From NCBI GenBank assembly GCA_965223705.1, contig OZ245015.1:1280001-1344000 (forward strand): a DNA stretch of 64,000 nt, written 5' to 3'. Source of the stretch: Myxococcota bacterium. GTDB lineage: Bacteria > Myxococcota_A > UBA9160 > UBA6930. Of this stretch, positions 1 to 64,000 are shown piece by piece. The notes below the pieces were generated by a model. The model worked only from the letters and a program-made list of their open reading frames with translations. It made no database searches and was not told the DNA's origin. The position numbers and the translations under genes are program-made. Positions within the stretch are counted from its first letter, which is position 1; each line of letters starts with the position of its first letter.

Positions 1-2007
1 TACTACTTGGCTTCCGTCGAGCCGGAATCCGAGATCGGCGCGTGGTTCGAGCCCGCAGCTCTCGAAGACGCTGCCCGGGCGCTCAAGCTTCGGCTCGCCG
101 GCCCCGCGGCGACGCTCGTTTCGAGGCTCGCTGGCGACGACCCGCTGCTCCTCTCGATGAAGCTCCTCGACCGACTCCGGGCGAGTGGCGCAGCGCTCGA
201 TCTTTCGGGCGGGCGCTTCGTCACCGCGGACCGCGACCGCTCCGTCCTCTTCGTCACGACGCGCGCTTCCGCTTACGACGCGCGTCGCCAGGGGCCGTTC
301 CTTCGAGATCTCGATGCACTGGGCGACTCCCTGCGCGAGCGTTTCGGCCCGAGCTCGAGTCTCGAGCTATCGGGCATTCACCCTTTCGCCGCCCATATCG
401 AGCGCGACATGCAACGGGACATGTGGAAGATCTCGCTCGTCTCGATGTTGGGGGTGGCCGCGGTATTCCTCCTCTTCTTTCGATCGCTGCGCGCACTGTT
501 CGTCTGCGCCCTTCCACACGTCGTCGGGGTGTTGGTGGCGCTGTCGATCGCAACGCTCGTCTTCGGAACGCTGACTCACTTGGCGTTGCTGTTCGCGATT
601 GCGCTCGCCGGAGTCTCGATCGACTACTCGATTCACTTGTTGAGTCACGTGGCGCTCCAGCGAGGGCCGCGATCCGACATGGGTTGGCTCCGCGGGTCGC
701 TCACGCTCGGCGCGGTGACCACCGTGGCGAGCTTCATCGGGCTCGGCCTCAGCACGTTTCCGGGTTTCGACCAGATGGGCTGGGTCGCCGCGGCCGGCGT
801 GGCCACGGCGCTCGTCGTGAGCGTCTTCGCCTTGCCTCCGATGCTCGCGGCGGCACGTCCGCGGGCGCGGGAAACGGTCCCGTCGGTTCTGTCGCGATGG
901 GTCGAAGGGTGTGCGTCTCGTCCGCGGCTTCTCCTCGGATTGTCGATCGGGCTGCTGGTCCTCGGGGCGGGCGCTTTCGGCGGGGTCCGCTGGGTCGACG
1001 ATGTCTCGGCGCTCACCAAGATCGACGCGGGCCTCCTCGCCGAAGACGCGTCGGTGCGGGACCGGATCCACCGCATCGACCTCTCTCGTTTCGTCATCGC
1101 GCGCGGAGCCGATCTCGAAGGCGCGCTGCAACGCAACGACGCTGCGGCGTCGACGCTTCGCGGCCTGGTGCGCGACGGCGCGCTCGGGGGGTTCGATTCG
1201 CTGCACACGTTCTTGTGGTCGGAAGATCTGCAGCAAAGGAACCTCCACGCGTTTCGCAGCGTCGAGGACGCGGGACGAAAGATCGACGAAGCCTTCGGAG
1301 CCGCCGGTTTTCGGTCCGGTGCTTTTCAGGGCTTTCGCGACACCCTCGCCGATCCGCCGCCGCCGATTCGCCTGGCGGACCTCGCGGGCACCGAAGCGGA
1401 ACCGTTGGCCGACACACAGCTCCTCGAACTTCCGGGCGGTGTCGCCGTCGTGACCTTTCTCCGCGAGATCCGAGATGTCGAAGCGCTCCGTGGGGCCATC
1501 GATGCACTTCCCGGCGTAGAGCTCTTTGATCACAAGACGTTCGTCGAAGGTATCTACGCCGAGTATCGCGAACGCATCGTCCGGATCATCGTGAGCGGCG
1601 TGTTCCTCGTCTTCGCGATCCTCTGGTTGCGCTATCGCCGTCTGCGATTCGCGATTGCGGCGATCAGCCCGTCACTCCTCACGGCCCTGGCGTTGGTCGT
1701 CCTCGCGGCGCTCTCGGGCACAGCCGTCCACTTGATTCACGTGTTGAGTCTCGTGCTGGTGATGGGCATGGGCGTCGACTACGGGATCTTCACCGTGGAC
1801 ACCGAGCGGGAGGAGCAGTCTCTCGGCACCACCCAGATGGGCTTGCTGGTCTCGTGCCTGACGACGCTGTTCGTGTTCGGAAGCCTCGCGCTCTCGAGCT
1901 ATCCCGCGCTGCGCGCGATGGGGCTGACGACGGGCATCGGACTGCTCTTCTCGTTTCTCTTTGCGCCGGTCGCCGTCGCACTGCTGCGAGTCCGCCGTCG
2001 TGCTTAG
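1..2007 (+). CDS. MMPL/RND family exporter (5'-truncated by window edge)
   Basis: Frame open from base 1; two hydrophobic TM blocks with GVSIDYSIH and GMGVDYGIF motifs typical of MMPL TM4/TM10. Confidence 0.85.
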   Translation, partial: YYLASVEPESEIGAWFEPAALEDAARALKLRLAGPAATLVSRLAGDDPLLLSMKLLDRLRASGAALDLSGGRFVTADRDRSVLFVTTRASAYDARRQGPFLRDLDALGDSLRERFGPSSSLELSGIHPFAAHIERDMQRDMWKISLVSMLGVAAVFLLFFRSLRALFVCALPHVVGVLVALSIATLVFGTLTHLALLFAIALAGVSIDYSIHLLSHVALQRGPRSDMGWLRGSLTLGAVTTVASFIGLGLSTFPGFDQMGWVAAAGVATALVVSVFALPPMLAAARPRARETVPSVLSRWVEGCASRPRLLLGLSIGLLVLGAGAFGGVRWVDDVSALTKIDAGLLAEDASVRDRIHRIDLSRFVIARGADLEGALQRNDAAASTLRGLVRDGALGGFDSLHTFLWSEDLQQRNLHAFRSVEDAGRKIDEAFGAAGFRSGAFQGFRDTLADPPPPIRLADLAGTEAEPLADTQLLELPGGVAVVTFLREIRDVEALRGAIDALPGVELFDHKTFVEGIYAEYRERIVRIIVSGVFLVFAILWLRYRRLRFAIAAISPSLLTALALVVLAALSGTAVHLIHVLSLVLVMGMGVDYGIFTVDTEREEQSLGTTQMGLLVSCLTTLFVFGSLALSSYPALRAMGLTTGIGLLFSFLFAPVAVALLRVRRRA

Positions 2008-2578
2008 GGCGGTATGCCTCTGCCTCCTGGTGTCCGCCGTCGGATGCACGTCGCTCACCCGCACATTCCTCTCACGTACCGGGCCGAAATGTCGCACGCC
2101 GGTCGTTTCGAGTTCCGGGTTCCCCGAGCAATCGGGTCGCGTGATCGCGCGAACGGTCCACCGCGGCGATGAGCAGCGCGGAACGTATCACCTCGAAAGC
2201 GCAGCCGGGGGCGTCGTCTTCGTCGGTCTGCGCGGCCCGGGCGTCAAGGCGTTTACCGTTCGCCACGAGGGACGATCCCTCGATTCGGACATCACGCTCG
2301 GGGGCGACCTCATCCACCCGGAAACCCTCCTGCACGCGATCGAGCGCGCCTACTGGATCGGTATTGCCGACACGCCACTCGGCGACGGCGAGCACCGGGC
2401 GGTGGTCGAGGGCGGGGTGGTCCATGAGACGTGGGAGGGCGGGCGCCTGATCGCGCGGCGATTCGACAAGCCGCGCATGCTCATCCGCTATGAGGCGGGC
2501 AACGCCTTCGTCGCTGACGAAACCTGTGGCTACGAGCTCGAGCTGCGGGCTTCGTTTTCTTCGAACGAAGCGATGTAG
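2000..2578 (+). CDS. Lipoprotein, DUF3261-like
   Basis: GTG at 2000 overlaps the MMPL end; signal peptide with lipobox VSAVGC; typical neighbour of MMPL in fatty-acid/aryl-polyene-type clusters. Confidence 0.55.
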   Translation: MLRAVCLCLLVSAVGCTSLTRTFLSRTGPKCRTPVVSSSGFPEQSGRVIARTVHRGDEQRGTYHLESAAGGVVFVGLRGPGVKAFTVRHEGRSLDSDITLGGDLIHPETLLHAIERAYWIGIADTPLGDGEHRAVVEGGVVHETWEGGRLIARRFDKPRMLIRYEAGNAFVADETCGYELELRASFSSNEAM

Positions 2579-3237
2579 GCGGCGGATCGGCGTCCGCGTG
2601 CGGTCGCTTCGGCCGGAAACCACGCGGAGAAGCGGCGGTCGAGCCAATTGTCCGTGTAGTAACGGAAGTAGATCTTCCGGATCAGGAACTCGACGGCGAC
2701 GATCATCAGCAGAAGCGACATGTAGACCGGGCCCGTAAAGCGCTGCCACACCGCCACCGGGGCGATGACTGCGAGTCCGGCGATCACCACCGCACTCGTG
2801 AGAAAAAAGCCGGCCCAGAAGCGCGTGCAACCCCTGCAGTAGCCGCGGGTGAATTCCGGGAGGTGGGGTTGGAGGACGCGCGCCATTCGCTCGATGATGC
2901 TTCGGCCGTCTTTGAGAGAATCCATGCAGAAGAGGAAGAGCTGAAGGTTGATGAGCGCGGGAAGCAACAGGAGAAACCGCTCGTCGCCACTCGCCGACGC
3001 CGCGACGAGAATCGCGCCACTGGCGACGAAATCGCGCCACGCGCCCGATTGCAGCCCTGTGCGCTTTCTGGCCGCGTAGCTCAAGGCGAGCATGGCCAGC
3101 CCCACCAGAGCCACCGCGCGAACGCCGAAACGATCGAACAACGCCCCGACCCAGAAGGGATAGATCACCAACAGTACGAGCAAGGCTATGGCGATCGCGG
3201 CTTGACCGGGCGTCGGACGGTTAGCGATGGCGACCAT
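2530..3237 (-). CDS. Predicted membrane protein (COG4648-like)
   Basis: Multiple TM segments; SIIERMAR...Y.R..TRFW and EFLIRK motifs resemble the membrane protein of aryl-polyene-type clusters. Confidence 0.6.
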   Translation of the reverse strand: MVAIANRPTPGQAAIAIALLVLLVIYPFWVGALFDRFGVRAVALVGLAMLALSYAARKRTGLQSGAWRDFVASGAILVAASASGDERFLLLLPALINLQLFLFCMDSLKDGRSIIERMARVLQPHLPEFTRGYCRGCTRFWAGFFLTSAVVIAGLAVIAPVAVWQRFTGPVYMSLLLMIVAVEFLIRKIYFRYYTDNWLDRRFSAWFPAEATARGRRSAAYIASFEENEARSSSS

Positions 3238-3240
3238 GAC

Positions 3241-4662
3241 TCACCAGCGCCGAATCTTGCCCGTCGGGGTTTGTGGCAGTGCGTCGACGAACTCGATCTT
3301 TCGCGGCGTTTTATAGGCGGGCAGGGACGCGCGACAAAGCTCAGTGAGCTCTTTGCGAAGCGTCGGCGGTGCGTCCGGTGCGACAACCTGCGCGACCGGG
3401 ATGGAACCCAAATGAGGATGCTCCTGGGCGGAAACGCGGCAACCTTCGACCGCGGCGTGAGACGCCAGAACCGCTTCGACCTCTTCCGCGAAGAATTTCA
3501 TGCCCGCCATACTGATGCGATTGCTGCGCCGGCCGACCAGGAAGAGGTCGCCATCGCCGTCGAAATACGCCTGATCGCCGGTTCGAAAACCGTCGGGCTC
3601 GAGAATCTCTTTGGCCCGGCACCAAGGCGACAGGTATGCATCGACGCAACCGTCGCCGCGAATGCACAGCTCACCGGTGTGTTCCGCCGAGCTCTTCTCG
3701 AGACGTCGGCCTTCGTCGTCGCGGAGCCAAACATCGTAGCCGGGCAGGGGGCGGCCCAGGGCTTCGGGTTTCGTCCCGGCACTCGCGAGATTGATCACCG
3801 GAAGCCCGACTTCGATGACGCCCAAAGCTTGGGTGATCGGGTGCTCGAAGCGCGCCTCGAACGAGCGCGCGGTGTCGGCGCGCAGGCCGTCTGCGGTGGA
3901 GATCGCGAGGCGGAGCGCGTCGAACGTGAACGTGCTGCTGTCTTTCGCGAGCCCCTGGTAGTGGTAGGGAGACGCGTAGAGCACCGTCGCGCCTGCGGCC
4001 GCGCCGGCTTCGAGCACGTGCCGGCTCAAGTGGCTCGCCGGAAAGACGACGGTCGCGCCGTAGCGCAGATAGAGAAGGATCGAGACCACGAAGTGGTGGG
4101 CGAGGGGCAGGGTCCACACGATGCGATCGTCGGTGTCGATCTCGAGGCCCCCATTCGCGAGGGCGGTGCGTTCGAGCACGGTCTGATGCCCCAGCACGAC
4201 GCCTTTCCGCGCGTTTGTGGTGCCCGACGTAAAGCGCAGGTAGGCCGGCTCGAGAGCGCGGAATTCGCGCTCGTCGAACGCGGCGCCTTGCACATGGGCG
4301 AGCGGGGCTTTCTGTAGGCCCGGGCTCGCGGACTCTCGCCACAGGAAGTGGAGCCGGGTCTCGGTGGCGGTCGGATCCCGCTCGAGAGGCCCACCGCCGT
4401 CGGGAATGGGTACGAGGCAACCGCCGGCCACGAGAATCCCCAACGCGGCTTCGACGAATTCCGGACCTTGAGGGGCGATGAGCCCGCAACGGTCGCCCGG
4501 TTGCACGCCCGCCGAAGACAACACCGCGGCGCGTCGTCGAACGGCGTCGCGAAGTGCGGCGTAGCTCACCGCGCGGACACTTCCGTCGGCGGCGTACTGC
4601 AAGAGCGCGGGGTGTGTCGGTCGCGCGTCGGCGTGCGCGAAAATCTCGTCTACGACGTTCAT
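3241..4662 (-). CDS. AMP-binding acyl-CoA/acyl-ACP ligase (ANL superfamily)
   Basis: FTSGTT P-loop, FRTGD, EVEAVL, LPQTPTGKI; start reassigned to ATG 4662 (MNVVDEIF). Confidence 0.88.
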   Translation of the reverse strand: MNVVDEIFAHADARPTHPALLQYAADGSVRAVSYAALRDAVRRRAAVLSSAGVQPGDRCGLIAPQGPEFVEAALGILVAGGCLVPIPDGGGPLERDPTATETRLHFLWRESASPGLQKAPLAHVQGAAFDEREFRALEPAYLRFTSGTTNARKGVVLGHQTVLERTALANGGLEIDTDDRIVWTLPLAHHFVVSILLYLRYGATVVFPASHLSRHVLEAGAAAGATVLYASPYHYQGLAKDSSTFTFDALRLAISTADGLRADTARSFEARFEHPITQALGVIEVGLPVINLASAGTKPEALGRPLPGYDVWLRDDEGRRLEKSSAEHTGELCIRGDGCVDAYLSPWCRAKEILEPDGFRTGDQAYFDGDGDLFLVGRRSNRISMAGMKFFAEEVEAVLASHAAVEGCRVSAQEHPHLGSIPVAQVVAPDAPPTLRKELTELCRASLPAYKTPRKIEFVDALPQTPTGKIRRW

Positions 4663-4666
4663 CGAC

Positions 4667-5932
4667 TCACCTGAGGGGCGCGCGAAAAGCGATGCGCTCG
4701 CGGATAGTAGCCGGCGAGATGTCGGCGAGCGATCGCCGGCTGCGCGCCGCGAGGGCTCCGGCGACGCCGATCGCCTCGCCGGTCGCGAGCGCCGTGCCCA
4801 CGACGCGGAGCGCTCCGTGGGCAACGTGGGTTGCCGACAAACAGCGCCCCGCCATGCCGAGCCGCGGGTGTGTGGCACTCACCAGCGCGCCCAGTGGAAC
4901 GGAACAAGCCGCGGTCGGGTAGCGGAGACGCACGCGACGATGATCCTCCCACAGCTCGATGGGCCAACCCGATCGTGCGACTTCGTCGTCGCGGCGCAGC
5001 CCGCCGAGGACGTCTTCTTCCGTCAGGTGTGCGAGGCCCCGCAGTCGCCGCGTCTCGCGGACGCCTACGTGAATCGGCCAGCCTGTCACCGACGCGTCGC
5101 GAAAATCTTCGCGCGTCGCGCGCAAGTACTCAACGATTTGCTCCGCCCATCGCTTCCCGGCGCTCGTGGCCTTGCGCCGCACGTCGCCGTCCGACAAGAG
5201 GGCGGGCGACTTGGGAAGGTTCAACGTGAGAAACGCCGCGCCCGGAGACACGCCGGGTCGAATCAGCACGGATTCGCATTCGCGCGGCAAGTCGCCGCGA
5301 CGCGCGGCGCCGGAGAGCCCGCGCGTCACCTTGAGCCGCGCAAACCCTTCGGTCGCGCTCGCGGGAACGCCGCCGAGCGCGACGATCAAGGAGCTCGCCT
5401 GGAGCTCCTCTTGCGGCGCGAGATCGGCTTCGGCCCCGCCTGCCGTAGCCGACACAGCGTCTCCGCTGGAATCGATGACCACCGCGGCGGAGAGGGTTTC
5501 ATCGCGGAGCTCGATGCGGGTGTCCGCGTCGTCCGAGGCGCCAAACGTCAGACCGCGCACGGGGTCCTGGGTTCGGATATCGACGCCGGCGGTCTTCTCG
5601 AGGACCGTCGATAGGTGGTCTCCAAAGGCCCGTGGGTCGATCGGAACGACGAAAACGCGGCCGACGCGTTCGGCCGGGAGCGCGCCGCCGCGTTCGAGCA
5701 GCGCTTCGGTCACTTCGCGCGCGAGGCCGTTTTGCAACCAAACGGGCGAATCCGACTCGGGTTCGAAGAGACCGCAGATCGTGTGGACCTGGGCGTTGGC
5801 GACGTTTCCCCCGAGCCGCGCTTCTCGCTCGAGGAGAACGACCGAAGCGCCCTCGCGCGCCGCAGCGAGAGCCGCCGCGCAGCCAGCCGGCCCACCGCCA
5901 ATGACCGCGACGTCGAAGCGCCCGCGGCTCAA
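4667..5932 (-). CDS. FAD-dependent oxidoreductase
   Basis: DVAVIGGGPAG, IDSSGDA, GVRETRR, AGRCLSA motifs. Confidence 0.85.
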   Translation of the reverse strand: MSRGRFDVAVIGGGPAGCAAALAAAREGASVVLLEREARLGGNVANAQVHTICGLFEPESDSPVWLQNGLAREVTEALLERGGALPAERVGRVFVVPIDPRAFGDHLSTVLEKTAGVDIRTQDPVRGLTFGASDDADTRIELRDETLSAAVVIDSSGDAVSATAGGAEADLAPQEELQASSLIVALGGVPASATEGFARLKVTRGLSGAARRGDLPRECESVLIRPGVSPGAAFLTLNLPKSPALLSDGDVRRKATSAGKRWAEQIVEYLRATREDFRDASVTGWPIHVGVRETRRLRGLAHLTEEDVLGGLRRDDEVARSGWPIELWEDHRRVRLRYPTAACSVPLGALVSATHPRLGMAGRCLSATHVAHGALRVVGTALATGEAIGVAGALAARSRRSLADISPATIRERIAFRAPLR

Positions 5933-7254
5933 GACTGCCCCAATAGATCTCGCTTGAATCGATCGCGGTAGATCGCGAGCTCACCCTCGCGGAACACGCC
6001 TCGTTGCCGAACGTGGGTGAGGTTCAGGCGGTCGCCGCGCAGGCTCATGATGGCGCCGCTGCCGGGCGACGTCGGCACCGAGGGCGCGTGGAACCCGTTT
6101 TGCACCGGCGCACCGAAGAAGCTCGTGCAGTCCGGCATGAACTGATCGGTGAACGCGAAGAAGAACGAGCAGAGCTCGCCCGAAAAATCGCGGCGCGCCA
6201 TGCGCGCGTAGAGGTGCGCCGGTGCGAAGCGCGCGAAATCCATCGCGGCGACCCCCGCCGCAACACTGCCCTCGCGAATCCGCTCTTTGCGCTGCCGTTT
6301 CAAACGATCGAGGAGCCGATCCATTTCGGAGACATCTTCCGCGAGCGCCTGGAACCACAGCATCGACACGCGCGTTCGAAAGACGCCCGGCTCGCCGCCC
6401 TTCGGTCGGAGATCGACGGGCAGGGGGACGACGTAGCTCGCGGGACGCGTGCCCCGCGCGAGGAACACGGCATCGTGCGCCCGTATCGCCGCCGCCAGGT
6501 AGAACAGCATCGGCGTCAAGAAGCCGGCCCGCTCCCCCGCGCGTTGGGTGATCGAAGCGGTTTCCTCGGGTGAGAACGTGGTGAGCTCGAGCTCGAGCCG
6601 CTGGGGTTCTCGGCGCAGGGGACCTGCGAGCGATTGCGGCGGATGCTTCGCCAACGCGCGAAACGTGCGTTGCCAGGCCCGGGCCTGCTCGCCGCGCCCG
6701 CGGAGCCCTTCTTCACTCGCGGCCGTGAGGGCCTCGGCGGGCGCGAGTGCCGCGAGGTCGCGCGCGCCACGTTCGATTTCCGCGAGCCGCGTTGTGAAGT
6801 ACTCGCTTCCGGAACCGTCGAACAACATGTGGAGCCACGTCATCGCGAAATCGGCGGAGCCGTCGTCGTAGTGCACGATGTCGAACCGCAGGAGCTCCCC
6901 TTTTGCGGGATGCATCAGCCCGTTGAGTCGCGCTTCGAAGACCTTCGGCAGAAGCTCCGTCCGCGGACCGCCGGTGTGTTCCTCGATCGCGGGCAGCGCA
7001 CCGGGGTGGTCCACGCAGTAGCGAGGCGCGCCCAGACCGCGGCGGATGGGCGCTCGGAGAATCGGGTAGTGCCCGGCGACTTCTGCCACGACTTCCGCGA
7101 AGCGCGCGGCCTTGAAGCCGGGGGCCAGTCGCAAGATGAGTTGGGAGAGATGGCTCGCCCCGGAGTAACGCCGTATCTGCGCGTCGAACGCGCGCAAGAA
7201 ACAATCCGCGCCTGTCAGCGGAACCGACGGCAACTCAGGCGGCGAGCTGATCAT
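5929..7254 (-). CDS. Stand-alone condensation-domain / CoA-dependent acyltransferase
   Basis: HMLFDG (HxxxDG) motif, YPILRA, VPLPVDLR; adjacent to ACP and ligase; start could be 7254 or 7278. Confidence 0.7.
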   Translation of the reverse strand: MISSPPELPSVPLTGADCFLRAFDAQIRRYSGASHLSQLILRLAPGFKAARFAEVVAEVAGHYPILRAPIRRGLGAPRYCVDHPGALPAIEEHTGGPRTELLPKVFEARLNGLMHPAKGELLRFDIVHYDDGSADFAMTWLHMLFDGSGSEYFTTRLAEIERGARDLAALAPAEALTAASEEGLRGRGEQARAWQRTFRALAKHPPQSLAGPLRREPQRLELELTTFSPEETASITQRAGERAGFLTPMLFYLAAAIRAHDAVFLARGTRPASYVVPLPVDLRPKGGEPGVFRTRVSMLWFQALAEDVSEMDRLLDRLKRQRKERIREGSVAAGVAAMDFARFAPAHLYARMARRDFSGELCSFFFAFTDQFMPDCTSFFGAPVQNGFHAPSVPTSPGSGAIMSLRGDRLNLTHVRQRGVFREGELAIYRDRFKRDLLGQS

Positions 7255-7489
7255 GGATACAGCGCGCCAGCGTGGCACAGCTCGCGAGATTTTCGGGCGT
7301 GAGTTCGCTTTCGTCGAACCACAAACCCGTCCGTTCTTCGACGGTCAACAAGAGCTGTGTGAGCGCGAGAGAATCGAGGCCCGCGGCGATGAGATCGGAA
7401 TCGGCTTCGAAGCCGGCGTCGACCTCGAGCAATTCGTCGCGCACCGTCTCGAAAATCAGTTGCGTCAGTTCCGGAAGTGTGAGGCTCAC
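7235..7489 (-). CDS. Acyl carrier protein
   Basis: GLDSL phosphopantetheine site, acidic ~84 aa, ELTPENLAS; GTG start at 7489. Confidence 0.88.
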   Translation of the reverse strand: MSLTLPELTQLIFETVRDELLEVDAGFEADSDLIAAGLDSLALTQLLLTVEERTGLWFDESELTPENLASCATLARCIHDQLAA

Positions 7490-7559
7490 AGGATGACCCA
7501 AGTTAGCAGCTCGCCCGAACCGTTGCCCCAACCCGGGGGAGGTGTGTAGGCTCCAGGGG

Positions 7560-8807
7560 ATGGCTCATAACATACGAACGGTGGCCATTTTGGGGGGTGG
7601 GCCGGCGGGCGCGGCACTCGCGACGCACCTGGTTCGCGACGGCATCACGGTTGTTCTCTTCGCACCCGATCGCCGACCTCCGCTCGTGGTCGGCGAATCC
7701 CTGGTCCCGGCGGTGATTCCGTTCTTGCGCGAGCTGGGGATCGAATCGACCGTGCGCGAGCACGCCATCACGAAACACGGCGCGACGTTTACGGTCACTC
7801 CGGAAGACCAGTTCTGTTTCCGCTTCACCGACGCGCGCGGAGCCGAGACGCCTTACTCCTACAACGTGCCGCGCGACGTCCTCGACGCGGCCATCTTCGA
7901 CGCGGCGCGGGAGGCCGGCGCCCACATCGTCGCGCACAGCGCGAAGCTCGACCGCACCGAGGGCTCGGACCGCGTCCAGCTCTCGGTCGATTCGCTCGCG
8001 GCGACGCACGGGGTGCTGACCGCGCAACCCGATCTCATCGTCGACGCGGCGGGGCGGAACCGCGTGATCGGTCGACTCCTCGACCTCCCCACCGACGAGG
8101 GCCCCCGGCGCGATACCGCGTTGTTCTCGCACATGGAGGGCGTGCCGCTCGTGGTCGAGGGCGACGTTCACAGCGATATCCTCGAACACGGATGGAGCTG
8201 GCGCATTCCGCTGCCGGGACGCGTTTCGGTGGGGTTCGTGGTGCCGGACGAACACTGGGAGCGTTACGGCGACACGAAGGAAGAGCGCTACGACACACTC
8301 TTCCGAAGGGACCCCGCGGTGCTTCGCTGGGGCGGATCACCGCGGCGCATCGCCCCGGTGCTCAAGTACAACAACTATCAACGCATCACGTCTCGAGGCG
8401 TCGGGCCCGGTTGGGCGCTGGTGGGGGACGCCTTCGGTTTCGTCGATCCGGTGTTTTCGAGCGGGATGTTGATCGCACTCGACAGTGCGAAAGAGCTCGC
8501 GAATGCCGTCGCCAAAGGATCCGACGCCGCGTTCGCGAGCTACGAACAGCACGTGAAGCGCCATCTCGCGGCCTGGCAGCGCGTGATCGAGCATTTCTAC
8601 AACGGCCGCTTGTTGACGCTCTTCCGCGTCGGCGACTACATGCGCAAGACGTTGCCCGGCCGGATCCTCGACCCGCATTTCCGCAAACACCTGCCGCGCG
8701 TGTTTACCGGCGAAGCCTCGACCCGGCGCTACAGCGTGGGTCTGACGGATTTCATGTGCCGTCGCGGGCTCGCCGGCAACGATCCGGATCCCTTCCGGGT
8801 GCGGTAG
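7560..8807 (+). CDS. Flavin-dependent halogenase-like oxidoreductase
   Basis: GGGPAG, VGESL, putative catalytic K (ITKHGA), WSWRIP (WxWxIP), GDAFGFVDPVFSSG. Confidence 0.8.
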   Translation: MAHNIRTVAILGGGPAGAALATHLVRDGITVVLFAPDRRPPLVVGESLVPAVIPFLRELGIESTVREHAITKHGATFTVTPEDQFCFRFTDARGAETPYSYNVPRDVLDAAIFDAAREAGAHIVAHSAKLDRTEGSDRVQLSVDSLAATHGVLTAQPDLIVDAAGRNRVIGRLLDLPTDEGPRRDTALFSHMEGVPLVVEGDVHSDILEHGWSWRIPLPGRVSVGFVVPDEHWERYGDTKEERYDTLFRRDPAVLRWGGSPRRIAPVLKYNNYQRITSRGVGPGWALVGDAFGFVDPVFSSGMLIALDSAKELANAVAKGSDAAFASYEQHVKRHLAAWQRVIEHFYNGRLLTLFRVGDYMRKTLPGRILDPHFRKHLPRVFTGEASTRRYSVGLTDFMCRRGLAGNDPDPFRVR

Positions 8808-8816
8808 GGCGAACCC

Positions 8817-10331
8817 GTGGCGCGCAGTCGGACGCTCCGCGATCGCTATGACGCCGTCGTGATTGGCAGCGGCGTCGGCGGGCTCACCGCCGCCGGATGG
8901 CTCGCCCACGCAGGCCTCCGGGTGTTGGTACTCGAAGCGCACGATCGGCCTGGAGGCTACGCCCACGCGTTTCGCCGCCGGCGCTACCGGTTTGACGCGT
9001 CCGTTCATCTCACCAGCGGCTGCGCGCCGAGCGGTTTTGCGGGAGGGTCTGTCCTCCACGACGTCCTCGAAGCCTTGAAGGTGCGCGACCGCTGCGACTT
9101 CGTCCGCGTCGATCCGATCTACCGCGCGAGCTACCCCGGTTTGACCATCGACGCCGCGGGAGGCCTCGAAGGGTTCACGGAATCCCACCTACGGGCCTTT
9201 CCCCACGAGCGGGATGGCCTGCGTGAACTTCTCCGTCTTTGCCTCGCGTTGCGAGAAGAGGCTTCGGCCTTCGAAGGCCGACGAATGGGAGCTCCTTCTG
9301 CGGTAGGGCGCACGCCGGCGGGGGGCGACGAGCGGCCATTCGCAGCGATCCGGCGTTTTCGCGATGCAACGCTCGAGGAAGCGCTCTCGCAATTCATTGG
9401 CGATCCGAAGTTGCGAGCCGTGTTCGCGACGTTGTGGCCCTATTTGGGTTTGCCGCCCGCAGACGTGTCGTTCGTCTACTGGGCGTCGATGCTCGCGAGC
9501 TACCTCGTCGACGGGGCCTACACGTGCCGCGGGACCTTCCAACGGATGGCCGAGGCGATGACCGAGGGCATCGAAGACTTGGGTGGCGAGGTGCACTTCC
9601 GGAGCCGCGTCGCGCGAATCGCGACGGGCGCCTCGGGCGTCGTCGGCGTCGAGCTCGCCGACGGACGGTTCGTGCGCGCGCCAGTCGTCGTTTCGAACGC
9701 CGACGCTCGCCACACGTTCCGCGATCTTCTCGCCCACACCGCGACGCCGCGCGCTTTTAGCGACGTGCTCGATCGCCGTCGCCCTTCGATCTCCGCGTTT
9801 GTCGCCTACCTGGCCACCGAGCTTCCGCTCACGGGGCCGCACGAGAGGTTTCACTTCCCGGGCTACGACCATCGCGATCACTGGGCGAGCAGTCTGCGCG
9901 GCGAGCCGAACTGGTTCAGCGCAACCTGGCCGACGGGACTCGATCGCGAGCTCGCCCCCGAAGGCCAACACCTCTTGATTCTCACCACGCTGGTGCCCCA
10001 CGGCGATCGCGACTGGAAGCGGGAGAAGCCGGCGTTTCTCGCGGCGCTCCTCGAGCGCGCCGAACGCGTCTTTCCCGGCCTGCGCGAATCGCTTTGCTAC
10101 GTCGAGGCGGGAACGCCGGCCACGATGGTGCGCTACACGGGGAACGCGGAAGGCGCGCTCTACGGCTGGGATCTCCGACCCGATCAAGTCGGCCCGGGCC
10201 GGCTGAACCACCGCACGGAGATCCCGGGGCTCTACCTCGCGGGCCACTGGGCGCGACCCGGAGGCGGGGTGTACGGCGCCGCACTTTCCGGGGCGCGCGC
10301 CGCGCGCATGATTCTCGAAGAGAGCCACTAG
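8817..10331 (+). CDS. Phytoene desaturase/retinol saturase-family FAD oxidoreductase
   Basis: YDAVVIGSGVGGL, LEAHDRPGG, GTPATMVRYT, GLYLAGHW..PGGG. Confidence 0.85.
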   Translation: MARSRTLRDRYDAVVIGSGVGGLTAAGWLAHAGLRVLVLEAHDRPGGYAHAFRRRRYRFDASVHLTSGCAPSGFAGGSVLHDVLEALKVRDRCDFVRVDPIYRASYPGLTIDAAGGLEGFTESHLRAFPHERDGLRELLRLCLALREEASAFEGRRMGAPSAVGRTPAGGDERPFAAIRRFRDATLEEALSQFIGDPKLRAVFATLWPYLGLPPADVSFVYWASMLASYLVDGAYTCRGTFQRMAEAMTEGIEDLGGEVHFRSRVARIATGASGVVGVELADGRFVRAPVVVSNADARHTFRDLLAHTATPRAFSDVLDRRRPSISAFVAYLATELPLTGPHERFHFPGYDHRDHWASSLRGEPNWFSATWPTGLDRELAPEGQHLLILTTLVPHGDRDWKREKPAFLAALLERAERVFPGLRESLCYVEAGTPATMVRYTGNAEGALYGWDLRPDQVGPGRLNHRTEIPGLYLAGHWARPGGGVYGAALSGARAARMILEESH

Positions 10332-10386
10332 TCGCTCGCGCGCGGGGCGTGCGCTACTCCTTCGCGAGGACGGATCGGGGGTTGTA

Positions 10387-10848
10387 ATGAAAACCTTGTT
10401 TGTGGCCGTGCTGGCTTCTTTTCTGGCAACCGCCGCGGGCGCCGAGACCCAGGTTCTCAACACGTTGCCCTTCGCCGTCGACGTGCGAGAGGCCGTTCGG
10501 AGCGAGTGCAAGCTCCAGACGCTGTTGCCCGAATTCATCGAGACGGCGGGAGCCGACATCAAGCTCGTCGGGTCGTTCTCCGGTAACGGGCGGCGGCTCG
10601 AGCTCAAGATCACCGAAGTCCACGCACCCGGTGGCGGCGCGTTCTCCGGTCCGAAATGGATCGAGGTGGTCGGCACGTTGCGGGGCGACGGCAAGCCGAA
10701 AACGTTTCGGGCGAAGCGCTTGTCGACCGGGCTCACCATGCGGGGGACGTGCTCGATCCTCGCACGCGCCGCCAAGGCGACGGGCCTCGATATCGCCGCT
10801 TGGTTGAAAGATCCGAAGGACGGCGCCGAGCTCGGCGACGCCCGGTAA
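10387..10848 (+). CDS. Secreted hypothetical protein
   Basis: N-terminal signal peptide (AAGA), two Cys, host-like codon usage. Confidence 0.7.
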   Translation: MKTLFVAVLASFLATAAGAETQVLNTLPFAVDVREAVRSECKLQTLLPEFIETAGADIKLVGSFSGNGRRLELKITEVHAPGGGAFSGPKWIEVVGTLRGDGKPKTFRAKRLSTGLTMRGTCSILARAAKATGLDIAAWLKDPKDGAELGDAR

Positions 10849-10851
10849 ACC

Positions 10852-12663
10852 TCAGTTCAGCAGGTAGCGCGTTTCGTCGGAAGGCGGCGCAAGCGCGTCC
10901 GCGAGCTCCGAGAGCGTAAACGGCTTGCGTAGATACGCGTCGTAGGAGCGCGGGTCGTTTCGCGAGCGGATATCGGCCTCTCCGACGCCGCTGAAGAGCA
11001 CGATGCGCATGGAAGGCACGGCGGCGCGCATGAGAACCGCAGTCGGCCCGCCGTCGAGACCGGGCATCATCGCGTCGATCAGGGCGCATTCAAAAGGCTG
11101 CTCTGCGCTCTTGACGAGCTCGATGGCCCGCTCTCCGCTGGTCGCGGTGGCGACTTCGTAGCCCAACTGGGTCGCCAGGATTCCCGTCGCTTCGAGCACG
11201 TCTTCGCGATCGTCGACAAGGAGGATCCGACGGGTTTCGCCGCGGAAGTGGGGATCGACCACCCGATCTCGAGACGCTGCGACCGGCTCCTGATCGTGCT
11301 CGGGTAGGTAGATCCGGAACTCGCTGCCCGCGTCGGGGAACGACTCGACTTCGAGGAGCCCCGACGCGCTCGAAACGATGCCCTGAACCGAGGAAAGCCC
11401 GAGGCCGCGGCCGTCGCCTTTGGTGGAAAAGAAGGGATCGAACATGCGCTCGAGAACGGCGCGGCTCATCCCCACGCCGTTGTCGCGGATCGTCAAGCAC
11501 ACGTGCGGGGTTTCGAGCGATACGGCGGCCGAGCCCACCGGCTCGACTTCGGTGCCCGGGGGCGCCACCCGCGTGGAGACAACGATCTCGCCGTCGTTGG
11601 GTCCCACCGCTTCCCGAGCGTTGGAGATCAGGTTGAGCAGGAGCTGCCGGATCCGATTGACGTCCGCAAAAACCGGCCCGATGCGCTCGCTCAAGTTGAA
11701 GCGAAGTTCCGAGCGCCGCGAAGTCGCGGCCTCGAGGAGGGGATAGGTCTCGCGGATCAACGCATTCAGGTCCGCGGGCCGCACCATGAGCGCACGGCCG
11801 CCGACGTAGGTGAGGAGCTGCTCGCACAGCGCAGCAGCCTGCTCCGACGCGCCCGAGATCGCTTTCGCCGATTCGAGGATCTTCGGATCGGCCTCGGTCT
11901 GTAAGCCGATCCGCTCGGCGTGGGCCAGGATGACCGACAGCAGGTTGTTGAAATCGTGTGCGACGCCGCCCGCCAAGACGCCGAGGCTCTCAAACTTCTG
12001 AGCTCGCAGCGCCCCTTCGATCGCCATGCGTCGGCGGCTCGCCAACGTGTAGAAATGCCAGGCGACGCGGTTTCTCGCCAAGTAGAAGCCGGTTCCGAAG
12101 AACGCGAAGGTCAGCGTGATCCACACGGCCGCGGCGTCGACCGGCCGCCCCGAGGCATAGAGCGAGATGCCGAAGAAGGTCGCCTGGGTTGCGCAAGCCA
12201 GGAAGATCCACTTGGGCTCGGCGAAGAAGACACAGGTGCCGAGGGCGACCATGGCAAAGGCCGCGGAAACATACGGATCGGGGACGGTTGCCAAGTGAAG
12301 CGCCGTCCCGACCGCGCCCCACAACGTGACGAGGTACGCCGCCCGGTGAGCCGCCCCTTCGGTCAACGGGTTTTGTCGCCAATAGATCCCCGCCCCGAGC
12401 GTCGCCACGAAGCTGCCGACGCACCAGAGGACGAGCCGCCCGCTGCCCGCAACGTCGCGCAAGAGCCAGAAGCCGATGGCGAAGACGTAGAACGCGGCCA
12501 TCAAGAAGCAGATGTTCGGAAGCCCGGCCCCCAATGCCCGTGACACAACACGACGCATGGCGGGCTTGAGGACGAAGATTTCGCTCAAGCTCGGCGAACT
12601 TTCGGAGATAGCGCGCTCAAAATTGGCGGCGCTGTCTGCGGAAGAAGACCACGAAGAGGTCAC
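10852..12663 (-). CDS. Membrane hybrid sensor histidine kinase/response regulator
   Basis: N-terminal TMs; GGVAHDFNNLL H-box, NLISNAREA, DNGVGM, FDPFFSTK, GRGLGL; C-terminal receiver (LLVDD, D, KPF); start could be 12558. Confidence 0.9.
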   Translation of the reverse strand: MTSSWSSSADSAANFERAISESSPSLSEIFVLKPAMRRVVSRALGAGLPNICFLMAAFYVFAIGFWLLRDVAGSGRLVLWCVGSFVATLGAGIYWRQNPLTEGAAHRAAYLVTLWGAVGTALHLATVPDPYVSAAFAMVALGTCVFFAEPKWIFLACATQATFFGISLYASGRPVDAAAVWITLTFAFFGTGFYLARNRVAWHFYTLASRRRMAIEGALRAQKFESLGVLAGGVAHDFNNLLSVILAHAERIGLQTEADPKILESAKAISGASEQAAALCEQLLTYVGGRALMVRPADLNALIRETYPLLEAATSRRSELRFNLSERIGPVFADVNRIRQLLLNLISNAREAVGPNDGEIVVSTRVAPPGTEVEPVGSAAVSLETPHVCLTIRDNGVGMSRAVLERMFDPFFSTKGDGRGLGLSSVQGIVSSASGLLEVESFPDAGSEFRIYLPEHDQEPVAASRDRVVDPHFRGETRRILLVDDREDVLEATGILATQLGYEVATATSGERAIELVKSAEQPFECALIDAMMPGLDGGPTAVLMRAAVPSMRIVLFSGVGEADIRSRNDPRSYDAYLRKPFTLSELADALAPPSDETRYLLN

Positions 12664-12739
12664 AGGACTAGACTCTTACGATCATACGGACCCGCTTGGG
12701 CAGTTCATAACCCGTGTTACTCCGAAAAGCACGCGCTTC

Positions 12740-13306
12740 TCAGAATGCGTTCGGCGCCACCCCGATCACCATGGGATGCAACGCAAACAAGATCGCGAAA
12801 GCGACGACACCCGCGACGATTGCTTGCGCGTCGGAGCGCCACGGCACGATCTCGGGCTTCTGCCACGGGCCGTCGCGCCGGTTGAGAAGGACGATCATCA
12901 GGATCGCCCACAAACCGAGAGCGCCGAAGAGGACGACCGAACGCTGTTCGCCGTTCGCGAGCAAGTGGGCAACGGCCCAGAGAGCCACACCGAGAAGCTG
13001 CGGGTGACGCACGAGCCGCTTGAGGTTCGTCTTGAGATTTGACGCGATGAAGAGCACCACCGCTGGGACCATCAGGACGTTTGCGGCGGTGCGTCCAAAG
13101 CTCGGCGGCGCATAGACGAACTCCGGCGCGACGCTGCGCCAGCCCCAGATGATGAGCGCGAGGCCCGCCGCGACCGTGAGCGCAAAGAGCCCCTTGTAGG
13201 GCCCCTCGCCGAGCGCTCCGGTGAGTTGCCGCCGGAGGCCCGGCAGCGCCGCGGGAATGAGGTGCACCGCGGCCCAGATCGCTGCGCCCAGGGTGAGAAG
13301 CTCCAT
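12740..13306 (-). CDS. NnrU family membrane protein
   Basis: VRHPQLLGVALWAVAHLLANG and LHP.VIGV motifs; GGAGGAGG Shine-Dalgarno. Confidence 0.88.
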   Translation of the reverse strand: MELLTLGAAIWAAVHLIPAALPGLRRQLTGALGEGPYKGLFALTVAAGLALIIWGWRSVAPEFVYAPPSFGRTAANVLMVPAVVLFIASNLKTNLKRLVRHPQLLGVALWAVAHLLANGEQRSVVLFGALGLWAILMIVLLNRRDGPWQKPEIVPWRSDAQAIVAGVVAFAILFALHPMVIGVAPNAF

Positions 13307-13386
13307 ACCTCCTCCATATGATGCACGAAACCCGTCGCCGGGGAAGGGCGGGCGACGGGGTACACTTAGGGGCCGAGGGAGAACCC

Positions 13387-14442
13387 ATGCCCTTCATCGA
13401 GACGATTCCGCCCAGGCAAGCCACCGGCGAAGCCGCCGAGGTCTACCGCTACATGGAGCAGGTGGGCGGGTCGAAGCGCGTCGCGAACATCGTGCAGGTC
13501 GCGAGCCTCCGCGCGGGCTCCATGCGCCGCATGATCCGCACGTGGGAGCTCGCCATGTGGGTCGGCGATGTTCCGCGCGCGTCTCGCGAGTTCGTCGCCG
13601 CCGCCGTCTCGCGCTACGCCGATTGCCATTACTGAACCGACGGCCACGAGGCCTTCCTGCAGGCTGCAGGAGGAGATGCCGATCGGGTGGCGAAGCTCCT
13701 CGACGGAAGCGCGCCGGACGCGACGCCCCTCGAGGAGGCCTTGATTCGCCTGGTGCGCAAGGCGCACGAGGAAGCCCGCGCCCTCGAACCGGCCGATCTC
13801 GACCCGCTGCGCCGCTTGGTGGGCGCCGACGCGATCGACTACGCGTTCGTGCTCGCGTCCTTCCACTGGATCAACCGCATCGCGGATCTTCTCAACGTGG
13901 CTTCTGAGCTGCCCGTTCCCCGGCGGTTCGAGCCGCTCCGCCGCCTCGGGACGCGCGTCGCGAGCATCGCCATGCGCGCCACCATGGATCTCGCGAACCG
14001 CCCCTACGAGAAGAGCTACGACCAGGTGCTGAAGGAGCATCACGTGGTGTTCGAGCGCGGGTTGGGGCACCCCCCGGGCGATGATTTCGCGAGCGTGGCG
14101 GAGCGCCCGAAGATCATCGAAGCCACGGCCTTGATGCTCGAGGAGCAGCAGCGCCGCACGGGCTTGGCGCCCGGCATCCAGCGGCTCGCGATCGAAGTGA
14201 CCGAGGCGTCACTCCCAGAAACCGCGGATGACGTCACGGGCTTCCACGTGCGCCCCGGGAACCCGGTGGAAGCGTTCGCGTTTGTCGGGACGCGCTACGC
14301 GAGCCGCACGACGAAAGCCATGATCGATGCGTTGCGCGGGGTCGGTTACGACGATCGGGGCATTCTCGATCTCGCCATCGCGGTGGCCGACGCCAACCTG
14401 TGGGCCCGCCTGCGGAGGCTCCTCGCGCTGCCCCGCTTCTAG
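13387..14442 (+). CDS. AhpD/carboxymuconolactone-decarboxylase-like peroxidase, probable selenoprotein (CHYU, Sec at codon 83)
   Basis: ORFs 13318-13635 and 13687-14442 are one frame broken only by TGA 13633-13635, in REFVAAAVSRYADCHY-U-TDGH, where AhpD has CxxCxxxH. Confidence 0.82.
13652..13673 (+). promoter_or_regulatory. Bacterial SECIS-like hairpin
   Basis: CCT-(T bulge)-CCTGCA-[GGC]-TGCAGG-AGG stem-loop; the G-starting loop lies 26 nt after the UGA. Confidence 0.7.
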
Positions 14443-14444
14443 CC

Positions 14445-16448
14445 CTAGCGCCCCGAGAGGGTCTTGTGCCGGCGTTCGATCTCGAGGAAAAGCCGCTCGA
14501 AGCGCTCGCGGCTCTCTTTGCTGAAGATGCTCTGCGGGTTGCGGCCGGCGATGCGCAGCAGGAGCCGCGCCGGGCGTGTGCGCTGGAAGCGGATGCTGAG
14601 CTTCGCCAGGGCCTGCTCGTAGCGCGCGACGAAGCGCGGCACCGAGGTGTCCGGCTCGAGCTCTCGGCCGTCGAGCTCTTTCTGGTACGCGAAGCGCACG
14701 AACCGGTCGTAGACCGCCTCGTCAAACAAGTCTTCGACGTCGGCCGCCGCCTGCTCGTTTTCGGGGAAGCCGCAGCCCACCTGCACGATGTGCGGGTTCG
14801 CTTCGAGGCCGGCCTCGGAGATCTCGTCCATCCACTCTTCGTCGATCTCGTTGACGAGAATCACCGAGCGCTTGAGGCCATCACCCACGATCGACGTCCA
14901 CACCGGCAGCGCAAACGCGCCGCCCGAAGGCGTGACCACCAGGTCGCGGGGCAGGGCGGGCCGGCCCTTCTCGGCCAAATAATCGGAAACCGCCTGCAAG
15001 TACCAGAAATCGCTCATCGATTCGACGATGAGGCGCGGCGCGTCGCCGAAGAGCTTCTTCGCGACCTCGCTCTCGCCCCCGCCCGCCAGCGTGACGGGCG
15101 GCGTATCGAAGCCTTCGGGCTCGCCTTCGCGGACGATCGTGCCGAGCTCGGCGTCGATCTCCGTCACCCGCACGGCGCCGTCGTCATCGTCCGGAATGAG
15201 GAACGGCGACTGCGTCGTCAGGATGATCTGGTTCTCGAAGTCTTCGCGCAGGTGGCGCAGCAAATCGCGCTGGCCGTTTTCGTGGAGGCACGTGCCCGGC
15301 CCGTCGAGGAGCAGCACCGCGTCTTTCGTGCTGCCCTCTTTCGCGCCCGCCGCGAACATCACCCAGAAGGAGAAGAACCAGCGGAAGCCGCGGCTCCGCT
15401 GATCGAGGTTGACCTCGACGTCGCAGAACGCCGTCGGGTCGGAGATGATCGTGTTGAAGTGCTTGCCGTCGAGATCGAACCGCACCTTGAGCGGGCGATC
15501 CGTCCACAGCTCGCGCAGGCGGCGCGTCATCGCGGCGCTGGCGCGCCCCACCATCTGGCGCCGCACGTCCGGCTCGCCGTTCAGCAGCGTTTCGAGATCT
15601 TCCGTCGTAATGCCCGACATCGATAGCAGCATGCGGAAGTAGTGCTCTTTCGCTTCGAGCTGCCCGTCGCGGAGCTTCGTGACGAACTGCGCCAGATCCT
15701 GGCGCCCGTCGATCTCGGGGAACGTGTCCAAGTAGAGGAGCCGCGGCAGGTGATCGCGCACCCACTGGGCCGCCACCGCTTCGTCATCTTCTTCCATCGA
15801 GCAACTGGCCGCGAGATCCATCAGCTCTTGCAGGGCCGCGCGCGTCTCGTCGTCGACCACCACATCGCCGCGCCCCACCGGCTCTTGCACCGCCGAAAGC
15901 GCTTCGGCCACGCCGCGCCCCCAGTCATCGGCCGGCGCGTTGTGCAGGGCCGTCGCGTGGTGCAAGCGATGAAGCGCTTCTTGCCACGCCTGGTAGGACT
16001 GCTGGTCCGCACCCGCCACCTGCGCCGTGCGCACGTGCTCGAGGATCTCTTTCGCGCGCTCGACCGGCGGGCCCGCGGCTCCGCCGCCTTCGCCAATGTT
16101 CACGCGAAGCCCTGCGTTGTAACCGCGCGACACTTCCACCTGGGCGAGATCGCGGCCCGGTGCATACACCTCGGCCAGCGCCTCGCGCTCGTGATCTTCG
16201 AGCGCCCAGACCGCGCGGACGACCGGGTCGTTCTCCGCGTGATCCGTGCTCGCGAGGTCGGCGGGGAAATCGCGCGTCAACGCGAGCGGCTGAGCCACCA
16301 TCTCGCGATCGAGCATCCGCAAGGCCTGTAGGAGGTTCGTCTTACCCGCTTCGTTGCGCCCAACGAACGCCGTCAAATCGCCGACCGAGACCCAGCCCGA
16401 ATCCTTGACGCTGCGGAAGTTGGTGACGCGGAATTTTTCGAGCTTCAT
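14445..16448 (-). CDS. OLD-family ABC-type ATPase with TOPRIM-like C-terminus; catalytic motifs degenerate
   Basis: NFRSV, Walker A GRNEAGKT, signature RSRGFRWFFSF, Walker B variant LLLDGP, H-loop variant TTQSP, LIVES..D. Confidence 0.75.
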   Translation of the reverse strand: MKLEKFRVTNFRSVKDSGWVSVGDLTAFVGRNEAGKTNLLQALRMLDREMVAQPLALTRDFPADLASTDHAENDPVVRAVWALEDHEREALAEVYAPGRDLAQVEVSRGYNAGLRVNIGEGGGAAGPPVERAKEILEHVRTAQVAGADQQSYQAWQEALHRLHHATALHNAPADDWGRGVAEALSAVQEPVGRGDVVVDDETRAALQELMDLAASCSMEEDDEAVAAQWVRDHLPRLLYLDTFPEIDGRQDLAQFVTKLRDGQLEAKEHYFRMLLSMSGITTEDLETLLNGEPDVRRQMVGRASAAMTRRLRELWTDRPLKVRFDLDGKHFNTIISDPTAFCDVEVNLDQRSRGFRWFFSFWVMFAAGAKEGSTKDAVLLLDGPGTCLHENGQRDLLRHLREDFENQIILTTQSPFLIPDDDDGAVRVTEIDAELGTIVREGEPEGFDTPPVTLAGGGESEVAKKLFGDAPRLIVESMSDFWYLQAVSDYLAEKGRPALPRDLVVTPSGGAFALPVWTSIVGDGLKRSVILVNEIDEEWMDEISEAGLEANPHIVQVGCGFPENEQAAADVEDLFDEAVYDRFVRFAYQKELDGRELEPDTSVPRFVARYEQALAKLSIRFQRTRPARLLLRIAGRNPQSIFSKESRERFERLFLEIERRHKTLSGR

Positions 16449-16584
16449 ATTTCCCCGCGGGTATTCAGTTCTCCCGGCTCGGTATTTCTACTCGGAAAAT
16501 CGAGCGCAGGAGTTGAGTCATCAACGTCTTTTTCCACGAATTTCCCCGACCGAACGTCGGCCCGGGAGCACGTAGAATGTCCCT

Positions 16585-17130
16585 ATGCACACAGTCCTTG
16601 TTGTGGACGACAGTCCTTCGGCGCGACGGCTGATCGAAGATCGCCTCGCCACAAACGGCCTTGATGTTTGTCCGGCGAGCGACGGACACGAAGCGCTCGA
16701 ATTAATTGCAGAAAGGCATTTCGATCTGATCGTTACTGACCAGCGTATGCCTGGGATTGACGGCCTTAGCCTGGTGGAGCGGGTCCGAACCTTCTCCGCC
16801 GTGCCGATTGTCGTGCTTACCGCCTATCCGACCGTCGAAAAATGTGAGCGAGCGCTTTTGCTAGGTGCTTCGCGATATTTGGACTTGCGCAACCTAGATC
16901 AGCTACCCGTCGTCGCCACGGAGTTGATCGACGGCACTTCGGAGCCTGCTGTGATCGAAGTCGCCCCTGTCACCGTGTCGAGTTCTCGGAAGGCGCGAGA
17001 CGAGGAACTACGCAGCACACTGGAGCGACTGCTCAGAAGGACCCGCGGAAACATAAGCCAAGTAGCGGTATTCCTAAACAAAGACAGGACGACCGTTCTT
17101 TACCACCTGAGGCGACTTGGCCTTTACTAG
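16585..17130 (+). CDS. Response regulator (receiver + Fis-type HTH, no AAA+ domain)
   Basis: VLVVDD, TDQRMPGIDG, VLTAY; C-terminal RGNISQVAVFLNKDRTTVLYHL. Confidence 0.85.
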   Translation: MHTVLVVDDSPSARRLIEDRLATNGLDVCPASDGHEALELIAERHFDLIVTDQRMPGIDGLSLVERVRTFSAVPIVVLTAYPTVEKCERALLLGASRYLDLRNLDQLPVVATELIDGTSEPAVIEVAPVTVSSSRKARDEELRSTLERLLRRTRGNISQVAVFLNKDRTTVLYHLRRLGLY

Positions 17131-20100
17131 CCTTCTGAGATGGGAGGTGGCACGGCATGGGGTTTTATTGGCGGCGCCTCTAGCATCGCTCTTATTCCTC
17201 ACAGTGGAGACGGGTTTCGTCGGGGTTATGGGGAAATCCCATGGAGATGTTCAGTCATTAAAGAATGACCTAGACACTTACGGTCGCGGATACTCGATTG
17301 TTGCAATGACCGCGCGGACCGACACCAGCAGTGCGCGCGCAGAGCCTTTGCGCGAGGAACTTTCATCACTGGCCGGTGTTTCCGAGGTCACGTTGATCGA
17401 GTCGGCTGCGAACATTGGCTTCCTCATCGAGTTGTCCAACCTCGATCAAGCGGATAGCACGATCTCACATATCGAGACGGTTGGGTCGGAGGTCGGGCTG
17501 CTCTTGTCTGGAACACCGGCAGAATTCGCTATGGCCGGTCGAGAAATAACCGAGATCGGCACGCGGCTTACCGGCGCATTGATCATCGTCGTCCTGGGTG
17601 TCGGGGCCGCGTCTCTTGGGCGGCTCTCCGCACTGGCGATGCTAGCTTGGACTTGCGTCGTTGGCGTTCTCTGGTCGATTGCCGGTTTAGTGTTCGTCGG
17701 ATCTAGCTGGAACGAAGTTTCTCACCTTGGCCCCGTGCTAGTCCTGTGTTTTCTGGTTCCGACCGGTTTCATCTGCCTTCGGTCCGGTCCGGGAGACACC
17801 CACCAGTTTGTTCCTCGCATTAAGGCTCTGTCAGCCGCCTTCGTCATTTGCCTGGCTACCTTTTTTCTCGTCTCTCCACTTGAAGGTTTTCGGTCCGCGG
17901 GCCTCGCGAGCGTGGTCGGAGTTTCATCCGGCCTGTTGGCCTTGGATGCGCGCCGCAGGTTTCGAGGAGAGTTTCGCGATTGGCTTCCTAGTCAGCCCCG
18001 TTCCGGACTACTCGTGGTCGGAGCTTTGGGATTGATCGCTCTCCTGTTTTTCTCTGGGAGAGGGCTGCAAAGTTTCGAGGTTGAGATCGACAAGCTGAGA
18101 CTGATCGGCGAACACACCTCTGTCGCAAGGAATACTGCGACCATCCATGACGCGCTGGGTTTTAGCGAGGTCGCGCACTTTGTGTCCCTAGATAACGGGA
18201 GAGCCGAGTTCTCTTATCGCCTAGTACATGTTCCTCGACAGGGAGACAGGCGAGAGTTTTTGGAGCCTCGTCGAACTGAAGATCTGGGAGTACCCAGTGG
18301 GGCATTTCCTATCTATACGCGGCTAGTGGATGAAGTCGTTTCATCAAGCCGTCTAGTTGCGCTGGGCGCGATTGTCGTCACGTTGGCGTTCGTACCCCTT
18401 CTCCTATGGGGCAAAACGGCTAGCGGGGCTGACCGAGTTGTCCCCGGTGTTTCGATCTTTTTGCCGTTGGCCGCCGGAATAGGTGCATGCGTCGGAGCTT
18501 TGTCACTACTCGGCGGACGAATCGATGTGGGGAGCATGTGGGCCGTGTTCTTGACGGCCGTCTACGCTGGCTTCGGGGCATCGGCTCTCGCAGTGGCTCG
18601 TGATACCTCCACGACTCGCTGTTGTGTGCAAGGACTAACCGAGTCCGGACTAGTGCTGGGCTTCGGGTTCCTCGCTTTCGCGGCGAGCCCGTGGAGAACT
18701 GTTGCGGAGGCTGGGCTCGTCACCGCAGCAGGGGTTGCAGGAACTTCGGTTTCGTTTCTCCTCATTGCCGAGACCTGCTTGGGCACTCGCGGCTCGAACC
18801 TAAAGCGGGCTCGAAGCTTCACGATCGTGATCTTGTTGATTGCTGCGTTCATCGCGGGATTCAAGACCGCGACAGTTGATCCTCAGGTTGTTTGGGAGAA
18901 ATTGACTGGTTTGGGTGCGGTCTTGGTTGCGACCGGGTTGTGGCAGGTGCTGGTTGCACTCAGGACCCCGAGGTCGCAGCATAGTCCGGTCTTAGTCGGG
19001 ATAGGGGGCCTCACTATCTGCGGGGCCGTTCTGCCGGGCTATTTCGTGGCAATTGGTGTGGCCTTCCTCGCTGTGGTCTCGCTGCGCAGATACGCTCCAA
19101 CAGCTCGCGGTGGAGCCAGTTGGGTGCTCATGGCGTGCGTTGCTATCACGTACACCGCTGAGGCCTCGAATGGAGAGAGTTCGGGGCTTATTACTTCACT
19201 GGCAGTCAGCCTGGGCGCACTAGCGTTTATGGCCGGTCAGGTCGAAGAACTGATCCACGGCAAACCGGTATTTCTCCGCGGGCAGGTCATCGTCTCTACA
19301 TTGCTAGCCCTAGCCCCATTGGTCGTATGCGCCGCCGTGCCTCGAATGGATAGCGAGACAGCGTTTCTCGCCGCTGCGGCGCCTGGACTGGGACTCGGTT
19401 TCTCGACTTTGACGTCCGCATGGCGTCGAGGTGGAGAGGGCTTTGAACTCGCTGTTGGTGTAGCCGGAGCGTTCCTTGCGGCGCTCGCTAGTTCCGCACT
19501 CTTGATTGAGTCATCTCCGGCTACCGAACCACTCCTGTCCGCTCTCGCGCCTTTCCTCGCCGTTTTTGGAGGTCTTGCGATATGGCTCCTGCTAAGGCCA
19601 GGTTTTCCCACAGTTTCAGATCAAGTTTCGAATGCCCGGGAGCGCTACTTGGAATCGACAGCGGCCTTGGTCGAGGATCGAGATTTAGCGCTTGCGGCAG
19701 AACAAATCTGCGGAGATCTGATCGGGTATCCAGTATGCGTCGATGTATCACAATGGAAGGCAACTCTCTCAACGTCCGCTGTTGCAGCGGCTGTTGAGGC
19801 CAACGTTGGGAACCTCCAAGCACGGTTAACGGTAGAGGCCCAAAAAGAGCTATCCGCGCTTCAGCGACGTCTATGTAAGTGCGTTTTGGCGGAATGCCTT
19901 AGGAGAATCCAGGCGAGCCGCGCATGCGAAGAGGCTGTCCGCAGCCAGTCCGATACCGCAATTCATGCGCTCACTGAAAGACACGACCTAAGGAAGGCGT
20001 TGCTTGTCGCGGCCGCTTATCTCGAGTCCGACGAGCAAACTCCGGATCGGGTACTTAGAGCAAGGGAGGCAGTCGAGGAGTCTCTAAGATTGGTGGACTA

Positions 20101-20554
20101 CGACGGCAACTTGCCCTTTTTTGAGATGCACGAGCTGCCCTTATCTGTCTTCGTCGCAAGACTCAATCGATTGATGGGGGAGAGGATCCGGCGCGAGACC
20201 GTTACCAGAATAAAATGCGATCCAGATCATACGCTCCTGCCAGAACTTCTCGTCTGGGCAGTTTTGAACCTCGTTGACAACGCCCACGCCGCATACCCGT
20301 CCCACGCGGTTGTGTTGGAATTCGAGAACAACACGAGAGGCCTAGTTATTCGGGTGAAGGATGACGGCAGGGGGATCGCGTCTCGCGTTATCACGAAGAT
20401 TGGACGTGTACTCTTTTCCACACGAAAGAGCTCCGGAGGTACAGGAATTGGTTTGTCAGGGACGCATTCGAAGGTGGCTCGATGTGGAGGAGTGCTCACA
20501 GTGAACTCGGTCGAAGGACAGGGGACGACCGCCGAAATCGTACTGCAAGCGTAA
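17117..20554 (+). CDS. Degenerate MMPL/RND-like membrane domain fused to a membrane histidine kinase
   Basis: Single 1145-aa ORF; MMPL-like repeats (LSGTPA.., GFGFLAFAASPWRTVAEAGLV); H-box HDLRK, N-box NLVDNA, G1 DDGRGI, FSTRK, G2 GTGIGL. Confidence 0.7.
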   Translation: MAFTSLLRWEVARHGVLLAAPLASLLFLTVETGFVGVMGKSHGDVQSLKNDLDTYGRGYSIVAMTARTDTSSARAEPLREELSSLAGVSEVTLIESAANIGFLIELSNLDQADSTISHIETVGSEVGLLLSGTPAEFAMAGREITEIGTRLTGALIIVVLGVGAASLGRLSALAMLAWTCVVGVLWSIAGLVFVGSSWNEVSHLGPVLVLCFLVPTGFICLRSGPGDTHQFVPRIKALSAAFVICLATFFLVSPLEGFRSAGLASVVGVSSGLLALDARRRFRGEFRDWLPSQPRSGLLVVGALGLIALLFFSGRGLQSFEVEIDKLRLIGEHTSVARNTATIHDALGFSEVAHFVSLDNGRAEFSYRLVHVPRQGDRREFLEPRRTEDLGVPSGAFPIYTRLVDEVVSSSRLVALGAIVVTLAFVPLLLWGKTASGADRVVPGVSIFLPLAAGIGACVGALSLLGGRIDVGSMWAVFLTAVYAGFGASALAVARDTSTTRCCVQGLTESGLVLGFGFLAFAASPWRTVAEAGLVTAAGVAGTSVSFLLIAETCLGTRGSNLKRARSFTIVILLIAAFIAGFKTATVDPQVVWEKLTGLGAVLVATGLWQVLVALRTPRSQHSPVLVGIGGLTICGAVLPGYFVAIGVAFLAVVSLRRYAPTARGGASWVLMACVAITYTAEASNGESSGLITSLAVSLGALAFMAGQVEELIHGKPVFLRGQVIVSTLLALAPLVVCAAVPRMDSETAFLAAAAPGLGLGFSTLTSAWRRGGEGFELAVGVAGAFLAALASSALLIESSPATEPLLSALAPFLAVFGGLAIWLLLRPGFPTVSDQVSNARERYLESTAALVEDRDLALAAEQICGDLIGYPVCVDVSQWKATLSTSAVAAAVEANVGNLQARLTVEAQKELSALQRRLCKCVLAECLRRIQASRACEEAVRSQSDTAIHALTERHDLRKALLVAAAYLESDEQTPDRVLRAREAVEESLRLVDYDGNLPFFEMHELPLSVFVARLNRLMGERIRRETVTRIKCDPDHTLLPELLVWAVLNLVDNAHAAYPSHAVVLEFENNTRGLVIRVKDDGRGIASRVITKIGRVLFSTRKSSGGTGIGLSGTHSKVARCGGVLTVNSVEGQGTTAEIVLQA

Positions 20555-20610
20555 TGTCTCCACGAAATTCCAGGTTGTGGTCGCCTGAAAGGTGGAACTA
20601 GTTTCGAGGG

Positions 20611-21540
20611 ATGGAAGACCATCTTTGCTCAGGCTCACTAGCAGCTTTCGCCCGCCAGGTCGCAAATTTCGAGATACCGGTGTTGATAACTGGAGAGACC
20701 GGAACTGGAAAGACAACAGCCGCCCAGTCTATTCACAGGCTCTCTGATCGCTCCCACGAGCGTTTCATCCACATAAACTGCGCAAGTATCCCTGAGCAGC
20801 TTGTCGAGGCAGAACTCTTCGGGGTCGAGCGCGGCGCGTTTACCGGGGCAACGGGATCGAGGGCTGGACACCTGGAAATTGCAGGATCCGGGACGATTCT
20901 GTTTGACGAAATAGGGGAGATCTCTCTCCCTGTTCAGGCGAAGCTCCTCCGAGTTCTCGAAGAGGGTGAGTTTGAACGACTGGGCAGCACCCGAACTCGT
21001 CGTTTCTCGGCTCGTGTCATCTCGGCGACTAGTAGAGATTTGAGCAGCGCGATTCAGCGGCGGGAGTTCCGTTCGGATCTGTACTACCGCCTTGCCGGAG
21101 CGGAGGTTGCGTTGCCTCCTCTTCGAGAGAGGCCGGAGGATATAAGGCGCATCGCGCAGTCGGTTTGGGACGCTATGTCGAAACGCTACGGTCGGGCAAA
21201 GGAGGGAGTTCCCGAAGCTGTTATGGCCCAACTCACGTCGTCGGCGTGGCCGGGAAATATTAGAGAGCTGAAGTCGGCCGTTTACCGCGCATTTATCGGC
21301 TTAGATCCCGTTCGCCGCACCGGACCGGCGGGTCACTCGGAGCTAGATGAGCTGTGTGAGGCACTTGCGGCAGCGAGAGGCAATGTTTCACTCGCGGCTC
21401 GCAAGTTGGGAGTTGCGAGAAGCACTTTGAGGTATCGAATGATGAGCTACGGCCTTGACCGAGAGACTTTCCGGCCGGCCGGCCGCTTCACCACCAGGCG
21501 AACGGCCCAGTTCAAAGCGTCTCACCAAGCTTCCGAATAA
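20611..21540 (+). CDS. Sigma-54 enhancer-binding protein (AAA+ and Fis HTH) without N-terminal regulatory domain
   Basis: GETGTGKT, ELFG..RGAFTGA, LFDEIGE, FRSDLYYRL, WPGNIREL, GNVSLAARKLG. Confidence 0.92.
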   Translation: MEDHLCSGSLAAFARQVANFEIPVLITGETGTGKTTAAQSIHRLSDRSHERFIHINCASIPEQLVEAELFGVERGAFTGATGSRAGHLEIAGSGTILFDEIGEISLPVQAKLLRVLEEGEFERLGSTRTRRFSARVISATSRDLSSAIQRREFRSDLYYRLAGAEVALPPLRERPEDIRRIAQSVWDAMSKRYGRAKEGVPEAVMAQLTSSAWPGNIRELKSAVYRAFIGLDPVRRTGPAGHSELDELCEALAAARGNVSLAARKLGVARSTLRYRMMSYGLDRETFRPAGRFTTRRTAQFKASHQASE

Positions 21541-21937
21541 TCTCACCCCAGCCGCCGTTGTAACTATCCCGGCTTTCCTCAGCATCGAACGCTTCGTGGG
21601 TAAGCGTCAGCTCGGTCTCATCCATCCCGTGCGGCGCGAGTTCGACCGTCACGACGGTCTCCTTCCCTTGCAGCATGTCCGAGCGCCAGGTCATCACGAG
21701 CTTGTTCGGCGGATCGATCTCGATGTATTCGCCTTCTTGCACGTATACACCTTCGCCGTGCATGGCGATGCGCCACTTGCCGCCGACGCGCACGTCGAGG
21801 GTGGCTTCGGCGTGGGTCATGGTGTCGGTGGGGCAGAACCAGGCGCGCATGCCCTCGGCGTCGGTCCACGCATCGAACACGGCCTGAGGCGGCGCGGGAA
21901 GGACGCGCGTGAGTCGGAGGAAGGGTTCCTTAGGCAT
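21512..21937 (-). CDS. SRPBCC/AHSA1-like protein
   Basis: APPQAVFDAWTD, DVRVGG, GW..I..L; ATG overlaps the ArsR end. Confidence 0.88.
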   Translation of the reverse strand: MPKEPFLRLTRVLPAPPQAVFDAWTDAEGMRAWFCPTDTMTHAEATLDVRVGGKWRIAMHGEGVYVQEGEYIEIDPPNKLVMTWRSDMLQGKETVVTVELAPHGMDETELTLTHEAFDAEESRDSYNGGWGEIIRKLGETL

Positions 21938-22292
21938 CGCGGTTTCCTTTCTTGCGGCGCGGGCGCCGCGGGTCGCGGAGGTGCTCTTCGAGCGCGTCGA
22001 GGCGGGCTTCCCAAAACGCGCGGTAGGTCTCGGTAAATTCCGCGGCCTGCTCGAGCGGGCTCGGCTCGAGGTGGCAGAAGTGCTTGCGCCCGACGACTTC
22101 GCGCCGGATGAGCCCGGCGCGCTCGAGCTGCGCGATGTGTTTCGAGACGGCGGCGAGCGAGATCGCAAAGGGTTTCGCGAGCTCGGTGACGGTGGCTTTG
22201 CCCGCGCGCAGTTGGCTCAAGATGGCGCGCCGGGTCGGGTCGCCCAGGGCCTGAAACGTTCGGTCGAGTGAAGCGGCGGCAGGGGGCGGCAC
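21930..22292 (-). CDS. ArsR family transcriptional regulator
   Basis: FQALGDPTRRAIL, SLAAVSKH, FWEARLDALE; classic ArsR-SRPBCC pair. Confidence 0.9.
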   Translation of the reverse strand: MPPPAAASLDRTFQALGDPTRRAILSQLRAGKATVTELAKPFAISLAAVSKHIAQLERAGLIRREVVGRKHFCHLEPSPLEQAAEFTETYRAFWEARLDALEEHLRDPRRPRRKKGNRDA

Positions 22293-22322
22293 GCGCGAAG
22301 CTTAACTCAGTGGTTGAATAAT

Positions 22323-22862
22323 TCACTCGCTCGGTACGGCGGCCTCGGCCTCTTGGCGCAAACGCTTTGCGATCGCGGCGAGCTGCTGCAGGCCGGCGAT
22401 CTCGGGGAAGTCTCGCGCGTAGAAATCGAGCGCGTAGTACGAGACTTCGTGCGTGCGCCCCCGGTAGACGATACGGATGCGCGTGGTCGCAGCGTCCATA
22501 ATTCGGCTCACGCTGCCTCGCGCTCTTTGTTGTGTGCGCACTTCCTCGAGAAGTGCTTCCTCTCGCAGGTCGAAGAAGCCTTGTTCTTCGACGATCCACG
22601 CGGCGAGGGCGGAGAACGTTTCGGGAGGCACGTGCAGCGCGTGGCGGGTGCCGCGGTGCCACACGTGGCCGTGCCCTCGGTGATCGAGGGCGAAGAAGGG
22701 TTCGCGGCGCTCGGTCTTGAGGAGACCGCCGCGTTCGTCGAGCTCGATCCGATCCTCGCCCACGTCAGCATTTCCGGACGCCCATGCAGCAGCGCCTGGC
22801 ACGAAGACGAGCGCGCAAACGCACAGCGCCGCCGCTAGCGAGAATCGGTTGCGGTCGCTCAT
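22323..22862 (-). CDS. Secreted hypothetical protein
   Basis: ATG 22862 (MSDRNRFSLAAALC), signal peptide ending AWA, IMDAATTRI motif. Confidence 0.6.
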   Translation of the reverse strand: MSDRNRFSLAAALCVCALVFVPGAAAWASGNADVGEDRIELDERGGLLKTERREPFFALDHRGHGHVWHRGTRHALHVPPETFSALAAWIVEEQGFFDLREEALLEEVRTQQRARGSVSRIMDAATTRIRIVYRGRTHEVSYYALDFYARDFPEIAGLQQLAAIAKRLRQEAEAAVPSE

Positions 22863-22912
22863 CGGCAGACGATACGCCGTCTTCTCCCCGCACGCGGGGC
22901 CGGCGCCCCGCG

Positions 22913-23581
22913 CTAGCGGGCTGTCAACGCGCGCCGGCGCCCCGCGTAACTCATGCCCGCCAATCCGAACGCGACGAGCAGCACCGTCGAGGGCTCGGGC
23001 ACGACGTCCACCTGGATCTCCAGCTGCTGGGGCCCGCCGGGAACCTCGCTCCACGTGGCGCCGCTGTCGATCGAGCCGAGCGTCACATCGCCGATGGCAC
23101 CGGGGCCGTCTTGTCCGGTGCTCAGGGTTTGCTCCCACGTGTACTGGTTCGTGTCCGTCGCGCCCACCGAGGCGACGACCCAATAGAGCGTGCTCGCGGC
23201 GAGTGCGAGCATGCCCGTGTAGAGGTTGTTGCCCGAGGCCGGCGCTCCGCTTCCGGCGAGTGTCAAGAGCAGCGCGCCCGGCATGCCCGGCGTGTCCGTG
23301 TCGTCGGCGTGGATCGACACCATGAATTCGCCCCCACCGGGCGGATTCACCGGCCCGTCCGACAAGATCGTGACCGACTCGAGGACCGACGCGACGCCGA
23401 CGGTGGTAAACGAGACCGCGCGCGTGGTCGGCGTGCCGCTCGGGTGCGACACGCCGTGGACCACGCCCGTTACGTCCGTACCGAAGGTCAGGTTGGACGC
23501 CAGCGTGACCGCTTGCGCTGACCCGGAAAGCCCTGCGAGCCAAGCCGCCGCGACGCCACAGAGGAATGTTTTCGAAAACAT
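22913..23581 (-). CDS. PEP-CTERM surface protein
   Basis: Signal peptide (AQA), Thr/Gly-rich body, VPEPST + TM + RRR tail. Confidence 0.88.
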   Translation of the reverse strand: MFSKTFLCGVAAAWLAGLSGSAQAVTLASNLTFGTDVTGVVHGVSHPSGTPTTRAVSFTTVGVASVLESVTILSDGPVNPPGGGEFMVSIHADDTDTPGMPGALLLTLAGSGAPASGNNLYTGMLALAASTLYWVVASVGATDTNQYTWEQTLSTGQDGPGAIGDVTLGSIDSGATWSEVPGGPQQLEIQVDVVPEPSTVLLVAFGLAGMSYAGRRRALTAR

Positions 23582-23694
23582 GGAGGATTCCCCGTTTCTT
23601 CCCAGCGCACGTCATGTGCACTTTGTGTGAAGAAATTAGTTGGGAATTCCCTACGACGCTTTCTGGTGTTTAGATTCGCTCCCCTTGGGGTCGG

Positions 23695-24330
23695 CTAGAG
23701 CGGGCTCGCGGCGCCCACATACTGGTACCGGACGAGCGAGACGCCGGGGATCGGCGGCGGACGATCGAGATCGACGCCGCTCGACTGCTCGACCTTGAAG
23801 CCCGTCCGGGCGAGAAGCTCCGGCGGGTTCCGCGTGAGCTGGCAGCCGCCGAAGGCCGCGGCCCACGGCCGGGCGAACCGTTGCTGCCAGCGCTGGCGAC
23901 TGAGGGTTGGCGCGAGCCCGTGCTCGGCGAAGAGAAGCTGCCCGTCGGGCTTGAGCACACGCCGCATCTCTCCGAGCGCGCGTTCGACGTCGGGGATCGT
24001 GCACAGCGTGTACGCGACGACGATGGTGTCGACGCTTCGGTCGTCGAGGGGGATCTCCTCACCGCGGAGCGGCACGTGCTCGATGGGGAAGCTCATCTCG
24101 GCTTCGCGCTTCGCCGCGAGCGAGAACGCGCCGCTCGCCGGATCGAGGGCCACCAGCTCGTCGACACGAGCGCTGTCGTACCAGGGCAGGTTCGTGCCGC
24201 TGCCGTAACCGACTTCGAGCACGCGCCCGCGCGCTTCGGGCACCACTTTCGCGCGCTGCTCCGAGAACGCGCGGTGGCCGCAAATGTGATCGATGATGCG
24301 GGGGAGGATGTGGTTTTCGTAGAAGTTCAT
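23695..24330 (-). CDS. Class I SAM-dependent methyltransferase
   Basis: VLEVGYGSG, YTLCTIPD, RRVLKPDG, GGCQLTR. Confidence 0.9.
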   Translation of the reverse strand: MNFYENHILPRIIDHICGHRAFSEQRAKVVPEARGRVLEVGYGSGTNLPWYDSARVDELVALDPASGAFSLAAKREAEMSFPIEHVPLRGEEIPLDDRSVDTIVVAYTLCTIPDVERALGEMRRVLKPDGQLLFAEHGLAPTLSRQRWQQRFARPWAAAFGGCQLTRNPPELLARTGFKVEQSSGVDLDRPPPIPGVSLVRYQYVGAASPL

Positions 24331-24340
24331 TGCAGGCTCC

Positions 24341-26164
24341 TTACTCGACGGGGCGCAAGCGGAAACCGAGCAGCTCGAGCTCGGTGCCGCCGCCTGTGTT
24401 TCGTGCGAACACGCGCGCGCCGCCGCCGCGGCCGAGGGTCCAATCGCAGGCTTCAGAATCGCTCAAAGGTTCGAGGTAGCGCTTCAGCGGTCGCGGCTCA
24501 TCGTCGAGAGCGATCGAAAGGACCAAGCGGCCCTCCTCGAGCTCGAGCGTCACTTCCTCGAAGAAGAGATGCTCGTCGGTGGCGTTCGCAACGCGGTAGC
24601 GGCCGAGGCGCGCTTTCCACGCCGCGGTGGCGGGCGATGGATCGACGCGCCAGCCGACGAAGAACTCCGGGCCGCGCTCGGGGTCGATGTAGACGGCGTC
24701 GATCGCGCCGACGCGCCGGAAGCGCAGTTGGAAGCGCTTGAGCTCGTCGGGCTCGAGCGGCAGGAGGCCCATGAAGCGCAGGCGCGGGCGGAACGATCCG
24801 TCGACGGCCGGCCGAAGCTCCGCCGAGGTAAAGCGCGTGAACGCTTGGGTGCGCAGCGCGTCGCCGCGGCGTTCGAGCCGAACGGCTGTTGCGAGCGTCG
24901 CGTAGCGACCGGCGAGATCGGCGAGGGCGCCGGGGTCGGTGCTTTCCGCGAGGCGCGGCGGCGCGGGCTCCCACTCGCGAAACGGCACGCCGCGCCGCGC
25001 TTCGAGCGCCAGCCGCAGCGCGAGGTACACGATGTCCTGCGCCGCGGGGCCGGCTTCGGCAGCGTTCGTCAGCACCGCGACGCCCAGGTCGTGCTCAGGA
25101 AGAAGCAGGAAGTGCGAGCGGTGGGCGAGCATGCCGCCCGAGTGTCCGACGGCGAGCCCGCCTCCCGGCACCGCCGCTTGCGAGCTGTCGCGGAACCAGC
25201 CGAGCCCCATCTCGAACGTGCTGTCGAGCGCCACGTCGCCGTTTTGCCGCCGCCACATCGCGCGCAGATCCTTCGACGAGAGAATCTCGCCCGAAGCGCC
25301 GGTGCCGTCGCGGAGCGCCATCTGCCCGAACGCCGCGAGCTCGCGGGCGCTGCTCACGAGTGCGCCGGCGGGCACCGCGCCGAGCTTCATCGGGTCGATC
25401 GCGTCGCCGTCGACGTAGGATTTCGCGATCTCGTCTTCGAGAAGCTCGGTCCGGAACGTCGAGCGCGCCATGCCGCTCGGACGCATGACGCGTTCTTCCG
25501 CGTAGCGCGGGAAGGGGTCGCCGCTCACGCGCTCGACGACGTGGCCGAGGAGCGTCATCGCAACGTTCGAATACGCGTGCACCAAGCCGACCGGCGCCTG
25601 GGCTTTGAAGCCGCGCAGGAGCGTCACGTATTCGGTGTAGTGCGCGGGCTCCGCCGCGAAGAAGCGCGAGAAGATGTCGCTCGGAATCCCCGAGTGGTGG
25701 GTCAACATCGAGCGGATCGTGATGTCGTCGAGCGTCCATTCCGCGGCGTTCGGCAAGAAGGGCGGCGGCGGGCCGAGCTCGAACTCGGGCAGGTAGCGCG
25801 TGAGCGGCGCGTCGAGCTCGACGAGGCCCTGGGCGACGAGCTGCATCACGGCGATCGAGGTGATGAGCTTCGAAATGGAACCCACGCGGTAGAAGGTCTG
25901 CGGGGTCGCGGGCACCGCTTCCTCGACGCTGGCGAAGCCGTAACCGCGCTCCCAGTAGATGCCGTTGTCGTCGAAGAGCGCGATCGTGAGAGAAGCGGCA
26001 CCTTCCTCGAGGACCGCGTTCGCTTCCCAATCGAGGCGCGAGGTCAGGTAGTGGAGGTCGCCGCGCTCGATCGGCGCGGCCGGCCGCTCGGGGAGTGGCG
26101 TTGCGCAGGCGAGGCCGACAACGATGACGAGCGAGACGCCGAAGGTCCCTGCGAACCGCACCAT
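24341..26164 (-). CDS. Serine hydrolase (beta-lactamase class C-like), lipoprotein
   Basis: GSISK (SxxK), LTHHSG, YSN, GHSGG; lipobox GLAC; start at 26164 (MVRFAG). Confidence 0.85.
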   Translation of the reverse strand: MVRFAGTFGVSLVIVVGLACATPLPERPAAPIERGDLHYLTSRLDWEANAVLEEGAASLTIALFDDNGIYWERGYGFASVEEAVPATPQTFYRVGSISKLITSIAVMQLVAQGLVELDAPLTRYLPEFELGPPPPFLPNAAEWTLDDITIRSMLTHHSGIPSDIFSRFFAAEPAHYTEYVTLLRGFKAQAPVGLVHAYSNVAMTLLGHVVERVSGDPFPRYAEERVMRPSGMARSTFRTELLEDEIAKSYVDGDAIDPMKLGAVPAGALVSSARELAAFGQMALRDGTGASGEILSSKDLRAMWRRQNGDVALDSTFEMGLGWFRDSSQAAVPGGGLAVGHSGGMLAHRSHFLLLPEHDLGVAVLTNAAEAGPAAQDIVYLALRLALEARRGVPFREWEPAPPRLAESTDPGALADLAGRYATLATAVRLERRGDALRTQAFTRFTSAELRPAVDGSFRPRLRFMGLLPLEPDELKRFQLRFRRVGAIDAVYIDPERGPEFFVGWRVDPSPATAAWKARLGRYRVANATDEHLFFEEVTLELEEGRLVLSIALDDEPRPLKRYLEPLSDSEACDWTLGRGGGARVFARNTGGGTELELLGFRLRPVE

Positions 26165-27002
26165 CCGGGCAAGGTCGTCGATCTCACGGCACCTGTCGAA
26201 CGCGCTGGCGCTCGCGCTCTGCGCGCTCGTGCACACCGCCTGCGTGATCCCCGGGCCGTCGACGTCGGAAACGGAGCTCGCGGCGATTCCCCGGGAGACC
26301 GTGCGGGCGGGATCGCGCGAGCTCAGCATCCTGCGGGCGGGCGATCCCGAGCTTCCGCGCGTGGTCTTTCTCCACGGCACACCCGGAGCCGCCGACGGCT
26401 GGGCCGACTACCTGGTGGTCCCGCCCGAGGGCTTCGAGGCGGTGGCCGTCGATCGCCCGGGCTTCGGCGAGACGCTCCCGCGCAAAGCCGTGCCGTCCCT
26501 CACGTCGCAAGCGGAAGCACTCGAGCCGTTATGGGTCGAGCGGGGCGGGGTGGGCACGTTCCTCGTCGGGCATTCCCTCGGCGCGCCGATCGCCGCGCAG
26601 GCGGCGGTCTTGTTTCCCGAGCGCGTCGCCGGCCTCGTGATCCTCGCGGGCTCCCTCGATCCCGATCTCGAACGCGTCCTGTGGATCCAGTACGTCGGGC
26701 GCTGGTTCGCGCTCGAGTGGCTCATCCCGCGTTGGGCACGCCACGCGAACCGAGAGCTCATCGATCTCGAAACGCACCTGCGCGCCCTGCAGCCCCGGCT
26801 CGGCGACGTGCAGTGCCCCATCGTGATCGTGCACGGCACCGAGGACGGCCTCGTCCCCTATGCGAACGTCGCTTACATGGAGACGCACTTCGCGGCGAAC
26901 CCGCGCGTCGAAGTCGTCCGCCTCGAAGGGCAGAACCACTTCCTGCCCTGGAACTCCGAGGCGGAAGTGCGGCGGGCCATCGCCCGTGTCGCCGCGTGGT
27001 GA
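26124..27002 (+). CDS. Alpha/beta hydrolase
   Basis: FLHGTPG, DRPGFG, GHSLG, HGTED, NHF; start uncertain. Confidence 0.85.
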   Translation: MTSETPKVPANRTIRARSSISRHLSNALALALCALVHTACVIPGPSTSETELAAIPRETVRAGSRELSILRAGDPELPRVVFLHGTPGAADGWADYLVVPPEGFEAVAVDRPGFGETLPRKAVPSLTSQAEALEPLWVERGGVGTFLVGHSLGAPIAAQAAVLFPERVAGLVILAGSLDPDLERVLWIQYVGRWFALEWLIPRWARHANRELIDLETHLRALQPRLGDVQCPIVIVHGTEDGLVPYANVAYMETHFAANPRVEVVRLEGQNHFLPWNSEAEVRRAIARVAAW

Positions 27003-27009
27003 GCGTGGC

Positions 27010-27831
27010 CTAGCGCGCGTGGAGCTTGCGAATCTTCGCTTCCACGTCCGCGCGCACTTGGGGCGGCACGGTGTGGCGCCCATCGAATTCCTGGAAGTAG
27101 ACGTGGCGGGTGAGCGCGCTCACGGCGTCGGCGGTTCGGCGACCGCGTACGAGCGGCACGACCGGATCGCTTCGCCCGTGGTAGGCGAAGAAGGGCGGGC
27201 GCGCACCGGGCGCGAAGCCTTCCATGAGCTCCGGCTCGAGCGCGCCGGCGACCGCGAAGACCGCACTGAATTCCTCGGGATGATGCGCACCCAGGTACCA
27301 CGCCAGTGACGCGCCGCGAGAGAAGCCGAAGACCATCGGCTTGCCGCGCGTCGGGTACCGCTCCACGAGCTCGGGTGCCGCCGCAGCGATGCTCTTCGCG
27401 ACGTTCCGGAACATGCCCATCTGCGCGGCCTTCGCTTCCTGCGCGCTCATGCCTTCGCCCTTGTCCCAGATGTAGCCCGCGCCGTGGCGGGCGGGACCGC
27501 GGAAGGAAACGATGCGAACCGGCACGGTCCAATCGGCGAAGACGCCGTCGAGGTCCTTCTCGTCGGCACCGGCACCGTGGAGCACGAAGAGAAGGGGGAG
27601 GCGATCGTCTTGCGCCTCACCCACGACCTGGGTCCGGTACTTCAGCGGGTAGGGGACGTCGGTCTGGATCTCGTTCGGGGCGAAAACGAACTTCCAGACG
27701 GTATACTCGAAGGCGGCGGGCGAGAGGAGGACCTTAGGGGAAACCTCGATGTGAAACTCGTTCTGGCTGCTGCGTTGACTGACGAAGAAAAGGCCGACTA
27801 CGACGGCGGCGAACTTCGCGAGAGAGCCCAT
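27010..27831 (-). CDS. Phospholipase/carboxylesterase-family hydrolase
   Basis: LHGAG, GFSRG, HGRSDPVV, GRH; own ATG at 27831 followed by an N-terminal TM. Confidence 0.78.
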   Translation of the reverse strand: MGSLAKFAAVVVGLFFVSQRSSQNEFHIEVSPKVLLSPAAFEYTVWKFVFAPNEIQTDVPYPLKYRTQVVGEAQDDRLPLLFVLHGAGADEKDLDGVFADWTVPVRIVSFRGPARHGAGYIWDKGEGMSAQEAKAAQMGMFRNVAKSIAAAAPELVERYPTRGKPMVFGFSRGASLAWYLGAHHPEEFSAVFAVAGALEPELMEGFAPGARPPFFAYHGRSDPVVPLVRGRRTADAVSALTRHVYFQEFDGRHTVPPQVRADVEAKIRKLHAR

Positions 27832-27884
27832 CGCGGCCTTATCGGCGCAACAGGGTGGCGGCCTGACCGGGCCTCCGGCCGGCG

Positions 27885-28338
27885 TCAGTCGAAGTGTTTC
27901 TCGAGGTGTGCGGTCACCGCCGGGCCCGAGGTGTGCGGTCACCGCCGGGCCCGAACCGGGCTCGAAGACGTCTTCGAGGAGCGCGATTCGGTCGCCTTCG
28001 TAGGTCAGGCGCTCGGTGCCCTCGAGGGCGAAATCCGGCGCCCCGGCCTTGCCGTAGGTCGCCGTCCACGCGAACTCGACGGAGTCGTCTCCGACAACCG
28101 GCTCTCCCCGCAAGGCGAGCGACCGCGTGTCGAAACGGCGGTCCATGGCGTTCAGGCTCTCGCGCAGGAAGTCGAAGACCTTGGCGCGGCCCTCGACGCG
28201 CGCGTTGAAGGGCTCTTCACTGTCGACGGTGTAGACGGCGTCTTCCGTAAAGAAGGGGTCGAGTCGCGACCAATCGTCATCGACCACGGTTTCTTCGAAC
28301 GCTGCCGCGTACGCCACGAAACGCTCCATCAAGCTCAT
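27885..28338 (-). CDS. SnoaL/NTF2-like protein; natural stop bypassed by a 25-bp duplication (frameshift)
   Basis: DDWSRLDPFFTEDAVY motif; removing one repeat copy gives ...AHLEKHFD-TGA ending at 27885. Confidence 0.7.
27902..27954. repeat. Exact 25-bp tandem duplication (2 copies)
   Basis: CGAGGTGTGCGGTCACCGCCGGGCC at 27902 and 27927. Confidence 0.95.
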
Positions 28339-29243
28339 GCCCAGTGCGCCTTGGCGAACTCGCCGACGCGGTCGATGGCCTGTTGCCCTTCCGGCAGCAT
28401 GGGCGCGAAGCAGTGCCATACGTGCACCATCTCGTCCCACACTTCGAGGGTGACGTCGACACCGGCGGCTTTCGCGCGCTCGGCAAACCGCCTCGAGTCG
28501 TCGAGCAGCAGCTCGTAGTCGCCGACGTGGATCAGCAGCGGCGGAAAGCCCGTCGGATCCGCGTAGAGCGGCGAGGCCAACGGGTTCTTCGCGTCGGCAT
28601 CGCCGAGGTAGAGCTTCGCCATTCCGAGCAGGCCGCCGATTTCGACCATGGGGTCGACTTCCTTGCGGCTCTCGACGGAATCGCCGGTGCCTTCAAGATC
28701 GGTCCACGGTGAAATGGGAACCGCGGCGGCGGGCAGCGGGTCGCCCGCGTCGCGCAACGCGGCGAGGGCGGCGAGGGTGAGGCCACCGCCGGCGGAATCG
28801 CCGGCGATGACGATCTGTTCGGGTTTCGCACCGCCTTCGAGAAGCGCGCGATACGCCGCGATGGCGTCGTCGAGCGCGGCCGGGAACGGCGCTTCGGGTG
28901 CGAGCCGGTAGTCGAGGAGCACCACGCGACCGCCGCTCGACCGCGAGATGCGATCCGCCAAGCCGCGGTGCGTGTCGGGCGAACCGATGACGTAACCCCC
29001 ACCGTGGAAGTACAGGACGGTGCGATCGCTCGCTGCGCCAGAGGCGGTGATGATCTCGGCGGGGACGCCGCCCACGGTGACCGACTCGACCTTGGTGTCG
29101 GGCGCCGGCGTAAAGCGCCGCGTCATCTGGACCATGTTGTCGCGCATCTTGTCGACGCTGTCCTTCATCACCTCGTAGCTCGATTCGCCCGGGTGATTGC
29201 GCCAGAGGATCTCGATCAGCTTCTGGTTTTCGGGGCTTGCCAT
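28335..29243 (-). CDS. HSL-family esterase/lipase
   Basis: HGGGY, DYRLAPE, GDSAGG, ISPWTD, HVW. Confidence 0.92.
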   Translation of the reverse strand: MASPENQKLIEILWRNHPGESSYEVMKDSVDKMRDNMVQMTRRFTPAPDTKVESVTVGGVPAEIITASGAASDRTVLYFHGGGYVIGSPDTHRGLADRISRSSGGRVVLLDYRLAPEAPFPAALDDAIAAYRALLEGGAKPEQIVIAGDSAGGGLTLAALAALRDAGDPLPAAAVPISPWTDLEGTGDSVESRKEVDPMVEIGGLLGMAKLYLGDADAKNPLASPLYADPTGFPPLLIHVGDYELLLDDSRRFAERAKAAGVDVTLEVWDEMVHVWHCFAPMLPEGQQAIDRVGEFAKAHWA

Positions 29244-29261
29244 GGTGTGTACCTCCTGGTC

Positions 29262-29579
29262 CTAGAGTTTTACGGCCGTTCCGCTGATCGTGACCATCAG
29301 CATCGTTCCGCCCTGGCCGACGGTTTCGTAGTCGAGGTCGATACCGACGACGGCGTCGGCGCCGAGCTCTCGCGCGTCACTCTCGAGATCTTCGAACGCG
29401 ACCTTGCGCGCTTTCCGGAGCTCTTTCTCGTAAGCCGCCGAGCGCCCGCCGACGATGTCGCGGATGCCGGCGAACATGTCGCGGAAGACGTTGGCGCCCA
29501 TGATGGCTTCGCCCGTGACGAGACCCAGATACTCTCGGATCGGTCGGCCCTCGATGGTGGGCGTCGTCGTCGCGATCAT
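29262..29579 (-). CDS. UPF0145/YbjQ family protein
   Basis: [30 protein letters not shown]. Confidence 0.92.
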
Positions 29580-30415
29580 CCCGCGACCGCCTTGCGAATC
29601 TCACCGTCGACTTGAGCCACGACTTCCGCGTAGTGCGCGGGGCTGTCGTAGCCCTGGGTGTGGACGAGCTGGGTCGCGCCCGCGTCGCGGTAAGCGCACG
29701 CGAGATCAGCCGCGGCGGCACCGTCTTCGAGGGGGAGCGTCTTCATGGCGATCACTTCGAGGCCCTCGCGACCGGCATCACTCGCCTGTCGATGCAGGTC
29801 GGCGACAAGCGGCGCCAGCTCGTCGGGCGCGATGCCCACCGGCATCCAACCGTCACCGTGTTCGATGGCGCGCCGGATCGCAACGCCGGGGCCGCCCCCG
29901 ATATAGATCGGCGGTCGCGGAAGCACGGGGTTCAACAAGAGGGGCTGCCCGTTGGCCTCGACGAGGCCGTTCTTCGACGACTCGTTGAGGAAGGCGAGCG
30001 TCTCGTCCGTGATCTTGCCGCGTTGACTTCGCGGCACGCCGAGCGCCCGGAACTCTTCTTCCAGGTACCCCGGACCGACACCCAACAGAAACCGATTGCC
30101 CGACAGCACCTGGATCGTCGTCAGCAGCTTGTTCGTCAGCAACATCGGACGATAGGGAACCACCAACACCGCGGTGCCAAACGCGATCCGCTCGGTCACG
30201 GCCGCGAGATACGTGCCGAAGGCCAAGGGATCGAGCACGGCACCCATATCTTCGGGAATGCCGTACTCGTTGTTCTCGATCTTCGGGGGAAAGCCGATAT
30301 GGTCGTTGAACCAGATCGCGTCGAGCCCCGAGCGATCGGCCGCTTCGGCGCAGCCACGCAGAAAATCGGGCGTCGCCGTCGGCCCCCAGTTGCGAATGTT
30401 CATCCCGAGCTTCAT
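29576..30415 (-). CDS. LLM-class (luciferase-like) oxidoreductase
   Basis: AIWFNDH, LDP, GTAVLV.PYR, LGVGPG, PPIYIGG; ATG 30415. Confidence 0.88.
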
Positions 30416-30438
30416 GGGCGAGCTCCTAACGGTTGGTG

Positions 30439-31395
30439 TCAGAGGGCGTCGCGCCCGTGCGGCGCGTCTAGGTTGAGCCTTGGACCGACCGGCACGATAC
30501 GCGTCGGATTGATGGTGTCGTGGCTCTCGAAATAATGTCGCTTGATGTGATCGAAATGAACGGTCTCGGCGATTCCCGGGACCTGATAGAGCTCTCGCAA
30601 GTAACCCGAGAGATGCGGGAAGTCGGCGACGCGCTGCCGGTTGCACTTGAAGTGCGTGACGTACACGGCGTCGAAGCGCACGAGCGTCGGGAAGAGGCGC
30701 CAATCCGCTTCGGTGATCGTGTTGCCGACGAGGTAGCGCTGTTTCCCGAGTCGTGCTTCGAGCTCATCGAGGGTTCCGAAGAGGTCGCGGAACGCTTCCT
30801 CGTACGCTTCTTGAGTCGTTGCGAACCCGCAGCGGTAGACGCCGTTGTTCACGGTTTCGTAGATGCGCTCGTTGATCGCATCGATCTCCGGCCGTAGCGC
30901 TTCGGGATAGAAATCGATCGATGCATCGCCCAGCGCGTCGAACTCGCGGTTCAACATCCGGATGATCTCGGACGATTCGTTGTTCACCGCCGTGTCGGTC
31001 TTGCGATCCCAGAGGAGCGGTACCGTGACGCGCCCGGTGTAGTCGGGCTGCGCGCGGGTATAGAGCTCGTGCAGGGCGCGGCTACCGTGAAGGTCGTCGC
31101 GGGTTCCGTCGGGGTCGTCGCCGAAGAACCACCCTTCGTCACCCATGAACGGATCGACGATCGAAAGCGAGATCACGGACTCGAGCTTCTTCAGCCTTCG
31201 GAAGATCACCGTGCGGTGCGCCCACGGGCACGCGTTCGCAATGTAGAGGTGGTAGCGGTCGGGGTCGGGGGTGTAGGGCGTGCTGCCGTCGGCGCGGATC
31301 CAGTTGCGGAAGCTACTCGCCTTGCGGACAAAGTGGCCGTCGGTTGCGCGTTTGCCGTCGTCGGTCTGCCATTCGCCTGCGATGAGTTGACCCAT
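30439..31395 (-). CDS. yqjG: Glutathionyl-hydroquinone reductase (GST Xi class)
   Basis: ACPWAHR, GRVTVPLLWD, NNESSEI, NNGVY, LVRFDAVY. Confidence 0.9.
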   Translation of the reverse strand: MGQLIAGEWQTDDGKRATDGHFVRKASSFRNWIRADGSTPYTPDPDRYHLYIANACPWAHRTVIFRRLKKLESVISLSIVDPFMGDEGWFFGDDPDGTRDDLHGSRALHELYTRAQPDYTGRVTVPLLWDRKTDTAVNNESSEIIRMLNREFDALGDASIDFYPEALRPEIDAINERIYETVNNGVYRCGFATTQEAYEEAFRDLFGTLDELEARLGKQRYLVGNTITEADWRLFPTLVRFDAVYVTHFKCNRQRVADFPHLSGYLRELYQVPGIAETVHFDHIKRHYFESHDTINPTRIVPVGPRLNLDAPHGRDAL

Positions 31396-31404
31396 AGGGC
31401 GAGT

Positions 31405-32337
31405 CTATACCGGCTCTGCCCTTACGGCCGCTTCGCTGCGTACCCAGGGCGGCGGCGAGAAACGCTCGACGACCAGATCGAGGAAGGTCTTCACCTTCGC
31501 GGAGAGATGGCGACGGGTCGGGTAGACGGCGTACATGCCGACTTCGGGCGGAGCGTACGGCGCCAGAACACGCTCGAGCTCGCCCCGAGCGATCGCTTCC
31601 GAAGCGACCCACGAGGGCATCCGCGCGATCCCGAGGCCGTTCGTGGTGAGCTCGAGAACGAGGCCGAAGTCGTTCGCCAACGTGGTCGGGCGGACGGGCA
31701 CCGAAATCTCGCCGTCCGGGCCGATCAAGCGCCACGTGCTGCCGCCGATCGGCCCCGAGTAGACGACGATCTTGTGGTTCGCGAGCTCCGCCGGCGTGGT
31801 CGGCGTGCCGCGCGCGGCGAGGTAGTTCGGGCTGGCACACAGAAGCTGCTGCGTCGGGCCGAGGCGACGCGCGATCAAGCTCGAATCGCGCAGCTCGCCC
31901 ACGCGGATGCCCAGGTCGAAGCCGTCGCCGACGAGATCCACCAGCCGGTCCGCCAGGTAGAGATCGATGTCCACCTCGGGGTAGCGCGAGGCGTATTCCG
32001 CGAGAACCGGCGCCATGTGGCGGCGACCGATCTCGACGGGCGTCGTCACGCGCAGCGTCCCGCGCGGCACTTCCACCGCCCGAGCGACGGCGAGGTTCGC
32101 TTCTTCCACGTCTGCGCGGATCGCCGCGCAGCGCTCCGCGTAGGCAGCGCCGACGTCCGTTAGGGAGAGCTTCCGCGTGGTGCGCTGCAGCAAGCGGACG
32201 CCGAGCTCCTCTTCGAGCTGGGTGACGCGCCGGCTGACGGTGGATTTCGGGGTGCCCAGTGCGGCGGCGGCGCGGGTGAAGCTCCGCTCCTCCGCGACGC
32301 GGGCGAAGATCATCATGTCATCGAGATCAACAGCCAT
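31405..32337 (-). CDS. LysR family regulator
   Basis: SFTRAA..LG..KSTVSRR, RTTRKLSLT, GTLRVT. Confidence 0.93.
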   Translation of the reverse strand: MAVDLDDMMIFARVAEERSFTRAAAALGTPKSTVSRRVTQLEEELGVRLLQRTTRKLSLTDVGAAYAERCAAIRADVEEANLAVARAVEVPRGTLRVTTPVEIGRRHMAPVLAEYASRYPEVDIDLYLADRLVDLVGDGFDLGIRVGELRDSSLIARRLGPTQQLLCASPNYLAARGTPTTPAELANHKIVVYSGPIGGSTWRLIGPDGEISVPVRPTTLANDFGLVLELTTNGLGIARMPSWVASEAIARGELERVLAPYAPPEVGMYAVYPTRRHLSAKVKTFLDLVVERFSPPPWVRSEAAVRAEPV

Positions 32338-32470
32338 CCGATCTATTTAGCTCGAAAAATGGAACAATAAAAACCGAATTCAGCCTCTAGTCCCGCCTGG
32401 TGGACGAACTAAGCTCTTCCTTACACCCAGGGAAGCTTTCCCCCCAGGGGATTTCTTTCGGAGGTTCAAC

Positions 32471-33322
32471 ATGGCCGAAGCGACGTTCGCAGTGCATGAA
32501 CCCGGCGCCGTACACGGGCTCGTCAACTTTCTCCAGCCGACCGACGCGAAGCCGGCGTACTTCATGGACCAACCACCGGACAGCCCGAAACACCGCCGCC
32601 CGCTGGCGGAGCAAGAAATCCTGATCGAAAGCGGCCGGCCGCTCGAGCGCTCACTTTCCCTCGATCGAGAGGGCTTCACCCTGGTCTCCCACGCGAGCGC
32701 GGTGCGCGACTTCGACGATGCGGAGGCGGTGCGCGAGCACTACTACCCCGAGGTCGAAGAGCTGGTGCGGAAGGTGACCGGCGCGACCCGGGTGCACGTC
32801 TTCGATCACAACGTGCGCTCGCTCCCCAAATCGCGGGAAGACGGGCAGGTGCGCACGCCGGTGCGGTACGCGCACAACGACTACACGCTGAAGTCCGGTC
32901 CCCAACGCGTTCGCGACCTACTCGGCGACGAGGCGGATCGCTTGCTCGGCTACCGCTTCGCGGTGGTCAACGTGTGGCGACCCATCCGCGGACCGGTGCG
33001 CGACGCGCCCATGGCGGTTTGCGACGCCCAGACCATGCAGCTCGACGATTTCGTGGCGACCGATCTGGTCTACCCCGACCGCACCGGCGAGATCTATTCC
33101 GTGCAACATCGCCCCGGGCATCGGTGGCTCTACTTCCCGGACATGCAGACGGACGAAGCGTTGCTTCTCAAGTGCTACGACTCGGCCGAGGACGGTCGCG
33201 CGCGCTTCACGGCCCACACCGCGTTCGACGATCCGACCACGCCGCCGGACGCACCGCCGCGGGAGAGCATTGAAGCGCGGACCCTGGTTTTCTTTGCACC
33301 ATCGGAAGGACAGCCGTCGTGA
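32471..33322 (+). CDS. CmcJ/NvfI family oxidoreductase
   Basis: FDHNVR, AHNDYT, NVWRPI, LLKCYDS, HTAF, RESIEAR; divergent from LysR. Confidence 0.8.
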   Translation: MAEATFAVHEPGAVHGLVNFLQPTDAKPAYFMDQPPDSPKHRRPLAEQEILIESGRPLERSLSLDREGFTLVSHASAVRDFDDAEAVREHYYPEVEELVRKVTGATRVHVFDHNVRSLPKSREDGQVRTPVRYAHNDYTLKSGPQRVRDLLGDEADRLLGYRFAVVNVWRPIRGPVRDAPMAVCDAQTMQLDDFVATDLVYPDRTGEIYSVQHRPGHRWLYFPDMQTDEALLLKCYDSAEDGRARFTAHTAFDDPTTPPDAPPRESIEARTLVFFAPSEGQPS

Positions 33323-33999
33323 GCGATCCGAAATGGCCTATCGAACACCCGGAGCGGATTCAGCTCTATTCGCTGCCGACGCCGAACGGACAAAAAGCGA
33401 GCGTCGCGCTCGAAGAGGTCGGCGTTCCGTATGAAGCGCACTTCGTGAACATCATGGAAGGGGATCAGTTCACCGACGAATTCATCGCGGTGAACCCGAA
33501 CTCGAAGATCCCCGCGCTCGTCGATCCGGACGGCCCGGGCGGTAAACCGCATCGCGTTTTCGAATCCGGGGCGATCCTGCTCTACATCGCGGAGAAGAGC
33601 GGGAAGCTCTTGCCCAGTGACCCCGCCTTGCGCAGTGAGACCCTGCAGTGGCTCTTCTTTCAAATGGGCGGCGTCGGTCCGATGTTCGGACAGTTCGGTC
33701 ACTTCTATAAATTCGCGAGCGAGAAGATTCCCTACGGCATCGACCGCTACGCCAACGAAGTACGCCGGCTCTTGGGCGTGTTGAATACACGCCTCGAAGG
33801 TCGAGCCTTTCTCGTCGGGGACGAGTACAGCGTGGCGGATATCGCGACCTTTCCGTGGGTGCTCTGCCTCGATCGTTTCTACGGCGCACGCGACGAGCTG
33901 AAGCTCGACGCCGATTTCGGGCGTGTCGTCTCGTGGATGGATCGCTGTGCCGAGCGGCCCGCCACCGCACGCGGTTTGGAAATTCCCAAGGCACCGTAA
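33319..33999 (+). CDS. Glutathione S-transferase (YfcG-like)
   Basis: TPNGQK, NPNSKIPA, FESGAIL, GPMFGQ, ADIA. Confidence 0.9.
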   Translation: MSDPKWPIEHPERIQLYSLPTPNGQKASVALEEVGVPYEAHFVNIMEGDQFTDEFIAVNPNSKIPALVDPDGPGGKPHRVFESGAILLYIAEKSGKLLPSDPALRSETLQWLFFQMGGVGPMFGQFGHFYKFASEKIPYGIDRYANEVRRLLGVLNTRLEGRAFLVGDEYSVADIATFPWVLCLDRFYGARDELKLDADFGRVVSWMDRCAERPATARGLEIPKAP

Positions 34000-34025
34000 A
34001 CTGCCGGGTCGGAGGTGGGCCTCGC

Positions 34026-34553
34026 GTGACCCTGCAAGATCTCGGCGCCTTGGGCGAACTCGTCGGCGGCGTTGCCGTCGTGATCACACTCGTCTATTTG
34101 GCACTCCAGGTGCGACAGAACACCGCGATGATAACGGCGCAGGCGGTGCAGGCGTCCATCGACGCGACCCAGCGCGTGCTGCTCTTTCGCGCCGACAACC
34201 CCGACATGCGACGCGTGCTGCGAAAGGCGCGAACCGGCGGGGACCTCACCGCCGATGAGACCGAAGCGCTCGCGAGCTACCTCCAGGCGGTCTTCATGAA
34301 CTTCCAGGGGCGGCTGCAACACAACGTGCGCGGCGTCTTCGATGCGTCCGTCAACGAGTCCTACGAACTCATTCTGGTCGACTATCTCCGCCAATCCTAC
34401 GTCCGTCGGTGGTGGGAGTTCTCGCAAGCCCTCTACGGAACGTCGTTCCGTCGCCACTGCAACGACGTGCTCCGCGCGATCGACGAAGGAACGGCTCCGG
34501 AGGCCCTCGACTGGCCGGGGTTCGCCGGCATCGACGGGAACCAGACGAGCTAG
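34026..34553 (+). CDS. Hypothetical membrane-anchored protein
   Basis: GTG 34026; LGALGELVGGVAVVITLVYLALQVRQNT N-terminus. Confidence 0.7.
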   Translation: MTLQDLGALGELVGGVAVVITLVYLALQVRQNTAMITAQAVQASIDATQRVLLFRADNPDMRRVLRKARTGGDLTADETEALASYLQAVFMNFQGRLQHNVRGVFDASVNESYELILVDYLRQSYVRRWWEFSQALYGTSFRRHCNDVLRAIDEGTAPEALDWPGFAGIDGNQTS

Positions 34554-34562
34554 CTTCTCCGG

Positions 34563-35612
34563 ATGGCCGTAGAAGTTATCGACGATCGAAACGTCCGTTC
34601 GATTGCGCCCCTCGCGAGCCCCGCCGAGCTGCGCCGGCAGCTCACCCTGCCGGAAGCTTCGGCCACCCTCGTCGCGTCCACGCGCGGTGCGATTCGCGGG
34701 ATGTTGTCCGGCGCGGCCGACGACCGCTTGTTGGTCCTCGTCGGGCCGTGCTCGATCCACGATCCGGAGAGTGCGCTCGAGTACGCGGGCCGGTTGACCG
34801 CTTTGGCCGAGGAAACGAGCGACGCTCTCCTGGTGGTGATGCGCACGTATTTCGAGAAGCCCCGGACCACGGTGGGCTGGAAAGGCCTGCTCAACGATCC
34901 GCACCTCGACGGCACCTGCGACGTGGCAACCGGCGTCGCCACGGCGCGCGAGCTGTTGCTGTCGATCCTCGCGATGGGGCTTCCCTGCGGCGGCGAACTG
35001 CTCGATCCGATCTCGCCGCAGTATCTCTCGGATCTTTACGCGTGGGCCGCGATCGGCGCGCGAACCACCGAGAGTCAGACCCACCGAGAAATCGTGAGCG
35101 GCGCCTCCATGCCCGTGGGCTTCAAGAATGGGACCGACGGCAACCTCGAAGTCGCGACTCACGCCATCGTGGCGGCGCGAACGCCGCACTCATTCCTCGG
35201 CGTCGACCTCGAGGGCCGAGCGTCGGTGGTCGAGACGTCGGGGAACCCCGATTGTCACGTCGTGCTCCGCGGCGGGCGTTCCGGGACGAACTACGGCTCC
35301 GAAGTCATCTTGCAGGCGGCGAACCTCGCGGGTCATCCCGGAAGAGCCGTGATGGTCGATTGCTCCCACGGAAACTCGGGAAAGGACTACCGCGAGCAGC
35401 CTCGCGTGGCCCGGAGCGTCGTTGGCGAAGTGGGCACGCGTCAGGCGCTGCTCGGCCTCATGCTCGAAAGCCATTTGGTGGAAGGGCGCCAAGACTGGAG
35501 CCCCGGTGAGAGCTTGCGGCCCGGCGTTTCCATCACCGACGCGTGCATCGGCTGGGATGAAACGCACGCACTCGTGCACGATCTCGCAGAATCGGTGCGT
35601 TCAGCGCGATAG
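34563..35612 (+). CDS. DAHP synthase class I-alpha (AroF/G/H-like)
   Basis: GPCSIHD, YFEKPRTTVGWKG, IGARTTESQTHRE, GFKNGTDG, DCSHGNS, SITDACIGW. Confidence 0.95.
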   Translation: MAVEVIDDRNVRSIAPLASPAELRRQLTLPEASATLVASTRGAIRGMLSGAADDRLLVLVGPCSIHDPESALEYAGRLTALAEETSDALLVVMRTYFEKPRTTVGWKGLLNDPHLDGTCDVATGVATARELLLSILAMGLPCGGELLDPISPQYLSDLYAWAAIGARTTESQTHREIVSGASMPVGFKNGTDGNLEVATHAIVAARTPHSFLGVDLEGRASVVETSGNPDCHVVLRGGRSGTNYGSEVILQAANLAGHPGRAVMVDCSHGNSGKDYREQPRVARSVVGEVGTRQALLGLMLESHLVEGRQDWSPGESLRPGVSITDACIGWDETHALVHDLAESVRSAR

Positions 35613-36515
35613 GTCTCGGAACGCGAGCCGCACGATCGTTTCCGCGGTGATGCTCGCGCCGCCCCAGTCGGCCTCGAGATCGGCGAGCGGTTCCTCGGCG
35701 ACGATCTCCGCTTCGGATTTCCCCGCCGCAATCCGCGCTCCGACGCGATCACGAACGGTCGCGAGCATGTCCCGGTAAGCGCGCAATTCCGCCGCGTTCG
35801 AAAGCTTCCCGTGACCGGGAATCACCGGCGTATCGGCTTTGATTCCGTCGAGCACCGAGTCGACGGCCGCGATCACGCCCTCGAACGTTCCGTCCGCGTC
35901 GACATCGATGAACGGGTAGCGTCCGTTGAAATAGATATCGCCCATATGGACGGCGCGGACGTTCCCATCGGCGTCGTCGAACCAAACGATCGCGTCGCCG
36001 TCGGTATGGGCGTTGGGCGCGTGTTGGACGCGCACTCTCATGCCGCCCACGTGAAAAGCGACGGACTCCCGGAACGTGATCACGGGGCGCGCGATCTCGG
36101 GCGCCGGCGGCACTTTACGATCGAAGAGTCGCATGAACTGCTCGGCGCTCATGCGTTCTCGAACGTTGTCGTGAGCGACGATCACCGCGCCCGCGGATCC
36201 GAAGTTCTCGTTGCCTCCGGTGTGATCCCCGTGCCAATGCGTATTGAGAATCATCCGGATGGGTCGCGGGTCGATCGCGGCGGTGGCCGCGCGAATCTTG
36301 TCGGAGAGGGGGGCGTACTGATCGTCGACGAGAAGGACACCCCCAGGCCCGGATACGACGGCGATGTTGCCGCCGCGGCCGACCAGCATGTGGACGTGCT
36401 CGGCGACTGGGACGGTTTGGATCGTCACGTCGTCTTGCGCCTGCACCGCGGCCGGCAGGGCGAGCGCGAACAGCAAGACGAGACGACAAGCGGCGTAGCG
36501 CATCGAAAACCTCAT
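35601..36515 (-). CDS. Secreted MBL-fold metallo-hydrolase
   Basis: Signal peptide, NTHWHGDHTGGN, AHTDGD, HMGD, PGHG. Confidence 0.9.
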   Translation of the reverse strand: MRFSMRYAACRLVLLFALALPAAVQAQDDVTIQTVPVAEHVHMLVGRGGNIAVVSGPGGVLLVDDQYAPLSDKIRAATAAIDPRPIRMILNTHWHGDHTGGNENFGSAGAVIVAHDNVRERMSAEQFMRLFDRKVPPAPEIARPVITFRESVAFHVGGMRVRVQHAPNAHTDGDAIVWFDDADGNVRAVHMGDIYFNGRYPFIDVDADGTFEGVIAAVDSVLDGIKADTPVIPGHGKLSNAAELRAYRDMLATVRDRVGARIAAGKSEAEIVAEEPLADLEADWGGASITAETIVRLAFRDLSR

Positions 36516-37066
36516 GGTTGCTTCGGCTCGAGAGTACCGTGTTCTGCGAGGAGCTCCTGCAACTTCCGTTCGGTCTCCTCGTAGCCGCCCTCTCCGATGC
36601 GCACGTAGCGAATCTGCCCCTTGCGATCGATCAGGTACATCGTCGGCCAGTAGCGGTTTCCGTAGCGCTTCCACGTCGCGAACCGGTTGTCGATCGCAAC
36701 GGGGTAGGCGATCGACCGGCGACTGAGGTAACGCCGCACGTTCTCGAGCTTTTTCTCGTGATCGAACTCCGGGCAGTGGACGGCGACGACGCGCAGGCCT
36801 TCGCCCCGGTACCGCTCGTGCCACGCTTGGATGTAGGGTTCGACGTTCTGGCAGTTCCAGCACGCAAAGGTGAAGAACTCGAGGAGCACCACGTCGCCGC
36901 GTAGCTCGGCGATCGAAAGCGGAGCCGAGTTGAGCCAGTGCTCGGCGGAAATCTCCGGTGCCGGACGCGCGTCGGCGGGTTTCGCGATCGCGCGAAGCGG
37001 GCTTCCGGCGAGAGCAAAAGCGGCGAGGCGCAGGACCGAGCGTCGATCTAGAGTGTCCGTCGTCAT
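36512..37066 (-). CDS. Tat-exported redoxin (TlpA/DipZ-like)
   Basis: DRRSVL twin-Arg signal, CWNC, VHCPEF, YWPT, GEGGY. Confidence 0.88.
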   Translation of the reverse strand: MTTDTLDRRSVLRLAAFALAGSPLRAIAKPADARPAPEISAEHWLNSAPLSIAELRGDVVLLEFFTFACWNCQNVEPYIQAWHERYRGEGLRVVAVHCPEFDHEKKLENVRRYLSRRSIAYPVAIDNRFATWKRYGNRYWPTMYLIDRKGQIRYVRIGEGGYEETERKLQELLAEHGTLEPKQP

Positions 37067-37454
37067 GGAACTCGTCCTCTCTTTCATCGGGGTTCTCTTT
37101 CTAGGGATGGGTTTGCTGGCCTTGGCGGCACCCGCTGGGCTCGCTTCTCTCGTGGGGCTGACCGCCGGCGGCCGCGACGGGCGGAGCGAAATCCGCGGGG
37201 TCTACGGCGGCTTCGGCGTCGCGATGGCGCTCATGACCGCGGTAGCGTTGACCACACCGACACTGCGTACAGGCATCGCTTTCACGCTGGGTGCGGCCTT
37301 GCTCGGCATGGCGGCAGGCCGTTGTATTTCCCTTGCGGTCGACCGCGGGCTCGGGCCTTTTCTGTGGGGCGTCCTCGCGGGAGAGATCGTCGCCGGCGGT
37401 CTCTTGCTCGGGGTGGCCACGGGCCGCATCGCCAGCCTGGGGCTCCTGCCCTGA
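37065..37454 (+). CDS. DUF4345-like membrane protein
   Basis: Four TMs, SEIRGVYGGFG motif. Confidence 0.75.
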   Translation: MELVLSFIGVLFLGMGLLALAAPAGLASLVGLTAGGRDGRSEIRGVYGGFGVAMALMTAVALTTPTLRTGIAFTLGAALLGMAAGRCISLAVDRGLGPFLWGVLAGEIVAGGLLLGVATGRIASLGLLP

Positions 37455-37457
37455 CGC

Positions 37458-38120
37458 CTACTTCTTCGCGAGCCCGCCGGCTTCGGCTCCCCACAGTGCT
37501 GCGAGTCGCGCGTCGCGCCCACAACCCCGTCGGTAGTACCGGTAGCGGATCGGGTTCTTCTGGTAGTAGTCCTGGTGATAGTCCTCGGCCGGGTAGAAGG
37601 CGCCGATTCGTTCCACTTCGGTGACAATCGGCGCGTCGAAGCGTTTCTCCGCTTCGAGCGCTTTCAGCGAAGCTCGAGCGGCTTCGAGCTGTCCCTCATC
37701 GTGCGCGAAGATCGCCGTGCGGTACTGACGCCCGCCGTCGCAAAACTGTCGATCCGCGGTCAGTGGATCGACGTTCCGCCAGAAGATGTGCAGCAGCGTC
37801 TCATACGAGACGCGTTCGGGATCGAAGAGGACCTGCACGACCTCGGCGTGCCCGGTCTTCCCCGACGCCACTTCGCGGTAGGTCGGGTCGACTTCATCGC
37901 CGCCGGCGTAGCCGGAGATCGTTGCGACCACGCCCTCGGTCTTGTCGAAAGGGGGCTCCATGCACCAGAAACAGCCGCCGGCGAACGTGGCTTTCGCGAG
38001 CCCTTCTTTCGAGGCTTCCGTCTTCGTCGCAGGTGTTTCGGCGTTGGCGAGCGACAGCGCGATGGAGACGGCGCACGCGAGCACCGCTCCGATGCCCCAG
38101 CATGCAGTGTTTCGTTTCAT
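37458..38120 (-). CDS. msrA: Peptide methionine sulfoxide reductase A (exported)
   Basis: AGGCFWC, TGHAE, AEDYHQDYY; signal peptide. Confidence 0.95.
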   Translation of the reverse strand: MKRNTACWGIGAVLACAVSIALSLANAETPATKTEASKEGLAKATFAGGCFWCMEPPFDKTEGVVATISGYAGGDEVDPTYREVASGKTGHAEVVQVLFDPERVSYETLLHIFWRNVDPLTADRQFCDGGRQYRTAIFAHDEGQLEAARASLKALEAEKRFDAPIVTEVERIGAFYPAEDYHQDYYQKNPIRYRYYRRGCGRDARLAALWGAEAGGLAKK

Positions 38121-38635
38121 GGCGCTTTCCGTTCGATGCGCTCGGGCAGCGCTTCACCCTTCGGGATGAACGCCAACGCGAGCCCGTTGTTGCAGTACCG
38201 CTTTCCGGTGGGTCGCGGGCCGTCGTTGAAGACGTGACCTTGGTGCCCGCCGCAGTGCTTGCAGTGGTATTCCGTCCGAGGGAACACCAGCTTGTAGTCG
38301 GTTTTCGTTCCGAGGCGGCCGTCGATGGGCTGATAGAAGCTCGGCCAGCCCGTGCCGCTGTCGTACTTCGTCGCTGAGGTGAACAGTGGGGACCGACAGG
38401 CCGCGCAGACGAACGTCCCTTCGCGATCCTCTTTGTTCAGGTCACTCGAAAACGGGCGCTCGGTCGCTTCCTCGAACAACACGGCGTAGGCCTTCGGGCC
38501 GAGCCGCTTCTCCCACTCGGCCAGCGAAATGCCGAGGGGCGCGTCGTCCGCGGCGAGGCCGCGCCCCGGCCAGCCGGCGAAGAGCGAGAGGCTGGCAACG
38601 CCTGCACAGCCACCGAGAAAGTTTCGTCTCTTCAT
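38117..38635 (-). CDS. msrB: Peptide methionine sulfoxide reductase B (Tat signal)
   Basis: KRRNFL, TERPF, CAAC, SGTGWPSF, GHVFNDGP, RYCNN. Confidence 0.95.
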   Translation of the reverse strand: MKRRNFLGGCAGVASLSLFAGWPGRGLAADDAPLGISLAEWEKRLGPKAYAVLFEEATERPFSSDLNKEDREGTFVCAACRSPLFTSATKYDSGTGWPSFYQPIDGRLGTKTDYKLVFPRTEYHCKHCGGHQGHVFNDGPRPTGKRYCNNGLALAFIPKGEALPERIERKAP

Positions 38636-38771
38636 CGCTTTTCGAGTCTCCTGCTTCGGGTCGACTGTAGCGACTACGCGTGATGGGCCGATGAGTTACG
38701 CCCCGGGGGATCGCTCGCCTCGTGGGTTGCAGCGGGGGAACGGGCGTGGGAGGCTTCCCGCCGGAGGTCCT

Positions 38772-39626
38772 GTGAAGCCGGCGCCTTTTGCCTACCACCG
38801 TCCCGAGAGTGTCGAGGAAGCGACCGCTCTTCTGTCCTCGCATGAAGACGCGCGCGTCCTCGCCGGTGGCCAGAGCCTCGTGCCCATGATGAACCTTCGC
38901 GTGGCGCAGCCCGAGGTGCTGGTGGATATCAATCACATCCCGGGCCTCGACGCGATGCAGATCGAAGCCGGCGCACTTCGCATCGGGGCGACGACGCGCC
39001 AATCCGCCGTCCTCGCGTCGGCGGCCGTCGCGCAGGCCGTGCCGTTCCTGCGCGATGCGCTCTCGTTCGTCGGCTATCCGGCGACGCGCCATCGCGGGAC
39101 CGTCGCCGGGAGCGCGGCCCATGCGGACCCGGCCGCGGAGTTGCCGGCGGCGCTGCTGGCGCTCGAAGCGACCTTTCGCGTGCGCGGCGCCACGGAGCGC
39201 GAGATCCCGGCGTCGGAGTTTTTCATGGATCACTACACCACCGCGATCGAGCCCGGCGAAATGCTGACCGAGGTGCGCATCCCGACGCCGCCGGCCGGAA
39301 CGCGACACGCGTTTCTCGAGCTCGCGCGCCGTTACCACGACTTTCCCATCTGCGCAGTCGGCGTCGTTTGCCAACTCGACGGGCGCACCTTGCGTCGCCC
39401 GCGCATCGCTCTGGCGGGGGTCGGAGCGCATGCGCTTCGCGCGACGAATGCCGAAGCGATGCTCGAAGGGCAGACACCGGGGGATGAGTTGTTCCGCGCA
39501 GCATCCGAAGCGGTGGCGAGTGAGATCTCTCCCATGGGCGACGTCCACGGCTCCGAGTCGTACCGCCGCAAAGTGGCGCGGGCGCTCGTCCAGCGGGCCT
39601 TAAGGCAAGCGGTGGCTTTTTCCTAA
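38772..39626 (+). CDS. Xanthine-dehydrogenase-family FAD subunit (CoxM-like)
   Basis: KPAPFAYHRP, AGGQSLVP, GTVAGS..HADP; GGAGG Shine-Dalgarno before GTG. Confidence 0.9.
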   Translation: MKPAPFAYHRPESVEEATALLSSHEDARVLAGGQSLVPMMNLRVAQPEVLVDINHIPGLDAMQIEAGALRIGATTRQSAVLASAAVAQAVPFLRDALSFVGYPATRHRGTVAGSAAHADPAAELPAALLALEATFRVRGATEREIPASEFFMDHYTTAIEPGEMLTEVRIPTPPAGTRHAFLELARRYHDFPICAVGVVCQLDGRTLRRPRIALAGVGAHALRATNAEAMLEGQTPGDELFRAASEAVASEISPMGDVHGSESYRRKVARALVQRALRQAVAFS

Positions 39627-40117
39627 TGCGTAAACAAGCGATTGAAATGACGGTCAACGGCGAACGTCACGAACTGCTCGTCGAGCCGCGCAAGACCCTG
39701 GCCGACACCCTCCGCGACGACCTCGGTCTGACCGGTACGCACCTCGGCTGCGAACACGGCGTCTGCGGCGCGTGCACCGTCGACGTCGAAGGCCAGACCG
39801 CACGCGCGTGTTTGATGTTCGCGATTCAGGTCGACGGGTGTCGCGTGCGTACGATCGAGGGGCTCGCGACCGACGGCCGCTTGTCCCCGATACAGGAAGC
39901 GTTCGCCGAGGAGCACGGGTTGCAGTGCGGCTTCTGCACGCCGGGCTTCTTGATGTCGACAGCGGAGCTCCTCGCGGAGAACGACGATCCGAATCCCGAG
40001 GAGATCCGCGAAGCGCTCTCCGGGAACCTGTGTCGATGCACCGGCTACCAAGGAATCGTCCGGGCCGTCCAACGCGCGGCGCGGACGCTCCGCGAACAAC
40101 GGCGCCAGGGCGCCTAG
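39626..40117 (+). CDS. 2Fe-2S subunit (CoxS-like)
   Basis: GCEHGVCGACT, QCGFCTPG, NLCRCTGY. Confidence 0.95.
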   Translation: MRKQAIEMTVNGERHELLVEPRKTLADTLRDDLGLTGTHLGCEHGVCGACTVDVEGQTARACLMFAIQVDGCRVRTIEGLATDGRLSPIQEAFAEEHGLQCGFCTPGFLMSTAELLAENDDPNPEEIREALSGNLCRCTGYQGIVRAVQRAARTLREQRRQGA

Positions 40118-40127
40118 GGAAAACGCG

Positions 40128-42539
40128 ATGCCGATTCGCTCTCCGGGAGATCGTCAGGGATGGGTAGGGCGCGACGTCCGGCGTCGTCGCGACCCCGAGA
40201 TTCTGTCCGGGCGAGGCACGTACATCGACGACGTGAAACTGCCCGGCATGCTGCACGCCGCGGTCGTGCGCAGCCCGTTCGCTCACGCGCGCATTCTCTC
40301 GGTCAACACGGAGGTCGCCCGCAACAAGCCCGGCGTGGTGGCGGTCCTCTCCGGCAAGGAAGTCGCCGAGTTCGTGGGACCGAACGCGGCTTTTTGCGCG
40401 GAGCCCGTGCCCCAGCACGCCGTCGCGATCGACAAAGTGCGGTTCGCTGGGGAAGCGGTGGCGCTGGTCGCGGCGACCAGTCGCTACATCGCGGAAGACG
40501 CTTGCCAAGAGATCGACGTCGACTACGAACCGCTCGATCCCGTAGCCGACGCGGCGACGGGGATGTCGGCCGACGCACCTCGCGTGCACGATACGCTCGC
40601 GAGCAACGTCGTTTTCGAGCGCCGCTTCCAGTTCGGGCCGGTCGACGACGACTTTGCGCGCGCGGATCGCGTCATCCGTCGCCGTTTGCGCTGGCATCGA
40701 ATGAGTGCGCAGCCCCTCGAGACCGGCGGCGCCGTCGCGGCGTTCGAGCCGGCGACCGGCCAGATGGAAATCTGGTCGAACACCAACATGTACAACTTCA
40801 TTCCCTGGGTCTACGCGGAGATGCTCGGGGTCCCGAATCACCAACTCACGATGCACCCGACGCTCGTGGGCGGCAGTTTCGGGAGCAAGCACATCCTCTC
40901 GAAGTGCGTCGTCTTCGCGGGGGCGCTCTCGAAAGCCACCGGACGACCGGTGAAATTTGTCGAGGACCGCGTCGACAACTTGTTGGCCTGCGACAACGTC
41001 GGCCCGGATCGCGTCTACGACGCCGAACTCGCCGTGATGAACGACGGAGAGTTCATCGGCTTGAAGCTCCACATTGTCGACGACTACGGCGCCTATTTCC
41101 GCTTTGCCCACGGCCCCCACGGCAATGCCATGGCCCAGCCGGTAGGTCCCTACCGGATCGGGAGCCTCGAATACGATCTCAAGTGCGTCTTGACGAACAA
41201 AGATCAGCAAGGGTTCTTCCGCGGAGCGGGGGCCGACCCGGGGAACTTCGCGATCGAACGCCTGGCCGACGCGGCGGCGGCGGAGCTTGACATCGATCGC
41301 GTCGCGATTCGTCGACGCAATTTCATCGCGCCCGACGAGTTCCCGTACAAGATCCCGACGGGCAACATCTACGACAGCGGCAACTACGACCGGGTTCTCG
41401 ATATCGCGCTCGAAAAAGCCGATCTCGAGTCGCTGCGCGCCGAGCAGCAGCGTCTACGGGAGGAGGGTCGCTACATCGGGATCGGCCTCGCGAGTTGCCA
41501 AGAACGCAGCGCGTACAGTGCGACCGAGTGGTGGTTCCTGTACGACAAGCCGCCTTTTCCGCTGACTTCGACGCCCGAGAGCCTGCGCTTGCACATCGAC
41601 GCGACGGGCGGCTTTATCGCGACCGTCGGCTCACCGTTCTGGGGGCAGAGTGCGGACACGGTCGTGACCCAAGTGATTGCCGACGAGTTCGGGATCCGCC
41701 CCGAAGACGTGTCCGTCGAACACGGAACGTCCCGCTCGGGGCTGCTGTCCGCGGGCCCTGGGGGCAGCCGTCTCACGGTGATGCTGGCCGGCGCGGCGGT
41801 TGGCGCTTCGGAGAAGCTCAAACAAAAACTGTTGCGCATCGCGAGCCACACCATGGAGCGCCCCGAGGAAGAGCTCGAGGTCCGCGACGGTTCCGTGCGG
41901 CGCAAGGACGGCGTCGGTGCGCTCTCCATCGCCGATCTCGCGATGAAGGCGCACCTCTTCCAGCTCGACCTGCCCGAGGGAGAAGAGGGTGGGCTTTCCG
42001 CCACCCACAACTACGCGCATCCCTATGCGACGGCGCCGAACGAGGATCGGACCGACCTCGGGAGCTTCTACCCGATCATGTCCCATGCCTGTCACGTGCC
42101 GATCGTCGAAGTCGACGTTGAGACGGGGCACATCGAGGTCATCCGCTACGTCGCGGTGCACGATTCGGGTACGGTCGTGAGCCCCAAAGGTCTCGACGGC
42201 CAAGTCGTCGGCGGAATCGCCCAGGGGATCGGTGCGGCGCTACTCGAAGAATGCGTGTTCGACGACGAAGCGCAGATGCTCACCGCGACTTACGGCGAAT
42301 ACCTCCTGCCGTCGATCCACGAGGTTCCGGATATCGAGGTCTATCACCACGAGACGCCGTCTCCCTTTACCGAGTTCGGTGTGAAGGGGGCGGGAGAAGG
42401 CGGTCGCCTCGTCGCCCCGACGGCGATCGCTTCAGCCATCGAAGACGCGCTCGCTCCTTTCGGCGTCTCGATCGACGAGTTGCCAATGACACCCGAGCGC
42501 GTGTTGACGCTCATCGATGAAAAGCGAGGCCGGGCGTGA
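40128..42539 (+). CDS. Molybdopterin-binding large subunit (CoxL-like, substrate unknown)
   Basis: VRSPFAHA, VGGSFGSK, FFRGAG, GQVVGGIAQGIG, KGAGEGG. Confidence 0.92.
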   Translation: MPIRSPGDRQGWVGRDVRRRRDPEILSGRGTYIDDVKLPGMLHAAVVRSPFAHARILSVNTEVARNKPGVVAVLSGKEVAEFVGPNAAFCAEPVPQHAVAIDKVRFAGEAVALVAATSRYIAEDACQEIDVDYEPLDPVADAATGMSADAPRVHDTLASNVVFERRFQFGPVDDDFARADRVIRRRLRWHRMSAQPLETGGAVAAFEPATGQMEIWSNTNMYNFIPWVYAEMLGVPNHQLTMHPTLVGGSFGSKHILSKCVVFAGALSKATGRPVKFVEDRVDNLLACDNVGPDRVYDAELAVMNDGEFIGLKLHIVDDYGAYFRFAHGPHGNAMAQPVGPYRIGSLEYDLKCVLTNKDQQGFFRGAGADPGNFAIERLADAAAAELDIDRVAIRRRNFIAPDEFPYKIPTGNIYDSGNYDRVLDIALEKADLESLRAEQQRLREEGRYIGIGLASCQERSAYSATEWWFLYDKPPFPLTSTPESLRLHIDATGGFIATVGSPFWGQSADTVVTQVIADEFGIRPEDVSVEHGTSRSGLLSAGPGGSRLTVMLAGAAVGASEKLKQKLLRIASHTMERPEEELEVRDGSVRRKDGVGALSIADLAMKAHLFQLDLPEGEEGGLSATHNYAHPYATAPNEDRTDLGSFYPIMSHACHVPIVEVDVETGHIEVIRYVAVHDSGTVVSPKGLDGQVVGGIAQGIGAALLEECVFDDEAQMLTATYGEYLLPSIHEVPDIEVYHHETPSPFTEFGVKGAGEGGRLVAPTAIASAIEDALAPFGVSIDELPMTPERVLTLIDEKRGRA

Positions 42540-43108
42540 AGTTCAGTCAGGATTTTATCGTTGCGGCTCCGCTCGAGCGGGTCTGGGCCCTGTTTCAAGA
42601 CGTACCCGAGGTGGTCGAATGTCTGCCCGGCGCGACGCTGACCGAGGCGCTCGGCGACGACCGTTTTAAAGGCGACGTCGCGGTGAAGCTCGGCCCCGTC
42701 GCCGCGCGTTTCGAAGGCGTTGCGGAGCACACGGCCGATGAAAGTGCACGTTCCGGCGTGATCCAAGGCAAGGGAACGGACAAGAAGGGCGGCAGCCGAA
42801 CCCAGGCGACCATCGGTTACCGGCTCGAAGAAGCGCCCGAAGGGACGAAGGTCACCGTCGATTCCGACATCACCTTGTCGGGGCGGGCGGCGCAGTTCGG
42901 TCGCCCGGGCCTGATCCGAGAGATGACGGGGCGGATCATTCAGGACTTCGGAAAAAATTTGGAGAGCAAGCTCGCCGAAGGCGACGCGCCGCAGGAAGAC
43001 GCGGGCTCGCCACCCGCCGAAGCAGCGCCTCGGCAAGAGGTGTCGGGCTTCTCACTGCTCTTCGCGAGTCTGTTGAATATGCTGAAACGCTGGTTGCGCG
43101 GCGGCTAG
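42536..43108 (+). CDS. CoxG/SRPBCC family protein
   Basis: CLPGA, VKLGP, SGRAAQFGR; follows the large subunit. Confidence 0.88.
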   Translation: MKFSQDFIVAAPLERVWALFQDVPEVVECLPGATLTEALGDDRFKGDVAVKLGPVAARFEGVAEHTADESARSGVIQGKGTDKKGGSRTQATIGYRLEEAPEGTKVTVDSDITLSGRAAQFGRPGLIREMTGRIIQDFGKNLESKLAEGDAPQEDAGSPPAEAAPRQEVSGFSLLFASLLNMLKRWLRGG

Positions 43109-43977
43109 CCGGGCTCGCGCACGGTGAGGACCGAGCAGGGGGCGTGCCGCAGCACGCGCTCGGCGACGCCGCCCAGCAACCGTTGCGTCAGTCCCGAGTG
43201 ACCGTGCGAACCGACGACGATGAGATCGGCGTGATCTCGTTCTGCGGCGTCGCAAAGTGCGGCGTGGGGCGGCTCTGCGAGCACGGCCGTCGATAGCTCG
43301 ACCCCCGGCGCGAGCTCGCGGGCCATCCTTTCGAGCTCCCGTTCCGCGGTTTCAAAAGCCGACTCGATCACCGCGTCCGGCAACACGACTTCGTAGGGAG
43401 TGACGAACGGAACGGGTGCATGGAGGGCGTGCACGAGCTCGAGCTTCGCGTCGAATTCCTTCGCGAGCTCCGCCCCGACCCCGACCGCGCGGTCGGAATG
43501 ACGCGAGAGGTCGGCGCCGACCAGGATGTGATGCGGCTTGCGCTCCGATCGAGCCGTCAAGACCGCACACGGCGCTTCGCGCACGGTGCGTTCCGCGACA
43601 CTGCCCAAGATGGCGTGGCGCCAGCCACCGTGACCGTGGCTGCCGATCACGATCCAATCGGCCGAGCGCTCCCGCGCTTCTTCGGCCAGCACCGTCGCGG
43701 CGGCACCGATGATCACCTGGGCTTCGATGGGGACACCCCGATCGGCAACCGACGCCACTTCTTCCGCCAAGCGGGTCTCTGCGGTCTTTTTCGCGGTTTC
43801 CGTCCAGTCCGGAGGCACCGTCACCGCGTACGGCTCGAAGAAGGGAACGGTGGAGTCGAGTGCGTGGATCAATTCGATGCGCGATTCGAATTCGAGCGCC
43901 AGCTCGACCGCCAACTGCAACGCGCGCTCCGCGTGGGGAGAGAAATCCGTTCCAACGAGCAAGAGGCGCGGTCGCAT
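43105..43977 (-). CDS. Universal stress protein (tandem USP domains)
   Basis: VGTDFS; two GSHG..G...LG.VAE motifs. Confidence 0.92.
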   Translation of the reverse strand: MRPRLLLVGTDFSPHAERALQLAVELALEFESRIELIHALDSTVPFFEPYAVTVPPDWTETAKKTAETRLAEEVASVADRGVPIEAQVIIGAAATVLAEEARERSADWIVIGSHGHGGWRHAILGSVAERTVREAPCAVLTARSERKPHHILVGADLSRHSDRAVGVGAELAKEFDAKLELVHALHAPVPFVTPYEVVLPDAVIESAFETAERELERMARELAPGVELSTAVLAEPPHAALCDAAERDHADLIVVGSHGHSGLTQRLLGGVAERVLRHAPCSVLTVREPG

Positions 43978-44044
43978 GGCGGGCTCCTCGCGTTTCGGGT
44001 TCTACCGGCGATGGTATTGTTCCCCGCGGAAGTACGGAACGTCT

Positions 44045-44962
44045 ATGAAAATTGCCATTGTCGGAACCGGAGCCATGGGATCCGTCTACGCGGGCTTGCT
44101 CGCAGACGCCGGCCACGATGTGTGGGCGATCGATACGTGGCGCGAGCACGTCGATGCCATGGCGGCGAAAGGTCTTCGCGTCGAGGGGGCGAGCGGTGAT
44201 CGAACGGTTGCCCTAAACGCGACGACCGATTTCTCCGAGCCGGGCGAGTGCGATCTCGTCGTGATCGCGACGAAAGCGTACGACGTCGAATCGGCGGCGA
44301 AAAAGAGCCGGTCGCTGGTCGGGCCCGAGACGCTCGTGCTCAGTATCCAAAACGGGTTGGGTAGCCCGGAACGCGTCGCGGAAATCCTCGGCGAAGAGCG
44401 CGTGGGGATCGGCGTTGTCGGGGGATTCGGCGCGTCGATTCCGAAGCCCGGCCATGTGCACCACAACGGCATGGAGCTCGTGCGCTTGGGCGAGCTCGCC
44501 GGCGGAGTCACGCCGCGCATCGAAGCGATGGCGGCTCTGTGGGAAGGCGCGGGTTTCTCGGTCCGGGCGTTCGAGAACCCCCATCAGCTGATCTGGGAAA
44601 AGCTCATCTGCAACGTCTGCTACAGCGGCCCGTGCGCTCTCACCGGGAAAACCATCGCCGAAGTCCAGGCGTGCGCCGACACGTGGCGCGTCGCCTCGGT
44701 CTGTGCGACCGAGGCCTTCGCCGTCGCGCGCGCTCGAGGAATCCCCGTCGAGATCGACGATCCCGTCCGCTACGTGCGCGATTTCGGCGCGAAGATTCCC
44801 GACGCGAAACCCTCGATGCTCCTCGACCATCTCGCGGGCCGGCGCTCCGAGATCGACGCCATCAACGGCGCCATCCCCGGCGCGGCGAAGAGCGTCGGGC
44901 TCGAGGCGCCGTACAACGAAGTCGTGAGCGCACTCGTCCGGGCGAAAGAGCGCACGTTCTAG
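44045..44962 (+). CDS. panE: 2-dehydropantoate 2-reductase family
   Basis: GTGAMG, ATKAYD, IQNGLG, WEKL..N, SM..D...GR.SEID. Confidence 0.85.
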   Translation: MKIAIVGTGAMGSVYAGLLADAGHDVWAIDTWREHVDAMAAKGLRVEGASGDRTVALNATTDFSEPGECDLVVIATKAYDVESAAKKSRSLVGPETLVLSIQNGLGSPERVAEILGEERVGIGVVGGFGASIPKPGHVHHNGMELVRLGELAGGVTPRIEAMAALWEGAGFSVRAFENPHQLIWEKLICNVCYSGPCALTGKTIAEVQACADTWRVASVCATEAFAVARARGIPVEIDDPVRYVRDFGAKIPDAKPSMLLDHLAGRRSEIDAINGAIPGAAKSVGLEAPYNEVVSALVRAKERTF

Positions 44963-45047
44963 ACGAAGCGGCTTTTGTGATCCCGGTACCGGCCCCGCGT
45001 CCGTCCACCGACCGATAGGGAGGAGACCTCGGTAAGGAGGATCTCCC

Positions 45048-45842
45048 GTGGATCGATCGTTTGCGCTCGCGCGAGCGGCGATTCGGGTCGCGTGTTTCGT
45101 GCTCGCGACGACGAACGCGCACGCCGTGACGATTCAGGCGACCTTTCAGGACAGCATGAGCCACACGTGGACCGAGCTGCAGAAAGGCACGGTTCGGGCG
45201 GCCATCGCGTCTTGGGAATCGCTACTCGGCGCGCACCGGCCGAGCGGTCTCCATCCCACGGTCGCTGCCACGTTCACGTTCGAGGATCTCGGCGGGGCCC
45301 TCGGCGAGTGGCGCGGGAACGGGTTACCGAGCCGCGGCGACGATCTCTTCCCGTGGACATCGGCACTGCACCACACCGTTGCCATGAACGGCCAGCGCTT
45401 GTGGCAAATCTATTTCGACGACGACACCCGCACGATGGACGTTCCGTCGAACCAGTACGACGCGTATTCGATTTGGCTCCACGAGATCGGACACCTGCTC
45501 GGCTTTGTCGACAGCTTTTATGTCGACGATTTCGATACAGCCACCGAGCGCGACAAATGGGGCGACCTCATCGTCGGCAGTACCTTCGATCCGGGCGGCC
45601 TCTCGGTTCAACTGCAGGCCGATCGAGGGCATCTGTCCGGCACCGATCCGACGACCCGGGAACTCCTCCTCGCTCCGAGTCTCAACTGGATGGAACGGCG
45701 TGAGGTCAGCGAAGTCGAGTTGCGGATGCTGGAAAAAGCCTACGGGTACCAGGTGACCCCGGAGCCCGGCACCGCCGTTTTATTGGGACTCGGATTGCTG
45801 ATTTTGGGTCGTCCGTCACAGAGTCGACCCATTCGCTCGTAG
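45048..45842 (+). CDS. PEP-CTERM protein with HExxH zincin motif
   Basis: Signal peptide AHA, LHEIGHLLG, TPEPGT + TM. Confidence 0.8.
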   Translation: MDRSFALARAAIRVACFVLATTNAHAVTIQATFQDSMSHTWTELQKGTVRAAIASWESLLGAHRPSGLHPTVAATFTFEDLGGALGEWRGNGLPSRGDDLFPWTSALHHTVAMNGQRLWQIYFDDDTRTMDVPSNQYDAYSIWLHEIGHLLGFVDSFYVDDFDTATERDKWGDLIVGSTFDPGGLSVQLQADRGHLSGTDPTTRELLLAPSLNWMERREVSEVELRMLEKAYGYQVTPEPGTAVLLGLGLLILGRPSQSRPIRS

Positions 45843-45962
45843 ATGATCCACGCAGGGGAACTCGGGCAGGGCGTCCGGTTTCTCAGTCAGAGAAAGCTTC
45901 AGCATCCTTTCTCGTATTGGCCCCGGCAGTGCCTTGCACTCACTGTCGGGGCCCTTGCTTAG

Positions 45963-46898
45963 CTAGCGCCGCCGGCGCCTGAGGAACAACAAGCCCGCGA
46001 GCAACAGGCTCGCCGTTCCGGGTTCCGGCACGATCGTGAAGCCCAGGTCGCGGAAGATTCCCATCTCGATCGGGCTCAGCGAGCGCGCTGCCGGGCCGGC
46101 CAACACACTGGATTCCATGAGGAAGGCGTCGCCGGTGAAGAAATCGTCATCGAGGTGGCCGCCGCTGCTGCCGTCTTCCCAGGGGTTCGGCGAATAGAGC
46201 GGGACCGGGTTGCCGCCATTCGCCGCCATGGCGTTCGGACCGTAGAAGAGCAGCCCGGAATTGCCGGCGCCACCGACGGAAGCGGCATTCCAAGCCGCCT
46301 GGTTGAGCACAAAGGTCGCCGGATCGATCAGGACACCGGTGTTATCCCCGACAAACTCGTCGAAGGGCACCCATGCGTTGGCGTTGATGCCCGCGAAGAT
46401 GCTGTCGCCGGTCTGTCCGATGCCGCTCAGGAACCCCACGGCGTGGGCGAGCTCGTGAATGATCGTCGACTTGAAGTCGAAGGCGTTCGACGCGACGACG
46501 TCGTCGAAATCCCAGTTGTGGAAGAAGTTGACGTCGAGCGAGCCGTCGGCAGCGGCTCCGTTGGCATCCGCCCCGCCGAGAATCTTCGTGCCGGGGATAC
46601 CGCGATTGCTGAAACCCGACGGGAACGTCCCGACAAACTCGGGACCGGCGCTTGCGAGCCCGCCGTTCATGTCGTTTGAGCTGGTGACGTCGATCTGCAC
46701 CGTCGCCGTGTGGTCGAAATACGCGCCGAGAATCGCCGCGGCATCGTCCAAAGCCTGCTGGGCTTCCGTGCTGAAACCCATATCCGTGTAGTTGAACTGG
46801 AAGGTCACGACGGCTTGCGCGGAAGTTGCGCCGACGCTGCACGCCACCGCCGCCGCGGCGAAAAAGCACAGAAGTCGCGAGGGTTTAGTCGGGCGCAT
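45963..46898 (-). CDS. PEP-CTERM protein with HExxH zincin motif
   Basis: Signal peptide AQA, IHELAHAVG, GSSGGHLD, VPEPGT + TM + RRRRR. Confidence 0.85.
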   Translation of the reverse strand: MRPTKPSRLLCFFAAAAVACSVGATSAQAVVTFQFNYTDMGFSTEAQQALDDAAAILGAYFDHTATVQIDVTSSNDMNGGLASAGPEFVGTFPSGFSNRGIPGTKILGGADANGAAADGSLDVNFFHNWDFDDVVASNAFDFKSTIIHELAHAVGFLSGIGQTGDSIFAGINANAWVPFDEFVGDNTGVLIDPATFVLNQAAWNAASVGGAGNSGLLFYGPNAMAANGGNPVPLYSPNPWEDGSSGGHLDDDFFTGDAFLMESSVLAGPAARSLSPIEMGIFRDLGFTIVPEPGTASLLLAGLLFLRRRRR

Positions 46899-46961
46899 GG
46901 GCGGGCTCCTAGCCGGCGATAAGTCGCCCCCTATAGTGGTTCACCCGAGGGGTTTTCGCAA

Positions 46962-47450
46962 CTAATCGCCTTCGTCGAGGGGGTGTTCCAGAAAACGCTC
47001 GTAGTCGCGATAGCCGTAGCTTTCGTAGAGGCGGAAGGCGCGGCGATTGCGGGCTAGAACGTGCAATCGAATGCGCACGGCGCCGCGCTCACGAGCGAAC
47101 GCTTCGGCGCGCTCGAGCAGAGCCCGGCCGAGGCCCGCGCCGCGCGAGGCTTCGAGGACCGCGAGATCACTCAAATAGGCGTACGGGGTTGGCGCCGTAT
47201 CGACATGCTGAGGTGTGACGCGCGCGAAGACCGCGACATACCCGACCACCTCACCCCCGTCGTCGGCCACGAAGATCCGTCCGTCGCTCTCGGCGCACTG
47301 TGCGAACAGCTGGTTGACGTAGGCCGCCGCGACCTCCGCCCCGGGCAGGAGATCCGGGTCGAGGCTTCGCTCGTGTTCCTGAAGCGCGATAAAGCACGTT
47401 TCGAGACCCGCGCGGTCGCGGGACGGATCGTAGAGACGGATCTCGGCCAC
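46962..47450 (-). CDS. GNAT acetyltransferase
   Basis: LAV..ASRGAGLGRALL, N..A.RLYE..GY. Confidence 0.9.
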   Translation of the reverse strand: MAEIRLYDPSRDRAGLETCFIALQEHERSLDPDLLPGAEVAAAYVNQLFAQCAESDGRIFVADDGGEVVGYVAVFARVTPQHVDTAPTPYAYLSDLAVLEASRGAGLGRALLERAEAFARERGAVRIRLHVLARNRRAFRLYESYGYRDYERFLEHPLDEGD

Positions 47451-47458
47451 GTCGGCCG

Positions 47459-48199
47459 TCAGTCCTCGATGGCGTAGCGGATGGTGACCACGGCCTTGAT
47501 CGATTTTTCCCGAGACGTGGTGTCATTGTGCCCGTAGTCGGAAACTTCCGTCGAGTTCGCGGGCGTAATCTGGAACACACCCTGGCGCGCGTAGCGGAGC
47601 GGCCCGACGCGACTCTCGCTCTTCTCGGCCAGGACCTCGGCTCGCCGACGTGCGTCGGCCGTCGCTTCCGCCAGCATTTCGATCTTGAGCGAGCCGAGCT
47701 CGGTGTAGAGGTATTGGGGCCGCTCGCTCGAGAACTCGATGCCTTGTTGTGCGAGCTCCGAGGCGTCTTCCGACACACGCGTGACGCCGTCGATGTCGGC
47801 CGACCGGAGCCGCACTTCTTGATGCAACGCATAGCCCTCGACGCGGTTGGTGGTGTAGCCCTTCGGTCCCCTCGCGAACAGAACTTCCGTCATCGCGGGC
47901 AGAAACGAGAATTGCTCCGCCTTGGCGCCCTGCTCGAGCAGAAAAGCCCGTACGATTTCTCGTTGCGTGGAGAGTGCGAGAGACGCGTCGCGCAACGATT
48001 CGCCGCGCGTCGTAAAGCGGCCCGTCCATTCCGCCCAGTTCGAGTCGATGCTGCGCTCGGCGAAGCCCTTCACCTCGAGAGAACGCCCCTCGCGTTTCGC
48101 GTCGAGTACGGCGGTCGAGAGCACGGTTGCGGCGAGTACGAGCCCAGCGGCCAGTGCGACGCCTTGCCCGAAAGCTCCCCACCCGCTGGCGCCGCTCAC
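47459..48199 (-). CDS. SIMPL (DUF541) domain protein
   Basis: VKGFAER, KIEMLAEATADARRRA, ARQGVFQIT; GTG overlaps the upstream stop. Confidence 0.85.
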   Translation of the reverse strand: MSGASGWGAFGQGVALAAGLVLAATVLSTAVLDAKREGRSLEVKGFAERSIDSNWAEWTGRFTTRGESLRDASLALSTQREIVRAFLLEQGAKAEQFSFLPAMTEVLFARGPKGYTTNRVEGYALHQEVRLRSADIDGVTRVSEDASELAQQGIEFSSERPQYLYTELGSLKIEMLAEATADARRRAEVLAEKSESRVGPLRYARQGVFQITPANSTEVSDYGHNDTTSREKSIKAVVTIRYAIED

Positions 48200-49896
48200 T
48201 CTTCGTCCCCTCCGGCGCGCGCCTTCTTCGCACTCGCTTCGATATAGCGGCGGGAGATCGGTGAGAGATCGTCGCGCGGGATGGTGCACTCGATGAGCGC
48301 AAATTGGTGGGACGCGTGGGCCTCACGCAGCGCTTCGCGAAGCTCGCTCGCGTTCGACGCGCGCAGCCCGAGCCCGCCCCAGCCCGCCGCCATGTCCGCG
48401 TAAGGCCAGTTCGGGATCTCGAGCAGCTCCTGACGAGGCGTCACGGGACGGAAAATGCTCCAGCCCTCGTTGTTCACCAGCAGGACGATCGGGTTGAGGC
48501 CTCGCTTCGGAGCGTGAGAAATCTCGGCGCCGGTCATCTGGAAAGCGCCGTCTCCGCACAAGATGAGCGGTCTCCGGCCGGTCCCGATCTGCGCCCCGAT
48601 AGCCGCCGGGATGCCGAATCCCATCGACGCGTAGTAACCCTGGGCCATGTAGATCCCCGGCGAGGGCACCCGGATCTCGAGCCCGCCGAACAGCATGTCG
48701 CCGGCCTCCGCAATCACGTCGTAGCCCGGCGCTTCCGCCAGAAAATCATTGACGGTGACGAGCATGTCGTTGACCGAGAGGGGCTCTTCACCGGGCCGGT
48801 TTTTGCGCTCGAGGTTGTCGTGATACGTGACGCGCTCATTCCAGTGTGGGAGCGTTTCCTCTGCGAGGCCGCGCACGAAGTCACCGAGAGCGACCTCGGT
48901 GTACTGATGGAACGAGATGTTCACGCGCTCGCTCGCCGCCCAGATCGAGTGTTCTCGCGGAATTTGAGGCAGCGTTGCGCCGAGGTTCATGTCGGTGAGC
49001 TGGGTGCCGAGCGCCAGGATCAAGTCCGATGATGCGACGCGCTCCTCGATTTCGGGCGGGCTGAAGGGCCCCATGTAGATCCCCATGTGAAGCGGGTGAT
49101 CCATGGGAAAGACGCCGCGCGCCAGGACACTGGCCGAAACCGGCACACCGAGCTTTTCGGCGAGGCGGAGGAAGTCATCCTCCGCACGCTCGCGGAACAG
49201 CTCGACGCCTCCGATCAGCATGGGGCGCTTTGCTTCGCGAAGCCGGCTCGCCGCTTCTTGCACGGCTTCGGCGAGTTTGCGGTCGTCGGACACGGGACGG
49301 ATCCCGAGGTGCGTCTCGTCGCGAATGTCCCGGGGCACATCGATCTCGACATCCACCATGTCGCGATGAATTTCGAGGTAGCCCGGACGCCCCTCTCGGA
49401 GGATGGTGCCGATACTCGCGTGAATCTCGCGCGCGGCAGTCGCGGGTTCGTCGATGATCTTCGCGGTGCACGTCACTTCGTCGAAGACGCGGCACTGCCC
49501 TTCGATGTGCTTCGCCTGGTGGTGGACGCCGGCGATCTTCTGCTCGGCTTCGCCCGGACCACCCGAGACGACGAGCAGCGGCACTTGTTCGGCATAAGCG
49601 CCGGCAATCGAGTTCACGATGTTGTAGCCGCCCGCTCCGTAGGTCACGCAAACGACGCCGAGGCGTCGCGTACTGCGCGCGTAGCCGTCGGCGGCGAACC
49701 CGATCGCCGGTTCGTGGGAGAGGGTGACGATTTCGAGGTCGCGGTCTTGACCGAAGCGATGGAACAAGCCGAGGACGAGATCGCCGGGAAGTCCGAAGAG
49801 GTGCGTGACACCGAGTCTCCGCAAGTAGGCGACGAGAAAGTCCCCGAGCGACATGCGCGGAGCGAGGTCAGCGGCGCCGGCTCCCGGGTTTCCCAT
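48196..49896 (-). CDS. TPP-dependent alpha-keto acid decarboxylase (IpdC-like)
   Basis: FGLPGD, HEPAIGFAADGYAR, GDGAFQMTG...NNEGW; start 49896 or 49854. Confidence 0.88.
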   Translation of the reverse strand: MGNPGAGAADLAPRMSLGDFLVAYLRRLGVTHLFGLPGDLVLGLFHRFGQDRDLEIVTLSHEPAIGFAADGYARSTRRLGVVCVTYGAGGYNIVNSIAGAYAEQVPLLVVSGGPGEAEQKIAGVHHQAKHIEGQCRVFDEVTCTAKIIDEPATAAREIHASIGTILREGRPGYLEIHRDMVDVEIDVPRDIRDETHLGIRPVSDDRKLAEAVQEAASRLREAKRPMLIGGVELFRERAEDDFLRLAEKLGVPVSASVLARGVFPMDHPLHMGIYMGPFSPPEIEERVASSDLILALGTQLTDMNLGATLPQIPREHSIWAASERVNISFHQYTEVALGDFVRGLAEETLPHWNERVTYHDNLERKNRPGEEPLSVNDMLVTVNDFLAEAPGYDVIAEAGDMLFGGLEIRVPSPGIYMAQGYYASMGFGIPAAIGAQIGTGRRPLILCGDGAFQMTGAEISHAPKRGLNPIVLLVNNEGWSIFRPVTPRQELLEIPNWPYADMAAGWGGLGLRASNASELREALREAHASHQFALIECTIPRDDLSPISRRYIEASAKKARAGGDEE

Positions 49897-49901
49897 GCGA
49901 A

Positions 49902-50711
49902 CTAGTCGCCCCTTTTCCCGACGCGGGCGGGTTCGATCCCGTCGCGCAGGATCGAGACGGTCGGGCCTTGCGCGTAAAGCGGGATGCGATGGCCGATCCA
50001 ACCGTTCGGTTCCTTCGCTTCGAACCACACGGAGAACGTCGGCAAGAACGGCGAAGCCACGCGGCTGAAGAAGCCGAGGTCGATTGTGTACTGCACCTCG
50101 ATCACGCCACCGGTTCCCCGCGGTTTCTCGACAACCCGCGCCTTCGCGTCGATGATACGCGCGTCGGGACGACAGATCACGATCTGAAACGAGATGTGGT
50201 CGGTCTCTCCTTGGACCAGCGGCTGAAACAGGAGATGCAGTGGCACGTTCGCGATGCGATCGTCCTTGGGGAGGTCGATCTGCGTGCGTTGACCGTCTTT
50301 GTCGTGCGCCGCCGGCTCGCAGGTCGCAATGCCTTTTCGGTGATCGATGGTGAGAAGCCCGAGGGGGTTCCCATCGACGTCGACAGAACGGGACTCTTCG
50401 TAAACGGGACGCAACGTTCCGCTCTCGGTGGGCTCGAGTTTCACCGCGAAGCGCGTCGACGCGGACCCCTCGATCGCGCTCATCGCTTCGATGACGACCG
50501 TGCCATCCTCGGCGCGTCCGGCGCTGAACAGCGCGTCACCGAGTCGGATACCGGCGCCGTCGTAGGTGCCGGCGGTGACTTCGCCGAATTCGTTCATCAT
50601 CGGAAACTCGAAGGCGGACCCCGCCGAACCCGCCGTCGGCGCCGCGAACTGCAAAATCGCCGCGGCGAGTGCACACAGCAGTCGCACGGGGAAGTGGGCA
50701 GAGTCCGTCAC
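49902..50711 (-). CDS. Secreted hypothetical protein
   Basis: Signal-like N-terminus; GTG 50711 preceded by TAAGGT hexamer. Confidence 0.6.
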   Translation of the reverse strand: MTDSAHFPVRLLCALAAAILQFAAPTAGSAGSAFEFPMMNEFGEVTAGTYDGAGIRLGDALFSAGRAEDGTVVIEAMSAIEGSASTRFAVKLEPTESGTLRPVYEESRSVDVDGNPLGLLTIDHRKGIATCEPAAHDKDGQRTQIDLPKDDRIANVPLHLLFQPLVQGETDHISFQIVICRPDARIIDAKARVVEKPRGTGGVIEVQYTIDLGFFSRVASPFLPTFSVWFEAKEPNGWIGHRIPLYAQGPTVSILRDGIEPARVGKRGD

Positions 50712-50773
50712 GGCGCCAACCTTAGCGGAAATCATTGGGGCTCCGAGGTGGACGCGAGGAGCTCGAGAAAGAT

Positions 50774-51670
50774 TCATCGAGGCAGGATGCGATACACGGC
50801 GTTCGCGAAGTCGTCCGATACATACACCGCCCCGCGTGCTCCCTCGACGACGTCGACCGGACGTCCGACCACGTCACCGTCCTTGAGAAACCCCCAAACG
50901 AAATCCCGTTCGACGATGCTGCCGTCTTCTTGCCAGTGAAGCGCGGAAACCTTGTACCCGGCCTTGCGGCTGCGGTTCCAGGACCCATGAAGTGCAACGA
51001 GTGCGGCACCGCGGTAGGCCGGCGGCCCGGTGGGTCCGATGAAAGTGAGGCCCAGCGGCGCTTGATGGGCGCCGAAGCCGTGGACGGGGTCGACCGCCGC
51101 TTCGCAAGGGGGAAAATCGTCACCCAGATGATCTCGGCCGTTGTCCGTCGCGAACAGGACGCGCAGCGTCCGTGTCCAGTGGTTTCCGCCCGCCGGTAGA
51201 TCGTCTCGCAGATGATCGTAGTCGCCGTGGAGTTCGCGGGAGTCGACGTCGAAGCGGATGCGCCCGATCGCGTGCGCCTCCGCGACGTAGAGCCACCCGC
51301 CGTGAATGTCGAGTCCGTGAGGGCGTCGCAGGCCGCCGAGCAACACCCGCGCCCCGTCGGGCTCACCGCTGCCATCCTCGTCCGCCTCGAGAAGCACGAT
51401 CTCGCACGAGCCGGGAGAGCTCACCAACAGGTCGCCGCGCGAGGTCGGGCGCATCATTCGGGCGCCTCGAACCTCGGCGTAGTGGGCGATGGTGAACTCT
51501 GGAGGGACCCGGATCCGGCCTTCCCGGACCGCCTGCCTCGCGGATTCCGCATTCGCGGGCGTGGGCAGCGGTAAATTCACCTCATAGCCGCTCGGCACCC
51601 AGCTCGGGTAGGTCCCGACGAGGATCGCGACAACGATCAGGACGACCCCGGCGAGCAGACGACGGCGCAT
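50774..51670 (-). CDS. Sorbosone/PQQ-dependent sugar dehydrogenase family, with apparent internal in-frame deletions
   Basis: PHGL, GGNHWTRT, TDNGRD.LGDD.PP.E, AH.APLG, HGSWNR, GRPVDV, SDD motifs, but the usual middle segments are absent. Confidence 0.7.
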   Translation of the reverse strand: MRRRLLAGVVLIVVAILVGTYPSWVPSGYEVNLPLPTPANAESARQAVREGRIRVPPEFTIAHYAEVRGARMMRPTSRGDLLVSSPGSCEIVLLEADEDGSGEPDGARVLLGGLRRPHGLDIHGGWLYVAEAHAIGRIRFDVDSRELHGDYDHLRDDLPAGGNHWTRTLRVLFATDNGRDHLGDDFPPCEAAVDPVHGFGAHQAPLGLTFIGPTGPPAYRGAALVALHGSWNRSRKAGYKVSALHWQEDGSIVERDFVWGFLKDGDVVGRPVDVVEGARGAVYVSDDFANAVYRILPR

Positions 51671-51745
51671 GGGCGGAGGATACCCACTGAGGGTTGACGG
51701 CGGCGCGCCGGCGAGGCACCTATACGCGCTCCAGGGAGACCGTTC

Positions 51746-52081
51746 ATGGCACAGCGCATCCGTAAGGGAGATCTCGTCGAGGTGATCTCCGGAGCCGACC
51801 GAGGCAAGCAGGGCCGCGTCACCGAGGTGCGGGGCGCCGACCGGAAGGTTCGCGTCGAGGGCGTGCGCGTCCAGAAGCGGCACTTGAAACCCGGACGCGG
51901 AGGCGCTCGCGCCGGCGGCATCGTCGACCGCGAAGGGTTCGTCGACGCGTCGACCGTCATGCTCGTCGATCCCAGCGACAACAAGCCGAGTCGCACACGT
52001 GTCGAAGAGCGCGACGGGCGGCGGGTGCGCGTTTTCGTCCGCAGCGGTGGGACGGTTCCCGAGCCCACCGTCGCCCCGTAA
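51746..52081 (+). CDS. rplX: 50S ribosomal protein L24
   Basis: IRKGDLVEVISGADRGKQG (KOW), VEGV...KRH.KP, GGIVDRE. Confidence 0.9.
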   Translation: MAQRIRKGDLVEVISGADRGKQGRVTEVRGADRKVRVEGVRVQKRHLKPGRGGARAGGIVDREGFVDASTVMLVDPSDNKPSRTRVEERDGRRVRVFVRSGGTVPEPTVAP

Positions 52082-52090
52082 GGAGTCTCC

Positions 52091-52261
52091 ATGGCGAAAA
52101 AAGGCAAGCGCGAAAAGATCAAGCTCGAGTCGACAGCCGGTACGGGCCATTTCTATACGACGACCAAGAACAAAACGAACACGCCCGACAAACTGGAATT
52201 CAAGAAGTACGACCCGGTCGCGCGCAAACACGTCGTCTACAAAGAAACGAAACTGAAGTAA
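52091..52261 (+). CDS. rpmG: 50S ribosomal protein L33, Cys-free form (not in the ORF track)
   Basis: AGGAG Shine-Dalgarno; [56 protein letters not shown]. Confidence 0.96.
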
Positions 52262-52316
52262 CTCGCCTTCTTCCCGCGGGGGTGTGCCCGCGAAATGGAG
52301 GGGGTAGCGTCGCCGC

Positions 52317-52967
52317 ATGGGCCGCAGTAGCGACGCGCGCGAACGACTCCTGCAAGCTGCGTGTGAATTGTTTCACGAGCGCGGCTACCGCGGTGTCGGC
52401 GTGCAGGAGCTCTGCGACCAAGCGGGAGTGAAGAAGGGCAGCTTCTATCACTTCTTCCCGTCGAAGCAGGACTTGGCCTTGGCCATGCTCGAAAGGCTTT
52501 GGCGAACGACCCGAGAAAAGCAGTTCGAACCCGCGTTCGCTCGCGACGTGTTGCCCCTCGCGCGAATCGCGCGTTTCTTTTCGCAGCTCGGTCGCCACTT
52601 GTTGGAGTCGGTGACAGACGACGGCGCCATTTGCGGGTGCCCCTTCGGCAATATCGCCATGGAGATGTCCGCCCAGGATCCCGTTTTGCGGGAAGCCGTC
52701 GAAGAGATCTACCGCGCATGGGCGGGCTACTTCGAAAGGACGTTGGCCGAAGCGCAGGCGATCGGTGAGCTCGGTGACCTCGACGTCGAGGCCGCGGCAC
52801 AGAGCCTCGTCGCCTTTACTTCCGGGCTCGTGCTCCTCGCGAAGACGAAGAACACCGTCGATATCGTCGAGACGCTGGCCGCCCGGGCGCTGGCCTTGCT
52901 CGGCGTACACCCCGACGAGTACCAGGCTCGCCACGCGCCGGCTCAGGCACCCGTCGCGGCGCTTTAG
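52317..52967 (+). CDS. TetR family regulator
   Basis: LFHERGY, GVKKGSFYHFFPSKQDL, GCPFGN. Confidence 0.92.
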   Translation: MGRSSDARERLLQAACELFHERGYRGVGVQELCDQAGVKKGSFYHFFPSKQDLALAMLERLWRTTREKQFEPAFARDVLPLARIARFFSQLGRHLLESVTDDGAICGCPFGNIAMEMSAQDPVLREAVEEIYRAWAGYFERTLAEAQAIGELGDLDVEAAAQSLVAFTSGLVLLAKTKNTVDIVETLAARALALLGVHPDEYQARHAPAQAPVAAL

Positions 52968-53101
52968 ACCGCCGCCTCGTCGAACGCGCGCCGGAGCGCT
53001 CTAAACCGCCGCCTCGTCAAACGCGCGCCGGAGCGCTCTAAACCGCCGCCTCGTCAAACGCGCGCCGGAGCGCTCTAAACCGCCGCCTCGTCAAACGCGC
53101 G
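52959..53101. repeat. 37-bp tandem repeat (3 full copies plus a partial) between convergent TetR and aroE
   Basis: Unit CTAAACCGCCGCCTCGTCAAACGCGCGCCGGAGCGCT at 52964 (3 mismatches), 53001, 53038, and partial at 53075. Confidence 0.95.
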
Positions 53102-53908
53102 GGCCATCACGTCCGCCGGGGCGTCGAGGCCCGTCCACAAGCGAATCTGCTCGACGGCCTGGGCGACAAGCATCCACTTGCCACCCACCGTCCGAGCCCC
53201 GCGACGACGCGCGTTTCGCAAGAGCCGGGTGTCTTCCGGAGCGTAGACCGCGTCGAGGACCACGGCGTTCTCCGGGGTGGCGTCGTCGGGGATCGGTGAT
53301 TCGTCGCTTCCCATGCCGACACTCGTCGTATTGACCAACACGTCGAATGCCACGTCGCGGATGTCGTCCAGTGCGCCGCTGCTTCCGGCGCCGAGCGCCG
53401 TGCACAGCGCTGCCGCGCGCGACGGGTTGCGGTTCAGGACCGTGACGCTCGCGCCCGCGCGCAACAAGGCGAAGGTCACCGCGCGAGCCGTTCCGCCCGC
53501 CCCCAATACGACGGCCCGCTTGCCATCGAGCTCCGTCTCGCGCTCGAGTGCCCGCAGTGCGCCGATCCAATCGGTGTTTGCCCCGCGCAGCGTTCCCTCG
53601 TGGAGCGTCACGGTATTCAAGGCACCGATCGCCTCCGCGGTGTCGTCCAGGGTGTCGACCAGCGCGAGGGCCGCTTCCTTGTGAGGTACCGAGACGGCGA
53701 GCTGACGGAACCCGAGCGCAAGCGCGCCTCGGAAAGCGGCCTCGAGTGCGTCCGGAGCCACGTCGAACGCGAGGTAGCGCGCGTCGATGCCGAGCACTTC
53801 GAACGCGGCGTTGTGCATCGCCGGCGAGCGCGTGTGGCCCGAGGGGTGAAGCACGATGCCGCAGAGTTGCGTGGCGGGAGAAAGCGGAGGTTGGGCGATA
53901 CGGGTCAC
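53075..53908 (-). CDS. aroE: Shikimate dehydrogenase
   Basis: HTRSPAMHNAAF, VPHKE, GALNT, NTDWIG, GAGGTARA, NTTSVGM. Confidence 0.93.
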   Translation of the reverse strand: MTRIAQPPLSPATQLCGIVLHPSGHTRSPAMHNAAFEVLGIDARYLAFDVAPDALEAAFRGALALGFRQLAVSVPHKEAALALVDTLDDTAEAIGALNTVTLHEGTLRGANTDWIGALRALERETELDGKRAVVLGAGGTARAVTFALLRAGASVTVLNRNPSRAAALCTALGAGSSGALDDIRDVAFDVLVNTTSVGMGSDESPIPDDATPENAVVLDAVYAPEDTRLLRNARRRGARTVGGKWMLVAQAVEQIRLWTGLDAPADVMARAFDEAAV

Positions 53909-54000
53909 ATCGAGCAGGCTACCCTATCGGCGACCGATCACAGTACACTCCGCCGCAGGCTTCGCGCCTTTCACAACACCACTGAGGGAGAGGGTTTCCG

Positions 54001-54486
54001 TTGTCCGATTCGTCCGCTCGAGTTGCCGTCTTGATGGGAAGCAAAAACGATTTCGAGATCATGCGCGCCGCGCCCGACACGCTCGACGCACTGGGCATCG
54101 CGAGCGACGTCCGTGTGATTTCGGCTCACCGGACGCCGGAACGGCTGACCGCTTTCTTGGCCACCGCAGAAGAAGAGGGGATCGAGGTCGTCATCTGCGG
54201 CGCGGGTAGCGCAGCGCACTTGGCCGGTGTCACGGCGGCCCACACGCTATTGCCCGTACTCGGCGTCCCGATCGAAAGCTCTCCGCTAAACGGCCTCGAC
54301 GCTCTCCTCGCAACCGTGCAGATGCCCGGCGGGATCCCGGTCGGGACCCTTGCGATCGGTAAGTCCGGAGCCAAGAACGCGGCCCTACTCGCCGCCGCCA
54401 TTATCGCGCGCAAGGACCCCGAGGTTCGAGAGCGCTTGGTGAAATTCCGAGAAGAACAATCCGCGGCGGTCCCCGAGCGTCCCTAA
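54001..54486 (+). CDS. purE: N5-CAIR mutase
   Basis: MGSKND, SAHRTP, AGSAAHLAG, QMPGGIPV. Confidence 0.95.
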   Translation: MSDSSARVAVLMGSKNDFEIMRAAPDTLDALGIASDVRVISAHRTPERLTAFLATAEEEGIEVVICGAGSAAHLAGVTAAHTLLPVLGVPIESSPLNGLDALLATVQMPGGIPVGTLAIGKSGAKNAALLAAAIIARKDPEVRERLVKFREEQSAAVPERP

Positions 54487-54494
54487 GCGGCCGC

Positions 54495-54773
54495 TCAATC
54501 CGCGCGCGGCCTCCGCAGATCGGCGAGGCGCAACACCGCGCCGGCGACCATGAGCCCCGCCGCCGCCGGGAATCCGTACTGGAGAATCCAGTCGGGAGCC
54601 GGGGCATCCGGGCTCCCGCGCTCCTCTCTCGCGGCCGGGTCGTCCCAGGGCTCGGACGCACCGAGTTCGACCTGCTCGGTGGTGTCGAAGAGGCCGCCGC
54701 GCGCCACGATCGCCGTACCCATAACGATTGTCAGGAGCAGGCCCGTGACGAAGCAAAGCGTGGAAGCGCGCAT
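54495..54773 (-). CDS. Small two-TM hypothetical protein
   Basis: ATG 54773 (MRASTLCFVTGLLL); hydrophobic ends around an acidic loop. Confidence 0.55.
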   Translation of the reverse strand: MRASTLCFVTGLLLTIVMGTAIVARGGLFDTTEQVELGASEPWDDPAAREERGSPDAPAPDWILQYGFPAAAGLMVAGAVLRLADLRRPRAD

Positions 54774-54790
54774 CGGAACCCCTGTTCGAG

Positions 54791-55510
54791 CTAGCTGCGG
54801 GTTCGCTCGAGGGCCGCTTTGAGGTCTTCCCAGACCAGGCGGCGATTTTCCTCGGTGTACTGACGCAAGATGAAGGCGGGGTGGAGCGTCGGCATCACCG
54901 GAATGTCCGCATAGGTGTGCCAGGTCCCGCGTACTTTCGTGATCGCGATATCTCGTCCAAGCAGCAGGCTCGAGGCCGGCTTCCCCAGCGTGACGATTAC
55001 CTTGGGCGCAACCGCCTCGATCTGTCCGTCGAGAAATCCGCGACAGGTGCTGACTTCGTCCGCGAGGGGCGTGCGGTTCTTCGGCGGCCGACACTTGACG
55101 ATGTTGCAGATGTAGACGTCGCCGCGGGAAATCCCGAGGCCCTTCTCGATCATTCGCGTCAGGAGCTCGCCCGCCCGCCCCACGAACGGCACGCCGCGCA
55201 GGTCTTCCTGTTCGCCCGGGCCTTCGCCGACAAACATGAGATCCGCGTTCGGGTTCCCGTCTCCAAAGACGATTTGCGTGCGGGCTTCGTGCAGCCTGCA
55301 TCGCGTGCAGTCCCCGATTTCGGCACGAACGTCATCGAGCGACCGTTCCGTCGCGCGTTTCAGAGCGAGGGATGGCTGGTCAGACGCTTCGGGAGTCGGG
55401 GGAGGCGTCGGCGCTCGGCGGATGGTTCCTTCGAAGCCTTCCTCGACGAGCTCGCCGACGAAGGCGCGCGCCGCGTCGAGGAGATCGCGTTGTTCGGCCG
55501 AGCGGTTCAG
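54791..55510 (-). CDS. Uracil-DNA glycosylase family 4 (Fe-S), probable CTG start
   Basis: CTRCRL, VFGDG, GEGPG, PFVGRAG, KCRPP.NR, HPA; frame stays open 91 codons above the track's ATG. Confidence 0.85.
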
Positions 55511-57510
55511 GGACGTTCTCCGTCGAGCTGGCGGAAAGCGTGCTCGATGGTTTGGTCGACGGAAGCCGGCGGATCGAGCCGCGCACTTCCGACCGTACCG
55601 TGCCGCTGATGCTCGATCTTTTCTTCGACCTCGAACTCGAAGCCGGGATCATTGGCGTCGTCGTGGCACCCGCCGCAGATCTGGAGAATCACACACGAGT
55701 CGCACTTGTCGGTGAGCGCGAGAATGGTGCCCTTCTTCGCCGCTTCCGGAGGGACGTGGTCACCACCGGGGCCGTGACACGATTCGCACCCGACGCGCGC
55801 GAGGTCCGGATGATCGGCCATGCTGCCGTTCGCAGGGAAGCCTCCGGCCTTGTCGTACGCTGTCGTGTGACAGCTGACACACGCGGCGTTGCCTTCTTCG
55901 CCTCGGCTCACAAGCGTTTCAAAAGCCTTCGCGTGTGGATGCTTCGCCCACGTGTCGAACTCCGCTGCGTGGCACGACTGGCACGCGTCTGAGCCCACGT
56001 AGTCCGCCTTGGTCGGAAGCAGGGCCGCTCGCGTTTCGCGGCGCTTCGCGATGAGCGCTTTCTTTTCTTCCACGGAAAGTGCCGCGAACGCCGCGTTTGC
56101 CGCGTGGGATACTTTCGGCACAAAGCTCGTGTAGTCGAAACCGAGGGAGTGCTTCGTGTCGTGGCACGTTACGCACACCGGCGCGTAGTTGTTGTTCTCG
56201 ACGAAGTCCTTCGAAAGATGCGGGCCGCCCCGCCCGTGGCAGCTTTCGCAACCGACGTCTTCGAGGCCCGGGTTCGGGCGATCGAGCGAGTACCCTCCCG
56301 TTTCTCCGTATCCCACCACGTGGCATCCCACGCACTCGGGGTCGGTCTCCGCGCCGTGCTTCACCAACGTGTCGTAGGCGGAAGCGTGGTTGGTGAGCAG
56401 CCACGTGTCGTGCTGCTGTTCGTGGCAGGTGACGCAAATCTCGTTGCCGCTGTAGCCCTTTCCGTTGAGGAGCATCGGGACGCGTCGGCCTGAGACCTGC
56501 GCGAGACGCATCTTCTGCAACGCCGGTTCGCGGTGATGGCGCCAACCTTCGACCCGTGAGTGGATGCGGCCCTCGGCGTCGATCAGAAACGACGTCGGCA
56601 CCGAGGAGAGTCCGCCGAACGCCTCGCGGATCTTGCCGTCGGGATCTCCGTAGGGGGAGAAGAAACGGATTCCCTCGCTCGCGAGGGAGGCCTCCACCGC
56701 GCTCCGGTCCGATCGAAGCGACAGGCCGACGAACAGCGGGCGCCCGTCTTCGGGAAGGTTTTCGAACTCTTCCTGGTAGAAGCGCAAAGCCTCGTGGCAG
56801 TGCGGACACGTGTGGAGAAAAAACACGAGCAAGACCGGTCGGCCTTTCGCTTTGGCGAGCTCGAACGTCGTTTTGCCGTCGAGGGTCTTGGCCGTGAAGT
56901 CCGGGGCGGCCGGTTTCGCTTCGAGGCCCGCAGCCCCGAACGCTTCTTCTTGCGGAAGCCGGAGCCAGTCGCGCATGACTCTCGCGATACCGGCCTTCGC
57001 CTTGTCCGCGGGCTGTCCGCCCGTCTGGATCGGCCCGCCGCGCTGCATGACGCCTTTCGCGTCCGCGAGGAAGAGGGCCGCGGGTTGTGTCGCACCCAGT
57101 TTCCTCGCGAGCGCGAGTTCGTTGTCCTCGAAAACGGGGAAATCAAAAGCGAGCTCTTCCGCGAGCATGTAGGCAGCGCCGCCGCCGCGGGCGACGCCGA
57201 CGATCTCGAAATTGTGCTCGGATCGGTACGGTGCGATCTCGCCGATCGCCGCCGCCGCCGCTTTTCCATCGGAGTGCTTCGCGTCGAACACGAGAATCAG
57301 GAGGCGCTTGCCCATCAGACTCGAAATGGAGAGCGACTGCCCGTCCAGGGTCGCGCCGGTGTGAGCGGGGAGCAGTCGGTTTGATTTCGCGCCGCCCGCC
57401 GCGAAAGCGAGGAGTGCCAAGCCCTGTAGCAAGACCACGGCGAGCGCCAGTCGAAATCGCCCGCGAGAGTTGGCAGCGCCACCCCGTCGGCCGTGTCGGG
57501 ACTCAGTCAA
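55507..57510 (-). CDS. Two redoxin-fold domains fused to an octaheme c-type cytochrome
   Basis: Signal peptide, [11 protein letters not shown]...TCPHC...[11 protein letters not shown], then eight CxxCH motifs in two similar 4-heme blocks. Confidence 0.82.
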
Positions 57511-57618
57511 ACCAGTTGCCCTCCCATCCCCGCGGAGCGTAACGGAGCGGATTCGGCCTCGCCCGGCGAGAACGTTGGCGTAGAGATCACCGCGCTCCGC
57601 CGTCCAGTTGGCGTGGAG

Positions 57619-58131
57619 CTAGCCGCGCTCCGCCTTCCAGGTGGTGAGTGTTTCGCGGAACATCTCGTTGCCCGGCTCGTAGGTCACGGCTGTCTGGAGA
57701 TTGCGAATCGCCGCCGTCAGGTTGCCCGCCCGATAGTCCGCTTGAGCCATCTGGAAGAAGCGCCGGCCGTTGGGGGTGCTGCCGGTGTCGGCTTCCTCCG
57801 CTCGCTCAGCCTGTCGCTCCGCTTCGACGAGCTGGAGGCGCACAGCTTCTCCGTTCTCTTCGAGGCGCTCGTCATAGACACGGCGGCGCCTCGGGTCTCG
57901 GAGAACGGAGTAGGCCTCCGCGACACGTTTGGCGATGCGTTCGATGTCCTGGCGAAGGGTCGAATCGAGGTTGCGACTCGCGTCCGGATGGAAGCGACGA
58001 CGCACCTGGTGATAGCCCTTGCGCACTTCAGCGACCGAGGCGTTGCGCGCAACTTCGAGCAGCTCGTAGTAATTGAGTTCGTCAACCATGCGAGCCAAGG
58101 CGTGGACTTCTGCGGCGGCCGCTTCGCTCAT
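57619..58131 (-). CDS. J-domain protein with C-terminal TPR-like helices
   Basis: NYYELLEV, FHPD, EAYSVLRD. Confidence 0.88.
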   Translation of the reverse strand: MSEAAAAEVHALARMVDELNYYELLEVARNASVAEVRKGYHQVRRRFHPDASRNLDSTLRQDIERIAKRVAEAYSVLRDPRRRRVYDERLEENGEAVRLQLVEAERQAERAEEADTGSTPNGRRFFQMAQADYRAGNLTAAIRNLQTAVTYEPGNEMFRETLTTWKAERG

Positions 58132-60245
58132 GAGTCCTTGTCCGCTTCTCCCGACAGGTCAACAGCGTTGCGATCAAAGAGGTCCGATACGTCCGCGTCG
58201 TCGTTTCCGGACATGGTTTGGGCGTTGGGATCCTCTTCGACGCCTTGTTGCTGCACGTCGAGTTCAATTTCGATTCCCTGAGGCTGCACGTCGCGCACGT
58301 CGCGTTCGACTTCGATTCCCTGAGGCTGCACGTCGAGCGCGATCTCACTCGCGGTGGTTCCGTTCTCGTCGACCGGGACGTCGCGCATCGCCGCATCGAC
58401 ATCGATCAGGTCTTCGTCCGGGAGGTCGTACTCGAGATCGTCGGCAGCGCCGAGCTCCTGGGCCGTCGGCGGATCGTCGTCGATCTCGGCCCCGCCGGTC
58501 GGCGGCTCGTCGTCGTAATCGGATTCGCCGGTGGGCGGCTCGTCGTCGATCTCGAGCTCGTCTTCACCATATTCGATCGACTCGATGCGACCGGGCGACG
58601 CGGGATCGTCGAGCATCGGAAGAGCTGACAACGCGAGATCGTACTCGCTCGGTTTCAGCAACTCCTCGTCGACTTCGAGATCGTCCGTTCGCCCGCGCTC
58701 GATGATCGTTTGGATCTCCTCCTCGCTGAGTCCGGAGGAAAGTGTGATCTGCGTCGATGCTTGCTGGCCGCTCTCCGGCTCGCGAGCCGTCACGTTGACG
58801 ATTCCGTCGCCATTGATTTCGAAGGTGACCTCGATGTTCGTCTCGCCGCGGCGCCGACGCTCGAACCCACTGAACTCGAATTGACCGAGCAACTCGTTTT
58901 CCTCGGCGCGTCGCGACTCGCCTTGGTAGACCGAGATCTTCACCGCCTCCTGGAAGTCCTGCACGGTCGTAAAGCTCCGACTCTGCTCGATTGGTACCGG
59001 CGTGTTGCGTTCGATGACGGTTTCGGCGAGTCCGCCGGCGACGCCGATGCGCAGGGATAGCGGGGTGACGTCGAGCAGGTAGGCGTCTTGGGGTTGCGAA
59101 GACGCCAGCGATTGCGCGTGGATCGCGGCGCCCATGGCCACCACCTGGTCCGGATCGACACCCGCCTTCGGTTTTTGCTGAAAGTACTCACCAACCGCCT
59201 TTTGGATCACCGGAAGCCTCGTCGGGCCCCCGACGAGAATGACGCCGTCGAGATCGCGAGCGATCAGGCCCGCGCGCTGGAGCGCTTCGTCGCAGACCTT
59301 GAAGGTGCGCTGGATCAGGTCCATGACGAGTGACGTGAACTCCGATTGGCTCAGCGTGCGCTGGATGGACAGCGCGTCGCCGTTCGGCCCCTGTACGATT
59401 TCGGGGATATTGATCTCCACCGTGTCGTCGACGGACAAGCCGCGCTTCGCGTTCTCGGCCGCGAGCTTCAGCTTCTCGAGGGCGAACGCGTCATCGCGCA
59501 GGTCGATATTCTCTTTCGCGAGGAACTCGTCGGCCAGGAGCGCCAGAATGCGATCGTCGAAGTCGTCGCCGCCGAGATACGTGTCGCCAAAGGTCGCGAG
59601 CACCTCGAACACGTCGGTGCCGATCTCGAGGATCGAAATATCGAAGGTTCCGCCGCCCAAGTCGTAGACGGCGACGCGCTGGTTCAGCCCGCGACCAAAC
59701 CCGAAAGCGAGGGCTGCCGCGGTCGGCTCGTTCAGGAGGCGAAGCACTTCGAGGCCGGCAATGCGTCCCGCATCCTTCGTCGCTTGGCGCTGGTTGTCGT
59801 TGAAGTATGCCGGGACGGTGATCACGGCTTTCTCGACGGGTCGCCCGAGCCGCGCTTCGGCAACGGTCTTCATCTCGCGCAGGACCATCGCCGAGATTTC
59901 GGGGATCGAGAAGACCTCGTCGCGGATGCCGATCCGAACGCCGTAGTTCTCGGCCTCGATGATCTTGTAGGCGCACCGTTCTTGCGCCTTCTTTACTTCG
60001 GCGGAAAACGAGTAGCGTCCGATCAAACGCTTCGCCGAGGCTACGGTGTTGTGCGGGTCGTGGATCAAGTTGGCCTTGGCCGCATTGCCCACGACGAAGG
60101 AACCGTTGTCGCGGAACGCGACGACGCTCGCGGTGATGGCCTCTCCATAGGAGTTGCGGAGCACCTCGACTTTGCGTCCGTCCGAGATCGCGACGCACGA
60201 GTTGCTCGTGCCGAGGTCGATGCCGATTGCCACTTCGTCGCTCAT
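58128..60245 (-). CDS. Hsp70/DnaK-family paralogue with acidic repetitive C-tail
   Basis: GIDLGTSNS, TVPAYFND, NEPTAAAL, DLGGGTFD, LVGGPTR, LLDVTPLSL. Confidence 0.92.
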   Translation of the reverse strand: MSDEVAIGIDLGTSNSCVAISDGRKVEVLRNSYGEAITASVVAFRDNGSFVVGNAAKANLIHDPHNTVASAKRLIGRYSFSAEVKKAQERCAYKIIEAENYGVRIGIRDEVFSIPEISAMVLREMKTVAEARLGRPVEKAVITVPAYFNDNQRQATKDAGRIAGLEVLRLLNEPTAAALAFGFGRGLNQRVAVYDLGGGTFDISILEIGTDVFEVLATFGDTYLGGDDFDDRILALLADEFLAKENIDLRDDAFALEKLKLAAENAKRGLSVDDTVEINIPEIVQGPNGDALSIQRTLSQSEFTSLVMDLIQRTFKVCDEALQRAGLIARDLDGVILVGGPTRLPVIQKAVGEYFQQKPKAGVDPDQVVAMGAAIHAQSLASSQPQDAYLLDVTPLSLRIGVAGGLAETVIERNTPVPIEQSRSFTTVQDFQEAVKISVYQGESRRAEENELLGQFEFSGFERRRRGETNIEVTFEINGDGIVNVTAREPESGQQASTQITLSSGLSEEEIQTIIERGRTDDLEVDEELLKPSEYDLALSALPMLDDPASPGRIESIEYGEDELEIDDEPPTGESDYDDEPPTGGAEIDDDPPTAQELGAADDLEYDLPDEDLIDVDAAMRDVPVDENGTTASEIALDVQPQGIEVERDVRDVQPQGIEIELDVQQQGVEEDPNAQTMSGNDDADVSDLFDRNAVDLSGEADKDS

Positions 60246-60470
60246 TTCGCCTCCACGGCTGCGCTTGTCCGCCGTCGATGCGGCGGACCCCTAAGGCCCA
60301 GCTTCCTTGCGGGCTACCGGGACCAACCCCGGCGCTTATTCATCGGACGGTTGGGCGGGCCCCTGTAACGAAGAGAGGGTTGCGACCGAGACGACGGGTT
60401 GGGTCTTTTTCGGCCCGCCGCATGGATCGCCTCCGAGAACGGTGCTAGTTACGGGCCCGAGGGGGGAGCG

Positions 60471-61214
<744 letters not shown>

Positions 61215-61221
61215 GAGCGCG

Positions 61222-61770
61222 ATGCGCATTCTCGGAATCGATCCCGGATCGCGGGCGACGGGGTTCGGGGTGATCGAAGGCACGCCCGGGGCGCTGACTC
61301 ACCTGGGCCACGGGACCCTGAAGCCCGCGCGATCGGACGAAGTCGCGTCGCGCCTCGCGACCATTCACAACAACTTGTGCGACGTCATCGACGCCTATCG
61401 TCCCGACATGGCCGTGATCGAGCGCACCTTCGTCGCCGCGAGTCCGCGCTCGGCGCTGGTGCTCGGCGAGGCGCGCGGCGCCGCGATGGTCGCCGTCGGT
61501 GCGCGCGGGCTCTCGGTGGTCTCGTACGCGGCGCGGGAGATCAAGCAAGCGGTGACCGGCTTCGGCGGCGCGGCGAAGGGCGAAGTGCAAGAGATGGTGC
61601 GCCGGCTGCTCAGCCTCGACGCCGCTCCGGCCTCGGACGCGGCGGACGCACTTGCGGCCGCCATCTGTCACGCCCAGCGTCGCAGCGTCCCCGAGGCTCT
61701 CCGCGGAGCGCGAACGGCGCGCCGCCGGGGCCGTCGCGGAGCGCGCTTCGTCGTCCGAGGCACGTCGTGA
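61222..61770 (+). CDS. ruvC: Holliday junction resolvase
   Basis: ILGIDPGS, E..F, LGEARG, DAADALAAAICH. Confidence 0.95.
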   Translation: MRILGIDPGSRATGFGVIEGTPGALTHLGHGTLKPARSDEVASRLATIHNNLCDVIDAYRPDMAVIERTFVAASPRSALVLGEARGAAMVAVGARGLSVVSYAAREIKQAVTGFGGAAKGEVQEMVRRLLSLDAAPASDAADALAAAICHAQRRSVPEALRGARTARRRGRRGARFVVRGTS

Positions 61771-62378
61771 TCGCGCGCCTCGAGGGCACGCTCATCGAGA
61801 AGCGACCGACCGAGGTCGTCCTCGATGTGGCAGGCGTCGGCTATGCCGTCTTGGTGCCGTTGTCGACGTTTGCCGAACTCCCGGATGAGGGAAAGCAGGT
61901 CGCTCTGCGGATCCACACCCAAGTGCGGGACGACACCCTCTGCCTGTACGGCTTTGCGTCGGTCTGGGAATACGATGCTTTCCATTTGTTGCGGCAGGCG
62001 AACCGGGTCGGGCCCAAGCTCGCGCAGACGATTCTCTCGGGAATCGACGCGCGCGCGCTCCTCGCCGCACTGGCTTCCGGCGACAAGGCGGCACTCGCGA
62101 AAGTCCCGGGTATCGGCGCGAAAACGGCGAGTCGGCTGGCGCTCGAGCTCGGAGAGAAGGCCTCGGCCATCCTCGGTGCGGGCCATGAGCCAGGCGCGCC
62201 CGAGGCCGCGCCGGAACGTCTCACCGACGCGGAAGAACAGCTCCTCTCGGCGCTTTCGAACTTGCAGGTTCCGAAGAGTCAGGCGGAGAAAGTCGTGGCG
62301 GAAGTCACGCGCGAGTGCGGCGCCGACGCTTCGATTGAAACCCTCGTGCGCAGCGCCCTGCCGAGACTCGCACGATGA
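61767..62378 (+). CDS. ruvA: Holliday junction DNA-binding protein
   Basis: IARLEG, DVAGVGY, LYGF, VGPKLA, VPGIGAKTA. Confidence 0.95.
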   Translation: MIARLEGTLIEKRPTEVVLDVAGVGYAVLVPLSTFAELPDEGKQVALRIHTQVRDDTLCLYGFASVWEYDAFHLLRQANRVGPKLAQTILSGIDARALLAALASGDKAALAKVPGIGAKTASRLALELGEKASAILGAGHEPGAPEAAPERLTDAEEQLLSALSNLQVPKSQAEKVVAEVTRECGADASIETLVRSALPRLAR

Positions 62379-62443
62379 CCGTCCCCTGCCGGCCGAGACT
62401 CGCACGATGACCGTCCCCCGCCGGCCGAGACTCGCACGATGAC
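62360..62443. repeat. 32-bp tandem repeat (about 2.6 copies) at the ruvA/ruvB junction
   Basis: GCCGAGACTCGCACGATGAC at 62360, 62392 and 62424; each copy contains ATGA. Confidence 0.95.
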
Positions 62444-63473
62444 GGTCTCGACCCCCAGCGCGTTGGCCGCGGGCGTCGACGACGCGGAGGTCCAATTCGA
62501 GGAGCAGCTCCGCCCGCAGTACCTGACCGAGATGGTGGGGCAGGATCGGCTTCGCGAGAACTTGGCCGTGTTTGTGGCGGCGGCGCGAGAGCGCCGGGAA
62601 GCACTCGATCACTTGTTGTTCTACGGACCGCCCGGCCTTGGGAAGACGTCCCTCGCGCGGATCGTCGCGAACGAGCTCGGCACGCGCTTTCGCGCGACGA
62701 GTGGTCCCGTCCTGGAACGTTCCGCGGATCTCGCCGGTCTACTCGGCACGATCGAAGAGCACGACGTGCTGTTCATCGACGAGATCCATCGACTCCCGGC
62801 GGTAGTCGAGGAAGTGCTCTACCCGGCGATGGAGGACTTCCGTCTCGATGTCTTGATCGGCCAGGGGCCGGCCGCGCAATCGGTGCGCATCGACATCCCG
62901 CGCTTCACACTCGTCGGCGCCACCACGCGCGCGGGTCTCCTGACGGCACCGATGCGCGATCGCTTTGGGTGGTCGGCCAGGCTCGAGTACTACGCACCGC
63001 ACGAACTCGAGGGGATCCTCACGCGCTCGGCGCGGGTCTTGGGCGTGACGCTCGCCGATGAAGCCGCCGCCGAGATCGCGCGCCGTTCGCGCGGGACGCC
63101 TCGGATCGCGAATCGCCTGCTGCGGCGCCTCCGCGATTTCGCGCTGGTCGAGCAGGGCCCGGGCGCCCCGATCGAACCCGCCCTCGCGCGTTCGGCGCTC
63201 TCACGCCTCGACGTCGACGAAGCGGGCTTCAACACCCTCGATCGGGTGCTGCTCCGCACTCTGCTGGAGAAGTTCGACGGAGGCCCCACGGGGATCGAGA
63301 CCCTCGCCGCCGCAATCGGTGAAGATCGCGGGACGCTCGAGGATCTCGTCGAGCCGTTTCTGATCCAAACGGGTTTCCTCGAGCGCACGCCCCGTGGCCG
63401 AAGAGCCACACCCCGGGCCCGAGAGCACTTCGGCACGGGAGCGGACGCACCGGAGCAGGGCACGCTTCTATAG
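62439..63473 (+). CDS. ruvB: Holliday junction branch-migration ATPase
   Basis: [37 protein letters not shown]. Confidence 0.97.
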
Positions 63474-63533
63474 GCCAAAGCCGGCACGCTCTTTCTCAAC
63501 GAGAAGAGCGTAGTTGCCGATACGCCCTCCGGG

Positions 63534-64000
63534 ATGATTGTCCGGCTCTTCGCATTCATCGTGGCACTTCCTTGCTTGGCGATCGGGATCGTCGGCGGAG
63601 CGGCACGCTTTCTACCCGATCACCCGCTCGCCAAACAAGCGGGCGGGATTCTCGGACGGCTCGCGAAAGAAGCTTCGCTTTCCGCCGACGGCTCTCTCGC
63701 TGCGGTCCCCGAATTCGCGACATGGGGCGCTCTCGGCCTGGGCGTGATCGCGCTCGTCATCGCGTTCAGGCCTCGTGCGGCGGCCCCGGAGCAGGTCTCC
63801 GAGGACGCCGACACAGCGCCTGTCGACCGCAAGACGGCCAAGCGAATCGCGAAGCAGGCGGCCGCGATTGCGAAGAAAGGGCAGGTCGAAGAAGCCGCGA
63901 CGCTGTGCTTCCAATCGGGCTTTCACGACCTCGCTGCGGATTATTTCGAACAGGCCGAGAAGTTCGCCCGCGCGGCTGAAATCCGACACGATCAGAACCG
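63534..64000 (+). CDS. Membrane protein with TPR-like helical region (3'-truncated)
   Basis: ATG 63534, frame open to window end; two TMs then AADYFEQAEKFARAAEI. Confidence 0.6.
   Translation, partial: MIVRLFAFIVALPCLAIGIVGGAARFLPDHPLAKQAGGILGRLAKEASLSADGSLAAVPEFATWGALGLGVIALVIAFRPRAAAPEQVSEDADTAPVDRKTAKRIAKQAAAIAKKGQVEEAATLCFQSGFHDLAADYFEQAEKFARAAEIRHDQN

Follow-up and report, generated by a model that had tools for sequence, protein, structure and literature searches.

The gene P0001, located at positions 17117-20554 (+ strand) of the window, i.e., the whole 64,000-nucleotide stretch of DNA that was analysed, encodes a 1145-aa protein combining a relay-less MMPL-like module, an extra transmembrane (TM) module, a GAF-like linker, a DHp region, and a CA domain. 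We are inclined, with somewhat more confidence than doubt, to regard P0001 as a receptor kinase derived from a disabled exporter and serving as the sensor of an acquired three-gene signalling cassette, a reading in which we infer both the loss of transport and the class of ligand. By sequence comparison, the protein represents a reduced branch within a recurrent family of relay-intact MMPL-TM-GAF-kinase fusions, referred to here as canonical fusions, and the relay-less, reduced form of the MMPL-kinase is new.

Integrity and Conservation of the Fusion Gene

As described in an earlier sequence-only reading of this DNA, P0001 is a single open frame of 1145 aa; it starts at TTG. That reading had left room for a lost stop codon or an assembly error at the fusion point, and the evidence indicates that the fusion is genuine. 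In a second sample, a contig of 15,953 nt covers positions 16500-21574 with no indel and a single substitution (T>C, position 19736, corresponding to Cys874Arg in P0001). A metagenome homologue, P0003, is 31% identical across 921 aa (E 2e-97) and colinear with P0001 from aa 245 to the end, including the junction at aa 555-565. The public gene call begins at M64 and predicts 1082 aa, which would drop TM1 and the conserved motif that follows it; since homology begins at aa 24-25, the start should be either the TTG at 17117 or the GTG at 17147. The proposed search for full-length fused homologues returned P0003 together with the canonical fusions. Reduced members of the P0001 type numbered two (P0001 and P0003) among 1.84 billion representatives, so arguments from conservation are thin. 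In two genomes of the same genus (completeness 87% and 75%) and 30 further genomes of the same family, the P0001 query found no match.

The N-Terminal MMPL-like Module

Hydropathy analysis of P0001 placed 12 TMs in a two-repeat plan, in which the first helix of each repeat precedes a large extracytoplasmic loop. Repeat 1 (17117..17986, + strand, aa 1-290) comprises TM1 at aa 16-38, periplasmic loop 1 of ~110 aa, and TM2-6, with the bundle extending to ~aa 285, and repeat 2 (17987..18796, + strand, aa 291-560) comprises TM7 at aa 296-318, periplasmic loop 2 of ~90 aa, and TM8-12 in a bundle spanning aa 413-552. When aligned with the MMPL module of the canonical fusions, this part of P0001 gave an hhalign probability of 97.5% (E 8.5e-12, 504 columns), with each of the two repeats falling on its counterpart, and with framework motifs kept at equivalent helices; mismatched module pairs used as controls gave P >= 0.036 in 18/18 cases. 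Both periplasmic loops are about half the canonical size. Taken separately, repeat 1 aligned over aa 24-274 with positions 29-355 of the P0137 family (probability 94.5%, E 8.1e-8; BLASTP of aa 26-338 against P0137 31-435, E 0.02), and repeat 2 aligned over aa 394-549 with positions 582-742 of the canonical family (probability 81.4%, E 1.2e-5). Against a plain MMPL, repeat 2 reached a BLASTP E of 4e-7, a score attained by none of 200 shuffled decoys. This decoy test counts as independent but weaker support, as do two further results: all three six-frame matches in 60 related genomes corresponded, in register, to MMPL/Patched-SSD genes, and the MMPL clusters among the Atlas features scored 0.94 for P0001. 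The hydropathy profile and the profile alignment thus bear out the two-repeat MMPL layout assigned earlier to aa 1-~555.

Counting against this assignment are the results with family models and several comparisons with plain MMPLs. No match to PF03176, PF02460, PF12349, or PF00873 was found at E <= 1 for the whole protein or at E <= 10 for aa 1-560, the C-terminal HATPase_c being the sole Pfam domain matched, and a PF03176 scan of the whole genome missed the P0001 frame. A phmmer search against the MMPLs of the same genome retrieved nothing below E 0.1; a plain-MMPL profile was marginal (hhalign E 0.04), and its HMM decoy test gave 8/500 for P0001 and 142/500 for P0003. Judged from the alignments with the canonical fusions, aa 1-560 constitute a very diverged RND/MMPL-derived module, and family libraries miss RND domains as diverged as this one, the public gene call even losing TM1.

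AlphaFold2 (AF2) modelling of P0001 from a two-row alignment lacking MMPL rows reached a pLDDT of 37. With 44 MMPL rows, the pLDDT rose to 55 overall and the model was RND-like, although biased because MMPL rows stood in its alignment; in it, the TM2-6 and TM11-12 bundles had pLDDT values of 62-89, while TM1, TM7, and both loops remained below 50. The top 22 matches of this biased model in a VIA search were all RND proteins (Z 12-22, maximum 21.9).

Loss of the Proton Relay

The helices equivalent to TM4 and TM10 carry no acidic residue in P0001. At TM4, the relay Asp/His are replaced ('LVPT-FICL' versus 'GVCDSMHF'), and at TM10 the 'VDD..H' relay is absent, the 'AVDDTIHY' of a plain MMPL aligning on 'AVFLTAVY'. 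Residues D281/H284 and D666/D667/H670, invariant in 5/5 canonical fusions, correspond to non-acidic residues or deletions in both P0001 and P0003. An intact 'GVSIDYSIHLL' is present in the plain MMPL at window positions 1-2007, and the only loose match to a relay motif in P0001 ('GPGDTHQ', aa 224-230) falls within a cytoplasmic loop. The previously noted contrast between a relay-less P0001 and this intact MMPL is therefore correct and extends to P0003. Some RND relatives might couple differently.

Extra Membrane Module, Linker, and Kinase Core

The MMPL-like part is followed by ~8 more TMs (aa 562-828) and a cytoplasmic tail of ~315 aa, in line with the additional TMs and complete kinase core reported earlier. 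The extra polytopic module (18797..19621, + strand, aa 561-835) is conserved in P0003; it matched no Pfam model or known family (best Atlas score 0.83) and had no detectable similarity to the corresponding module of the canonical fusions (hhalign P 0.37). The cytoplasmic linker (19622..19936, + strand, aa 836-940) is possibly a degenerate GAF: it aligned weakly with the canonical GAF region (hhalign P 0.11), and no Pfam GAF was matched in P0001, while the G223 member has one at the equivalent place. The DHp region (19937..20236, + strand) contains the H-box 'RHDLRKAL' with His956 (codon 19982-19984), which was in register and conserved in 7/7 aligned proteins, namely P0001 and six other fusion kinases; the Pfam HisKA model was unmatched in P0001. 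The catalytic ATP-binding domain (HATPase_c, PF02518; 20237..20554, + strand, stop codon included) was recognised by Pfam with an E of 1e-14 and aligned with the canonical CA with an hhalign E of 3.2e-24. Its boxes are N ('VLNLVDNA', 1049), G1 ('DDGRG', 1082), F ('LFST', 1099), and G2 ('GGTGIGL', 1107), and the kinase boxes are kept in P0003. The kinase core is thus complete.

Relay-Intact Fusions of the Same Order

Canonical fusions (P0137, P0138, and genes in G315, G305, and G223) measure ~1550-1570 aa and were found in at least four other genomes of the same order. They are true MMPLs, matching PF03176 with E values of 1e-33 to 1e-39 as well as the Patched-SSD and Sterol-sensing models. The full-length alignment of P0001 with five of them was colinear (aa 25-1143 against 30-1554) and gave an hhalign probability of 99.8% (E 3.8e-28, 1093 columns). 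Both forms share the module order, an in-register H-box, and homologous neighbours (a REC-HTH protein and a REC-less EBP-like protein). In contrast to P0001, the canonical fusions retain the relay in TM4 and TM10, their periplasmic loops are roughly double in length, and their EBP-like partners, unlike P0004 described below, have a degenerate Walker A and no GAFTGA. Their loci also add type III PKS genes (2/4) and LolA-like genes (3/4), the latter carrier gene suggesting real export there, while the P0001 cassette has neither; no type III PKS or LolA-like gene was present among the ORFs scanned around it. These relay-intact fusions may themselves report transport flux through the kinase. The canonical fusions had no name in any source searched, and no paper on them was found.

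The Three-Gene Cassette

P0001 lies in a low-GC island (16450..21800; 55-60% GC versus 65-70% in the flanks) that, according to the composition profiles, coincides with a 5.3-kb cassette of three genes, and the cassette looks horizontally acquired. The upstream gene (16585..17130, + strand) encodes a 181-aa response regulator with a REC domain at aa 4-99 (Response_reg, E 1.8e-23; DD at 8-9 and D52 in 'LIVTDQRMPG') and a C-terminal Fis-type HTH (HTH_8, E 4.8e-4). Its stop overlaps the TTG start of P0001 by 14 nt, and the protein shows 33% identity end to end (E 3e-24) with the REC protein encoded next to the G050 canonical fusion. Downstream, P0004 (20611..21540, + strand, 309 aa) is a REC-less sigma-54 activator composed of an AAA+ domain, an AAA lid, and an HTH_8 (Sigma54_activat, E 1.1e-60), with Walker A 'GETGTGKT' and GAFTGA intact; it is homologous to the EBP-like neighbours of canonical fusions (G050, E 5e-14; G223, E 3e-11). 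The genome carries rpoN, and no sigma-54 promoter stood out near the cassette (37 sites found versus 46.8 expected).

Proposed Function and Alternative Explanations

In the reading towards which we lean, the input module of P0001 would descend from the MMPL domain of the same-order MMPL-TM-GAF-histidine-kinase fusions, and the reduced lineage (P0001 and P0003) would have kept the 12-TM framework while losing the TM4/TM10 relay and about half of each periplasmic loop. The module would no longer couple proton flow to export and may instead bind or respond to a hydrophobic envelope molecule. The resulting conformational change would travel via the ~8-TM module and then the GAF-like linker before reaching the DHp, where His956 is predicted to autophosphorylate. 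The phosphoryl group would then go to Asp52 in the REC-HTH regulator, the presumed partner, whose gene is translationally coupled to P0001. This regulator and the REC-less sigma-54 activator could then together set the transcription of some regulon.

Several other explanations bear on the same observations. P0001 may still be a working transporter-kinase ('transceptor') that employs other coupling residues or passive flipping, with the kinase reporting flux; the relay invariant in the parent family, the LolA-like genes beside most canonical loci, and the retention in P0001 of Asp470, within the conserved 'IDVG', and of the charged TM1 residue E31 speak for this. We nevertheless consider it unlikely, given that both relay sites are lost in both reduced members, the periplasmic loops of P0001 are halved, and the cassette comes without a carrier or biosynthesis gene. 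A similarly low probability is assigned to the module acting as a partner or flux sensor that would associate with one of the many active MMPL exporters of the genome, or with a periplasmic carrier, and report its activity, much as BceS-type kinases read their ABC transporter. RND proteins oligomerise, at least 17 MMPL-type genes are present in this genome (19 ORFs were extracted), and the motifs kept belong to the TM-bundle framework and not to the substrate or relay parts; however, no partner gene is linked to the cassette, and its apparent horizontal acquisition is a better fit for a self-contained sensor.

A view of P0001 as the decaying remains of a canonical MMPL-kinase gene, devoid of function and carried on an acquired island, would account for the extreme divergence, the deletions in both loops, the relay loss, the atypical GC, and the existence of just two known members. 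Such decay seems quite improbable for an uninterrupted 1145-codon frame kept in two sequences 31% identical, with all kinase boxes and many framework residues invariant, and coupled to an intact response regulator and an activator whose Walker A and GAFTGA are intact. It is hardest to credit that the N-terminal half represents a polytopic sensor domain of unrelated origin, resembling RND proteins through its hydrophobic composition. The missing Pfam and phmmer matches and the marginal plain-MMPL profile would agree with this, but the 504-column in-register alignment with its clean negative controls, the short motifs common to both at equivalent helices, the decoy result for repeat 2, and the colinear homology over the remaining protein and to both neighbouring genes argue against it.

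Going beyond the receptor-kinase reading, the relay-intact fusions and the relay-less P0001 might, tentatively, form a 'before and after' pair, in which a kinase-wired RND exporter (probably handling a phenolic lipid made by a type III PKS, together with a LolA-like carrier) became a pure membrane receptor. If true, this would be a prokaryotic parallel to the conversion of a eukaryotic RND scaffold into a sterol-sensing domain, and RND-type input domains would represent a new class of two-component sensor. The built-in comparison between relay-intact relatives beside lipid-making and lipid-carrying genes and a relay-less P0001 alone with its regulators makes testable the route from exporter to sensor, what RND conformational changes can signal, and the role of the unusual pair of a REC-HTH regulator and a REC-less sigma-54 activator.

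Comparison with Known Systems

MmpL3, MmpL4, MmpL5, and HpnN are MMPL/HAE-type RND lipid exporters, proton-driven through Asp-Tyr relay pairs and bearing no kinase. They share the 12-TM two-repeat plan with P0001 and were the best structural matches of the MSA-guided, biased model (VIA Z 16-22, Foldseek E 2e-4), whereas P0001 lacks the relay and has shorter loops. Regarding the remark that the architecture was not recognised as characterised, no paper on an RND/MMPL-histidine kinase fusion was found, although the arrangement is not a one-off, as a relay-intact family recurs. The Amt and SLC5 transporter folds are already known as receptors. Ks-Amt5 (Amt and histidine kinase) and Sd-Amt1 (Amt and diguanylate cyclase) are described as signalling enzymes for which a fused transporter fold serves as receptor (PMC5764959, PMC11152129), and CbrA/CrbS (SLC5-STAC, 'transceptors') as single chains that unite a transporter domain with a histidine kinase (PMC7096432, PMC13022988, PMC5715377), with CbrA still transporting histidine (PMC7096432). 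Unlike P0001, the Amt proteins belong to another transporter superfamily and have ammonium as ligand, and CbrA/CrbS have an SLC5 fold with STAC/PAS linkers, while the RND-type domain of P0001 appears disabled. No SLC5/STAC or Amt Pfam family was matched in P0001, the likeness being functional only. Signalling by CbrA is directed to a sigma-54 activator.

Patched, NPC1, Dispatched, and the SSDs of SCAP/HMGCR belong to the same superfamily as the P0001 module and share with it the idea of an RND scaffold for lipid sensing. The biased model matched PTCH1, NPC1, DISP1, and NCR1 with Z 17-19 and the SCAP and HMGCR SSDs with Z 8-10; the eukaryotic proteins differ in showing no direct sequence match to P0001 (Pfam Patched, Sterol-sensing), whose output is a fused kinase. 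By current understanding, the ion-coupled relay of Patched is still active, and NPC1 keeps its relay too. For this reason, the Patched-like analogy proposed by the sequence-only reading should be corrected: a transport-inactive sensor such as the SCAP/HMGCR SSD or Ks-Amt5 provides a better analogy for P0001.

Architecture and Integrity of the Fused Gene

The frame at 17117-20554 (+) comprises 1145 codons, open throughout from a TTG start, and its locus is present in the public assemblies of two samples. The contig of the second sample (15,953 nt), covering 16500-21574, shows one substitution (T>C at 19736, Cys874Arg) and zero indels. The only relative of aa 1-840 recovered by an exhaustive HMMER search of 1.84 billion cluster representatives was P0003, a 927-aa protein from a 3,488-bp metagenome contig, which is colinear with the query from aa 245 to the C-terminus (31% identity, E 2e-97), the equivalent of aa 1-244 being missing from its sequence, and which spans the junction at aa 555-565 as one chain. 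The sequence-only reading had described a single 1145-aa ORF and had considered that the fusion might be a read or assembly error; the indel-free contig and the colinear homologue show the ORF to be real. A word-indexed search with the whole protein returned nothing besides the query itself, and a profile search of genome contigs with the alignment of the query and P0003 gave no match. Additionally, window positions 19908-20168 within the kinase gene are matched identically by a 261-nt contig of a metagenome sequenced in another study, which indicates that the organism or the cassette (the genes for regulator, kinase, and activator) occurs elsewhere.

With its start at M64, the publicly annotated 1082-aa product lacks the first transmembrane helix (TM1). 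The portion left out, 17117-17306, encodes TM1 and a conserved 'ETGF..MG.SH..VQSL' that aligns with 'TE.GYR..LG.AHP.VQRL' of the canonical fusions, i.e., MMPL-TM-GAF-histidine-kinase proteins with an intact relay (the TM4/TM10 residues for proton coupling). Because homology to this family begins at aa 24-25, the true start is TTG 17117, which overlaps the stop of the upstream regulator gene by 14 nt, or GTG 17147.

According to hydropathy, the first half consists of TM1 (aa 16-38), a loop of ~110 aa, and a helix bundle to ~aa 285; the second repeat of a helix (296-318), a loop of ~90 aa, and a bundle (413-552); and the remainder of ~8 further helices (562-828) before a ~315-aa cytoplasmic tail. 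HATPase_c at the C-terminus was the sole Pfam/NCBIfam match (E 1e-14), and no MMPL, Patched, Sterol-sensing, or AcrB model matched aa 1-560 even at E <= 10. Two features of MMPL membership, a match to a curated model and the relay, are absent from the query. Every kinase box listed in the earlier reading was located, namely H956 in 'RHDLRKAL' and the N (1049), G1 (1082), F (1099), and G2 (1107) boxes. Its account of the relay also held, as no acidic residue occurs in the helices equivalent to those of plain MMPLs, while an intact 'GVSIDYSIHLL' is carried by the plain MMPL at 1-2007 (+), a 784-aa gene of which the window covers the 3' portion.

Relationship to a Family of MMPL-Kinase Fusions

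The decisive evidence on the origin of the N-terminal module came from a search for kinase-fused canonical MMPLs. Of the 19 long proteins related to the bridging MMPL, three carried HATPase_c, namely P0137 (1553 aa, 18 contigs), P0138 (1565 aa), and P0142 (1103 aa). Of 301 genomes sampled from the phylum, at least 4 (G050, G315, G223, and G305), all in the window's order, carry full-length genes resembling P0137; this count is a floor, taken with a stricter first look and among the 150 matches listed, with 202 others beyond the list. The member in G223 shows the full architecture of two MMPL domains, Patched-SSD, GAF, and HATPase_c. The family alignment leaves out a 1676-aa ORF of G192 (L015:202-5232 (+)), which has no kinase, carries its MMPL/Patched-SSD region C-terminally (aa 968-1238), and has an N-terminal part of ~960 aa with no family match. 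P0142, representing a cluster of five, is a second kind of MMPL-kinase fusion with no extra TM module before the kinase, an H-box 'AHEINTPL', and a 'GVDYSIY' element in the MMPL part. Another signalling fusion of the exporter family, P0130 (1064 aa), joins MMPL/Sterol-sensing to a cyclic-nucleotide-binding domain (PF00027).

A profile of five canonical proteins aligned with the pair of the query and P0003 over 1093 columns (25-1143 against 30-1554; probability 99.8%, E 3.8e-28). By module, aa 1-560 matched the canonical MMPL module over 504 columns (probability 97.5%, E 8.5e-12), with repeat 1 (24-274 on 29-355; 94.5%, E 8.1e-8) and repeat 2 (394-549 on 582-742; 81.4%, E 1.2e-5) each aligning separately, and the CA regions matched at 99.6% (E 3.2e-24). 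The comparisons of the extra-TM modules (0.2%, P 0.37) and of the linker with the pre-CA region (0.5%, P 0.11) were not significant. The 18 mismatched module pairs, which served as a negative control, all stayed at P >= 0.036 and probability <= 1.4%. The first half, for which the earlier reading had noted a two-repeat MMPL layout, is therefore homologous to true MMPL domains. The module resembles the fusion family far more than it does plain MMPLs, and this speaks for descent of the query from an ancestor that was already fused; judged by sequence comparison, the query is a diverged member of this unnamed family.

When mapped by the profile alignment, three framework motifs were kept: 'GALSLLGGRIDVGSMW' on 'GAMGLVGVALDTGTSM', 'SGLVLGFGFLAFAASPW' on 'SSLALSLGFLSLLLSSW', and 'FLVSPLEGFRSAGLASVVG' on 'FVVSDLASFMRFGLAASVG'. 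In contrast, the TM4/TM10 relay residues, invariant in the canonical fusions, are lost in the query, where 'LVPT-FICL' stands opposite the canonical TM4 'GVCDSMHF' and 'GFGA' followed by a deletion stands opposite the TM10 'GIAVDDSVHL'. The TM10 relay residues are absent from P0003 as well, TM4 preceding the start of its sequence. Both periplasmic loops of the query show large deletions relative to the canonical fusions.

Direct Comparisons with RND Proteins

Direct searches gave weaker signals. Four pieces of the query matched no ORF of the host genome, its MMPLs included, below E 0.1 (phmmer), and a profile of 13 host MMPLs aligned with the query over its full length, colinearly but weakly (hhalign P 0.0074, probability 5%). 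Atlas features placed aa 1-560 near MMPL/SSD clusters (score 0.94), which is a lead only, and gave no score above 0.83 for aa 556-950. A PDB sequence search with aa 1-840 returned only chance matches (E 2.2), and BLASTP of the two halves of the module against each other was not significant (E 0.88), the best pair lying at equivalent positions. When 60 related genomes were searched in six frames, three weak matches emerged, each an MMPL/Patched-SSD gene with its alignment in the second repeat; the best reached a BLASTP E of 4e-7 over aa 330-556, with the MMPL 'AVDDTIHY' opposite 'AVFLTAVY'. Pooling 30 such plain MMPLs in a profile brought no stronger match (hhalign E 0.04), and the HMM decoy test with this profile was marginal (8/500 for the query and 142/500 for P0003).

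The AlphaFold2 model of the whole protein from a two-row alignment had a mean pLDDT of 37. For aa 1-560 with P0003 and 44 MMPL rows, pLDDT was 55 and pTM 0.55, with values of 62-89 in the TM2-6 bundle, 67-88 in TM11-12, and below 50 in TM1, TM7, and both loops. Foldseek ranked MmpL5, MmpL4, and MmpL3 first with this guided model (E 2e-4 and up). In a wide VIA-align search, its best 22 matches all belonged to the RND superfamily (MmpL5/3, CusA, AcrB, SecDF, HpnN, NPC1/NCR1, PTCH1, and Dispatched; Z 12-22), followed by SSD-only proteins (Z 8-10) and unrelated helical proteins (Z <= 8). Because MMPL rows guided the model, we count it as compatible with an RND fold and not as proof.

Genomic Context

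A low-GC stretch at ~16,450-21,800 (55-60% vs. 65-70%) coincides with three co-directional genes, encoding a 181-aa regulator with REC and a Fis-type HTH, the kinase downstream of it, and P0004, a 309-aa REC-less sigma-54 activator (20611-21540 (+)) with intact Walker A and GAFTGA motifs. Sigma-54 is encoded in the host genome. The query was not found in two genomes of the same genus (87% and 75% complete) nor in 30 others of the same family, and this absence, together with the low GC, suggests that the cassette was acquired as one unit. Sequences fitting the consensus of sigma-54 promoters were no commoner near the cassette than expected by chance, no tRNA was found at 8-30 kb of the window, and PADLOC matched none of five small neighbouring ORFs. 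Directly upstream of the cassette, 14445-16448 (-) encodes a 667-aa OLD/GajA/AriA/PtuA-like ATPase (AAA_15, AAA_21; PADLOC AriA E 4.5e-15), possibly a defence gene at the island border. Other genes in the surroundings encode an AMP-binding enzyme (3241-4878 (-)) and, a few kb upstream of the cassette, a 603-aa hybrid histidine kinase with HATPase_c and REC (10852-12663 (-)); just past it lie family-less ORFs (21455-23621), including those of 193 aa (+) and of 281 and 432 aa (-), and then a methyltransferase gene (23695-24330 (-)).

Around the canonical fusion of G050, genes on one strand encode, in order, a REC protein, a type III PKS, the fusion kinase, a LolA-like protein, and a 312-aa EBP-like protein. 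The similarity of this REC protein to the window regulator extends over the entire length, terminal HTH included (33% identity, E 3e-24), and the EBP-like proteins of G050 (L016:4112-5050 (-)) and G223 (L018:12428-13507 (+)) are colinear with the window activator (E 5e-14 and 3e-11). The window activator keeps Walker A and GAFTGA, whereas these homologues have lost both, with degenerate Walker A motifs ('GDSASER', 'GEPGCGR') and no GAFTGA. The REC-HTH_8 protein and REC-less activator of the window look like an NtrC-type regulator split over two genes. Among the four canonical loci, counted on a scanned subset of small ORFs and with a G315 contig of only 11 kb, a LolA-like gene follows the fusion at three (G050, G315, and G223), a type III PKS gene precedes it at two (G050 and G315), an EBP-like gene occurs at two (G050 and G223), and a REC gene at one (G050); none of these was present among the ORFs scanned at the G305 locus. 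The PKS and LolA-like neighbours suggest that a polyketide-derived, phenolic lipid is exported or sensed by the canonical relatives, as cargo or signal. Neither gene type was present among the ORFs scanned around the window cassette. Methyltransferase genes were also observed near the fusions of G315 and G223.

Proposed Mechanism and Alternative Explanations

The input module of this intact gene is a relay-less, loop-reduced MMPL derivative. With no TM4/TM10 relay, it would be unable to use proton flow for export and may instead act as a binding or conformational sensor of a hydrophobic molecule of the envelope. From there, signalling would run via the ~8-TM module and a possibly GAF-like linker to His956, from which the phosphoryl group would be relayed to Asp52 of the coupled regulator, and the sigma-54 activator could supply or modulate the output.

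An active transceptor, in which other coupling residues take the place of the missing relay, seems unlikely to us. A sensor of the activity of another MMPL, in a host genome with at least 17 MMPL-type genes (19 ORFs extracted), is improbable to the same degree. We consider a decaying relic more doubtful still for a gene whose DHp-CA core is complete and whose regulatory partners are conserved. That the RND likeness of the N-terminal half is a chance resemblance is the least credible explanation and a very improbable one: against 121 members of the MMPL family of the best six-frame match, the best score of the query was 39.7 bits, reached by none of 200 segment-shuffled decoys (average best score 26.3 +/- 2.5, maximum 35.4). 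The preferred explanation, somewhat more likely than not, is a transporter-derived sensor kinase. The observation made in the sequence-only reading is confirmed, and its interpretation of an exporter turned receptor is partly supported: the RND-derived, relay-less, and kinase-fused character stood, while the architecture is not a one-off, as a fusion family with an intact relay exists.

Comparison with Known Systems

In the literature searched, no account was found of a histidine kinase fused to an MMPL, RND, or SSD domain; domain-architecture databases may list such proteins. What is new here is a relay-less, reduced lineage invisible to family libraries, its probable descent from relay-intact fusions as traced by comparing sequences, and the partnership of a REC-HTH protein with a REC-less activator common to the window gene and the canonical fusions. 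Ks-Amt5 and CbrA/CrbS are likewise transporter-derived receptor kinases that work as the query would, and the query differs from them in belonging to another transporter superfamily.
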